This document shows positions 1 through 64,000 of a stretch of 64,000 nucleotides of DNA, piece after piece. The stretch's first letter is position 1. Every line of letters starts with the position of its first letter. Source of the stretch: Flectonema sp. DT1601 (lineage: Eukaryota); the NCBI GenBank assembly GCA_964019425.1, contig OZ025793.1:868001-932000 (forward strand), read 5' to 3'. A model generated the notes under the pieces. The model had not been told where the DNA came from, ran no database searches, and worked only from the letters and a program-made list of their open reading frames with translations. The translations under genes and the position numbers were made by a program.

Positions 1-902
1 CTGTTTTCCTGAAGCCAAGCAGTATTAGATCCCTCATGCTCACCAGGTTCATTAAGGAAAGGTGTCACTGTATCCATCAGTTCTACGAAAGGAACGTTGT
101 AGTAGTCGGCAGCGTTGAACTCAGCCAGGGCATACTTTGGTGAAAGACGACCACGAGCACACTGCTCTGCACTATTTGGATCTGGGTAACCAGGGTAAAT
201 ACCAATTCTTGTTAGTGCTGGAATGTCACGGGAAGCGTATATTCCGTTTCCACACTTTTCACGATTTTCTAAAAGTTCAAAATATTTATGAGATCCGTTA
301 GGACAGTAGTGGTCAGCAACAATTTGTCTAATTCTTGTCATGGCTGCCTTCTCAGTTATAGTTCTAGCATCAATCATATCTTCAACAGACTGAAGGTGTT
401 GACGTGATTTGTGTGGAAGACAAACAGACTTCAATCTGTTCGCTGCAGCACTCGCTGTTAGTTGATCAGGTGATGGTCCTCCTTCGACAAAACCTTCTTT
501 GGGTGATTCTTCCTCAAGACAAACTTTACAGGATCTGAGATATGGTCCGTAAGTATCCCATAGTTGACTGTCGACTACCATTGTACAGCCTCTGCTACAT
601 TGGTAGTGACAGTGTTTTAAACAAGTTCCACAAATAAACATTGGATCCTTCTTAAATACTCTACTACTACTACAAACATTACAAAGTTGAAACACTTCTC
701 TAATCTGTCTCTCACACAATGCTAACCAAAGCTGTGTGTCAGTTGCCTCCTCTGGAATCACATCAGGTGGAAGGTCCAAATGACGAGTCCAAGTACTGTA
801 TCCTCCTAGCATTTCATTGTAGAAATAGGACCCTTGACCATCACCATCATCGTGTATACTCCACGTTCGTTGTGGTGGAGACCCCTCGTTTGATACGCTC
901 AT
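1..902 (-). CDS. WW-domain + Cys-rich (PHD-like) + SET-domain protein, putative lysine methyltransferase; runs off the window's left end
   Basis: Manual translation from ATG at 902; absent from the ORF track because no stop falls in the window. WW-like WSIHDDGDGQGSYFYNEMLGGYSTW; Cys cluster CNVC..CGTCLKHCHYQC..CKVC; SET-like GNGIYASRDIPALTRIGIYPG and PFLNEP. Confidence 0.8.
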   Translation of the reverse strand, partial: MSVSNEGSPPQRTWSIHDDGDGQGSYFYNEMLGGYSTWTRHLDLPPDVIPEEATDTQLWLALCERQIREVFQLCNVCSSSRVFKKDPMFICGTCLKHCHYQCSRGCTMVVDSQLWDTYGPYLRSCKVCLEEESPKEGFVEGGPSPDQLTASAAANRLKSVCLPHKSRQHLQSVEDMIDARTITEKAAMTRIRQIVADHYCPNGSHKYFELLENREKCGNGIYASRDIPALTRIGIYPGYPDPNSAEQCARGRLSPKYALAEFNAADYYNVPFVELMDTVTPFLNEPGEHEGSNTAWLQEN

Positions 903-1643
903 TGTTATTGAGGGGAGGGAGGCTGTAGTGTATATTAGGGTAATCGTTTCTTTAAATTTTAATAAAATCTTTTTTTTTTTTCTTTACATGTTGAGGTTCA
1001 TTACCTTTCAAAGAAAATAATTTCATCTCAAAATGTAAACATACGAAAACAACAACTGGGGTACTAAAAAAAAAACTACTTAGGACTGAGGAAGTGGGGG
1101 AGTTTATATTTAAAACATATCCTTGGGTTCAGTTTAGTGTGTTAATTAATTTCTTTCATTCTTTTTTTTTTTTTTTTTTTTTGTTATACTCTTGTTTACT
1201 GGTTTCTTTTTCTTATTCATTGTTTTTTTTTTTTTTTTTTTTTTTTTGCTTTGGGAATATCCCCCGAGACAAAACAGAAAAGAAATGCCAAACAATTTCA
1301 GTGACCTGAGCGATTTGAGTAGCGGACTATCACAGAAAAGAAGTCTTCAAACAGCTAACAAATTAGCGCCGACAGACGCTGAGAGAAGAGCTTGTAATAA
1401 GAGAGTAACAAATAGGACCTTTCAACAAACATCTTGGAGTCCCTTCAAAGTAGTGAGGGAGTCAAAGAGTTTGTCAGCTGAGTTCCAACTTCTCACAATC
1501 TGACTTACCGAAGCGTCGATAGACGCTGGCCATCCCGACAATGAGAAGACCTGCTCAAGGAAAGTATTCCAATCAAAGATTGATAAGGTAAGAGTCTCTT
1601 GGTATTCTTCTGGTGGTTTAATCTCTTTAATAGAATCAGATGG

Positions 1644-2435
1644 TTAATCTTCAGGCTGAGAAGCTACAGCAGGTTCTGGTTCTGGTTCTGGTTGACTCAC
1701 AGTTTGATCAACTGCAGGCTGGTGGACCTCTTCCTCGTCGTCTTCTTCTTCTTCTTCTTCGTCTTCGCTCTCAGGTGAGGTTACAACAACGCGTTTTGAA
1801 GTTTTTGTTGTCGGTTTCTTACTTGGAGACGGTACATAAGTAGCTCTAACTGTCGGTACTATTCCGTGTTGAAGATGATTAAAGATGTCATAAGAAAGTG
1901 GTCCTTTTCTCTTAGTACAACAAGCTGTGGGGAAGTTATTATTAATTGCGTAGCGTTTAAGTTCAGAGACTGAGCACTCTTCCATAATCGTGTGTGCAGA
2001 TGTTCCCTTTACGAGGAGATCACTAACAGAACGTCTTGAAGGCTTCTTCGCTGGTTCCTTAGTTTTTGGTTTTGGTTTTGCTTTCGAAGGAGACTTCTTC
2101 TTTGATTCTTTTACATCTTTTTTCTTCTTTGGTTTCCTTTCTTTTTGCTTTGCTTCCAACGACGCGATCTCTTTTTTTAATTTAATTAATTCCAACTTCT
2201 TCTTATCCAGGGTTGCCTCTACGTCTGACTCACTTTCCCGATCCTTTTTCTTATCCTTTTTGACTTTCTTGTCAGATTTCTTGTCCTTCTTCTTACTCTC
2301 TTTTTCTTTTTTACTGGTCTTCGATCGTTTTATTTCTTTTCCTTCAGCTTCAGTTGACTTCTTTCTCTTCTTTTTAGGTTTACTTTTCGGTGGTAAATTA
2401 TAGAGAAAGTCTGCCTCCGCATCCGTCAGAAACAT
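1644..2435 (-). CDS. Lys-rich/acidic low-complexity protein of unknown function, possibly nuclear
   Basis: 263-aa ORF with KE/KD-rich N-terminal half, poly-E/D tract and EP repeats; same strand as neighbouring genes. Confidence 0.6.
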   Translation of the reverse strand: MFLTDAEADFLYNLPPKSKPKKKRKKSTEAEGKEIKRSKTSKKEKESKKKDKKSDKKVKKDKKKDRESESDVEATLDKKKLELIKLKKEIASLEAKQKERKPKKKKDVKESKKKSPSKAKPKPKTKEPAKKPSRRSVSDLLVKGTSAHTIMEECSVSELKRYAINNNFPTACCTKRKGPLSYDIFNHLQHGIVPTVRATYVPSPSKKPTTKTSKRVVVTSPESEDEEEEEEDDEEEVHQPAVDQTVSQPEPEPEPAVASQPED

Positions 2436-3257
2436 TTTTTTTTTTTTTTTTTTTTAAAGTGTATGCTGTTGGGTTGAGCTACACGTGTTAACCTCAAAAA
2501 GACGACACCCTAAGTAATGCTTTCACCATCCTTACTATTATTCTCTCATCAGTAAAGTGCAGAAGCCACACAACTCAACATTTCTGTGAAAACAATGTAT
2601 TAGTTTATTTATTTCAAGACCTGGTTCTTGTGATGGTGAAAATCACGAGACCACCCTTCCCCCTTGAGGGGGAATGCGTAATTTAGCAAAAGAATATAAA
2701 AATCGTGTGGGAAGGGATTGGGACCGGGGACCTCTGAACCTTCCTTCATCGCAAGTTGTCTTCGGAAAAAAGAAACAAAAAAAAAAAAAAAAAAAAAAAA
2801 ATGGAGACGAAAACAACATGCGGATCACTAGTCATTAGGTTACACTTGGAATGGAAAATGCGCTGCTGTACTTTAACGGAACACGTAGTTAACTCGTGAA
2901 GAAGAACTAATCATTCATTCATAGAGCGGTAATACAGCCGATTCGGCACGTTCCACACAAGCCAGGGGGAGATAGGTTTTGTAGGTAGTCCCTTTTGTGT
3001 TTTTTTTTTTTAGTCTTTTTTATGTAAAAAGACCATAACATTTCTTTTCAAAAAAAAAAAAAAAAAAAAAATGCTGTATTATTATTGTTTTTTTTTTTTT
3101 TAATTTCACGATGGTATAAACCCTTCACACTCTGCTGCCAGCCCCCTTAAAAAACAAAAAGGGGGAAAAAAAGACGAAAAGGGAAAAAAAAATGATTTTT
3201 TGATAATAAAACAAAAGGGGGAGGGTCTGCAAAGGGCTTTCCTGCTAAACAAGTTGC

Positions 3258-3638
3258 TTAGATGAGGATTCTCTCGATGTCTCTCTTCAGGGAGTCGAGC
3301 TTTCCACGAAGCTGGTCTCCCTCAGAGGAGATGATAGAGACAGCGATGACGTTACGGGAAACACCAGCGGCTCTTCCCAAAGCCAACTTCGAAGGGACGA
3401 AGATGTATGGAACGTTCTTGTCCTCACACAACATTGGCAAGTGAAGCAAGATTTCAATTGGGTTACAGTCACCAGCTAAGATGATTAGCTCAGCGATACC
3501 TCTGTTAAGAGTCTTGGTGGCCTCGTTAGCTCCCTTCTTCAACTGCTGGAAGTTCTGCGCGTCCTGAACCAAATCGTGGATGGTTCTGGAGAGGGCCTCG
3601 TCGGCGAGAGGGAAGACCTTTGAGTCAGAGTCAGTCAT
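3258..3638 (-). CDS. SNU13: SNU13/NHP2L1 (15.5K) L7Ae-family kink-turn binding protein
   Basis: [16 protein letters not shown]...[36 protein letters not shown] matches the family consensus. Confidence 0.97.
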
Positions 3639-5340
3639 CTTATGTTGCGGTTACTGAATGGCTGGGGAATAGTAATTATTATTTACAAAAGTAATCATTT
3701 GACGTAGAACCACTCACACTAACTAAACAACACTCACACAGCTGACTGGACACAACCGTCGGAAGTGTCAACAGCAGACACCAAAGAGTAGATCTCTGTG
3801 TGTAGATATTTAAACTTCGAGAAAAAAGAAAAAGAGTAAACTAAAATTACATTTTTTTTTTATTTGCTCACAAGGAAAAACAATACTATATTATTTTATT
3901 CCATCACCGAACGTGACAAGACTAGACTACTTTCTTCATTGCTTTAAATCCTGGGAAGTTAAATTGTACGTGTCGTAGTGGCTAAAATCTCCTCAATTAA
4001 TTACAGACGAAGATCATGACAACAAATTCATTTTGTTAATAAGTAGTCCTGATAAAGATAAATTTGATAAACCGCATGAACTGCACTCAGAGTTAGTTCG
4101 ATTGACAAGTTGACAAGAAGGCGGTTACCTACCTTCGCTGCCAATCTTCGAATTTGACAAACAGGCGGAGATTGGCGGAAACAAGCAGAAAACTGCTTTA
4201 GTTTTGCTTTACCTTTTTTTTTTTTTTTTTTTTTTTTTTCCTTCTTAACAAGAAGGACGGATACCGAGGGAGGCAACTGGGAAAAAAAAAAAAAAAAAAA
4301 GAGGGAGTAGGAAAAAAATAATGAAAACAGCGGGTAGCTTAACTAGGGAGGGGGAAAGGATAAGGAAATTGTGATCTTGATTAAAATAAAATAAAAAAAG
4401 TTTTACTAATCAAGAAATACACTTATCATTTCATCTAAATATTTTCCGTTAGTTCATTTTGCAAAAGTTCACTAATATTCTTAGAATGTTCAATTGATCC
4501 AACGACAATCTTATCGGGAGGAGGTAATCACTTTTTTTTTTTTTCTCCCCTAAACCCCACACAATAACAAGATCGGTAAATTAATTATAAACAAGTTAGG
4601 GGACGGAGAAAAATGGGAGAGAACAACCGGTGATAAACTATATAACGCAGTCGATATCAAAGATAGTTCTGCCTCGTCTACTGACACGACAAGCATAAGT
4701 TTCGTCTCGACCTGATAAGTGTATCCAAACGCCTTAAACAATCAAACACAGTAAAAACAACTATATTTATCACGTAGAACTAACTACTGCTGGGGATAGA
4801 GAATTGGGGAGGGGGGAAATCTATGGGTAAGGAACGCGATGAAGCTTTCCAAATAAATTTTCTTTTCTTTTTTTTTTTTCTTCTTTTTTTTTTTTTTTTC
4901 GGATTGACCCACGGACTAAAAACATGAAGTGTGGTACAGTAATAAAGTAGTAAAATGGTACATGGATTTTTTTTTTTTTTTTTTTTGTTATTATTTTTTT
5001 CTTTTTTTTTGAAAAATTTCTGCAAAAAAGTGCATAACAACGTATCGTAGGTGAAGTCTAAAAATAAAAAAATAAATAAAAAGGAATCTCCTTCATTATT
5101 TTTTTTTTTATTCTTTCCTAAATTAATCTTTTGTTTTTTTAAATTATTCCGTAGAATAACTTGATCGGGGGGAAGAGGGGAAAAAATGAATCTACAAAAA
5201 ATAAAAAATGTAAAAAAAATACTTTCATACATCTAACGACATTGTTTTTTTATAAGTTTGTTGGTGTTATTATTATTATTATTATTATTTTCTCGTTTTT
5301 GGTCGTCCGATAGGCTACATAATTACATCAAGTCTAATGC

Positions 5341-6657
5341 TTAACGGTACAACCAGGCGTCGTATTGACGTGGACGTGCAGCCTCACGATCCCAGTAGTC
5401 TTGTCCAGGAAGAGCTGCCATTCTGTTAAGACCCGCCACAGCAGATCCACAACGAGGTCTGACGGGTTGTTGCTGTAGACCTAATCCGTATCTCTTAACA
5501 GGCTGCTGATGAAGAGCCTGTCTGTTTGTGACGTCCCCAAGAATTCCTCCAAATACCCTGTCCTTACCAATACGAGTACTGTTTGATCTTCCACGGTTTT
5601 CAACAACACGTTCCTGTTCCAATTGTCTGTTAATACTTGGACGGTTTCTCATCGTAGCACAACCAGGCGTTCTAATTAAACCTGATGAGTATGCTGATGG
5701 TGGCATCTGATTACGAATTGGTTCAGAACAATGTCCCATATAACGACTAATAAAGTTATGATGAGGTACTTCATCAGCACGAGCTCTCACCACAGGGTCG
5801 TAATGAATTAATTTAAGAATAAGATCCTGGAGATCAGTGTCAGGAACATTAATTGGTTGACTTCCACTACCGCTTGACTGTCGGAGTCTTCCATTCATGT
5901 CGAAGAAGCTCGACTTTGCTTTGTAACCCGCGCCTTGAATCATCCAAGAAGGGAATTGTCCTTGACGTTTTTCCATCTGTTGAAGGTGCTGCATATCACT
6001 GTCGCAGTATCTCGTACATTCGAATAAGGTTCTTCCCGTGTAAATTTCATATATTATCACTCCAAGAGAAAACATATCAGAAGGACATCCCCATCCACTT
6101 CCAAGGATTACTTCAGGTGCGCGATAAGGTCTGGTTGTGATGAGCTCTTTATCACAACGTTCAGTGTAGAATGATGCAGAACCAAGATCGCATATTCTCC
6201 AAGAATCACCAAGTCCACCAGGAGGAGCATTAGCGGAGTCAATAAGTATATTTTCAGGTTTCAAGTCAGTGTGAATAATCCGACAGGTGTAGTGCAGGAA
6301 GTCGAGAGCTGCTGACATTTGCTTTGCAAACTTTGCGAGCTCACTCTTGTCGACGTTTCCAAACTTTCTACTTCTTAAAGCAGATCCATGAAGGCTGAAA
6401 ATAATACAACATTGACCTGCCCAGTTAAAGTTGTTAATCATTTTACAACACTTCTGTCTGTCGTCAAGATCATTTCTTGAGATAGCAGTTAGCACTCTGA
6501 CTTCTCTCGCAGCGTCTCTAGAGAACTCTGTCTTCAGGACCTTTAGTGCAACTTGTTTGTTTGTGTGGGTATCAACAGCACGGTAAACTTTTGCGAACGC
6601 TCCTTTTCCAATCTCTCCGTTGCTTCTGTAGCGTCCGGCGACGAGGTTGTGATTCAT
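5341..6657 (-). CDS. CMGC kinase, CLK/LAMMER-like
   Basis: GKGAFAKV, VALK, IIHTDLKPENIL, DLG, TRPYRAPEVILG; QHLQQMEK occupies the EHLAMMER position. Confidence 0.88.
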   Translation of the reverse strand: MNHNLVAGRYRSNGEIGKGAFAKVYRAVDTHTNKQVALKVLKTEFSRDAAREVRVLTAISRNDLDDRQKCCKMINNFNWAGQCCIIFSLHGSALRSRKFGNVDKSELAKFAKQMSAALDFLHYTCRIIHTDLKPENILIDSANAPPGGLGDSWRICDLGSASFYTERCDKELITTRPYRAPEVILGSGWGCPSDMFSLGVIIYEIYTGRTLFECTRYCDSDMQHLQQMEKRQGQFPSWMIQGAGYKAKSSFFDMNGRLRQSSGSGSQPINVPDTDLQDLILKLIHYDPVVRARADEVPHHNFISRYMGHCSEPIRNQMPPSAYSSGLIRTPGCATMRNRPSINRQLEQERVVENRGRSNSTRIGKDRVFGGILGDVTNRQALHQQPVKRYGLGLQQQPVRPRCGSAVAGLNRMAALPGQDYWDREAARPRQYDAWLYR

Positions 6658-7371
6658 CGTTTTGTTGAGTTTTTAGAAATAATAAAATCTGTTTATAAAG
6701 AAAAAAACATAAAACAAAATAAACTCATCATGAGAGAGATACAAAAAGCGAGCCGACTAGCTTTTCTTCCATTAATTTATTCTGAAAAAGTAGATTTTTT
6801 TTTTTCCGAATAAAATGATATGCAAACTATGAAACTCGACTGTCTGATCATCTTGTCACTCGTCTCCGAATACGAGACGAAGCCAACACTCAATAAAAAC
6901 AACCCAACAGGTAGCACTTTGCTTGCCAAGAGAACACAAGTACCATTATTGATATCGGTAAACCTTTTATTGCACATCATCTGCGCGCTTTTTTTTTTTT
7001 TTTTTTTTTTTTTTTCTTTTGTAAGTTTCATTTTCTATTTGGGTTGTGTTTGAGGTGGTGAATTTTATAACAAGAAACCCATACATCTTAGAGAGAAGAA
7101 CTACTTGCAGGTAAACCCTTCCTGAATTTACGTCAAAACTTCTGAAGGTCACAAAAGTGAATCGAAGACGCAGGGTCTACCTCTACCCTTGGCACTCTTA
7201 CATGTTAAAGAACAGAATATCTTGTTAGGCATCGGCATCAACCAAATCCCAGGCCTAGGGGCCTACGTCAAGTTATTCAACAGTACAACAAATGAAATAG
7301 AAAAGAGATCGTTAGTACACCAGGTTGGTTGATCCAACACACGTAGAGCAACAGACTCAGTAGACACTTTA

Positions 7372-9000
7372 CTATGCTCTGGCAACTCCATAAGCTTCTG
7401 GAGTAAATGTAGCATCTCTATTCCACAAGAAGTCCTTTGCACGTTCCTGAGGAAACAGAGATTCAGGACCTACACCAGTTAAAGTAAATGGTTTCTCAAG
7501 GATATACTTTGAGAGAGTCTCCCTGACAGCGCTGAGGGTCACTGCATCAATACGACCGTAGATCTCAACAAGTGGCATGTCTCTGTCGTGAGAAAGCTGA
7601 TTTATTGTTTTTTTTTATTATTATTATAACTTCAAACATAACTATCAAGTAAACACAACATAAGTTAGTACACACCATGTATGATCCCAAAACGTCAGTT
7701 GCAGTGCCGTGTCCGTCAACTTGCATCAGAATTGAACATTTCAAAGACATCTTTGCGTGATTCAAACGTTTTTCATCGAGGTTCTCAATAGCCTGTTTGT
7801 GTTATATTGGATTGTACTCTTCTCTTCATTCGCTAATAAATATAAAAAACAAAAAGAATAGAGTCGACAACATACGATGAGGACACGACGAAGAACTTCT
7901 AACTGAAAGTTTTTGTAATCTTCTTCAGTTGTAGAACCCTTTGACGTGACCATATAAAATCCAAATATTCCAGTGTCGGAGTATGGTGTTGTGAAGGCGC
8001 TCACTGATTGAATGGTACTTTTACTAGTACGAGAAAGATCTTCTATGATAGGAACAATAACACTATCAGCTGGTTGATCTTCAGCATCCCGATCCCACTC
8101 TCCGACTATGAATTGAATTATTTGACAAATCATCATTTCATTGTCTGCCTGACCACAAACACCCCAACTAATACTAAGATGAGGACTTTCAGTGTCAAAT
8201 GGAACAAGCTTTTCAACATCACCAGTAAACTTAGCATTTAGAGTTGGTTTCTCCGGATACGTTGGAAGATCTCCCCAAAGACGTTCAGAAAGGTTAACTA
8301 ATTGATCATGGTCAACTCCTCCACATCCAACCATAACCATTCTCTTAGCAGTGTAGTGTTGACGAATGTATTCACGAATCATATCAGCGTTAATATTACG
8401 TTCAATATTCTCAACAAGACCTAAAATAGTTAGACCTAATCCGTCATTAGGAAAGCAACTGAGATGAACGTGATCCATCATTACTTCGTCGATAGTCTTT
8501 TCAACGTCTGCTTTTTCAGTCATAATAGTCGCTCGTTCATTTTCGATATCTCGACTACGTAGGAGAGGATTCCTTAAGATGTCAGCTAGTATTTCCATGC
8601 ATGGTTCTATAACTTTAGTAGTAGATCTTACGAAGTACACGGTCTGTTCTCTTGTTGTGTATGCATTTAAGTGACTACCACTGTGTTCGAAGTAAGAGTC
8701 GAGTTGCATTCGAGTTCTGTTTTTAGTTCCTCTGAAGGTCATGTGTTCTAAGAAATGCGCAACTCCGTTGTTCTCAAGTGTTTCAAACCGACTGCCTGCA
8801 TCAATCCAAATTCCAACACTCGCTGATTCACCTCCAGTGTCCCTAGTAGCTACTCTAAACCCATTACTTAAGGTTGATACCTCAGCAGTTTTTGCTTTTT
8901 CTAAGTGCTTCACGAGACTCAAGTCTGAAGGCATGACTGATGCAGGAACGTGAAAGGACGGCAAAGTTGCCGCCCCCCGAGCAATCCTCGTTATCTTCAT
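7372..9000 (-). CDS. Mitochondrial processing peptidase beta subunit (M16); exons 9000-7876, 7792-7676, 7596-7372
   Basis: HFLEH zinc motif, IDAGSRFE, LNAYTTRE. Two phase-0 GT-AG introns (7875-7793, 83 bp; 7675-7597, 79 bp) join three frames seamlessly. Start placed at MKITRIAR, which resembles a presequence. Confidence 0.9.
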
Positions 9001-9111
9001 TTTAAAGTGCAGCTGTGAAAGTAAAATTACGATAAAAGTGTGTTCTTTATAATTATGTGTTACCACTAATCGATGTCAGAGCTACGCTCCGATCGGTCAG
9101 ACAGATAAATA

Positions 9112-10892
9112 TCACATGCGAAGGACGTCATCAATTGCAAACGTTTTCGTCTCCCGTATCTGAGGTCTCTCTTCAAGCAGGTCAGCAACTCTACTCAGTT
9201 GCTTCCCTAATGGATCTCTGATGCTCTCGAGATTTTCTCTCGACGGATTTTCTTCTTTTTTCTTCTCTGGAGCAGTGACCGGACTGGAACTGAGAATACC
9301 AGTTAGGGGACTTTTATTTTGTTTGTTTATTCTGCCGGAAGTCATTTTATTTTTACCATTAAGTAACTGAACGTAGTGAGGTTTTCGTTGGATATTTGCG
9401 ACTGCGTCAGTGTTCCCAGTTCGACGATGGGCTTCAATAAGATATTGGTAATGAACGAGTGTCATTCGTACTTTAGAATTCGACGTGAGCTGGTTAAAAA
9501 TTGAAAAGACCATCTGAGGTTGTTGTGAAGCAAGATAAACTTTCATCATAAATCCGTAAGAGTGATGAGTTACTATTGAGTTCACGATGCCGTATTTCCA
9601 TATCCACTTTGCAATCCTGAATGCTTCATCACCAGGTGTTGTTGTAGTTCTGGATGCAGTATCAAGAATCGCATTTATCGAAGATTCCGACGGTCTGATC
9701 TTCTGCGTATTCGTCATTTTCAAAAAGAATTCCGCAGCCTTCCTTACTTGAAGTGAATCTCTAAAAACAAATAACATCGACGTACACATTCTCTCATCCA
9801 TTTTCATATTTTCTTTCAGCACAGCCTGCAACAGCGCTTCAGCCTCTTGATATCGCCCAGGGTATACCTTTCTTACTACTTTCAGTACAGCACTGAAAGC
9901 ATGTGCGTCCATTTGAATTCCGTCAGTCATCATATTTCTGACTAGTCTGTGAAGTTCTTCCTTCGTCTGCGCTCCTCCAAGTAGGACTGTGTACGTCCAA
10001 AGGTCTGTCTTGTATCCAGAACTTATCATTTCCCTGTGGATTTTATGAGCGTGCTCATGATCATCTGTTTTATTATTTAATTAATTATCAGTTCAACAAC
10101 TGCTGTCAGTTTCTTAATAATAATAAAATCAGGTCAACACATACCAAAACTCATAAGTGTTCCAATCATAGTAACAAAGCAATGATGATCAGGAGCTACC
10201 TTTAGTGCTGTCATGTCAGTCCATACTCGGTAGGTTTCACGACGGAGATTTTGAACAACTTCAGGCTTAGCGCTTGTGGAGGCGCGAAGTGAACTAATAA
10301 TCATTGATATAATAAATACATCAGGACTGAATCCATCACTCTGCATCTCACGAACAGCAAACCTAACCAACGTACTGAAGCGAGCTTGAGAAGCTCCTTG
10401 GATCACAACAGTGTAGACTCGTTGAGTTATGGTGTGTCCATTATCTTTAAACCACTTAAACGTTCTATACTGTTCTTGTACTAAGGAATATGTTTTAGTT
10501 CCAACTGCACACGTTACGTCAATCCGTTTAGCAGATCTAATACGAGGTACGAATGATGATAGAAATGCAATAACGCAGTCTTCTGAAAATAAATATTCTT
10601 GTTTGTGCATGGCTTTTAAAAACTTAACTAATGCCTGTGCAATGACCAGAGGGGAAGGACTTTTCACCGCAGTAAGCATGTTTCTGATCGCTCTTCCGTC
10701 TTCCTTTTCAACTCCCCGATACGAACTTGATAATTTATTTCTCCATATCGCTGTCACCTCACCTCCAAAATAACCTTCAGAGATCCCTTTCACAAAGCTT
10801 TGATACTTAGCAGCATCCTCTGCGCTCACTCTGGGTGTTAAGTGTACATTTCGTGATGCAGTTGCGAGCCTTGCTAGTGTGCGAGTGAGCAT
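9112..10892 (-). CDS. Pentatricopeptide-repeat protein, probably mitochondrial; exons 10892-10145, 10064-9112
   Basis: Arg/Thr/Ala-rich N-terminus; PPR-like motifs (MQSDGFSPDVFIISMII, KTDLWTYTVLL, IRPSESSINAIL). An 80-bp GT-AG intron (10144-10065) joins the two ORFs in frame. Confidence 0.82.
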
Positions 10893-11184
10893 AAAATTAA
10901 CTCATTTTTTTTTTTATAACATGTTAGATACCAATTCTCTGATGTGTAATAAAACATTAACAACAACATGCTCTACATCTTACACATTGAGGTAGCAGGT
11001 TCAACAAGAGTTTTTATATTGTCTCTGTGAGAAAACAATATCATTATTTTCGTTGTCTCGTCTGTACATTTTATTTTCATATGAGTGAGTGAGAACAGCT
11101 GATTGTTGTCAAAAAAAAAAAAAAAAAAAAAAAAAAAAGTGTGGTTATGTTACACCTTGCTTTCTTTTCTACTTTTTCTGGTTT

Positions 11185-11219
<35 letters not shown>

Positions 11220-12009
11220 CTTTTTTTTCGCCGAAGCGAAGATGCCGGGAAGAAACCACATGCTAGTACAGTTCTTTTACTTTTCTTTGTCTGCTGGAAT
11301 TCTATCTGAGAAAACCGGTAGTCTTTAAAATTGTAAGCCAAGTACAAGTTGCCTCCTGACGGGTATATTGTGGGTAGTTCGAAAACGTTGCTCTCCAAAA
11401 TATAACAAGACTCTACTCCACCCGCGTCAGGCGCATCTCTTGTCTTAGCCCTAGCATGCTACGTTGGAACATTGTCACCAGCCCGGTGGACCAAGTTGTA
11501 CAAAAACACCCTAACTGACCCGGATCACACGAACATTGCTATAAGCACACTTGCCGTCTCGTTTTGAAATACTGAGGTGTTAGTATTTTGGGGTTGTTGT
11601 GGTCAGACTCCAACAAAATGATAATTGCGGTTCTTTATTTTTGGTGTGATACTTCATATCGTAAGCACAAGATAGTCCCTACAGACCATCAAGTCAGTGT
11701 ACTTGATTGCAATATGAGCGAAAAAAATCAAAAATAAATTAATTTAAAAAAAATTGAGGGGGGAGAGTGAGAGTGAGAAACCGTTTTCAAAAATATATAG
11801 CGCACTCGTAAACAGTTTTATTAAACCAAACATCACCACGCACGAGTATTAGGATTGAAAGCCGCAACTCAGAGTAATTAATATTTCTCAAAATTAATTA
11901 CTTCGCTCAGAAACAGATAAAGAGCGATTTTTCCATGTCAGATCATTAATTGAAAAAAAGCCAAAAATAATTAGCCTATCGTCAGAGAAAACACCATTCA
12001 CAACAACAA

Positions 12010-12044
<35 letters not shown>

Positions 12045-12296
12045 ATATAAATAGGAATGCACTTAAAAATTGTGACTACAAACATCTAATAATATTTGAA
12101 TCTAATTCGCACATTTAGTATATCACTGGGCAACGAGGGGATACGTTGAATTCGATGATGGATTCTGAATTTAATGTATCGCCAGCCTAGCAGAACTTTA
12201 AAAGTATCTTACCCAGGTACGTTGTGCTCTAGTAACGTATAACAGATAGCCATTTACTGCTTGCAGAAGGCGGTAAGCCTACTACAGAGATATAAT

Positions 12297-14672
12297 TCAT
12301 CCATCTAACAACTCTTCACCACTCGACGCTCGTATTTGCTCAGCTTGCGGACGCGGACTGCCAGGTCGCTGAACAGCAGATGCAATGAGATCACCACAAC
12401 GTTTCTGCTCTGCTTCAAGGAGTGACCGAAGTTTTTTAATTTCTTCTTTTGCCTCAAAGAGTTCATCCTTAACAGGACTAGGAGGGTCACCCTCCGCAAC
12501 AGATGGATCGAGTAGTTGGGAATGAATTCTTGCGTTGATTTCATCTTCTTCTTCACTAAAATCGGATTCTTCTAAAGGACATCTAATCTCCAGTGGAACA
12601 TATGGTTGAACATACTCAAAGTCATGTTTCATATAAAATGATTCCCAAATGACTAGTCTCTTACTATTACAAGACGGTTTCAAAACAGACTTGTCTAATC
12701 GATAATAAGGATTGAGGAACTTCTTATGACCAGTTCTGCGCTCCTCATCCGTAAGTCTAAATATTTCTGTCCAAACAGAAACAGTTCTTTTCTTAACACC
12801 TTCGCCAATACGTTCCCTGTCAAAATTGCATAAGAAAGTACCAAACCTGCAGCTGTACACAGCCTCAACAAGGAACTCCAACAGGGAAGGTGTAAATTCA
12901 AAAACTGTTGGAAATTGCCGGAGCAATTGATAAACAGCATCAATCCACTGCATAAAGATGGGGCTGGGTTCAATGTGTGAACCCGTTTTTGTGTGTTTTG
13001 CTATACCTGAGGCATTTTGATCCTCGTCTACCTCGTTGCCTTGCCCAGCTTTGAATTTCTGTGTTGACATGCGACCCCGAAATTGGTGGCCTGAACGTTC
13101 CGCAAACTTGTGGCCAGGAATACACCACTCTTTTTCAATTAGAAGAGCAAATCCACGTATAGTTCTGTAGTGTGGATCCATTAGTAACATTGATGTAGAT
13201 GTCAGCTGAGATGTGCGATCCCATCCGTCTGAACAATGAACAAGTGAACTGCAACCAGCGATCATCTCATCAGCTATTCTACTAGCACCAAAGATTAGTC
13301 GTTGAACGTGAAGTCCCCACCCACTTTTATCCCATTCACTTCCGAATGCCGTATTCGGACCTGTAGGAGTTGGTACATTGTCTCTGTGGTTTGACATGTT
13401 ATTATTATACGCTTCAATTACTTTTTTAATCTTCTTCCATGATGCCTTCACCGCGTGTATGTTCTCCATTTGAAGGAATACAATGCGGCAGTTGTAATTA
13501 CGCGACGTTTCTACACCACCACCGCGAGCACGATTACCAGTAGCTGCAATCTGACTCCGAGCGTCAAAGATAACTGTTGGAGGACGCTTACTATGAGAAT
13601 ACTTCTCAATCACGGGATTTGGTCCTGGGCCTGCTGACAGCGAGGGAGGCTTTCCAGCCAACGATGGAGGCGCTGATAATGACGGAGGTGCTGATAACGA
13701 TGGAGGAGCCGACAACGACGGAGGTCCTCCCTTTACTGGGCGGCCGGATGGAGAGCTGCTATTTTCATCATCACTGAAACACGCTGGAATTGGAGTACCA
13801 CCAGGTACATAGGCTTGCGCAAGTAGAGTTTCTACAAACACTTCGTCTGCATGGCTTCTGTTGTTGTTACTTAATCCTGGGAGAGGTTGTGATGATCTGG
13901 CTAAAATAGCACCAGAATCTACGCTCAACCACGATATTATAGGAATTCTTGCTCGGGAACGGTATGAGGCGACAGCCCTGAGTAACTTGTTACTCGCATT
14001 CCTGGGAACAACAAATCTTGATGGATAAGTTGGAGAGAGGAGTTCTTCACCATCATCGCGGTCTAGTTCACAAATGCGGAACCACGGCCGAAGACACTTT
14101 TCGATACCCTTATCTGACCATTCATTCGCACTACTCGTCCCTGAGGAGTTTTCGTTTGGGTAAAATCTCGTCAATCGGTTCAATTCTTTTTCAATGTCAT
14201 AAATATTCCAACCATCTTCAATGTTTGGGTATCTTTTTATGTATTTCGAATAATGGTCAAAGGCAAACAGGCGTTCAAGTGGCGGTTCTCCTTGCTCAAC
14301 GATCCTACTGACTTCTCTAAGTCGTGAAACAAGTCCTTGAGATTCTCTCCTTCCTTTGAACCCCAGACGTAGGTCCCAAGGAAGTTTTGTTATTATTAAA
14401 ACCTCTTCTATCCAATCATCAACTTTGATCTTTCGATCTTTTATCTCCTCAATAGCCATAACAGGTATTTCAATGTTGTCATATCTCTCATCAAGAAAAA
14501 TTACCAGCACCCTGAACTGCGATGCTACTAAAGCAACAGGTCTCGCACTGTTCTCTTTACCATTCAGTACACATGGCCAATCCCCTTGCGTAACTTCCAA
14601 GAATATTGCGTCCCCCTCAACCTGAGGAGGCATTCTCCGCTTTATTGACCTCACAATGCTTTCACTCATCAT
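12297..14672 (-). CDS. Myotubularin-family phosphoinositide 3-phosphatase
   Basis: Catalytic VHCSDGWDRTSQL, SPTYP, ARSSQP, GHKFAER, SPIFMQWIDAVYQL; internal PPSLSA repeats; C-terminal coiled coil. Confidence 0.95.
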   Translation of the reverse strand: MMSESIVRSIKRRMPPQVEGDAIFLEVTQGDWPCVLNGKENSARPVALVASQFRVLVIFLDERYDNIEIPVMAIEEIKDRKIKVDDWIEEVLIITKLPWDLRLGFKGRRESQGLVSRLREVSRIVEQGEPPLERLFAFDHYSKYIKRYPNIEDGWNIYDIEKELNRLTRFYPNENSSGTSSANEWSDKGIEKCLRPWFRICELDRDDGEELLSPTYPSRFVVPRNASNKLLRAVASYRSRARIPIISWLSVDSGAILARSSQPLPGLSNNNRSHADEVFVETLLAQAYVPGGTPIPACFSDDENSSSPSGRPVKGGPPSLSAPPSLSAPPSLSAPPSLAGKPPSLSAGPGPNPVIEKYSHSKRPPTVIFDARSQIAATGNRARGGGVETSRNYNCRIVFLQMENIHAVKASWKKIKKVIEAYNNNMSNHRDNVPTPTGPNTAFGSEWDKSGWGLHVQRLIFGASRIADEMIAGCSSLVHCSDGWDRTSQLTSTSMLLMDPHYRTIRGFALLIEKEWCIPGHKFAERSGHQFRGRMSTQKFKAGQGNEVDEDQNASGIAKHTKTGSHIEPSPIFMQWIDAVYQLLRQFPTVFEFTPSLLEFLVEAVYSCRFGTFLCNFDRERIGEGVKKRTVSVWTEIFRLTDEERRTGHKKFLNPYYRLDKSVLKPSCNSKRLVIWESFYMKHDFEYVQPYVPLEIRCPLEESDFSEEEDEINARIHSQLLDPSVAEGDPPSPVKDELFEAKEEIKKLRSLLEAEQKRCGDLIASAVQRPGSPRPQAEQIRASSGEELLDG

Positions 14673-14879
14673 TTATTTTTATTTTATTTTTTTTGGTTGA
14701 TAATTAATGGCCAACCTGAAGTCAAATAAAAACAAGCTGAAACAACTTTTTTCCTGGAAAAGAATTGGCTTTATCTTAAACTATACAGAAAATAGTAATA
14801 TAAAACTTGTTGTTTTGTTTGTGCACGAAACTGGACTAAATCTCCATGTTCACTATCACGTGGGAAACGTCCGCGCTGA

Positions 14880-15520
14880 TAAGGGTGCCCAGACTTTCTT
14901 ACTCGCAGATACAAAAGTTACTTCCGTTTTGTATTTACGTTTATTCCACCGCAAGCTACTCAAGTCTAAGAGAGCTCATGTACTCCTCTGAGATCTTAAC
15001 TCCTGCGTTCCAGAAAACCTTAGATTTCGGTCGCCTCTCCGCATCAGTTCGCACATTTCTATCAGGAGCTCTGTCGCCTCGTGTAGACGACAAAATGATC
15101 CCCGAAATCTTCCAGTAACTATGTTGCAGGTTCACGTGTGTTCAAGATCATTTTCCTTGTCAAGTTAGCTTCTATTCCTAGGGTGACTATGCACGTTCCA
15201 TCGTAATTGAATATTTCAGACATAGAGCTCGAAATCCATCTCTAACCGATTGCAGAACCTGTATATCATCCGATGCAAAGATGGCATTGTCGATCCACCC
15301 AATGCCGAACACATCCCTCCCATCTATTGCATCTTCAATCAGAGTAGTAGAACAGCTTGGGCTAATTGAGGTGCACCTCTGTACCCGATAGACGTGTACC
15401 GTATGTCATACGGTAGATCTTCTTGTCAACTCGAACAATGGTCTAATTCTCTCAGGAATCGGGAATTGAAAGAAATATAATGTGCAGTCAAACTCGCAAG
15501 CATACCCACGTAGTTACTAT
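14880..15520 (-). pseudogene. Degenerate reverse transcriptase, possibly with RNase H start, of a DIRS/VIPER/TATE-type retroelement
   Basis: Manual translation across frameshifts and stops gives YACEFDCTLYFFQFPIPERIRPLF (motif A), IGYRGAPQLAQAVL (motif B) and GWIDNAIF (motif C); a possible eroded DAS..GW lies near 14900. Confidence 0.65.
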
Positions 15521-16353
15521 CGTTTCTTAAGACGGTAGCCTGCATGGCGTTAACGAGGTATAAGCTGTTAGCTCATTAATAATCTTACGATTTCGGATGA
15601 AACGTAGTTGTCCAGGTGTACTTTTCGGTGTGAGAACGCAGAGTGCATGAATCTATTCGTAATTGATGTAGGAGATGGTTCGGCGAAACCAAGCTCAAGC
15701 ATGTGTGCAGCGTGAGAGGTTTCAATTGGACATTCTTCGCGCCTATCCTAGATTCATCTTCCTGCAGCGAATTGTTAATCACTTGGATGAAAAAAGTTCG
15801 AATCAGCAATATATCTCATGTTTGATCTCAGGTTCGGATAGCCCATATTCGATCTGCTCCATCTGATCCAACGCGGACGACTGATTCACCTTGTCCTCTC
15901 TAGTTCTTCTCGAGGATTTTTCCTTCGCGCCTCTTCCTGATTGTTCTCGTGCGAAGTTCAATTCTTCGAACAGGATGGAATCAGCATCCACGATAGAGCT
16001 TGGATGGCATTTATACAACAGGAGGTGAACTAGTCATCTAAAAATTCTTTTGTTTTAGGAATTAAACACAAAGAATAGAAAAATTTGCTAAGGAAAGGAA
16101 TTAATTAATTATTAGAAGTGTACCGATACATGACAACATCTAAAAACACATCGTTAAATAAAGCGATAAGCGCCAGGTGATCGATAAGATACTCCGGATC
16201 CCAAATCCTGGGTTCAGAGCATGCTTGTCCAAAAAGCTAAAGCTAAAGCTAAGCTTTTTAGAGCTAAGCTAAAGCTTTTTTTTAGCTTTTTTAGCTTTTT
16301 TGAAAAAAAAAAGCTAAAACTAACTAAAAATACCTCATTTTTGGACATTTTTG

Positions 16354-16649
16354 GTAATTTGCTTTCCATGTCTGTACAGCACATGAATAAAGAATATAAA
16401 GTAATACGCACAACTGGCAGAACAGATACTAAGGACATCTATCCTAATCTTAGATAGGTTCACCGCGCTGGGGTAGTGCCAGGTCCCGACGGGACACCGG
16501 CACCAACACCCCGACGCGAGTTGAAGAATGCCCCCAACGCCTGTTCCACCTTGGATCTGGCAGAGTAATTTGCTTTCCATGTCTGTACAGCACCTGAATA
16601 AAGAATATAAAGTAATACGCACAACTGGCAGAACAGATACTAAGGACAT
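16354..16649 (-). mobile_element. Short non-coding derivative of a DIRS-type element with 85-bp direct repeats
   Basis: 16354-16438 equals 16565-16649 with 1 mismatch. The reverse complement of the interior and repeat aligns by eye with 61190-61420. The 25-mer at 16439-16463 recurs at 18809-18833. Confidence 0.65.
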
Positions 16650-16655
16650 TCATTC

Positions 16656-18217
16656 ACTGATTGTTTTTTTTTTTTTTTCAAAATTAATAAAAAAGAATAT
16701 AAAAAAAATACAAAAAAAAGAATAAACAATGTTATCATTGTTTTTTTTTATCGTTCGACTTTGTCGACTAATTTCTATTTTCCGTTTTTTTTCTTTAAAA
16801 AATAAATAAAAAGAATTTAAAAAAAAAAAGAATAAACAATGTTATCATTGTTTTTTTATCGATCGACTATGTCGATCACTTTCTATTTTCCGTCCTGGTC
16901 AAGACGCTAAACTGATTGTTTTTTTTTTTTTTTTTTTTTCAAAATTAATAAAAAAGAATATAAAAAAAAAAATAAAAAAAAGAATAAACAATGTTATCAT
17001 TGTTTTTTTTATCGTTCGACTCTGTCGACTAATTTCTATTTTCCGTTTTTTTTTCTTTAAAAAATAAATAAAAAGAATTTAAAATAAAAAAAAAGAATAA
17101 ACAATGTTATCATTGTTTTTTTATCGATCGACTATGTCGATCACTTTCTATTTTCCGTCCTGGTCAAGACGCTAAACTGATTGTTTTTTTTTTTAATAAA
17201 TAAAAAGAAATAAAAAAAAAAAAAAAGAATAAACAATGTTATCATTATTTTTTTATCGTTCGACTTTGTCGACTAATTTCTATTTTCCGTTTTTTTTTCT
17301 TTAAAAAATAAATAAAAAGAATTTAAAATAAAAAAAAAGAATAAACAATGTTATCATTGTTTTTTTATCGATCGACTATGTCGATCACTTTCTATTTTCC
17401 GTCCTGGTCAAGACGCTAAACTGATTGTTTTTTTTTTTTTTTCAAAATTAATAAAAAAGAATATAAAAAAAATACAAAAAAAAGAATAAACAATGTTATC
17501 ATTGTTTTTTTTTATCGTTCGACTTTGTCGACTAATTTCTATTTTCCGTTTTTTTTCTTTAAAAAATAAATAAAAAGAATTTAAAATAAAAAAAAAGAAT
17601 AAACAATGTTATCATTGTTTTCTTATCGATCGACTATGTCGATCGCTTTCTATTTTCCGTCCTGGTCAAGACGCTAAACTGATTGTTTTTTTTTCAAAAT
17701 TAATTAAAAAAAAATATAAAAAAAATAAAAAAAAAGAATAAACAATGTTATCATTGTTTTTTTATCGTTCGACTTTGTCGACTAATTTCTATTTTCCGTT
17801 TTTTTTCTTTAAAAAATAAATAAAAAGAATTTAAAAAAAAAGATTAAACAATGTTATCATTGTTTTTTTATCGATCGACTATGTCGATTACTTTCTATTT
17901 TCCGTCCTGGTCAAGACGCTAAACTGATTGTTTTTTTTTCAAAATTAATAAAAAAGAATATAAAAAAAAACAAAAAAAAAAAAGAATAAACAATGTTATC
18001 ATTGTTTTTTTTTTATCGTTCGACTTTGTCGACTAATTTTTATTTTCCGTTTTTTTTTCTTTAAAAAATAAATAATAAGAATTTAAAAAAAAATAAAAAA
18101 AATGAATAAACAATGTTATCATTGTTTTTTTATCGATCGACTATGTCGATCACTTTCTATTTTCCGTCCTGGTCAAGACGCTAAACTGATTGTTTTTTCT
18201 TTAAAATAATTAAAAGG

Positions 18218-18249
<32 letters not shown>

Positions 18250-18364
18250 AATAAACAATGTTATCATTGTTTTTTTTTCTATCGATCGACTATGTCGATT
18301 AATTTCTATTTTCCGTCCCGATCGAGACGCTAAACTGATTGTTTCCTTTTTTTAAATAATAAAT

Positions 18365-18396
<32 letters not shown>

Positions 18397-18803
18397 ATCT
18401 CCCTGCTATCCTCATATCCCCACAATAATATTATACCTTTTCATTTTCTCTTTCCTTTTCTGGTCTTTTTTTTTTTTTTTTTTCTTTTTTTTCCTTTTTC
18501 ATACAACGTTTTTTATTTATATTTTTTTTTTTTTTTTTTATTTTTTTCATGTTTGATTATTTCCTCTTCATATTTTTTTTTTCTTTTCTTTCTTTTTTTT
18601 TTTTTTTTCTCTGCCTCTCTCTTAATTCTGTTCGTTTCTTTGAAACGAAAATTCATTTGAATATTATTCCTTGGTCAGCAACAGTCATTGTCGCCCTCTG
18701 GGCCTGTTAAAAAAAAAAAAAAAAAAATAAAAAGAAAGTTTACATCGGGAATAGGGCAGGAGCCAAAAGCTCCCAGTCCGTTACTTCCCACTCTATCGAA
18801 TTC
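16656..18803 (+). mobile_element. 5'-truncated copy of the RLE retroelement (satellite + 3' terminus)
   Basis: Satellite to ~18340, then the ~460-bp terminal segment ending CTCTATCGAATTC, colinear with 52745-53205. Confidence 0.85.
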
Positions 18804-19469
18804 TGACCCTATCCTAATCTTAGATAGGTTCACTTTTGAATTGAAGAGTGGAAGTGGGTGAGTGGCTGTGAACTGCAGAAGAAGTTCGATAATAACGATA
18901 AAACTAATAACAGTACCACTCACGCCGAATATATAATATGCACGAGGTAAGAGAAGTGGAATAAAATACACACAAAGTAATTTCGGTAGTTTATGTTTTC
19001 TTTATCATCGGCGCTGCTTTAGGACATGGTAGCAAATTACCTAAATGGAATTTCAAGAAGAAATGGGTTCCCCAGACTGTACATCCGCAGGATTATACTT
19101 AGTGCTGACCCACTCCAAATTATGAGGCAATCGGCGGGTGGAGGTGTTCACGATTTTTCACTTTGCTACACGAAAATTCACGATTTTTCACTTAATTTTT
19201 TGCTGCTTTCTGGTAGTGAAATCCCGTGAAAATGTATGAAAATGTGTGAAAATGTGTGAAAATGTGTGAATTCTAGTGAAAAAAGTGAGTGATATCCGGA
19301 TGGTACCGTTGGTGCTGTGCGATGTCAAACCTGTTCAGTTTGCCATACATGTCACTTTGACAACTAAATGGGCATCGCTTGTGCCCAGTGACCCATCACC
19401 CTTCCTGACCATCGCTTGTGGTGAGGTTCCGGACTTTGGACCGGCGCATCGCATGTGCGGTGGGTTTAA

Positions 19470-19832
19470 TCACTGAGGGGGCTCATTCTCGTTCAGACTG
19501 TTCTGTTCTGTAACAACCCGACCATGATCATTCAGCAAATATGAGATGTCAATTGTGGCTGCCTCTGACATGTCACGTGCAACCTCTGCCCAAAACTGGA
19601 GAAGTTGTCGCGGAGTGCGATGCTCCCGGGAGAATGAGATGAGACGTCTGAGCACACCATTCACAATACTATATTGTGCCCATGAAGCTAATTGGAACTT
19701 CAGGGCCGCAATTTGAGACCGTGCCAAGGCGAGTTGAACATTTAAATCGCTCGCCAGTCCCGTTAACATCATGGATTGCTCAAGCTGCTCTGCGTGAGTT
19801 GTACACCGTTGGTGATTCAGCTCCGAGAGGCG
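19470..19832 (-). mobile_element. Fragment of the retroelement ORF C-terminus with an alternative tail
   Basis: 19678-19832 matches ~47183-47337 (MMLTGLASDLN.QLALARSQIAALKFQLASWA). The frame then continues 68 codons into unrelated sequence to a stop at 19470. Confidence 0.75.
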
Positions 19833-19833
19833 T

Positions 19834-19995
19834 GAATTCGATAGAGTGGGAAGTAACGGACTGGGAGCTTTTGGCTCCTGCCCTATTCCCGATGTAAACT
19901 TTCTTTTTATTTTTTTTTTTTTTTTTTAACAGGCCCAGAGGGCGACAATGACTGTTGCTGACCAAGGAATAATATTCAAATGAATTTTCGTTTCA
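19834..19995 (-). mobile_element. Short 3'-terminal fragment of the retroelement, followed by a plus-orientation satellite tract (19996-20640)
   Basis: GAATTCGATAGAGTGGGAAGTAACGG...TTTTCGTTTCA is the reverse complement of the terminus. Confidence 0.8.
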
Positions 19996-20643
19996 CTGTT
20001 TTTTTATCGATCAACTATGTCGTTCACTTACTATTTTCCGTCCTGGTCAAGACGCTAAACTGATTGTTTTTTTTTTAAAAATAAATAAAAAAGAATATTA
20101 AAAAAAAAAAAAAGAATAAACAATGTTATCATTGTTTTTTTATCGATCGACTATGTCGATTACCTTCTATTTTCCGTCCTGGTCAAGACGCTAAACTGAT
20201 TGTTTTTTTTTTCAAAATCAATAGAAAAGAATATTAAAAAAATATAAAAAAAAAGAATAAACAATGTTATCATTGTTTTTTTTTATCGTTCGACTTTGTC
20301 GACTAATTTCTATTTTCCGTCCTGGTCAAGACGCTAAACTGATTGTTTTTTTTTTTTAAACAAATAAAAAAGAACATAAAAAAATAAAAAAAAAGAATAA
20401 ACAATGTTATCACTGTTTTTATAACGATCGACTATGTCGTTCACTTACTATTTTCCGTCCAGGTCAAGACGCTAAACTGATTGTTTTTTTTTTTAAACAA
20501 ATAAAAAAGAATATTAAAAAAATAAAAAAATAAAAAAAAAGAATAAACAATGTTATCACTGTTTTTATAACGATCGACTATGTCGTTCACTTACTATTTT
20601 CCGTCCTGGTCAGGACGCTAAACTGATTGTTTTTTTTAAAATA

Positions 20644-20808
20644 CTGTAAAGGGAAATATTCTTGTGGGGAAAAACCCGCGAGTTTTTATTATTTTTTCTG
20701 AATCCGCAAGAATATTTCCCTGCAAACATACTTTTTTTCTAGCCATTTTTTTTGGTTCTTTTTTGTGAATAAAATATGTGTGCTATGAAGGAAAGTTTCA
20801 GCAAAAAT
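20644..20808 (+). mobile_element. Left part of the CTGTAAAGGG MITE, truncated by a retroelement terminus
   Basis: Matches 54595-54770 with an internal deletion; preceded by TA. Confidence 0.75.
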
Positions 20809-20996
20809 GAATTCGATAGAGTGGGAAGTAACGGACTGGGAGCTTTTGGCTCCTGCCCTATTCCCGATGTAAACTTTCTTTTTATTTTTTTTTTTTTAAC
20901 AGGCCCAGAGGGCGACAATGACTGTTGCTGACCAAGGAATAATATTCAAATGAATTTTCGTTTCAAAGAAACGAACAGAATTAAGAGAGAGGCAGA

Positions 20997-21030
<34 letters not shown>

Positions 21031-21356
21031 AAAAAAAAAAAAAAATATGAAGAGGAAATAATCAAACATGAAAAAAATAAAAAAAAAAATAAAATATAAA
21101 TAAAAAACGTTGTATGAAAAAGGAAAAAAAAGAAGAAAAAAAAAAAAAAGACCAGAAAAGGAAAGAGAAAATGAAAAGGTATAATATTATTGTGGGGATA
21201 TGAGGATAGCAGGGAGATGCTCTTTTTTTTTTTTTTTTTTTTATTTATTATTTAAAAAAAAGGAAACAATCAGTTTAGCGTCTCGATCGGGACGGAAAAT
21301 AGAAATTAATCGACATAGTCGATCGATAGAAAAAAAAACAATGATAACATTGTTTA

Positions 21357-21391
<35 letters not shown>

Positions 21392-21975
21392 CTTTTAATT
21401 ATTTTAAAGAAAAAACAATCAGTTTAGCGTCTTGACCAGGACGGAAAATAGATAGTGATCGACATAGTCGATCGATAAAAAAACAATGATAACATTGTTT
21501 ATTCTTTTTTTTTTTTTTTTTAAATTCTTATTATTTATTTTTTAAAGAAAAAAAAACGGAAAATAAAAATTAGTCGACAAAGTCGAACGATAAAAAAAAA
21601 ACAATGATAGCATTGTTTATTCTTTTTTTTTTTGTTTTTTTTTTATATTCTTTTTTATTAATTTTGAAAAAAAAAACAATCAGTTTAGCGTCTTGACCAG
21701 GACGGAAAATAGAAAGTAATCGACATAGTCGATCGATAAAAAAACAATGATAACATTGTTTAATCTTTTTTTTTTTTTTTTTTAAATTCTTTTTATTTAT
21801 TTTTTAAAGAAAAAAAAACGGAAAGTAGAAATTAGTCGACAAAGTCGAACGGTAAAAAAACAATGATAACATTGTTTATTCTTTTTTTTTATTTTTTTTA
21901 TATTTTTTTTTTAATTAATTTTGAAAAAAAAAACAATCAGTTTAGCGTATTTTGAAAAAAAAAACAATCAGTTTA
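20809..21975 (-). mobile_element. 5'-truncated retroelement copy (terminus + satellite)
   Basis: Inverted near-copy of ~17650-18803 sharing the same diagnostic variants (CTCTATCGAATTC, GCAACAGTC). Confidence 0.85.
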
Positions 21976-22448
21976 AACTTTTTTTTGTTAAAAAAAAAAA
22001 AAGTTTAAATAAGTTAAATTGAACATGTTAACTCAATTCCTCAATTCTTCCGTCATGGTCATGACATTCTTTTTCGTTTTTCTAATGCACAAGAGATACC
22101 ATCACTCATGAGATACCAACGCACATACGAGATACCAGCACTCCAGAGATACCGACACGCTAGAGATACCAAGTCACTTGAGATACCTCCTTGTAAATTA
22201 ATTCCCGGTATTTCAAATTTGAATTGATAGTGTCAACTCTGCTTGCTGCTCTTGTTCATGTGTTGTCTCCTGGAAGTGATCTTAACTCCTATAAAAAGAA
22301 AAAAAAAAAAAAAGAAATCAAAAAAGAAGAATTTTCAAACGAAGTTATAACAACCCCTACCACCCATTATGATCAATTCCGCTTGTTTTTTTTTTTTTTT
22401 AAAAACAAATAAAACAAATAAAAAAAAAAATTATAAAAGATCAAACAA

Positions 22449-22987
22449 GAATTTCGATAAGTGGGAAGTAACGGACTGGGAGCTTTTGGCTCCTGCCCTA
22501 TTCCCGATGTAAACTTTCTTTTTATTTTTATTTTTTTTTTTAACAGGCCCAAAGGGCGACAATGATGGTTGCTGACCAAGGAATAATATTCAAATGAATT
22601 TTCGTTTCAAAGAAACGAACAGAATTGAGAGAGAGGCAGAGAAAAAAAAAAAAAAAAAAAAGAAAGAATAGAAAAAAAAAAATATGAAGAGGAAATTATC
22701 AAACATGAAAAAAAAAAAAAAAAAAAAAAATATAAATAAAAAACGTTGTATGAAAAAGGAAAAAAAGAAAAAAAAAGACCAGAAAAGGAAAGAGAAAATG
22801 AAAAGGTATAATATTATTGTGGGGATATGAGGATAGCAGGGAGATGCTCTTTTTTTTTTTTTTTTTTTTTTTTTATTTATTATTTAAAAAAAGGAAACAA
22901 TCAGTTTAGCGTCTCGATCAGGACGGAAAATAGAAATTAATCGACATAGTCGATCGATGGAAAAAAAACAATGATAACATTGTTTAT

Positions 22988-23024
<37 letters not shown>

Positions 23025-25769
23025 CTTTTAATTATTTTAAAGAAAAAACAATCAGTTTAGCGTCTTGACCAGGACGGAAAATAGAAAGTAATCGACATAG
23101 TCGATCGATAAAAAAAAAACAATGATAACATTGTTTATTCCTTTTTTTTTTTTTTTTTTTTTTGTTCTTTTCATTTATTTTTAAAGAAAAAACAATCAGT
23201 TTAGCGTCCTGACCAGGACGGAAAATTGAAAGTGATCGACATAGTCGATCGATAAAAAAACAATGATAACATTGATTAATCTTTTTTTTTTTTTTTTTTT
23301 TTTTTCTTTTTAACCTTTTAATTATTTTTTAAAGAAAAAACAATCAGTTTAGCGTCTTGACCAGGACGGAAAATAGAAAGTGATCGACATAGTCGATCGA
23401 TAAAAAACAATGATAACATTGTTTATTCTTTTTTTTTTTTTTTTTTTTTTTTTAATCCTTTTTATTATTTTAAAGAAAAAACAATCAGTTTAGCGTCTTG
23501 ACCAGGACGGAAAATAGAAAGTGATCGACATAGTCGATCGATAAAAAACAATGATAACATTGTTTATTCTTTTTTTTTTTTTTTTTTTTTTTTTAATCCT
23601 TTTTATTATTTTAAAGAAAAAACAATCAGTTTAGCGTCTTGACCAGGACGGAAAATAGAAAGTGATCGACATAGTCGATCGATAAAAAAACAATGATAAC
23701 ATTGTTTATTCTTTTTTTTTTTTTTTTTTTTAAATTCTTTTTATTTATTTTTAAAGAAAAAAAACGGAAAATAAAAATTAGTCGACAAAGTCGAACGATA
23801 AAAAAAAAACAATGATAACATTGTTTATTCTTTTTGTTTTTGTTTTTTTTTATATTCTTTTTTATTAATTTTGAAAAAAAAACAATCAGTTTAGCGTCTT
23901 GACCAGGACGGAAAATAGAAAGTAATCGACATAGTCGATCGATGAAAAAAAAACAATGATAACATTGTTTATTCTTTTTTTTTTTTTTTTTTTTTAAATT
24001 CTTTTTATTTATTTTTTAAAAAGAAAAAAAACGGAAAATAGAAATTAGTCAACAAAGTCGAACAATAAAAAAAAAAAACAATGATAACATTGTTTATTCT
24101 TTTTTTTTTATTTTTTTTTTATATTCTTTTTTATTAATTTTGAAAAAAAAACAATCAGTTTAGCGTCTTGACCAGGACGGAAAATAGAAAGTGATCGACA
24201 TAGTCGATCGATAAAAAAAAACAATGATAACATTGTTTAATCTTTTTTTTTTTTTTTATTTTTTTTTTAAATCCTTTTTATTATTTTTAAAGAAAAAACA
24301 ATCAGTTTAGCGTCTTGACCAGGACGAAAAATAGAAAGTGATCGACATAGTCGATCGATAAAATAAAAACAATGATAACATTGTTTATTCCTTTTTTCTT
24401 TTTTTTTTATTCTTTTTATTTATTTTTAAAGAAAAAACAATCAGTTTAGCGTCCTGACCAGGACGAAAAATAGAAAGTGATCGACATAGTCGATCGATAA
24501 AAAAACAATGATAACATTGTTTATTCTTCTTTTTTTGTTTTTTTTTTTTTTATTCTTTTTATTTATTTTTTAAAGAAAAAACAATCAGTTTAGCGTCTTG
24601 ACCAGGACGGAAAATAGAAATTAGTCGACAAAGTCGATCGATAACAAAACAATGATAACATTGTTTATTCTTTTTTTTTTTTTTTTTTCTTTTTTATTCT
24701 TTTTATTTATTTTTTAAAGAAAAAACAATCAGTTTAGCGTCCTGACCAGGACGGAAAATAGAAAGTAATCGACATAGTCGATCGATAAAAAAAAACAATG
24801 ATAACATTGTTTAATCTTTTTTTTTTTTTTTTTTTTTTATTCTTTTTATTTATTTAGAAAAAACAATCAGTTTAGCGTCTTGACCAGGACGGAAAATAGA
24901 AATTAGTCGACAAAGTCGATCGATAACAAAACAATGATAACATTGTTTATTCTTTTTTTTTTTTTTTTTTTTAAATTCTTTTTATTTATTTTTTAAGAGA
25001 AAAAAACGGAAAATAGAAATTAGTCGACAAAGTCGAACGATAAAAAAACAATGATAACATTGTTTATTCTTTTTTTTATTTTTTTTTTTTTATAATCTTT
25101 TTTATTAATTTTGAAAAAAAAAAAAACAATCAGTTTAGCGTCTTGACCAGGACGGAAAATAGAAAGTAATCGACATAGTCGATCGATAAAAAAACAATGA
25201 TAACATTGTTTATTCTTTTTTTTTTTTTTTTTTTTTTAAATTCTTTTTATTTATTTTTTAAGAGAAAAAAACGGAAAATAGAAATTAGTCGACAAAGTCG
25301 AACGATAAAAAAACAGTGATAACATTGTTTATTCTTTTTTTTATTTTTTTTTTTTTTATAATCTTTTTTATTAATTTTGAAAAAAAAAACAATCAGTTTA
25401 GCGTCCTGACCAGGACGGAAAATAGAAATTAGTCGACAAAGTCGATCGATAAAAAAACAATGATAACATTGTTTATTCTTTTTTTTTTTTTTTTTTTTTA
25501 AATTCTTTTTATTTATTTTTTAAGAGAAAAAAACGGAAAATAGAAATTAGTCGACAAAGTCGAACGATAAAAAAAACAATGATAACATTGTTTATTCTTT
25601 TTTTTATTTTTTTTTTTTTATATTCTTTTTTATTAATTTTGAAAAAAAAAAAAAAAAAAAACAATCAGTTTAGCGTCTTGACCAGGACGGAAAATAGAAA
25701 GTAATCGACATAGTCGATCGATAAAAAAACAATGATAACATTGTTTATTCTTTTTTTTTTTTTTTTTTT
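22449..25769 (-). mobile_element. 5'-truncated retroelement copy inside a plus-orientation copy (22000-22448 and 25770-26397)
   Basis: Terminus GAATTTCGATAAG at 22449; antisense satellite to ~25769; both flanks are sense-orientation element sequence. Confidence 0.8.
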
Positions 25770-26397
25770 TATCATTGTTTTTTTTTATCGATCGACTCTG
25801 TCGACTAATTTCTATTTTCCGTTTTTTTTCTTTAAATAAAAAATAAATAAAAAGAATTTAAAAAAAAAAAAAAAAAAGATTAAACAATGTTATCATTGTT
25901 TTTTTATCGATCGACTATGTCGATTACTTTCTATTTTCCGTCCTGGTCAAGACGCTAAACTGATTGTTTTTTTTCAAAATTAATAAAAAAGATTATAAAA
26001 AAAAAAATAAAAAAAAAAAGAATAAACAATGTTATCATTATTTTTTCTATCGTTCGACTTTGTCGACTAATTTCTATTTTCCGTTTTTTTTCTTTAAAAA
26101 TAAATAAAAAGAATTTAAAAAACAAAAAAAGAATAAACAATGTTATCATTTTTTTTTTTATCGATCGACTATGTCGATCACTTTCTATTTTCCGTCCTGG
26201 TCAAGACGCTAAACTGATTGTTTTTTTTTTTCAAAATTAAAAAAGAATATAAAAAAAAAAAAATAAAAAAAAAAAAAGAATAAACAATGTTATCATTGTT
26301 TTTTTTATCGATCGACTCTGTCGACTAATTTCTATTTTCTTTTTTTTCTTTAAAAAATAAATAAAAAGAATTTAAAAAAAAAAAAAAAAAAAGAATA

Positions 26398-26794
26398 GAA
26401 TTTCGATAAGTGGGAAGTAACGGACTGGGAGCTTTTGGCTCCTGCCCTATTCCCGACGTAAACTTTCTTTTTATTTTTTTTTTTTTTTTAACAGGCCCAA
26501 AGGGCGACAATGATGGTTGCTGACCAAGGAATAATATTCAAATGAATTTTCGTTTCAAAGAAACGAACAGAATTAAGAGAGAGGTAGAGAAAAAAAAAAA
26601 AAAAAAAAAAAAGAAAGAATAGAAAAAAAATATGAAGAGGAAATAATCAAACATGAAAAAAAAAAAAAAAAATAAAATATAAATAAAAAACGTTGTATGA
26701 AAAAGGAAAAAAAGAAAAAAAAAAAGACCAGAAAAGGAAAGAGAAAATGAAAAGGTATAATATTATTGTGGGGATATGAGGATAGCAGGGAGAT

Positions 26795-26832
<38 letters not shown>

Positions 26833-27509
26833 TTATTATTTAAAAAAAGGAAACAATCAGTTTAGCGTCTCGATCAGGACGGAAAATAGAAATTAATCGA
26901 CATAGTCGATCGATAGAAAAAAAACAATGATAACATTGTTTATTCCTTTTTTTTTTTTTTTTTTTTATTCTTTTTATTTATTTTTAAAGAAAAAACAATC
27001 AGTTTAGCGTCCTGACCAGGACGGAAAATTGAAAGTGATCCACATAGTCGATCGATAGAAAAAAGACAATGATAACATTGTTTATTCTTTTTTTTTTTTT
27101 TTTTTTTTTTTTAAATCCTTTTAATTATTTTAAAGAAAAAACAATCAGTTTAGCGTCTTGACCAGGACGGAAAATAGAAAGTGATCGACATAGTCGATCG
27201 ATAAAAAACAATGATAACATTGTTTATTCCTTTTTTTTTTCTTTTTTTTTTATTCTTTTTATTTATTTTTAAAGAAAAAACAATCAGTTTAGCGTCCTGA
27301 CCAGGACGGAAAATAGAAAGTAATCGACATAGTCGATCGATAAAAAAAAAACAATGATAACATTGTTTATTCCTTTTTTTTTTCTTTTTTTTTATTCTTT
27401 TTATTTATTTTTAAAGAAAAAACAATCAGTTTAGCGTCCTGACCAGGACGGAAAATTGAAAGTGATCGACATAGTCGATCGATAAAAAAACAATGATAAC
27501 ATTGTTTAT

Positions 27510-27540
<31 letters not shown>

Positions 27541-28314
27541 CCTTTTAATTATTTTTTAAAGAAAAAACAATCAGTTTAGCGTCTTGACCAGGACGGAAAA
27601 TAGAAAGTGATCGACATAGTCGATCGATAAAAAACAATGATAACATTGTTTATTCTTTTTTTTTTTTTTTTTTTTTTTTAATCCTTTTTATTATTTTAAA
27701 GAAAAAACAATCAGTTTAGCGTCTTGACCAGGACGGAAAATAGAAAGTGATCGACATAGTCGATCGATAAAAAAACAATGATAACATTGTTTATTCTTTT
27801 TTTTTTTTTTTTTTTAAATTCTTTTTATTTATTTTTAAAGAAAAAAAACGGAAAATAAAAATTAGTCGACAAAGTCGAACGATAAAAAAAAACAATGATA
27901 ACATTGTTTATTCTTTTTTTTTTTGTTTTTTTTTATATTCTTTTTTATTAATTTTGAAAAAAAAACAATCAGTTTAGCGTCTTGACCAGGACGGAAAATA
28001 GAAAGTAATCGACATAGTCGATCGATAAAAAAAACAATGATAACATTGTTTACTCTTTTTTTTTTTTTTTTTTAAATTCTTTTTATTTTAAAAAGAAAAA
28101 AAACGGAAAATAGAAATTAGTCAACAAAGTCGAACGATAAAAAAAAAAACAATGATAACATTGTTTATTCTTTTTTTTTTATTTTTTTTTTTATATTCTT
28201 TTTTATTAATTTTGAAAAAAAAAACAATCAGTTTAGCGTCTTGACCAGGACGGAAAATAGAAAGTGATCGACATAGTCGATCGATAAAAAAAAAACAATG
28301 ATAACATTGTTTAT

Positions 28315-28351
<37 letters not shown>

Positions 28352-30732
28352 CTTTTTTTTTTTTTAAAGAAAAAACAATCAGTTTAGCGTCTTGACCAGG
28401 ACGGAAAATAGAAAGTAATCGACATAGTCGATCGATAAAAAAAACAATGATAACATTGTTTATTCTTTTTTTTTTTTTTTTTAAATCTTTTTATTTATTT
28501 TTTAAAAAGAAAAAAAAAAAACGGAAAATAGAAATTAGTCAACAACGTCGAACGATAAAAAAAAAAACAATGATAACATTGTTTATTCTTTTTTTTTTTA
28601 TTTTTTTTTGTATTCTTTTTTATTAATTTTGAAAAAAAAACAATCAGTTTTGCGTCTTGACCAGGACGGAAAATAGAAAGTGATCGACATAGTCGATCGA
28701 TAAAAAAACAATGATAACATTGTTTATTCTTTTTTTTTTTTTTTTTTTTTTTAAATCCTTTTTATTATTTTTAAAGAAAAAACAATCAGTTTAGCGTCTT
28801 GACCAGGACGAAAAATAGAAAGTGATCGACATAGTCGATCGATAAAAAAACAATGATAACATTGTTTATTCTTTTTTTTTTTTTTCTTCTTTTTTTTAAA
28901 TCCTTCTTTTTATTTTTTAAAGAAAAAACAATCAGTTTAGCGTCTTGACCAGGACGGAAAATAGAAAGTAATCGACATAGTCGATCGATAAAATAAAAAC
29001 AATGATAACATTGTTTATTCCTTTTTTTTTTTTTTTTATTCTTTTTATTTATTTTTAAAGAAAAAAACGGAAAATAGAAAGTAATCGACATAGTCGATCG
29101 ATAAAAAAACAATGATAACATTGTTTATTCTTTTTTTTTTTTTTTTTTTTTTAAATTCTTTTTATTTATTTTTTAAGAAAAAAACGGAGAATAGAAATTA
29201 GTCGACAAAGTCGAACGATAAAAAAACAATGATAACATTGTTTATTCTTTTTTTTATTTTTTTTTTTATATTCTTTTTTATTAATTTTGAAAAAAAAAAA
29301 AAAACAATCAGTTTAGCGTCTTGACCAGGACGGAAAATAGAAAGTAATCGACATAGTCGATCGATAAAAATACAATGATAACATTGTTTAATCTTTTATA
29401 ATTTTTTATTTTTTTTTTTGTTTTAAAAAAAAAAAAAAAAAACAAGCGGAATTGATCATAATGGGTGGTAGGGGTTGTTATAACTTCGTTTGAAAATTCT
29501 TCTTTTTTGATTTCTTTTTTTTTTTCTTTTTACAGGAGTTAAGATCACTTTCAGGAGACAACACATTAACAAGAGCAGCAAGCAGAGTTGACACTATCAA
29601 TTCAAATTTGAAATACCGGGAATTAATTTACAAGGAGGTATCTCAAGTGACTTGGTATCTCTAGCGTGTCGGTATCTCTGGAGTGCTGGTATCTCGTATG
29701 TGCGTTGGTATCTCATGAGTGATGGTATCTCTTGTGCATTAGAGAAACGAAAAAGAATGTCATGACCATGACGGAAGAATTGAGGAATTGAGTTAACATG
29801 TTCAATTTAACTTATTTAAACTTTTTTTTTTTTTTTAACAGACCGTAACTATTTGAAAATAAAATGTAGATGGGAAACAGTGAAAAGTAAAATGGATGAT
29901 AAAATTAAATGAGAAATATGACATAACAGACCAGATAGAGAGTATTAAAAGGAAATTGAAAAGGAAAAGAGAAACTAGGTTAACACTTATTTAAAATTAA
30001 GACCGGTTAGTCAGTTTAAGGTCTTGACTAGGACCAACAAAAAAGAAAGAAAAAAAAATTTAACGATCAAGCTGAGCTGATCTTGTTTTTATTACAAATA
30101 GGGGAGCGGGAGGGATGGAAGGAATAGAGGAAAAAAAAAAGAAAAGGTTGATCAATTGGATCTGATCGTCGAGAAGAGGAAATTTTTTTAAAGGTTGATC
30201 GGTATAGCCGATCGTTGAGAAAAATAAACAGATATAAATACAATCAGTTTAAATTAAAAAAAGAAAAAAAGATTAACGATCAAGCTGAGCTGATCTTGTT
30301 TTTATTACAAATAGGGGAGCGGGAGGGATGGAGCTGAATTTCGATAAGTGGGAAGTAACGGACTGGGAGCTTTTGGCTCCTGCCCTATTCCCGACGTAAA
30401 CTTTCTTTTTATTTTTTTTTTTTTTTTAACAGGCCCAAAGGGCGACAATGATGGTTGCTGACCAAGGAATAATATTCAAATGAATTTTCGTTTCAAAGAA
30501 ACGAACAGAATTAAGAGAGAGGTAGAGAAAAAAAAAAAAAAAAAAAAAAAGAAAGAATAGAAAAAAAATATGAAGAGGAAATAATCAAACATGAAAAAAA
30601 AAAAAAAAAATAAAATATAAATAAAAAACGTTGTATGAAAAAGGAAAAAAAGAAAAAAAAAAAGACCAGAAAAGGAAAGAGAAAATGAAAAGGTATAATA
30701 TTATTGTGGGGATATGAGGATAGCAGGGAGAT

Positions 30733-30770
<38 letters not shown>

Positions 30771-31023
30771 TTATTATTTAAAAAAAGGAAACAATCAGTT
30801 TAGCGTCTCGATCAGGACGGAAAATAGAAATTAATCGACATAGTCGATCGATAGAAAAAAAACAATGATAACATTGTTTATTCCTTTTTTTTTTTTTTTT
30901 TTTTATTCTTTTTATTTATTTTTAAAGAAAAAACAATCAGTTTAGCGTCCTGACCAGGACGGAAAATTGAAAGTGATCCACATAGTCGATCGATAGAAAA
31001 AAGACAATGATAACATTGTTTAT

Positions 31024-31056
<33 letters not shown>

Positions 31057-31448
31057 CTTTTAATTATTTTAAAGAAAAAACAATCAGTTTAGCGTCTTGA
31101 CCAGGACGGAAAATAGAAAGTGATCGACATAGTCGATCGATAAAAAACAATGATAACATTGTTTATTCCTTTTTTTTTTCTTTTTTTTTTATTCTTTTTA
31201 TTTATTTTTAAAGAAAAAACAATCAGTTTAGCGTCCTGACCAGGACGGAAAATAGAAAGTAATCGACATAGTCGATCGATAAAAAAAAAACAATGATAAC
31301 ATTGTTTATTCCTTTTTTTTTTCTTTTTTTTTATTCTTTTTATTTATTTTTAAAGAAAAAACAATCAGTTTAGCGTCCTGACCAGGACGGAAAATTGAAA
31401 GTGATCGACATAGTCGATCGATAAAAAAACAATGATAACATTGTTTAT

Positions 31449-31479
<31 letters not shown>

Positions 31480-32253
31480 CCTTTTAATTATTTTTTAAAG
31501 AAAAAACAATCAGTTTAGCGTCTTGACCAGGACGGAAAATAGAAAGTGATCGACATAGTCGATCGATAAAAAACAATGATAACATTGTTTATTCTTTTTT
31601 TTTTTTTTTTTTTTTTTTAATCCTTTTTATTATTTTAAAGAAAAAACAATCAGTTTAGCGTCTTGACCAGGACGGAAAATAGAAAGTGATCGACATAGTC
31701 GATCGATAAAAAAACAATGATAACATTGTTTATTCTTTTTTTTTTTTTTTTTTTAAATTCTTTTTATTTATTTTTAAAGAAAAAAAACGGAAAATAAAAA
31801 TTAGTCGACAAAGTCGAACGATAAAAAAAAACAATGATAACATTGTTTATTCTTTTTTTTTTTGTTTTTTTTTATATTCTTTTTTATTAATTTTGAAAAA
31901 AAAACAATCAGTTTAGCGTCTTGACCAGGACGGAAAATAGAAAGTAATCGACATAGTCGATCGATAAAAAAAACAATGATAACATTGTTTACTCTTTTTT
32001 TTTTTTTTTTTTAAATTCTTTTTATTTTAAAAAGAAAAAAAACGGAAAATAGAAATTAGTCAACAAAGTCGAACGATAAAAAAAAAAACAATGATAACAT
32101 TGTTTATTCTTTTTTTTTTATTTTTTTTTTTATATTCTTTTTTATTAATTTTGAAAAAAAAAACAATCAGTTTAGCGTCTTGACCAGGACGGAAAATAGA
32201 AAGTGATCGACATAGTCGATCGATAAAAAAAAAACAATGATAACATTGTTTAT

Positions 32254-32290
<37 letters not shown>

Positions 32291-34153
32291 CTTTTTTTTT
32301 TTTTAAAGAAAAAACAATCAGTTTAGCGTCTTGACCAGGACGGAAAATAGAAAGTAATCGACATAGTCGATCGATAAAAAAAACAATGATAACATTGTTT
32401 ATTCTTTTTTTTTTTTTTTTTAAATCTTTTTATTTATTTTTTAAAAAGAAAAAAAAAAAACGGAAAATAGAAATTAGTCAACAACGTCGAACGATAAAAA
32501 AAAAAACAATGATAACATTGTTTATTCTTTTTTTTTTTATTTTTTTTTGTATTCTTTTTTATTAATTTTGAAAAAAAAACAATCAGTTTTAGGAATAGAG
32601 GAAAAAAAAAGAAAAGGTTGATCAATTGGATCTGATCGTCGAGAAGAAGAAATTATTTTAAAGGTTGATCGGTATAGCCGATCGTCGAGAAAAATAAACA
32701 GATATAAATACAATCAGTTTAAATTAAAAAAAGAAAAAAAGATTAACGATCAAGCTGAGCTGATCTTGTTTTTATTTAAAATTAGGGGAGCGGGAGGGAT
32801 GGAAGGAATAAAGGAAAAAAAAAAAAAAAAAAGGTCGATCAATTGGATCTGATCGTCGAGAAGAAGAAAACAATTATTTATAAAAAAAAAATGGTCGGTA
32901 TAGCCGATCGTTGAGAAAAGAACAGATATAAATACAATCGGTTTTGGTGATCGACGAGTGGAGCGATCACTTGACAAGAAGGAAAAAGAAAGGACCGATT
33001 AATTGGGGCTTTGATTGTATTCCCAAGGCATGTTTTTTTTTTTTTTTTTTTTATTATTCATTTACATTATTATTTTTTTTTTTTTTTTTTAAATTAATAA
33101 TCACATTTTGTTCAAAAATATTTCATATTAGAGTAAAAGAAAAAGAAAAAAAGAAATAAGAGAAAAAAAAAAAAAAAAAAAACCATTGCTGGCCCCCTCA
33201 CCACTCATAGAGGATGAGGAGGCCAGTAAGGCGTCACTCAAATCTATGCCAAGCCTTGGGAACTTGGATTGGGGTTTAGACCATTTATAATTAACAATTA
33301 ACAATTAACCTGATTAACGTTATGATCTGACGGACATAAACATATCGATAAAATAATACAAACAAAAACGAACAATAAATAATAAATAAGCTAAAAAACT
33401 AACTAAACAAAGTGATGTGAAAGTAAGGAAAAAGAGAATTACAAGGGGGTGGAGTCACCGTGAACGTCATCAGCAGAACATCTCCTTCGATTGTAACGAT
33501 ATCTTGATGGAGGGGTTCGTTTTTTCAGAGTTGAACGCTCAGACTTTCTCGGCGGAGTTTCATTTTCCTCATGTTCTTCTGTGTCTGGCGGACTCAAACC
33601 TTCTGCCCATGAAGCTAATTGGAACTTCAGGGCCGCAATTTGAGACCGTGCCAAGGCGAGTTGAGCATTTAAATCGCTCGCCAGTCCCGTTAACATCATG
33701 GATTGCTCAAGCTGCTCTGCGTGAGTTGTACACCGTTGGTGATTCAGCTCCGAGAGGCGAAGTTGGGCATCCAGAAGTTGTTCTGAGAGCTCTGCCGCTT
33801 TCTCGTTTGTTTCGAGAGAGTCATCTACTGCTCGACAGTAGTTCTCGAGTAAGTCAATCCTACCCTCGGACCATTGTCTCGCAATAGGTGTATTCTCTTT
33901 AACGGAGATAACGTGACTCTCTTGTCGTAAAATCTTGGTCGGCGTGCGGTCGAGAGCTTCACTCTGCGGCATTGTCGGAGGAATTGAGGCTAGAGGACAA
34001 AGAGGGGTGATATAATTAAGGGTAGGGATAAGGGGTTTAATAAGAGGAGTAAAAAGACTACTCGTAGTTGTAAAGAGCGAGAGGTAGTTCTTTGCTATCT
34101 TCATCATAGCAACAGATTCATACAGAACGGGGGTTCGGGGGGAAACTTGTTGA
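26398..34153 (-). mobile_element. Long 5'-truncated retroelement copy (ORF C-terminus through entire 3' region) with a nested copy at 30336-32590
   Basis: Colinear in reverse with ~46790-53205: ORF tail 34107-33439, UTR, hairpin sub-repeats, GAGATACC cluster, satellite 29390-26860, terminus. Confidence 0.88.
30336..32590 (-). mobile_element. Nested 2.25-kb 3' fragment, near-identical to 26398-28651
   Basis: Shares rare variants (CCCGACGTA, GAGGTAGAG, GATCCACATAG). Its flanks GGAGGGATGGA and AGGAATAGAGG rejoin into the uninterrupted sequence seen at ~30110-30130. Confidence 0.85.
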
Positions 34154-34178
34154 TTAAAAAAAAAAAAAAAAAAGAATA

Positions 34179-34434
34179 GAATTTCGATAAAGTGGGAAGT
34201 AACGGACTGGGAGCTTTTGGCTCCTGCCCTATTCCCGATGTAAACTTTCTTTTTATTTTATTTTTTTTTAACAGGCCCAAAGGGCGACAATGATGGTTGC
34301 TGACCAAGGAATAATATTCAAATGAATTTTCGTTTCAAAGAAACGAACAGAATTAAGAGAGAGGCAGAGGAAAAAAAAAAAAAAAGAAAGAAAAGAAAAG
34401 AAAAAAAAAAATGAAGAGGAAATAATCAAACATG

Positions 34435-34466
<32 letters not shown>

Positions 34467-34467
34467 A
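34179..34467 (-). mobile_element. Inverted ~290-bp 3'-terminal fragment fused to the 5' end of the 34468-41930 copy
   Basis: Reverse complement of ~41640-41930, with the same TTTATCGAAATTC and ATATAT variants. Confidence 0.8.
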
Positions 34468-34624
34468 ACATGCCTTGGGAATACAACCAAAGCCCCAATT
34501 AATCGGTCCTTTCTTTTTTCCTTCTTGTCAAGTGATCGCTCCACTCGTCGATCACCAAAATCGATTGTATTTATATCTGTTCTTTTCTCAACGATCGGCT
34601 ATACCGATCATTTTTTTAAAAACA

Positions 34625-36780
34625 GGGATAATCCCTGCCAGAGGGGCGAGTATTCTACCATGGTTGAAATACTCTGGCAACTGATCTTCAATTTTATGTT
34701 GTTTGTTAGCTGCTGGTGTATCCTGATCATGTGTTGATACTTGCATTTTTTTATTTGTAATCTTCTATTGCAATTCTCTTTCTGTTCTGGTCTGTTACTT
34801 CATTTGTCTTGTTTAACTTCAGTTATATCCATTTTACTTTTTATTGTTTCCCATCTACTTTTTATTTTCTATTAGTTCTGGTCAGAAACTCCTGGGCAGC
34901 AAGAAGGAAAGCAGTTTAGTACTTCTGGGTGTTTGGCATCACCCCCCATAGTGAGCAAGTACAACAGGTAGCATTGGTAGTCTGTTGATCCTGAGTGATC
35001 CCAGCTACAGTTTTGTTTTTCTTTCTTTTTTTTAGAAGAAGATCAGGACATCCAAGCACTGCTGGATAGTTGCTGAATGCAGGGCCTGCCTGTGGCATTA
35101 TAATAACAGGCTAAGTCATTTGTAGTTCATAGTTTACCTTTGATTTTATAACTTCACACAGGGTACTATGAACGATGAGAGATCCAGTGGGGTCACTCAG
35201 GGTCTAGTAGAGACCACCAATGTTGTGCGTTGATAGGCAAGGTGACCAACCTTGACATTCTTTCTTTTCTCTCCTGTTGTGACAAACACAAAATACACAC
35301 ACAGCTTACAGTGTGTTCTTTGTGTATGTTTTCTTCAGGTGTGAGTAGTTTTTTTTGTTCTTGCTCTTCAGGGAGGGCCTTAGCCAAAAGCTAACAGTCC
35401 AAATCTCACCTGGAAATTCAACTCAGTCCTTGTCAGTTTTGGCATCAAACTTGTAATGGTTTAATCATTACAGGTTATTTACTGAAATATTTGTTCTAAA
35501 AGTTGCTAAGTATTTCTCACTTAGAATTTTTTTATTTTTTTATTTTCAGCTTAATTAGCTACAAATTGTTTCTACTAAGTGTTTCTCACTTAGATTTTTT
35601 TTTTGCTTTTCAGCTCCTAAAAACTGCTAAGTGTTTCTGCTAAGTGTTTCTCACTTAGAATTTTATTGTTATGTTCGTTTTCTATCCCTTCTCCTATCCC
35701 TTTTGTTCAAAATAAGCGGGAGGAAATTCTCTCATTCACGCTAAGATGCACTCTGAACTTTGATTTTTTGATCTGAGTGTGAGGGAATGACCTGTTAGTG
35801 CATTGGGCATAGGCTGGGCTGCAGTTTAGATGTCTTAGGTGTTAATAGGGGGTTCCTCTTAGCATTTTTCTTTGTTCCCACCTTATGATTTTCTTGAAGA
35901 AAAAAAATAGAAGTCATAATGGTGCTTCCCTCTGGAAGGGTTGTAAGCCATGGTGTCCAACTAGATTAAAGGACAAGTCTGGGATAATCCCTGCCAGAGG
36001 GGCGAGTATTCTACCATGGTTGAAATACTCTGGCAACTGATCTTCAATTTTATGTTGTTTGTTAGCTGCTGGTGTATCCTGATCATGTGTTGATACTTGC
36101 ATTTTTTTATTTGTAATCTTCTATTGCAATTCTCTTTCTGTTCTGGTCTGTTACTTCATTTGTCTTGTTTAACTTCAGTTATATCCATTTTACTTTTTAT
36201 TGTTTCCCATCTACTTTTTATTTTCTATTAGTTCTGGTCAGAAACTCCTGGGCAGCAAGAAGGAAAGCAGTTTAGTACTTCTGGGTGTTTGGCATCACCC
36301 CCCATAGTGAGCAAGTACAACAGGTAGCATTGGTAGTCTGTTGATCCTGAGTGATCCCAGCTACAGTTTTGTTTTTCTTTCTTTTTTTTAGAAGAAGATC
36401 AGGACATCCAAGCACTGCTGGATAGTTGCTGAATGCAGGGCCTGCCTGTGGCATTATAATAACAGGCTAAGTCATTTGTAGTTCATAGTTTACCTTTGAT
36501 TTTATAACTTCACACAGGGTACTATGAACGATGAGAGATCCAGTGGGGTCACTCAGGGTCTAGTAGAGACCACCAATGTTGTGCGTTGATAGGCAAGGTG
36601 ACCAACCTTGACATTCTTTCTTTTCTCTCCTGTTGTGACAAACACAAAATACACACACAGCTTACAGTGTGTTCTTTGTGTATGTTTTCTTCAGGTGTGA
36701 GTAGTTTTTTTTGTTCTTGCTCTTCAGGGAGGGCCTTAGCCAAAAGCTAACAGTCCAAATCTCACCTGGAAATTCAACTC
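34625..36780. repeat. 1356-bp-period non-coding repeat (800-bp direct repeats flanking a 556-bp core)
   Basis: 34625-35424 equals 35981-36780; further copies at ~57222-58752 and ~59032-59850. Confidence 0.9.
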
Positions 36781-37834
36781 TTGTTTTCTTCTTCTCGACG
36801 ATCAGATCCAATTGATCGACCTTTTCTTTTTTTTTCCCTTTATTCCTTCCATCCCTCCCGCTCCCCTTATTTTAATAAAAACAAGATCAGCTCAGCTTGA
36901 TCGTTAAACTTTTTTTTTTTTAATTTATTTATTTTTTTTTTTTTTATTTAAACTGATTGTATTTATATCTGGTTATTTTTCTCAACGATCGGCTATGCCG
37001 ATCGACCTTTAAAATAATTGTCTTCTTCTTCTCGACGACCAGATCCAATTGATCGACCTTTTCTTTTTTTTTCCTTTATTCCTTCCATCCCTCCCGCTCC
37101 CCTTATTTTAATAAAAACAAGATCAGCTCAGCTTGATCGTTATTTATTTATTTATTTATATTTTTTTTTTTTTTGTTGGTCCTAGTCAAGACCTTAAACT
37201 GACTAATCGGTCTTAACTTTAACTAAGTGAATGAACCCTTTCCGTTTTCCTTTTCCCTTTATTACTCTCTATCTGGTCTGTTATGTCATAAATCTCATTT
37301 AATTTTATCATTCATTTTAATTTTCACTGTTTCCCATCTACATTTTATTTTCAAATAGTTCCGGTCTGTCTCTGATGATAAATAAAACTGATCATGTTAA
37401 CTCAATATTTTTTTTTATTATGTGCAAGAGATACCAACACGCAAGAGATACCAACGCACATACGAGATACCAGCACTTCCGAGATACCGACACACAAGAG
37501 ATACCAAGACACTTAAGATACCAGCAAGGACAGTGAGAGGTAGAATGAACTCTCCTCCTTGTGTCCGATCCTGATTATTTTTTGTTGAATTGGTAGTGTT
37601 ACCTCATTTTGCTACTCTCGTATCTGTGTTGTGTTAACTCATGTAAGTGATCTTAACTCCTGTTAAATAAAAAAAAAAATTTCAAAAAAAAAGAAATTAA
37701 AAAAGAAGAATTTTCAAATGAAGTTATATCAACCCCTGCCACCCATTATGATCAATTCCGCTTGTTTTTTTTTTTTTTTTTTTTTCTTCTTTCTTTTCTT
37801 CAAATATAAAAAAAAATTAAAAAATATAAAAGAT

Positions 37835-40800
37835 GAAACAATGTTATCATTGTTTTTTTTATCGATCGACTATGTCGATTACTTCCAGTTTTCCGTCCTG
37901 GTCAAGACGCTAAACTGATTGTTTTTTTTTTTTTTTTTTTTAAAAAATTAATAAAAAGAATATAAAAAAAAAAAAAAAAAAGAATAAACAATGTTATCAT
38001 TGTTTTTTTTTTATCGTTCGACTTTGTCGACTAATTTCTATTTTCCGTTTCTTTTCTTTAAATAATAAATAAAAAGCATTTAAAATAAAAAAAAAGAATA
38101 AACAATGTCATCATTGTTTTTTTATCGATCGACTATGTCGATTACTTTCTATTTTCCGTCCTGGTCAAGACGCTAAACTGATTGTTTTTTTTTTTTTTCA
38201 AAATTAATAAAAAAGAATATAAAAAAAAAAAAAAAAAAAAAGAATAAACAATGTTATCATTGTTTTTTTTTTATTGTTCGACTTTGTTGACTAATTTCTA
38301 TTTTCCGTTTTTTTTCTTTAAAAAATAAATAAAAAGAATTTAAAATAAATAAAAAAGAATAAACAATGTTATCATTGTTTTTTTATCGATCGACTATGTC
38401 GATCACTTTCTATTTTCCGTCCTGGTCAAGACGCTAAACTGATTGTTTTTTTTTCAAAATTAATAAAAAAGAATATAAAAAAAAAAAAAAAAAAAAGAAT
38501 AAACAATGTTATCATTGTTTTTTTTTTATCGTTCGACTTTGTCGACTAATTTCTATTTTCCGTTTCTTTTCTTTAAAGAATAAATAAAAAGAATTTAAAA
38601 TAAAAAAAAAAAAAATAAACAATGTTATCATTGTTTTTTTATCGATCGACTATGTCGATCACTTTCTATTTTCCGTCCTGGTCAAGACGCTAAACTGATT
38701 GTTTTTTTTTTTCAAAATTAATAAAAAAGAATATAAAAAAATACAAAAAAAAGAATAAACAATGTTATCATTGTTTTTTTTTATCGTTCGACTTTGTCGA
38801 CTAATTTCTATTTTCCGTTTTTTTTTTCTTTAAAAAATAAATAAAAAGAATTTAAAATAAAAAAAAAGAATAAACAATGTTATCATTGTTTTTTTATCGA
38901 TCGACTATGTCGATCACTTTCTATTTTCCGTCCTGGTCAAGACGCTAAACTGATTGTTTTTTTTTTTTTTCAAAATTAATAAAAAAGAATATTAAAAAAA
39001 ATACAAAAAAAAAAAGAATAAACAATGTTATCATTGTTTTTTTTTATCGTTCGACTTTGTCGACTAATTTCTATTTTCCGTTTCTTTTCTTTAAAGAATA
39101 AATAAAAAGAATTTAAAATAAAAAAAAAGAATAAACAATGTTATCATTGTTTTTTTTTTATCGATCGACTATGTCGATCACTTTCTATTTTCCGTCCTGG
39201 TCAAGACGCTAAACTGATTGTTTTTTTTTTCAAAATTAATAAAAAAGAATATAAAAAAATACAAAAAAAAAGAATAAACAATGTTATCATTGTTTTTTTT
39301 ATCGTTCGACTTTGTCGACTAATTTCTATTTTCCGTTTTTTTTTTCTTTAAAAAATAAATAAAAAGAATTTAAAATAAAAAAAAAGAATAAACAATGTTA
39401 TCATTGTTTTTTTATCGATCGACTATGTCGATCACTTTCTATTTTCCGTCCTGGTCAAGACGCTAAACTGATTGTTTTTTTTTTTTCAAAATTAATAAAA
39501 AAGAATATTAAAAAAAATACAAAAAAAAAAAGAATAAACAATGTTATCATTGTTTTTTTTTTTATCGTTCGACTTTGTCGACTAATTTCTATTTTCCGTT
39601 TTTTTTCTTTAAAAAATGAATAAAAAGAAAACAAAATAAAAAAAAAGAATAAACAATGTTATCATTGTTTTTTTTTATCGATCGACTATGTCGATTACTT
39701 TCTATTTTCCGTCCTGGTCAAGACGCTAAACTGATTGTTTTTTTTTTTTCAAAATTAATAAAAAAGAATATTAAAAAAAATACAAAAAAAAAAAGAATAA
39801 ACAATGTTATCATTGTTTTTTTTTTTATCGTTCGACTTTGTCGACTAATTTCTATTTTCCGTTTTTTTTCTTTAAAAAATGAATAAAAAGAAAACAAAAT
39901 AAAAAAAAAGAATAAACAATGTTATCATTGTTTTTTTTTATCGATCGACTATGTCGATTACTTTCTATTTTCCGTCCTGGTCAAGACGCTAAACTGATTG
40001 TTTTTTTTTTCAAAATAAAAAAAAAAATATTAAAAAAAAAAAATAAAAAAAAAAGAATAAACAATGTTATCATTGTTTTTTTTTTATCGTTCGACTTTGT
40101 TGACTAATTTCTATTTTCCGTTTTTTTTCTTTAAAAAATAAATAAAAAGAATTTAAAAAAAAAAAAAAAAAAAGAATAAACAATGTTATCATTGTTTTTT
40201 TTATCGATCGACTATGTCGATTACTTTCTATTTTCCGTCCTGGTCAAGACGCTAAACTGATTGTTTTTTTTTCAAAATTAATAAAAAAGAATATAAAAAA
40301 ATACAAAAAAAGAATAAACAATGTTATCATTGTTTTTTTTATCGATCGACTATGTCGATTACTTTCTATTTTCCGTCCTGGTCAAGACGCTAAACTGATT
40401 GTTTTTTTTTTCAAAATAAAAAAAAAATATTAAAAAAAAAAAATAAAAAAAAAAGAATAAACAATGTTATCATTGTTTTTTTTTATCGTTCGACTTTGTT
40501 GACTAATTTCTATTTTCCGTTTTTTTTCTTTAAAAAATTAATAAAAAGAATTTAAAAAAAAAAAAAAAAAAAGAATAAACAATGTTATCATTGTTTTTTT
40601 TATCGATCGACTATGTCGATTACTTTCTATTTTCCGTCCTGGTCAAGACGCTAAACTGATTGTTTTTTTTTTCAAAATTAATAAAAAAGAATATAAAAAA
40701 ATACAAAAAAAAGAATAAACAATGTTATCATTGTTTTTTTTTATCGTTCGACTTTGTCGACTAATTTCTATTTTCCGTTTTTTTTTCTTTAAAAAATAAA

Positions 40801-41465
40801 TAAAAAGAATTTAAAATAAAAAAAAAAAAAAGAATAAACAATGTTATCATTGTTTTTTTATCGATCGACTATGTCGATTACTTTCTATTTTCCGTCCTGG
40901 TCAAGACGCTAAACTGATTGTTTTTTTTTTCAAAATTAATAAAAAAGAATATAAAAAAAATAAAAAAAAAAAAGAATAAACAGTGTTATCATTGTTTTTT
41001 TTTATCGTTCGACTTTGTTGACTAATTTCTATTTTCCATTTTTTTTCTTTTTAAAAAAATAAATAAAAAGAATTAAAAAAAAAAAAAAAAAAAAAGAATA
41101 AACAATGTTATCATTGTTTTTTTTATCGATCGACTATGTCGATTACTTTCTATTTTCCGTCCTGGTCAGGACGCTAAACTGATTGTTTTTTCTTTAAAAA
41201 TAAATAAAAAGAATAAAAAAAAAAAAAAAGGAATAAACAATGTTATCATTGTTTTTTTTTTATCGATCGACTATGTCGATTACTTACTATTTTCCGTCCT
41301 GGTCAAGACGCTAAACTGATTGTTTTTTCTTTAAAATAATTAAAAAGATTTAAAAAAAAAAAAAAAAAAAAAATGAATAAACAATGTTATCATAGTTTTT
41401 TTTTCTATCGATCAACTATGTCGATTAATTTCTATTTTCCGTCCTGATCGAGACGCTAAACTGAT
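37835..41465 (+). repeat. Hairpin satellite array (A unit ~140 bp, B unit ~115 bp, AB dimer ~245-265 bp)
   Basis: Recurring AACAATGTTATCATTGTT, GATCGACTATGTCGAT(C/T) or GTTCGACTTTGTCGACT, and CGTCCTGGTCAAGACGCTAAACTGATTG, separated by A/T homopolymers. Confidence 0.95.
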
Positions 41466-41494
41466 TGTTTCCTTTTTTTAAAATAATAAATAAG

Positions 41495-41525
<31 letters not shown>

Positions 41526-41706
41526 ATCTCCCTGCTATCCCTCATATCCCCACAATAATATTATACCTTTTCATTTTCTCTTTCCTTTTCTGGTCTTTTT
41601 TTTTTCTTTTTTTTCCTTTTTCATACAACGTTTTTTATTTATATATATATATTTTTTTTTTTTTTTTTTTTCATGTTTGATTATTTCCTCTTCATTTTTT
41701 TTTTTC

Positions 41707-41738
<32 letters not shown>

Positions 41739-42375
41739 CCTCTGCCTCTCTCTTAATTCTGTTCGTTTCTTTGAAACGAAAATTCATTTGAATATTATTC
41801 CTTGGTCAGCAACCATCATTGTCGCCCTTTGGGCCTGTTAAAAAAAATAAAAATAAAAAGAAAGTTTACATCGGGAATAGGGCAGGAGCCAAAAGCTCCC
41901 AGTCCGTTACTTCCCACTTTATCGAAATTCAGCTTTTTGTGGAGCTATCCACTCTGCGGTCTTTTTAGGCCCCTCTATCTCCTTTGCTTTATAAGACCCA
42001 ATGTTTCTTCTCATCCAATTGCTTTTCTCAAGTTGCCTCTTCGGCATTCATTTGCCAACCACATTATTTATCAAAATATATATTATAAACAAGTAGTTAC
42101 TCCGATTTTTCTGTTTTAGAGCGTAGCTCGTTTTCCTTTAAACAGTATTTACCAAAAAAAAACTCTAGGGTTAGCTGCCCGAAATTAAAAAAAAAAGGAA
42201 TAGTTTAAAAAAAAAGATCTTAACTCATCGATATTGTTTCTGAGCCATTCTCTTTTCTATTTTTTTTTTTTTTCTTATTATTGCTACTTCACAACAAAAA
42301 AAAAAAGAAACACCGGGCCGGCGGTGTCATAAAGATACTGGTAACCATCTCTCAGCCAACCCAGCCCCCGAGGCT

Positions 42376-45300
42376 TTGCAAGAGGCTATTTCGAGATCGG
42401 CTCTGGATGGGGATAAAACTTTAGTAGCAAAATGTCCTTTATGTTTTGAGACATACCTCAAAGGTCCAGTTGCGCATTTTAGACGTAACTGTAAGTTTAG
42501 TAAGGAATTTAAGGACTATAAGTCACGTTTTCCCCCATCTACCCACTCCCAAGTTAAAGATTGTTACCACTTACCTTGTCCAGATTGTGGTAAGCTTTTC
42601 AAAAGTATCGCTACGAGAGCGAAACACTGTGTTAACGGTACATGTAAAGGTACACCTCTGTCTCCCCTCACAGGGAATAATTCAGACCTGGAACCTCCCT
42701 TTGTAGGAGAATCTGTAGATTTTAAAACTTCACAAACAGCTTTCGTTCCTTATAACTCTACAACACCCACTTTTACCCCGTTACACCCGTCTCGTCTCAA
42801 ATTCCGATCTTTTGGAACTGAATGGAAGGACATCGACGTTTCTGCTGCAGAAAAACTTCAAACTTTCTCCGTCGAAACAGAAAACTCTTCAAAACCTGCC
42901 GACCAACTTGATAAACTACTCAAAACGGTTTATCAAATATGTAGCGGTTTCTTTGAAGAAACAAAGCGGAATTTACCCCGCAAACAGAAATCAAGGGAAG
43001 AGGTCATCCTCGACCAAGAAAAACTTGAATGTCGTCTGGAAATGAAACAGCTAAGACAGGAGCTCCGCAAATCTGGGCCTTCTATAGAGAACGCTGTCAA
43101 ATGGAAAGAGGCAAGAACGAGAATGAAAAGGATTTTCCGAATGTATCGGAATTTAGAAAAGAAAAATTTATTCAAAAAATTACAAGATAAATTTCGTCAA
43201 AATCCGTTTACTGCCATAAAAGAAGAACTCCAAAAAGAAGATCCTCAACCCCCCTCCCTTGATATTCCAGAGGAAAAAATAATTGAACATTTTAAAAACA
43301 ATTATTGTGACAATGAAAAAAAAAAAACTGATTTCACCCATCCCTCTTTTTTACCTAAGTCTGACTACAAGACAATGGATGATATCCAGTTCCCGAGCTT
43401 CGAACAGTTTGGTATTCTCTTATCAAAGAAAAAAAACAAATGTGCCCCTGGTCCCAATTGCATACCTTATGTTGTATGGAAAAAGGTCCCAACTTTTATG
43501 GAAGCACTTTACAAGGTATTAAAGAGAATTTTCGAACTCAAGGCCTATCCGGATAGTTGGGGCTTAGCATTTGTAACAATGCTCCCAAAGCCCAACTCCG
43601 ATGGGAAAGACATCTCGAAAACGAGACCGATAGCTGTGGGCAACTGCGACGGGAAAATTTTTAATACGGTTATTCAGGAAGCCGTCGCAAACCACACTCT
43701 TTCTAAATTTAATTTTCAAAAAGGCTTTAGGAAAGGTGTCTCTGGGTGTATCGAACATGCCACGATCACCTCAGAGATTTTTAAAGAAGTGAAAGCTCTC
43801 CGGAAAAACCTAACAATTGTCTGGGTGGATTTGGCAGATGCTTTCGGCTCAGTCAAACATCAATTAATTTTCTTTGCTTTAAAATATTTCGGAATTCACG
43901 AAAGAATAATCGGTTTCTATAAAAGGTATTATTCCTCCATGCGCGTCCAAATCAGAGTTGGAGAAGGCCTGACGCCCACTATCCCTTTTGAAGTTGGTGT
44001 CTTTCAAGGCTGCGTTTCCTCCCCAACCCTTTTTAATTTGGTATTCCAACTACTGCTCTTTTCCTTAGCAGTTCATCAACAGGAAGCCTACGAGTTTAAC
44101 AATAAATCCCTCCAACTATTAGTTGCAGCTTTTGCTGATGATTTACAACTTACCACGTCATCAAAGGCGGGGGCAAAATTGCTAATCAAGTCGCTCGAAC
44201 AGTTTCTTTCCTGGTCTCGTGGTATGAAAGCGAAACCCCAGAAATGCATTGCCCACAGCTTTGTACAAGGGAAACCAGCTAACCCGGACCTGAAGATTAA
44301 CAATGTTCCGATTACGAATCTCCAGGAAGCTGGAGAGTTCAAATACCTCGGGCGTTGGTTTGAGCCGAACGCCAAAGAACAGAAATTGCGAGAGCGCCTG
44401 ACCACTTTTACCAGGAATTTTTTAAAAAAAAGTCGACGCCATGCCACTATATGGGTCTCAGAAGGCTTGGTCTGTCCAACACTTGTTATTGTCAAGGTTA
44501 ACATGGAGTTTAATGATCCATGACTTATCTCTCCCTTTTGCCAAAAAAATGGACAAAATTATTAAACCTTTTTTGAAGAAATGGTGGGGATTTGTCCGCT
44601 CTGCGAACACAGTCATCCTTTTTACCGGTTCAAAGAACACTGTTGGTCTCAGACACAAAAGAGTTGAGACGCTATATAAACAAGCGCAATCAATTAAACT
44701 AGACATCCTCAGATCCTCACAGGACTCTGACATGCACGGTGTCTACAATGTTATTATGGAGAAATCGTCCAACTGGTCGAAAAAGTTTTCAGCTTCTGCT
44801 GAGTGGGAGCGCCTTATTAAGTTTTTTTCTTACCGTTCTCTTGCGAAGCAATCAGCTGGTCTTGGTCACCGATTGCGCGATCTACGTACTACTCGCCCCG
44901 ATCTCCTTAAGCGTTTTGAAGTGGAAGCCACAGATGAACTACTGAACTCTTTGAATAAATTACAAGTCCAAGGTCAGTGGAAGGAGTGGTCTAAATGTAT
45001 GATAAACGATTTCACCTGGAATAAGGTACTTAGGGAGGGAAATCCTGCCTATATCTCATTTCAACTGAAAGCGGTTACAAACACCCTCCCCTCACAAGAT
45101 AATTTAAAGAGGTGGAACATCACCAATGTGGACCAAAATTGTGTTTTGTGTGGCAAAGTGAATCCTACCCTCAGGCATGTCTTAACAGGCTGTCCTGTCT
45201 CTTTAACACAAGGGAGGTTCACGTGGCGTCACGACAGCGTTCTAAAACGCATTGTTATCTTCTTGGAAGAGTTGATAATAAAAGCCAACAAAAGAAAAGA

Positions 45301-47473
45301 AAACCTCCCGCCTCCCTCTCAAACTTTTTTAAAAACAGGGGAAAATAAACCCCTAGAAAGAATTTCTAAAGAGACAGGCGAACTTTCACTAGCGAATGAT
45401 TGGGTCATCCTCGACGATGTCGGTGATAACCGCCTAATTGTTCCTCTTGAAGTGTGCCATGTCTCGTCCTCTCTAAGACCAGACATTTTTATTTATTCTT
45501 TTTTTGCGAAAAGAGCACTGATTCTGGAGCTGACGTGTCCAAATGAAGATCGTTTCGAAACCTCTCATGTCTTAAAGGAAAAGAAATACCTAAAGCTAAG
45601 AGACTCGATCATCGCTAATGGCTTCGACTGTAACATTTTTACTATTGAAGTTGGCGTACGAGGAAACATCTGCATGGACCAGCTGAACATCTGGACACGT
45701 CACATCGGTTCACCTTTAGCACCAACAAAAGCTTTATTTTGTGAATGCACCAGAATCGCCAGACAGTGCTCATATGTTCTGTTCCAGACGAGGAACCTCC
45801 CCACGTGGCATTCAAGACCACTAATGCGCAGCATTAAAGAAGAACCTGCCACTGCAAGTTTTATAAAAGATGGTAAAGAAATCTTCCCTGTGGAAGAAGT
45901 CAAAATCCACAAAGTAACAAAACTGAAAACGATCGAAAAGCTCACCATTGAAAGATCGTGGCTTGAGAAATGTTTTATCTGGCAAACTTGTTACGCATCG
46001 GCTCTTTCTATTCTACTTATTGCCAATGGTTCTTCCTCCCCGGCCCCTTCTGTTTTGTTAGATGAGGATGAGCTCACTGGACTCTCCTTGTCATTCTCTT
46101 CTATTTCTTCCATCTCTTTCCAGACTCCCCCACCTGAACTCATGTCAACGGGATCGCAAACACTTCCTGCTGATTTCGCTATAGTGATAAGAACTCAATC
46201 TGACATGGGTTCTCAAACCCCCTTGTACAAAAAAAAAGAAGGAAAATTAAGGCTGAAACTTTCCTTGAAATGCCAGATTTTAGAAAACGAATTAGAGCAA
46301 ATGAAAGAACGAATTTTTTATGTTCTATTTTTATTTTACTTTAATGCGATGTCAGCCTCCCTCGAGAAAGACAAGCAGTTACTAAATGGATTACCTGTTG
46401 AGATCAAAGCTACCAACCAGGATCCATCCTCACTTCCTCCTGCGCCCCCTGTTTTAATTATTGAAAAAGATAGAAAAGAATATGAACTTCTGGAAGGAGT
46501 AATTCAACGGTTAACAGCAGAACGCGATGAATCGAAGACTTCTCTTTCTGCACTAGTTCGACAATATGACTTAGTGGAAGATTACAGGAAACGTGAGCTC
46601 GCAAATCTGACTCAGAGAGCAGACCTATCGGAATTGGCGCTCTTTAATTACCATCAAAGGTTTGTTCTTCTGTCGAACGAATTGGAGACCAAATGTAATG
46701 AGGAAAGAGAAAGTAAAATAAGACTTTTCTATACTCAACAGGAGGTCGAGAGTTTGCGTGCCGCGCGTCCCCGTATGACCCACTTTAGTCAACAAGTTTC
46801 CCCCCGAACCCCCGTTCTGTATGAATCTGTTGCTATGATGAAGATAGCAAAGAACTACCTCTCGCTCTTTACAACTACGAGTAGTCTTTTTACTCCTCTT
46901 ATTAAACCCCTTATCCCTACCCTTAATTATATCACCCCTCTTTGTCCTCTAGCCTCAATTCCTCCGACAATGCCGCAGAGTGAAGCTCTCGACCGCACGC
47001 CGACCAAGATTTTACGACAAGAGAGTCACGTTATCTCCGTTAAAGAGAATACACCTATTGCGAGACAATGGTCCGAGGGTAGGATTGACTTACTCGAGAA
47101 TTACTGTCGAGCAGTAGATGACTCTCTCGAAACAAACGAGAAAGCGGCAGAGCTCTCAGAACAACTTCTGGATGCCCAACTTCGCCTCTCGGAGCTGAAT
47201 CACCAACGGTGTACAACTCACGCAGAGCAGCTTGAGCAATCCATGATGTTAACGGGACTGGCGAGCGATTTAAATGCTCAACTCGCCTTGGCACGGTCTC
47301 AAATTGCGGCCCTGAAGTTCCAATTAGCTTCATGGGCAGAAGGTTTGAGTCCGCCAGACACAGAAGAACATGAGGAAAATGAAACTCCGCCGAGAAAGTC
47401 TGAGCGTTCAACTCTGAAAAAAACGAACCCCTCCATCAAGATATCGTTACAATCGAAGGAGATGTTCTGCTGA
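42376..47473 (+). CDS. Retrotransposon polyprotein: 2 N-terminal Zn fingers, RT, CCHC knuckle, PD-(D/E)xK endonuclease, long C-terminal extension; one frameshift at 44424-44431
   Basis: CPLC..H..C and CPDC..H..C; APGPNCI, RPIA, QKGF, WVDLADAFGSVKH, GVFQGCVSSPTLF, AFADDL, FKYLG; CVLC..TLRHVLTGC, RFTWRHDSVL, LRPDIFI..ILELTCP.E..KEKKY. Removing one A from the A8 run gives FLKK-VDAMPLYGSQKAW. Confidence 0.93.
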
Positions 47474-48705
47474 TGACGTTCACGGTGACTCCACCCCCTT
47501 GTAATTCTCTTTTTCCTTACTTTCACATCACTTTGTTTATTTAGTTTTTTAGCTTATTTATTATTTATTGTTCGTTTTTGTTTGTATTATTTTGTCGATA
47601 TGTTTATGTCCGTCAGATCATAACGTTAATCTGGTTAATTGTTAATTGTTAATTATAAATGGTCTAAACCCCAATCCAAGTTCCCAAGGCTTGGCATAGA
47701 TTTGAGTGACGCCTTACTGGCCTCCTCATCCTCTATGAGTGGTGAGGGGGCCAGCAATGGTTTTTTTTTTTTTTTCTCTTATTTCTTTTTTTTCTTTTTC
47801 TTTTACTCTAATATGAAATATTTTTGAACAAAATGTGATTATTAATTTAAAAAAAAAAAAAAAAAAAAAAATGTAAATGAATAAAAAAAAAAAAAAAAAA
47901 AACATGCCTTGGGAATACAACCAAAGCCCCAATTAATCGGTCCTTTCTTTTTTCCTTCTTGTCAAGTGATCGCTCCACTCGTCGATCACCAAAATCGATT
48001 GTATTTATATCTGTTCTTTTCTCAACGATCGGCTATACCGATCATTTTTTTAAAAACAATTGTTTTCTTCTTCTCGACGATCAGATCCAATTGATCGACC
48101 TTTTCTTTTTTTTCCCTTTATTCCTTCCATCCCTCCCGCTCCCCTTATTTTAATAAAAACAAGATCAGCTCAGCTTGATCGTTAAACTTTTTTTTTTTTA
48201 ATTTATTTATTTTTTTTTTTTTTATTTAAACTGATTGTATTTATATCTGGTTATTTTTCTCAACGATCGGCTATGCCGATCGACCTTTAAAATAATTGTC
48301 TTCTTCTTCTCGACGACCAGATCCAATTGATCGACCTTTTCTTTTTTTTTCCTTTATTCCTTCCATCCCTCCCGCTCCCCTTATTTTAATAAAAACAAGA
48401 TCAGCTCAGCTTGATCGTTATTTATTTATTTATTTATATTTTTTTTTTTTTTGTTGGTCCTAGTCAAGACCTTAAACTGACTAATCGGTCTTAACTTTAA
48501 CTAAGTGAATGAACCCTTTCCGTTTTCCTTTTCCCTTTATTACTCTCTATCTGGTCTGTTATGTCATAAATCTCATTTAATTTTATCATTCATTTTAATT
48601 TTCACTGTTTCCCATCTACATTTTATTTTCAAATAGTTCCGGTCTGTCTCTGATGATAAATAAAACTGATCATGTTAACTCAATATTTTTTTTTATTATG
48701 TGCAA

Positions 48706-48800
48706 GAGATACCAACACGCAAGAGATACCAACGCACATACGAGATACCAGCACTTCCGAGATACCGACACACAAGAGATACCAAGACACTTAAGATACC
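48706..48800 (+). repeat. Cluster of six GAGATACC boxes at 17-19 bp spacing (also 22093-22187, ~29636-29732 reversed, ~37428-37522)
   Basis: Direct reading; the last box is AAGATACC in this subfamily. Confidence 0.9.
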
Positions 48801-49114
48801 AGCAAGGACAGTGAGAGGTAGAATGAACTCTCCTCCTTGTGTCCGATCCTGATTATTTTTTGTTGAATTGGTAGTGTTACCTCATTTTGCTACTCTCGTA
48901 TCTGTGTTGTGTTAACTCATGTAAGTGATCTTAACTCCTGTTAAATAAAAAAAAAAATTTCAAAAAAAAAGAAATTAAAAAAGAAGAATTTTCAAATGAA
49001 GTTATATCAACCCCTGCCACCCATTATGATCAATTCCGCTTGTTTTTTTTTTTTTTTTTTTTTCTTCTTTCTTTTCTTCAAATATAAAAAAAAATTAAAA
49101 AATATAAAAGATGA

Positions 49115-52100
49115 AACAATGTTATCATTGTTTTTTTTATCGATCGACTATGTCGATTACTTCCAGTTTTCCGTCCTGGTCAAGACGCTAAACTGATTGT
49201 TTTTTTTTTTTTTTTTTTTAAAAAATTAATAAAAAGAATATAAAAAAAAAAAAAAAAAGAATAAACAATGTTATCATTGTTTTTTTTTTATCGTTCGACT
49301 TTGTCGACTAATTTCTATTTTCCGTTTCTTTTCTTTAAATAATAAATAAAAAGAATTTAAAATAAAAAAAAAGAATAAACAATGTCATCATTGTTTTTTT
49401 ATCGATCGACTATGTCGATTACTTTCTATTTTCCGTCCTGGTCAAGACGCTAAACTGATTGTTTTTTTTTTTTTTCAAAATTAATAAAAAAGAATATAAA
49501 AAAAAAAAAAAAAAAAAAGAATAAACAATGTTATCATTGTTTTTTTTTTATTGTTCGACTTTGTTGACTAATTTCTATTTTCCGTTTTTTTTCTTTAAAA
49601 AATAAATAAAAAGAATTTAAAATAAATAAAAAAGAATAAACAATGTTATCATTGTTTTTTTATCGATCGACTATGTCGATCACTTTCTATTTTCCGTCCT
49701 GGTCAAGACGCTAAACTGATTGTTTTTTTTTCAAAATTAATAAAAAAGAATATAAAAAAAAAAAAAAAAAAAAGAATAAACAATGTTATCATTGTTTTTT
49801 TTTTATCGTTCGACTTTGTCGACTAATTTCTATTTTCCGTTTCTTTTCTTTAAAGAATAAATAAAAAGAATTTAAAATAAAAAAAAAAAAAATAAACAAT
49901 GTTATCATTGTTTTTTTATCGATCGACTATGTCGATCACTTTCTATTTTCCGTCCTGGTCAAGACGCTAAACTGATTGTTTTTTTTTTTCAAAATTAATA
50001 AAAAAGAATATAAAAAAATACAAAAAAAAGAATAAACAATGTTATCATTGTTTTTTTTTATCGTTCGACTTTGTCGACTAATTTCTATTTTCCGTTTTTT
50101 TTTTCTTTAAAAAATAAATAAAAAGAATTTAAAATAAAAAAAAAGAATAAACAATGTTATCATTGTTTTTTTATCGATCGACTATGTCGATCACTTTCTA
50201 TTTTCCGTCCTGGTCAAGACGCTAAACTGATTGTTTTTTTTTTTTTTCAAAATTAATAAAAAAGAATATTAAAAAAAATACAAAAAAAAAAAGAATAAAC
50301 AATGTTATCATTGTTTTTTTTTATCGTTCGACTTTGTCGACTAATTTCTATTTTCCGTTTCTTTTCTTTAAAGAATAAATAAAAAGAATTTAAAATAAAA
50401 AAAAAGAATAAACAATGTTATCATTGTTTTTTTTTTATCGATCGACTATGTCGATCACTTTCTATTTTCCGTCCTGGTCAAGACGCTAAACTGATTGTTT
50501 TTTTTTTCAAAATTAATAAAAAAGAATATAAAAAAATACAAAAAAAAAGAATAAACAATGTTATCATTGTTTTTTTTATCGTTCGACTTTGTCGACTAAT
50601 TTCTATTTTCCGTTTTTTTTTTCTTTAAAAAATAAATAAAAAGAATTTAAAATAAAAAAAAAGAATAAACAATGTTATCATTGTTTTTTTATCGATCGAC
50701 TATGTCGATCACTTTCTATTTTCCGTCCTGGTCAAGACGCTAAACTGATTGTTTTTTTTTTTTCAAAATTAATAAAAAAGAATATTAAAAAAAATACAAA
50801 AAAAAAAAGAATAAACAATGTTATCATTGTTTTTTTTTTTATCGTTCGACTTTGTCGACTAATTTCTATTTTCCGTTTTTTTTCTTTAAAAAATGAATAA
50901 AAAGAAAACAAAATAAAAAAAAAGAATAAACAATGTTATCATTGTTTTTTTTTATCGATCGACTATGTCGATTACTTTCTATTTTCCGTCCTGGTCAAGA
51001 CGCTAAACTGATTGTTTTTTTTTTTTCAAAATTAATAAAAAAGAATATTAAAAAAAATACAAAAAAAAAAAGAATAAACAATGTTATCATTGTTTTTTTT
51101 TTTATCGTTCGACTTTGTCGACTAATTTCTATTTTCCGTTTTTTTTCTTTAAAAAATGAATAAAAAGAAAACAAAATAAAAAAAAAGAATAAACAATGTT
51201 ATCATTGTTTTTTTTTATCGATCGACTATGTCGATTACTTTCTATTTTCCGTCCTGGTCAAGACGCTAAACTGATTGTTTTTTTTTTCAAAATAAAAAAA
51301 AAAATATTAAAAAAAAAAAATAAAAAAAAAAGAATAAACAATGTTATCATTGTTTTTTTTTTATCGTTCGACTTTGTTGACTAATTTCTATTTTCCGTTT
51401 TTTTTCTTTAAAAAATAAATAAAAAGAATTTAAAAAAAAAAAAAAAAAAAGAATAAACAATGTTATCATTGTTTTTTTTATCGATCGACTATGTCGATTA
51501 CTTTCTATTTTCCGTCCTGGTCAAGACGCTAAACTGATTGTTTTTTTTTCAAAATTAATAAAAAAGAATATAAAAAAATACAAAAAAAGAATAAACAATG
51601 TTATCATTGTTTTTTTTATCGATCGACTATGTCGATTACTTTCTATTTTCCGTCCTGGTCAAGACGCTAAACTGATTGTTTTTTTTTTCAAAATAAAAAA
51701 AAAATATTAAAAAAAAAAAATAAAAAAAAAAGAATAAACAATGTTATCATTGTTTTTTTTTATCGTTCGACTTTGTTGACTAATTTCTATTTTCCGTTTT
51801 TTTTCTTTAAAAAATTAATAAAAAGAATTTAAAAAAAAAAAAAAAAAAAGAATAAACAATGTTATCATTGTTTTTTTTATCGATCGACTATGTCGATTAC
51901 TTTCTATTTTCCGTCCTGGTCAAGACGCTAAACTGATTGTTTTTTTTTTCAAAATTAATAAAAAAGAATATAAAAAAATACAAAAAAAAGAATAAACAAT
52001 GTTATCATTGTTTTTTTTTATCGTTCGACTTTGTCGACTAATTTCTATTTTCCGTTTTTTTTTCTTTAAAAAATAAATAAAAAGAATTTAAAATAAAAAA

Positions 52101-52745
52101 AAAAAAAAGAATAAACAATGTTATCATTGTTTTTTTATCGATCGACTATGTCGATTACTTTCTATTTTCCGTCCTGGTCAAGACGCTAAACTGATTGTTT
52201 TTTTTTTCAAAATTAATAAAAAAGAATATAAAAAAAATAAAAAAAAAAAAGAATAAACAGTGTTATCATTGTTTTTTTTTATCGTTCGACTTTGTTGACT
52301 AATTTCTATTTTCCATTTTTTTTCTTTTTAAAAAAATAAATAAAAAGAATTAAAAAAAAAAAAAAAAAAAAGAATAAACAATGTTATCATTGTTTTTTTT
52401 ATCGATCGACTATGTCGATTACTTTCTATTTTCCGTCCTGGTCAGGACGCTAAACTGATTGTTTTTTCTTTAAAAATAAATAAAAAGAATAAAAAAAAAA
52501 AAAAAGGAATAAACAATGTTATCATTGTTTTTTTTTTATCGATCGACTATGTCGATTACTTACTATTTTCCGTCCTGGTCAAGACGCTAAACTGATTGTT
52601 TTTTCTTTAAAATAATTAAAAAGATTTAAAAAAAAAAAAAAAAAAAAAATGAATAAACAATGTTATCATAGTTTTTTTTTCTATCGATCAACTATGTCGA
52701 TTAATTTCTATTTTCCGTCCTGATCGAGACGCTAAACTGATTGTT
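49115..52745 (+). repeat. Hairpin satellite array inside the full-length element's 3' region (roughly 28 monomers, estimated from length)
   Basis: Same units as 37835-41465, in the same order and with the same variants. Confidence 0.95.
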
Positions 52746-52770
52746 TCCTTTTTTTAAAATAATAAATAAG

Positions 52771-52801
<31 letters not shown>

Positions 52802-52981
52802 ATCTCCCTGCTATCCCTCATATCCCCACAATAATATTATACCTTTTCATTTTCTCTTTCCTTTTCTGGTCTTTTTTTTTTCTTTTTTTTCCTTTTTCAT
52901 ACAACGTTTTTTATTTATATATATATTTTTTTTTTTTTTTTTTTTTCATGTTTGATTATTTCCTCTTCATTTTTTTTTTTC

Positions 52982-53013
<32 letters not shown>

Positions 53014-53225
53014 CCTCTGCCTCTCTCTTAATTCTGTTCGTTTCTTTGAAACGAAAATTCATTTGAATATTATTCCTTGGTCAGCAACCATCATTGTCGC
53101 CCTTTGGGCCTGTTAAAAAAAATAAAAATAAAAAGAAAGTTTACATCGGGAATAGGGCAGGAGCCAAAAGCTCCCAGTCCGTTACTTCCCACTTTATCGA
53201 AATTCAATCGATAAAAAAACAATGA

Positions 53226-53871
53226 TAACAATGTTATCATTGTTTTTTTATCGATCGACTATGTCGATTACTTTCTATTTTCCGTCCTGGTCAAGACGCT
53301 AAACTGATTGTTTTTTTCAAAATTAATAAAAAAGAATATAAAAAAAAAATAAAAAAAAAAGATTAAACAATGTTATCATTGTTTTTTTTATCGTTCGACC
53401 TTGTCGACTAATTTCTATTTTCCGTTTTTTTCTTTAAAAATAAATAAAAAAGAATTTAAAAAAAAAAAAAAAAAAGAATAAACAATGTTATCATTGTTTT
53501 TTTATCGATCGACTATGTCGATTACTTTCTATTTTCCGTCCTGGTCAAGACGCTAAACTGATTGTTTTTTTCAAAATTAATAAAAAAGAATATAAAAAAA
53601 AAAAATAAAAAAAAAATAAAAAAAAAATAAAAAAAAAAAGATTAAACAATGTTATCATTGTTTTTTTTTATCGTTCGACCTTGTCGACTAATTTCTATTT
53701 TTTTTTTCTTTAAAAATAAATAAAAAAGAATTTAAAAAAAAAAAAAAAAAAAGAATAAACAATGTTATCATTGTTTTTTTATCGATCGACTATGTCGATT
53801 ACTTTCTATTTTCCGTCCTGGTCAAGACGCTAAATTGATTGTTTCTTCTTTAAAAATAAATTAAAAAAAAA

Positions 53872-53905
<34 letters not shown>

Positions 53906-56160
53906 AATAAACAATGTTATCATTGTTTTTATCGATCGGCTTTGTCGACTAATTTCTATTTTCCGTCCTGGTCAAGACGCTAAACTGATTGTTTTTCTAA
54001 AAATAAATAAAAAGAATAAAAAAAAAAAAAAAAAAAAAGAATAAACAATGTTATCATTGTTTTTTTATCGATCGACTCTGTCGACTAATTTCTATTTTCC
54101 GTTTTCTTTTCTTTAAAAAATAAATAAAAAGAATATAAAAAAAAAAAATAAAAAAAAAAGAATAAACAATGTTATCATTGTTTCTTATCGATCGACTTTG
54201 TCGACTAATTTCTATTTTCCGTCCTGGTCAAGACGCTAAACTGATTGTTTTTTTCTTTAAAAATAAATAAAAGAATATAAAAAAAAAAAAAAAAAAAAGG
54301 AATAAACAATGTTATCATTGTTTTTTTTTATCGATCGACTTTGTCGACTAATTTCTATTTTCCGTCCTGGTCAAGACGCTAAACTGATTATTTTTTTCTT
54401 TAAAAATAAATAAAAAGAATAAAAAAAAAAAAAAAAAAAAAAAAAAAATGAATAAACAATGTTATCATTGTTTCTTATCGATCGACTTTGTCGACTAATT
54501 TCTATTTTCCGTCCTGGTCAAGACGCTAAACTGATTGTTTATTCTTTTAAAAAATAAATAAAAGATATAAAAAAAAAAAAAAAAAAAAGAAATACTGTAA
54601 AGGGAAATATTCTTGTGGGGAAAAACCCGCGAGTTTTTATTATTTTTTCTAAATCCGCGAGAATATTTCCCCGCGAGAGTATTTCCCTGCAAGCATACTT
54701 TTTTTCCAGCCATTTTTTTGGTTCTTTCTTGTGAAGAAAATATGTGTGCTACGAAGGAAAGTTTCAGCAAAAATTATTTTTATTGTGCAGTATGGTAGTT
54801 TTTTATTGTGTTTGTTTAGTAAATAATGCTTTGTTCCACCAGACACTTGATGGAAGCACAAAGATTTCTTAGATTCTTGATCAACTGACTGACTTACGCA
54901 AAAATCCTCTGTGGCAGGGAAATATTCTTGTGGGGAAAAACCCGCGAGTTTAAAAAAAAATCTCCAAATCCGCGAGAATATTTCCCCGCGGGAATATTTC
55001 CCCGCAAGAATATTTCTCCGCGAGAATATTTCCCTTTACAGTAAACAATGTTATCATTGTTTTTTTTATCGATCGACTTTGTCGATTACTGTCTACTTTC
55101 CGTCCTGGTCAAGACGCTAAACTGATTTTTTTTTTTTTTTAAAAATTAATAAAAAGAATATAAAAAAAAAAAAAAAAAAAATGAATAAACAATGTTATCA
55201 TTGTTTCTTATCGATCGACTTTGTCGACTAATTTCTATTTTCCGTCCTGGTCAGGACGCTAAACTGATTGTTTTTTCTTTAAAAAATAAATAAAAAGATA
55301 AATAAAAAAAAAAAAAAAAAAAGGAATAAACAATGTTATCATTGTTTTTTTTATCGATCGACTATGTCGATTACTTTCTATTTTCCGTCCTGGTCAGGAC
55401 GCTAAACTGATTGTTTTTCTTTAAGAAATAAATAAAAAGTTAAAAAAAAAAAAAAAAAAAAAAAAAGGAATAAACAATGTTATCATTGTTTTTTTTTTAT
55501 CGATCGACTATGTCGATTACTTTCTATTTTCTGTCCTGGTCAAGACGCTAAACGGAAGTTTTTTCTTTAAAATAATTAAAAGGATTTAAAAAAAAAAAAA
55601 AAAAAAAAAAAAGAATAAACAATGTTATCATTGTTTTTTTTTCTATCGATCGACTATGTCGATTAATTTCTATTTTCCGTCCAGATCGAGACACTAAACT
55701 GATTGTTTCCTTTTTTTTTAAATAATAAATAAAAAAAAAAAAAATAAAAAAAAAAAAAAAAAGAGCATCTCCCTGCTATCCCTCATATCCCCACAATAAT
55801 ATTATACCTTTTCATTTTCTCTTTCCTTTTCTGGTCTTTATTTTTTTTTTTCCTTTTTCATACAACGTTTTTTTATTTATATATTTTTTTTTTTTTTTTT
55901 TCATGTTTGATTATTTCCTCTTCATATTTTTTTTCTTTTTTCTTTTCTTTCTTTTTTTTCTTTTTTTTCTCTGCCTCTCTCTTAATTCTGTTCGTTTCTT
56001 TGAAACGAAAATTCATTTGAATATTATTCCTTGGTCAGCAACCATCATTGTCGCCCTTTGGGCCTGTTAAAAAAAATAAAAAATAAAAAGAAAGTTTACA
56101 TCGGGAATAGGGCAGGAGCCAAAAGCTCCCAGTCCGTTACTTCCCACTTTATCGAAATTC
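53226..56160 (+). mobile_element. 5'-truncated retroelement copy (satellite + terminus) containing a MITE; followed by antisense satellite 56161-56995
   Basis: Satellite, terminal segment from ~55700, end TTTATCGAAATTC at 56160. Confidence 0.85.
54595..55041. mobile_element. 447-bp MITE with TA target duplication (Tc1/mariner-type)
   Basis: TA|CTGTAAAGGGAAATATTCT...AGAATATTTCCCTTTACAG|TA, inserted in the satellite's GAATAAACAATG. The TIR core repeats internally. Partial copies at 20644-20808 and ~56995-57218. Confidence 0.88.
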
Positions 56161-57221
56161 TTGACCAGGACGGAAAATAGAAAGCGATCGACATAGTCGA
56201 TCGATAAGAAAACAATGATAATATTGTTTATTCTTTTTTTTTATTTTAAATTCTTTTTATTTATTTTTTAAAGAAAAAAAAAACGGAAAATAGAAATTAG
56301 TCGACAAAGTCGAACGATAAAAAAAAAACAATGATAACATTGTTTATTCTTTTTTTGTATTTTTTTTATATTCTTTTTTATTAATTTTGAAAAAAAAAAA
56401 AAAACAATCAGTTTAGCGTCTTGACCAGGACGGAAAATAGAAAGTAATCGACATAGTCGATCGATAAAAAAAACAATGATAACATTGTTTATTCTTTTTT
56501 TTTTTTTTTTTTAAATTCTTTTTATTTATTTTTTAAAAAGAAAAAAAAACGGAAAATAGAAATTAGTCAACAAAGTCGAACGGTAAAAATCAATGATAAC
56601 ATTGTTTATTCTTTTTTTTTTTTTTTTTTTAAATTCTTTTTATTTATTTTTTAAAAAGAAAAAAAAACGGAAAATAGAAATTAGTCAACAAAGTCGAACG
56701 ATAAAAAAAAAAACAATGATAACATTGTTTATTCTTTTTTTTTATTTTTTTTAAATTCTTTTTTATTAATTTTGAAAAAAAAACAATCAGTTTAGCGTCT
56801 TGACCAGGACGGAAAATAGAAAGTGATCGACATAGTCGATCGATAAAAAAACAATGATAACATTGTTTATTCTTTTTTTTTATTTTAAATTCTTTTTATT
56901 TATTTTTTAAAGAAAAAAAACGGAAAATAGAAATTAGTCGACAAAGTCGAACGATAAAAAAAAACAATGATAACATTGTTTATTCTTTTTTTTTTATTGT
57001 GCAGTATGGTAGTTTTTTATTGGTGAATAATGCCCTGTTCTGCCTGACACTCGATGGAAGCACACAGATTTCTTAGATTTTTGATCAACGGCTGGCTTTC
57101 GCAAAAATCCTCTGTGGTAGGGAAATATTCTTGTGGGGAAAAACCCGAGTTTGAAAAAAAATCTCCAAATCCGCGAGAATATTTCCCCACGGGAATATTT
57201 CCCCGCGAGAATATTTCCATT

Positions 57222-58752
57222 TTGTTTCCCATCTGTTTTTATTTTCTATTAGTTCTGGTCAGAAACTCCTGGGCAGCAAGAAGGAAAGCAGTTTAGTACT
57301 TCTGGGTGTTTGGCATCACCCCCATAGTGAGCAAGTACAACAGGTAGCATTGGTAGTCTGTTGATCCTGAGTGATCCCAGCTACAGTTTTGTTTTTCTTT
57401 CTTTTTTTTAGAAGAAGATCAGGACTTCCAAGCACTGCTGGATAGTTGCTGAATGCAGGGCCTGCCTGTGGCATTATAATAACAGGCTAAGTCATTTGTA
57501 GTTCATAGTTTACCTTTGATTTTATAACTTCACATAGGTACTATGAACGATGAGAGATCCGGTGGGATCACTCAGGGTCTAGTAGAGACCACCAATGTTG
57601 TGCGTTGATAGGCAAGGTGACCAACCTTGACATTCTTTCTTTTCTCTCCTGTTGTGACAAACACAAAATACACACACAGCTTACAGTGTGTTCTTTGTGT
57701 ATGTTTTCTTCAGGTGTGAGTAGTTTTTTGTTCTTGCTCTTCAGGGAGGGCCTTAGCCAAAAGCTAACTGTCAAATCTCACCTGGTAATTCAACTCACAG
57801 GCTAAGTCATTTGTAGTTCATAGTTTACCTTTGATTTTATAACTTCACATAGGTACTATGAACGATGAGAGATCCAGTGGGATCACTCAGGGTCTAGTAG
57901 AGACCACCAATGTTGTGCGTTGATAGGCAAGGTGATCAACCTTGACATTCTTTCTTTTCTCTCCTGTTGTGACAAACACAAAATACACACACAGCTTACA
58001 GTGTGTTCTTTGTGTATGTTTTCTTCAGGTGTGAGTAGTTTTTTTGTTCTTGCTCTTCAGGGAGGGCCTTAGCCAAAAGCTAACAGTCCAAATCTCACCT
58101 GGAAATTCAACTCAGTCTTTGTCAGTTTTGGCATCAAACTTGTAATGGTTTAATCATTACAGGTTATTTACTGAAATATTTGTTCTAAATGTTGCTAAGT
58201 ATTTCTCACTTAGAATTTTTTTATTTTTTTATTTTCAGCTTAATTAGCTACAAATTGTTTCTACTAAGTGTTTCTCACTTAGATTTTTTTTTTGCTTTTC
58301 AGCTCCTTAAAAGCTGCTAAGTGTTTCTGCTAAGTGTTTCTCACTTAGAATTTTATTGTTATGTTCGTTTTCTATCCCCTCTTCTATCCCTTTTGTTCAA
58401 AAAAAGCGATGAGAAATTTCTCTCATTCATGCTAAGATGCACTCTGAACTTTGATTTTTTGATCTGAGTGTGAGGGAATGACCTGTTAGTGCATTGGGCA
58501 TAAGCTGGGCTGCAGTTTAGATGTCTTAGGTGTTAATAAGGGGTTCCTCTTAGCATTTTCTTTGTTCCCACCTTATGATTTTCTTGAAGAAAAAAAATAG
58601 AAGTCATAATGGTGCTTCCCTCTGGAAGGGTTGTAAGCCATGGTGTCCAACTAAATTAAAGGACAAGTCTGGGATAATCCCTGCCAGAGGGGCGAGTATT
58701 CTACCATGGTTGAAATACTCTGGCAACTGATCTTCAATTTTATGTTGTTTGT
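57222..58752. repeat. Copy of the 1356-bp repeat family with an internal ~316-bp tandem duplication
   Basis: Matches ~34846-36062; ~57482-57797 is repeated at ~57798-58113. Confidence 0.85.
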
Positions 58753-59031
58753 CATATGATTCTTCGGTCGAGCAAGCCGTTCAAGACGACAGTTGGAGGC
58801 CATGCAAAAGTGTCATGGGAGAGTTGTATAACCTCGGGCATGACGGCCGAGTGCGAGACTCTGTTCAGAAAGATGATGCGGGAGCAAGTAGTCAGTTTAG
58901 CGTCTTGACCAGGACGGAAAATAGAAATTAGTCGACAAAGTCGATCGATAAAAAAACAATGATAACATTGTTTATTATTTTCTCTTAATTCTGTTTGTTT
59001 CTTTGAAACGAAAATTCATTTGAATATTATC

Positions 59032-59850
59032 TCCAGAGGGGCGAGTATTCTACCATGGTTGAAATACTCTGGCAACTGATCTTCAATTTTATGTTGTTTG
59101 TTAGCTGCTGGTGTAATTTAGTCATGTGTTGATACTTGCATTTATTTATTTGTTATCTTTTACTACAATAACTCTTGCCTATATCTTTTCTTTTTATTCT
59201 CTATCTGTTCTGGTCTGTTACTTCATTTGTCTTGTTTAACTTCAGTTATATCCATTTTACTTTTTATTGTTTCCCATCTACTTTTTATTTTCTATTAGTT
59301 CTGGTCAGAAACTCCTGGGCAGCAAGAAGGAAAGCAGTTAAGTACTTCTGGGTGTTTGGCATCACCCCCCATAGTGAGCAAGTACAACAGGTAGCATTGG
59401 TAGTCTGTTGATCCTGAGTGATCCCAGCTACAGTTTTGTTTTTCTTTCTTTTTTTTAGAAGAAGATCAGGACATCCAAGCACTGCTGGATAGTTGCTGAA
59501 TGCAGGGCCTGCCTGTGGCATTATAATAACAGGCTAAGTCATTTGTAGTTCATAGTTTACCTTTGATTTTATAACTTCACACAGGGTACTATGAACGATG
59601 AGAGATCCAGTGGGATCACTCAGGGTCTAGTAGAGACCACCAATGTTGTGCGTTGATAGGCAAGGTGACCAACCTTGACATTCTTTCTTTTCTCTCCTGT
59701 TGTGACAAACACAAAATACACACACAGCTTACGGTGTGTTCTTTGTGTATGTTTTCTTCAGGTGTGAGTAGTTTTTTTGTTCTTGCTCTTCAGGGAGGGC
59801 CTTAGCTAAAAGCTAACAGTCCGAATCTCACCTGGTAATTCAACTCAGTT
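59032..59850. repeat. Further copy of the 800-bp arm of the 1356-bp repeat family
   Basis: Matches ~34637-35427 and ends AATTCAACTCAGT. Confidence 0.85.
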
Positions 59851-60217
59851 CTTAATAAATACATTGTTGAAGCAGTTGAGTGGCTGGCTGGTAAGACGTG
59901 TTCCTTCGATGTCCGGTATGTGGCATCAAAGAAGAATCCTGCAGATGGCCCATCTCGAGTATCACCGTTGCAGATGAAGACAAGAGAGCATTGCATTAGT
60001 GTGGCTCGGTCCGTTAAGGATTATTTAACTGAGCAACGATAATTCTAAGTATGACATGTTGATTTTAAGTGGTTATTAATTGATGTTTGATTTATAAATA
60101 GCTTCGATGTGATTTATGGTTCCTGGGTGATGAATAATGTTAATATGACTTAGTGCAATTGAAATGATGTTAATGATGATGATATTATTATTGGTGGATA
60201 CTTTGGTGTTTCAGTTA

Positions 60218-60368
60218 GTTTCGAAAAGGTGGGAAGTAACGGACTGGGAGCTTTTGGCTCCTGCCCTATTCCCGATGTAAACTTTCTTTTTATTTTTTTT
60301 TATTTTAACAGGCCCAAAGGGCGACAATGAAAGATGCTGACCAAGGAATAATATTCAAATGAATTTTC
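60218..60368 (-). mobile_element. Diverged short 3'-terminal fragment of the retroelement
   Basis: TTTCGAAAAGGTGGGAAGTAACGGACTGGGAGC...GAATTTTC, with several substitutions relative to the other termini. Confidence 0.8.
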
Positions 60369-60622
60369 TCTATACTGGCGTTGTGGTGCATTAAACTGGC
60401 GTCGGGGTGTTCTTTGGTTGGTCTGGAATGTGTGAACTAGTGTTGATTCTGTTGCTTTGAATCTTCACATTTGGTCCTATGCATTTCAGTCTGAGCAACT
60501 GAACATTCTAACCCCGGCGTGAGTTGGTTGAAGTGATTACAATGCTTAGTTTATATATGATGTATTAATATCTTATTAGATATCTTCCCCTTTTCACTTC
60601 AGAATTTTAACATGGATCTCGA

Positions 60623-61294
60623 GTGCATGAGAATTATTTTAGGTTTACCTTGGTAATTCTCGTGTTTAGGATCCATTATACTGCTCTCTCTATCTTTTTG
60701 TTAACTCATCGTTCTTATAAAAGGCTGTCTTTTAATGGCCTTAAACCCTTAGTAATTTATAAGCAAAAACGGGAACGGGAAATTTTACCGAACCAAAAGA
60801 AAGGAACTGCTGAAGTTTTTGTGGATGCCTCCTTACAGGGATGGGGAGGTGTCATTGTTTGGGAAACAGATGAGCTTGAAATTCTTGGTTCAGCTTGGCC
60901 TGCTGATGAAGATCGGCACATTAATGTTCTTGAGGCAGACGCCCTCTGGCAGACACTCAAGGGGATTAAGCAGGCTGATCATCTCACAATTTGGGTTGAC
61001 AACACCACGGTCTGTGGTGCTTTTAGAAAAAGGATGTGTGTTCGCTCACACATTCTTAATAAGTGTTTATTAACTGCTATTGAGTGTCTTATAGTTTTAA
61101 AATGTTCCTATTCTCTCGCTTGGGTAAGCACTAAGTATAACCCAGCCGATATACCATCTCGAGAGGAAGTTTCACATGGAACGAGAGCGAAGGTTGAACA
61201 GGCGTTGGGGTCATTCTTCAACTGGCGTAGTGGTGGTGGCGCCGGTGTCCCGTCGAACCGAATCGGACCTGGCACAACCCCTGCGCAGAAGTAA
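60623..61294 (+). pseudogene. DIRS-type RNase H domain fragment (tyrosine-recombinase retrotransposon relic)
   Basis: VFVDASLQGWGG, HINVLEADAL, IWVDNTTV, WVSTKYNPADIPSR. Homology is evident from ~60810; no RT or recombinase is seen upstream. Confidence 0.85.
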
Positions 61295-61730
61295 TCTGCA
61301 CCCTTTTACAGTGTAGATGCTTCTAAGTTGTTGATCTCAGTTTGTGTGCGTGTTATTCATTACTTTATCATCATTTTCTCTCTCAGGTGCAATACAGTGG
61401 TGGAAAGAAAAGTGACAGTCAAGCCTTCGTTTAAGAATGCTCCCAAAAAGGTATCTCCCCGCAACCAATTGTGCACCAGACTTTTCGATTAGTACTGTGT
61501 TTTGCAGTGCGTTGGTAATTTTGCCTTGTGGACCCTTACGTAACCATCTTTGATTATTGTCAATTGTTTGTTAGCTTTCCAATAATATTTTAGTCCCAAA
61601 CACAGGTACAGATAAGACATGTAAAGGGATTCTTCAAGTCATGTACATGCTAGCAAAATCTCTACATGGTGTTCCATCGGATGCATCGTTCTAAATCTAT
61701 TTTTTCAAAGATTTAAAAAAATAAGACAAT

Positions 61731-64000
61731 ATGAAGGGGTGCTTTTTGTTACTTTTGGTGTCGGGTGCATATGGCAACTTGTGCGGATGGGCGAATCCGA
61801 AAAACTCGAATAATTATCCATTGTGGCCTTACTGTAATAGACGTGAAGGAGATGGACAGACATTGTATACCTATATGGGTGACACCATCCCACCGCTAGA
61901 CAAAGAACCTTATCAATGTAGCAACGGTGTTCTGAGGCATGACTCTCCAGGATTGATATGCGCTGACTACAATCTTGGGGATGAGTATGCGGGTCCCTGC
62001 AGTGATGCAACTTGTTGTGCTGAAGAACTCTGTTCGACTTACACATGTAAGGAAGGTACTTTAAAAGGACATGCCGCTGGAATTAGTTGTGTTTTTTCAT
62101 GTAATGATGAGACTTGTTGCAATGCTGCACAGGGCACTCCAACACACGATGCTCAAGGATTTGTCTTCGTAGATAGAGATCCAAATTTATATGAATTTGG
62201 AGGTACGGCTACTATTATAAGAGCGATGGACGAAACCGACATTACACACTACAGAGTTTATTGGGGGTTTGCACATTCTGTGAGAAAAGTACCATCATGT
62301 GGTCTTGGCAACCCAGTATCATGGACACAGGTAAAATGGAGAGATTCGACTAAGTTATATGCCGAGTTTCCAGCAACGGGATGTGATATTTCTTTTGAAA
62401 TACCAATGAATACCGTTCCTGATGAAAGATGCAGAATTTCATTCGATCGGCAGGAAAGATCAACGAGTCACACTGACAGGTGCAACCCACACTACTTTTT
62501 GGTAGTCTCTGTAAATGAAAAGGGTGAGCGCCACGTTCTCAGTACTCAGGCGCAACAGCCTGGCCCACGTTATGCAATTGTAGATTACGAAGGAGATATG
62601 CAGCTTCCATGTTTAGAAGCTGGCATCACTATGGGACACGATCTCATGGGACCTGATGACATTTTACTCGGAACTTGGAATGGCGTCAATTCTGCGTTGC
62701 AGTGTTCGGAGCTCTGTGCAGCCCACAATGCCCAATCCCCGCCGCCTTCGATTCCATGCAGACAGTTTACTTGGTCTCTTAACAATGGAGGGAGGTCCTC
62801 AAGTAGCTGCTGGATTGAAGCGCAAGCTATGCAAAAGCAACATTACACAGTGAGATTCGTTGCGCCAGCAGTGTGCCCAACACGAGAAACGCTTCCCCCT
62901 ACCGGTCGGGAGCAGCCGAGATGCAACAGGTGGATAAGGAAGCAAAATACTGCCCCCTTTGCTTCGAATGGCAGAAATGCATACAAAGCTTTGGGAGGCC
63001 ACTTTGTTCAATTCCCGAATGATCCTGATGTCCCTCTTGGGCCTTATGACAATGCCGAGTATTGCAAAACAGCTTGTGATTTAGACAGTCTTTGTACAGG
63101 ATTTACCTGGATGAAAAGAGATCCAACTGATACCTACTTCCACCACTGTATTCTAATCAGAGCTGGTGACCCAGCAATGTACTATTCATATTATTATGAT
63201 ACTTGGGTCTGTAGTAGGGAATACATGGCACCATTAATCGCGGGATACAAATTTCAGAAGCATGCATATGGATACAAGCACTGTACAGGCACACTTATAA
63301 AAGAAGTAACAGCCGGGGACCACGAATGCTGTGCTGAGCAATGTGATGAAGTGAGTAACTGTAAAGCTTTTACTTGGTTGTCTACTGGTAAGTGCAGATT
63401 ATTTGAAAATTGCCAAACTATGGACACCTACAGCAACATACAAGGCTGTGCTTACGAATCATGCTATGCTGACTATGGAGGGGCTTCGTACATACAAGAA
63501 ACAGCGGAACTGCAACTGATCGATAAGTGGCCTCACCAGGGTAAGGGTGAAGTCTCGGGACTTCCTATATTTGTCCAGGTTAATCGACCGCATTTGGAAG
63601 GTCAAACAGTATACTGTTACTCGTCTTTGGTAGGCAGATTTATCGAAGCACCTGCGAACGCTGAGAATATGATTCAGCAAGCTGCCAATGCTGGAATTCA
63701 CATTTACGAAGGAACCATAGAAAATCGGGTTGCTGAGGTGCCAGTTATGCGTGAGTTTTATGGACAAATACTGCTTCCGGGGCAAACTTATGAAGTCAAG
63801 TGCGGTATAAAGAATGCATTGCAACAGGGGGAATCTAAGGAACTACGAGGTTTGAGCATTGAGGTAGAACAACCGGCTGGGTACGTTCGCGTTGGTGTTG
63901 GATTCTGCCGAACTCATGGCTGCGCCCCGATTGGAATAGTAGTGAGTCAAGCAATATCCTTTTCTGGCTGTCGTAAAGCCTGCGATGATCATTCAAGCTG
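61731..64000 (+). CDS. Secreted/surface Cys-rich protein with PAN/apple-like repeats; runs off the right end
   Basis: ATG at 61731 with signal peptide MKGCFLLLLVSGAYG. Frame checked open by hand to ~62820; its absence from the ORF track is consistent with no in-window stop. CSDATCC/CNDETCC repeats and C..LC....C..FTW....C motifs. Confidence 0.8.
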   Translation, partial: MKGCFLLLLVSGAYGNLCGWANPKNSNNYPLWPYCNRREGDGQTLYTYMGDTIPPLDKEPYQCSNGVLRHDSPGLICADYNLGDEYAGPCSDATCCAEELCSTYTCKEGTLKGHAAGISCVFSCNDETCCNAAQGTPTHDAQGFVFVDRDPNLYEFGGTATIIRAMDETDITHYRVYWGFAHSVRKVPSCGLGNPVSWTQVKWRDSTKLYAEFPATGCDISFEIPMNTVPDERCRISFDRQERSTSHTDRCNPHYFLVVSVNEKGERHVLSTQAQQPGPRYAIVDYEGDMQLPCLEAGITMGHDLMGPDDILLGTWNGVNSALQCSELCAAHNAQSPPPSIPCRQFTWSLNNGGRSSSSCWIEAQAMQKQHYTVRFVAPAVCPTRETLPPTGREQPRCNRWIRKQNTAPFASNGRNAYKALGGHFVQFPNDPDVPLGPYDNAEYCKTACDLDSLCTGFTWMKRDPTDTYFHHCILIRAGDPAMYYSYYYDTWVCSREYMAPLIAGYKFQKHAYGYKHCTGTLIKEVTAGDHECCAEQCDEVSNCKAFTWLSTGKCRLFENCQTMDTYSNIQGCAYESCYADYGGASYIQETAELQLIDKWPHQGKGEVSGLPIFVQVNRPHLEGQTVYCYSSLVGRFIEAPANAENMIQQAANAGIHIYEGTIENRVAEVPVMREFYGQILLPGQTYEVKCGIKNALQQGESKELRGLSIEVEQPAGYVRVGVGFCRTHGCAPIGIVVSQAISFSGCRKACDDHSS

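Follow-up and report, generated by a model that had tools for sequence, protein, structure and literature searches.

A probable HERO-clade retrotransposon with a hairpin satellite in its 3' region, likely copied along with the element, in a nested block of Flectonema sp. DT1601

Introduction

When a hairpin satellite follows a reverse transcriptase (RT) gene, and pieces of both recur within one 44-kb block, the question arises whether the satellite is a neighbour of the retrotransposon or a part of it. The question is raised here by 64,000 nt of Flectonema sp. DT1601 (contig OZ025793.1, positions 868,001 to 932,000), referred to as the window, whose host genes are likely diplonemid, i.e., those of a marine flagellate. 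We hold with considerable confidence that an RT non-LTR element with a restriction-like endonuclease (RLE), likely of the HERO clade, bears the hairpin satellite in a 5.7-kb 3' region, that the satellite is likely copied along with it, and that the copies are nested; the support for the satellite as cargo comes from one locus, the DNA of the window.

The element and its coding region

The longest copy, E9 (41931..53205, plus strand; 11,275 nt), starts at the 5'-most position seen among the window copies, and over its first 200 nt it shows no folding beyond that of shuffled sequences (z -1.4). Its ORF (42244..47503, plus strand) comprises about 1,750 codons in a single frame; the window copy is broken twice, at 44424 and at 47417, where a homopolymer has slipped by one extra base. 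Public contigs were compared with the window copy over 41780-47800 only, on the ORF side of the element, and no single one spans the stretch: the extra base at 47417 is absent in four of four runs, while at 44424 two of the four have one base fewer, one has two fewer and one leaves the position uncovered. Proteins predicted from other contigs, for which cluster sizes of 235 and 47 members are given, likewise show the ORF in a single frame without these extra bases.

The ORF encodes, in this order, two N-terminal C2HC-like zinc fingers (upstream of which no in-frame ATG was found), the RT, a CCHC knuckle, the RLE and a tail of 564 aa. Pfam recognizes RVT_1 (E 7e-27) and zf-RVT (E 9e-7) and no family past the latter, and the translation contains the RLE motifs WRHD, RPDIF, ELTCP, KEKKY and EVGVRG. 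Alignment of the motifs with 14 relatives shows an RT followed by the CCHC knuckle and a downstream endonuclease of the PD-(D/E)xK type, and the closest solved structures are R2 proteins (E 7e-33). The Pfam domains and RLE motifs thus bear out the sequence-only reading of 41931-53205 as an RT-RLE non-LTR element. Selection on the protein is visible in the core of the ORF, where 13 of 16 changes are synonymous against about 22% expected (p 8e-7).

The tail (45812..47503, plus strand; start approximate) sets E9 apart. From the last RLE motif to the end of the ORF, E9 has 612 aa, compared with 51-83 aa in all 33 scored related loci, whose tails beyond the RLE measure about 50-80 aa rather than 564. 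Long, coiled-coil-like helices are predicted, and a single-sequence structure model is of low confidence (pLDDT 48), too weak for fold comparison. A phmmer search with the tail against 1.84 billion representatives returned 16 matches, all from the same family or its sister subfamily; the Atlas matches (0.89-0.91; 119-144 shared features) are generic coiled-coil clusters and are not read as homologues. Judged from its substitutions, 10 of 19 of which are synonymous (about 22% expected, p 0.005), the tail is under coding constraint. In the sister subfamily the enzyme is 98% identical to that of E9 and the tail is swapped, with 50% identity across 360 aligned, stop-free residues. UTR and tail modules form a mosaic between copies, a pattern that shows recombination or template switching.

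As in HERO-1_PP, HERO-2_DR and HERO-1_BF, a single ORF of E9 unites RT, knuckle and C-terminal RLE. In a comparison by eye with five HERO-group rows (supplement file 6, part 2, of PMC5678591), E9 and these rows share Y-x-x-[YW]K-x-x-P, GK-x-F and GC-x-EH, a combination missing from the CRE, Dong, NeSL and Utopia rows; to judge from these motifs, membership in the HERO clade is likely. Many HERO families have no fixed target, according to PMC4640811, and the 3' flanks of the E9 family likewise have no common target sequence. What distinguishes E9, so far as the relatives compared here show, is the 564-aa tail and the 5.7-kb 3' region with its satellite, and its 11.3 kb contrast with about 4.1-4.2 kb in three closed relatives. 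Membership in the site-specific R2, Utopia and NeSL groups (28S rRNA, U2 snRNA and SL RNA targets) was considered and rejected, as flanks differ between copies and Rfam gave no match in the window; CRE/SLACS membership was rejected on the same two grounds and on the lack of poly(A) after the eleven termini.

The 3' region and its satellite

The 3' region, previously put at about 5.7 kb, measures 5,702 nt (47504-53205), and the order proposed for it, from the ORF through UTR, sub-repeats, GAGATACC cluster and satellite to the terminus, was recovered with every part in its place on the plus strand. The unique 3' UTR (47504..49120) contains diverged sub-repeats with a GATC-stem hairpin (47997-48455), then a 24-mer related to the satellite (~48457-48480) and, further on, the GAGATACC cluster (~48705-48800). 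It is followed by the satellite (about 49120-52790; ~3.6 kb), whose 28 monomers have two hairpins each; long (~137-151 nt) and short (~111-120 nt) monomers mostly alternate in a higher-order pattern, and a 271-nt dimer folded as DNA (z -3.5) was equalled in stability by 1 of 200 shuffles. The terminal region (52791..53205) consists of a pyrimidine-rich tract, a 3' stem-loop (~53148-53191) and the fixed end GAAATTC.

The stem-loop recurs in repeat B, a 1,356-bp unit inserted in E8 (34625..36780, plus strand) and present as a second array with internal insertions (57219..59850, plus strand). Repeat B ends in a homologous 3' stem-loop and is likely the 3' part of the sister subfamily. Between the ends of the main family (A) and of repeat B, all nine pairs are kept, two of them changed on both sides, a compensatory change that counts as one event between two lineages and not as four. 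Taken by itself, the B hairpin does not exceed shuffled sequences in stability (z -0.6 and -0.3), and for A the final 186 nt reach only z -1.5. At gathering score, Rfam found no match in the whole window, hence known ribozymes are absent from both element ends. Exact-pattern scans detected neither the terminus in metagenome contigs nor the monomer in genome and viral contigs.

Alternatively, terminus and array might be an element in their own right, non-autonomous (SINE-like) and mobilized in trans by this RT, that inserted behind an ORF copy with a short 3' end. Seven of the eleven copies end within terminus or array and so consist of these parts without the gene, and in relatives (three circularly closed contigs) the non-coding DNA from the stop to the next ORF is small, at 416-499 nt. 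Such an element would not readily have 5' ends that differ and lie anywhere in the array, nor the same UTR-array join in three variants (E9/E8, E5 and Y); moreover, neither another 3' end nor poly(A) was seen between ORF stop and array, and the upstream sub-repeats and the monomer have sequence in common (the 24-mer, 87.5% identity). We regard this explanation as very unlikely. On the preferred reading the array is part of the element and likely formed in situ out of the UTR, where the upstream sub-repeats have its hairpin and the 24-mer in common with it.

Copies and nesting in the block

All eleven termini proposed earlier (18803, 19834, 20809, 22449, 26398, 30336, 34179, 41930, 53205, 56160 and ~60218) were recovered, none followed by poly(A), and the units ending there vary from 151 to 11,275 nt in 5' extent with a fixed 3' end, as expected of 5'-truncated insertions made through target-primed reverse transcription (TPRT). 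In the window, 154 of 160 monomers and 11 of 13 arrays lie within such terminus-ended units, and the monomer core was found in neither 1-16600 nor 60400-64000. These staggered units support, at one locus, the earlier proposal that the satellite is spread as cargo. A TIR- or Helitron-like carrier finds no footing here: the 5' ends all differ and the junctions have no inverted ends.

Most copies are nested within one another, giving the 44-kb block a Russian-doll structure, and in nine of nine excisions, placed by hand with boundaries set by eye, the flanks rejoin with 0-3 nt lost. Z (20809..56990, minus strand; pieces 56160-56990 and 20809-21948) sits in a MITE and hosts Y (21980..56160, plus strand), an older copy in four pieces (~22000-22448, 25770-26397, 53227-54590 and 55044-56160) that in turn hosts E4-E9 and a MITE. 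E4 (22449..25770, minus strand; 21 monomers and terminus) lies in the first hairpin of Y. E5 (26398..34158, minus strand) is 5'-truncated, reaches into the ORF (reference 46784), has a different UTR variant and is bordered on both sides by an A-run and GAATA, a duplication of ~23 bp. E6 (30333..32590, minus strand; 13 monomers and terminus) is nested in a sub-repeat of E5 with three extra bases and no duplication. E7 (34179..34468, minus strand) is a 290-nt terminus copy whose 3' end lies at the GAATA|AACAATG site in Y, and E8 (34469..41930, plus strand), 5'-truncated and interrupted by repeat B, stands head-to-tail ahead of E9. Outside these layers, E1 (16657..18803, plus strand; 13 monomers and terminus) lies in host DNA next to a 24-25-bp direct repeat, E2 (19674..19995, minus strand) consists of a 162-nt terminus copy and, joined to it head-to-tail, 159 nt from inside the ORF (reference 47183-47341), and E11 (60218..60368, minus strand) is an older terminus copy of 151 nt.

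The antisense copy at 26398-34153 had been taken as an independent witness to the order of parts. Once the nested 30333-32590 is removed, E5 is indeed collinear with the main copy, and independence holds for the UTR (95%, then 77% identity) but not for the near-identical ORF piece (3 differences in ~717 nt). The claim that one element built most of the block is supported; about 10% is a second, related repeat, and a MITE is also present.

Junctions carry 0-5 extra bases, copied upstream target DNA (Y, E1) or, at the 3' junction of E9 (53206..53254), a snap-back-like inverted duplication of the target monomer with 24-bp arms. Clear target duplications are rare (one, possibly two, of eleven copies), and the 3' flanks comprise satellite at three monomer positions, sub-repeat, MITE, host DNA and ORF positions. 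Cruciform targeting was considered: the cuts for E4 and for E5/E7/E9 (one physical site) fall at the foot of the first hairpin in the monomer, and a MITE lies in another monomer, but E6, Y and the ORF-position insertions lie elsewhere, which leaves it as a lead only. A telomeric array was ruled out by genes on both flanks, copies in both orientations and a contig given as 345,763 bp; long host ORFs on both sides lie on the minus strand, with no strand switch at the block.

Neighbouring copies can be strikingly similar: E8 and E9 differ over 5.3 kb by one substitution and four homopolymer indels, E6 has no mismatch in 2,255 nt to the 3' part of E5, and two part-units of repeat B are of very high identity. 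Such identity, together with the mosaic UTR and tail modules, would suit multiplication of array and terminus at the DNA level, by unequal exchange, break-induced copying or gene conversion, with the retrotransposon as passenger. Recombination gives no reason, however, to expect one constant end at targets that are unrelated, and all eleven units share one 3' end within a few bases, in both orientations and inside other copies whose flanks rejoin. Further evidence comes from 50 proteins from other contigs (one being the window's own), 11 of which join the ORF to family terminus, satellite or repeat B; in three of the 11 an antisense terminus follows, at three different ORF positions. We therefore consider a mainly DNA-level origin unlikely. 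The same identities and the homopolymer slips in the ORF could also betray assembly duplications of a repeat-rich region; against this, repeat B is inserted in E8 and absent from E9 with rejoining flanks, junctions bear extra bases, comparable joins exist in the proteins from other contigs, and two of the eleven units would be affected at most, making an assembly artefact extremely improbable. In roughly the same number of the 50 proteins the ORF runs into non-family sequence, and the island also holds the MITE and other repeats, which leaves active self-targeting no more than possible.

A mechanism and its relatives

Under the retrotransposition reading, the protein would attach to its own RNA at the 3' stem-loop, DNA would be nicked by the RLE with little sequence preference, and reverse transcription would run from the fixed end through ~0.4 kb of terminus and then into the array. 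It would mostly end early, as the seven gene-free copies suggest, so that most events would leave satellite and terminus without the gene. Template jumping could account for the head-to-tail joins and snap-back for the inverted junction. The pile-up in one island would likely reflect tolerance of gene-free DNA and some preference for earlier copies, and the predicted coiled-coil tail could tether the protein to island chromatin.

Several known systems share parts of this picture. R2 proteins, which according to PMC11371274 produce snap-back, extra-template and head-to-tail junctions, offer the nearest structures and like junction types; R2 is specific to 28S rDNA, whereas the E9-family flanks contain no rDNA (Rfam, window) and no common target. 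Zepp of Coccomyxa/Chlorella likewise forms clusters of nested non-LTR copies; these reach up to 42.3 kb, number one to a chromosome and are proposed to be centromeric (PMC3446292, consulted in part); it is GC-rich, and satellite cargo is not mentioned in that part, whereas the E9 family nests in both orientations. In Ogre, tandem repeats of a variable 3' UTR seed satellite DNA, as with pea PisTR-A (review PMC9659126), but Ogre is a Ty3/gypsy LTR element, whereas in the TPRT element E9 5' truncation itself enriches satellite over gene. The trypanosomatid CRE/SLACS/CZAR elements are Euglenozoan RLE elements with one or two internal repeat regions (PMC12278014); they target spliced-leader genes and end in poly(A), neither of which applies to the E9 family and its eleven termini without common flank, and their RT motifs are unlike those of E9. 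Among open-licence titles and abstracts, neither this family nor any RLE element with a multi-kb 3' satellite was found.

Significance

Satellite DNA that likely spreads with each self-copying of the element would link such arrays to a non-LTR element by a direct route: with reverse transcription beginning at the 3' end and in most cases breaking off early, an array beside that end would be passed on far more often than the gene. Earlier precedents concern an LTR element (Ogre) or satellites derived after the fact from the 3' parts of LINEs. An RLE protein would, moreover, be working with a template over double the usual length, whose fixed end lacks poly(A) and is identified by a small compensated stem-loop; this has a bearing on R2-type gene-insertion tools.

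Diplonemid genomes have been described as gene clusters with long repeat regions between them (PMC10161547), and the E9 family is a concrete candidate builder of such regions. A centromeric role is possible; in its full form, which we consider rather unlikely, the element would build diplonemid centromeres or equivalent islands by targeting its own copies, adding nucleosome-sized AT-rich hairpin repeats and tethering itself through a captured coiled-coil tail. Diplonemid kinetochores are described as unresolved (bioRxiv 10.1101/2024.08.06.606595), and if the centromere reading were true, a retrotransposon would be making and renewing the very satellite it inhabits in a lineage whose kinetochore system is in that state.

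Nested organization of the repeat block

Host genes on the minus strand (1-14.7 kb and 61.7-64 kb of the window) flank an AT-rich block spanning 16.6-60.4 kb, and because a host peptidase finds its best named match in Diplonema papillatum (57%) and reaches up to 87% with transcriptome proteins, the host is likely a diplonemid; the contig bearing this peptidase is 345,763 bp long. A long Cys-rich host ORF (61725-63998, minus strand; 758 aa or more) contains repeated modules and likely encodes a secreted or surface protein. The D. papillatum genome is described as clusters of genes with long repetitive stretches between them and many transposable elements, whose rigorous identification is, according to its authors, still outstanding (PMC10161547).

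The block is a nest of copies. When the proposed insertions are cut out one at a time, the flanking sequences join up again with a loss of 0-3 bases in 9/9 cases (boundaries placed by eye). At the outer levels, a MITE hosts the minus-strand copy Z, which hosts the plus-strand copy Y; Y hosts E4, E5, E7, E8, E9 and a second MITE. Further inside, E6 (30333-32590) splits the antisense copy E5 (26398-34158), and a second repeat, B (34625-36780), lies within E8; E1, E2 and E11 stand apart. The MITE, present as one intact copy (54591-55045) and one split copy (20638-20808 and 56990-57218), has terminal inverted repeats with a TA duplication. Its intact copy is inserted at the base of a monomer's first hairpin, a monomer position also used by E5, E7 and E9. 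The eleven termini with variable 5' extents listed by the sequence-only reading were all recovered, and the un-nested elements measure 151, 162, 290, 1,971, 2,147, 2,255, 3,322, 3,558, 5,306, 5,503 and 11,275 nt and jointly make up 82% of the block. Their 5' ends fall in the terminal region (3), the array (4), the unique UTR (2) and in or before the ORF (2).

At 19130-19290, short GTGAAAATGT repeats of another family lie in a stretch that recurs on a different contig, where it adjoins a copy of the ORF (P0237). Within the second B array (57219-59850), the stretch 58735-59030 is a composite that joins some 155 nt without relation to the family, a single monomer in antisense and 50 nt from the interior of a terminus. 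A 227-aa frame at 60611-61294 (plus strand) weakly matches DNA_pol_viral_C (E 0.0035) and probably corresponds to the RNase H of a DIRS/TATE-like element; a similar piece of about 100 bp (16464-16565) lies between two copies of a duplication of about 108 bp beside E1.

The 3' region and its satellite

R2-group UTRs are usually short. In E9, the longest copy (41931-53205, plus strand), 5,702 nt follow the ORF stop (47503), comprising unique UTR, hairpin sub-repeats, a GAGATACC cluster, 28 monomers (about 49120-52790) and the terminal region (52791-53205), so that every part of the order first read from the sequence is present. The claim that a diverged antisense copy preserves this order holds insofar as E5 is collinear with E9 from ORF to array, but the copy also hosts E6. 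The two differ at 3 positions in about 717 nt of ORF, UTR identity being 95% and then 77%, and the UTR of Y is of the E5 type (96%). The element is real and recently active.

In the window there are 11 termini and 160 monomers, the latter distributed over 13 arrays, with no monomers outside the block. Folding of a dimer of the monomer gives z -3.5. Terminus-ended units contain 11 of the 13 arrays and 154 monomers; of the remaining two, one is a row of five monomers that a MITE interrupts and the other a lone monomer. The satellite probably travels as retrotransposon cargo, a reading well supported at this locus.

Beyond the window, the RT cluster comprises 235 ENA sequences on many contigs of up to 1.39 Mb, likely from the same organism. 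Among 50 proteins examined, 11 (one being the window's own) have the ORF running into a terminus, satellite or repeat B of the family itself; in three of these a terminus in antisense interrupts the ORF, each time at a different position. In about 10 others the ORF is joined to sequence without a match to the family. Nesting thus extends beyond the window and beyond the satellite as target.

Insertion junctions

None of the 11 termini in the window is followed by poly(A), and their flanks have no sequence in common. Junctions carry 0-5 extra bases; E5 is flanked by a duplication of an A-run plus GAATA, upstream target DNA is copied at the 5' join of Y and possibly of E1, and a 24-bp inverted duplication lies directly 3' of E9. 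Some termini run head-to-tail into other element pieces, that of E8 into E9 and that of E2 into a fragment from inside the ORF. For R2 proteins in cells, snap-back, extra-template and head-to-tail products have been described (PMC11371274). E7 and E9 share a sequence type and point outwards from one monomer position, which would fit priming at both ends of a single break.

Coding region and protein tail

Translation of E9 gives two overlapping plus-strand frames (42244-44523 and 44426-47473) matching Pfam RVT_1 (E 7e-27) and zf-RVT (E 9e-7), with RLE motifs present; R2 proteins are the best relatives of solved structure. Because the frame break is absent from proteins predicted on other contigs, which end in ...GDSTPL, and public contigs lack the extra bases (one at 47417 in 4/4 runs; at 44424 one in 2/4 and two in another, the fourth lacking coverage), the family ORF is a single frame of about 1,750 codons with its stop at 47503. 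At 42244-42330, no in-frame ATG precedes the zinc fingers, and an AG after a pyrimidine tract at about 42308 resembles a trans-splice acceptor.

The ORF continues for 612 residues beyond the last RLE motif. Related loci stop 51-83 residues after it (33/33 scored, scoring being possible in 33 of 77), as do related proteins after 48-77 residues in 21 of 22; the exception, P0032, carries a different 395-residue tail containing PF14487, so that tails behind the RLE were gained more than once. Searches found no outside homologue of the family's tail, which a single-sequence model of low confidence (pLDDT 48) predicts to form long helices. Among the 35 of 40 listed public-contig differences lying 5' of 47417, 13/16 in the core and 10/19 in the tail are synonymous (expectation about 22%). 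A sister cluster counts 47 members; its identity is 98% across 813 residues but drops to 50% across the final 360 that align, in which no stop occurs, so the 3' module has been swapped.

Comparison with known systems

Of the five clades of RLE elements, four are for the most part site-specific, and the fifth, HERO, is largely without target specificity (PMC4640811). The RT motifs resemble HERO rows, best HERO-1_PP (supplement file 6 of PMC5678591), a likeness judged by eye. Closest in behaviour are Zepp, which forms nested clusters (PMC3446292), and Ogre, whose 3'-UTR repeats underlie PisTR-A (PMC9659126); CRE elements also contain repeats internally, yet insert at a fixed target and end in poly(A) (PMC12278014). 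A centromere atlas describes three routes from transposon to tandem repeat, every one via recombination (bioRxiv 10.64898/2026.09.17.752431), and the RLE domain is reported to resemble Holliday-junction resolvases (PMC3636483). Since diplonemid kinetochores are described as unresolved (bioRxiv 10.1101/2024.08.06.606595), a centromeric role is conceivable if improbable.

In those related loci whose sequence extends 200 nt or more past the stop, no multi-copy long tandem array was found there, most of these stretches being short (over 1 kb in 9/33). Three related metagenome contigs self-close at about 4.1-4.2 kb; in them the stop and the next ORF are 416-499 nt apart. Circularly permuted contigs of 4.1-4.6 kb carry related elements (L021, L033, L054, also L025 and L072; three with matching ends), which suggests head-to-tail arrays in other organisms.

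Repeat B and the sister subfamily

Repeat B, with a unit of 1,356 bp, has one constant end position at three window junctions and on one public contig, where it interrupts the ORF. This end aligns with the element's own over a stem-loop in which 9/9 pairs are kept, two changed on both sides, which count as one event. Both stem-loops fold alike; against shuffles, only that of the element stands out (z -2.8, versus -0.6 and -0.3 for B). A patch of 95 nt in the element's UTR recurs in repeat B at 79% identity, and in one protein, P0265, the end of B is directly followed by the sister ORF. Repeat B probably represents the 3' portion of the sister subfamily, in which case both subfamilies would carry tandem repeats there.
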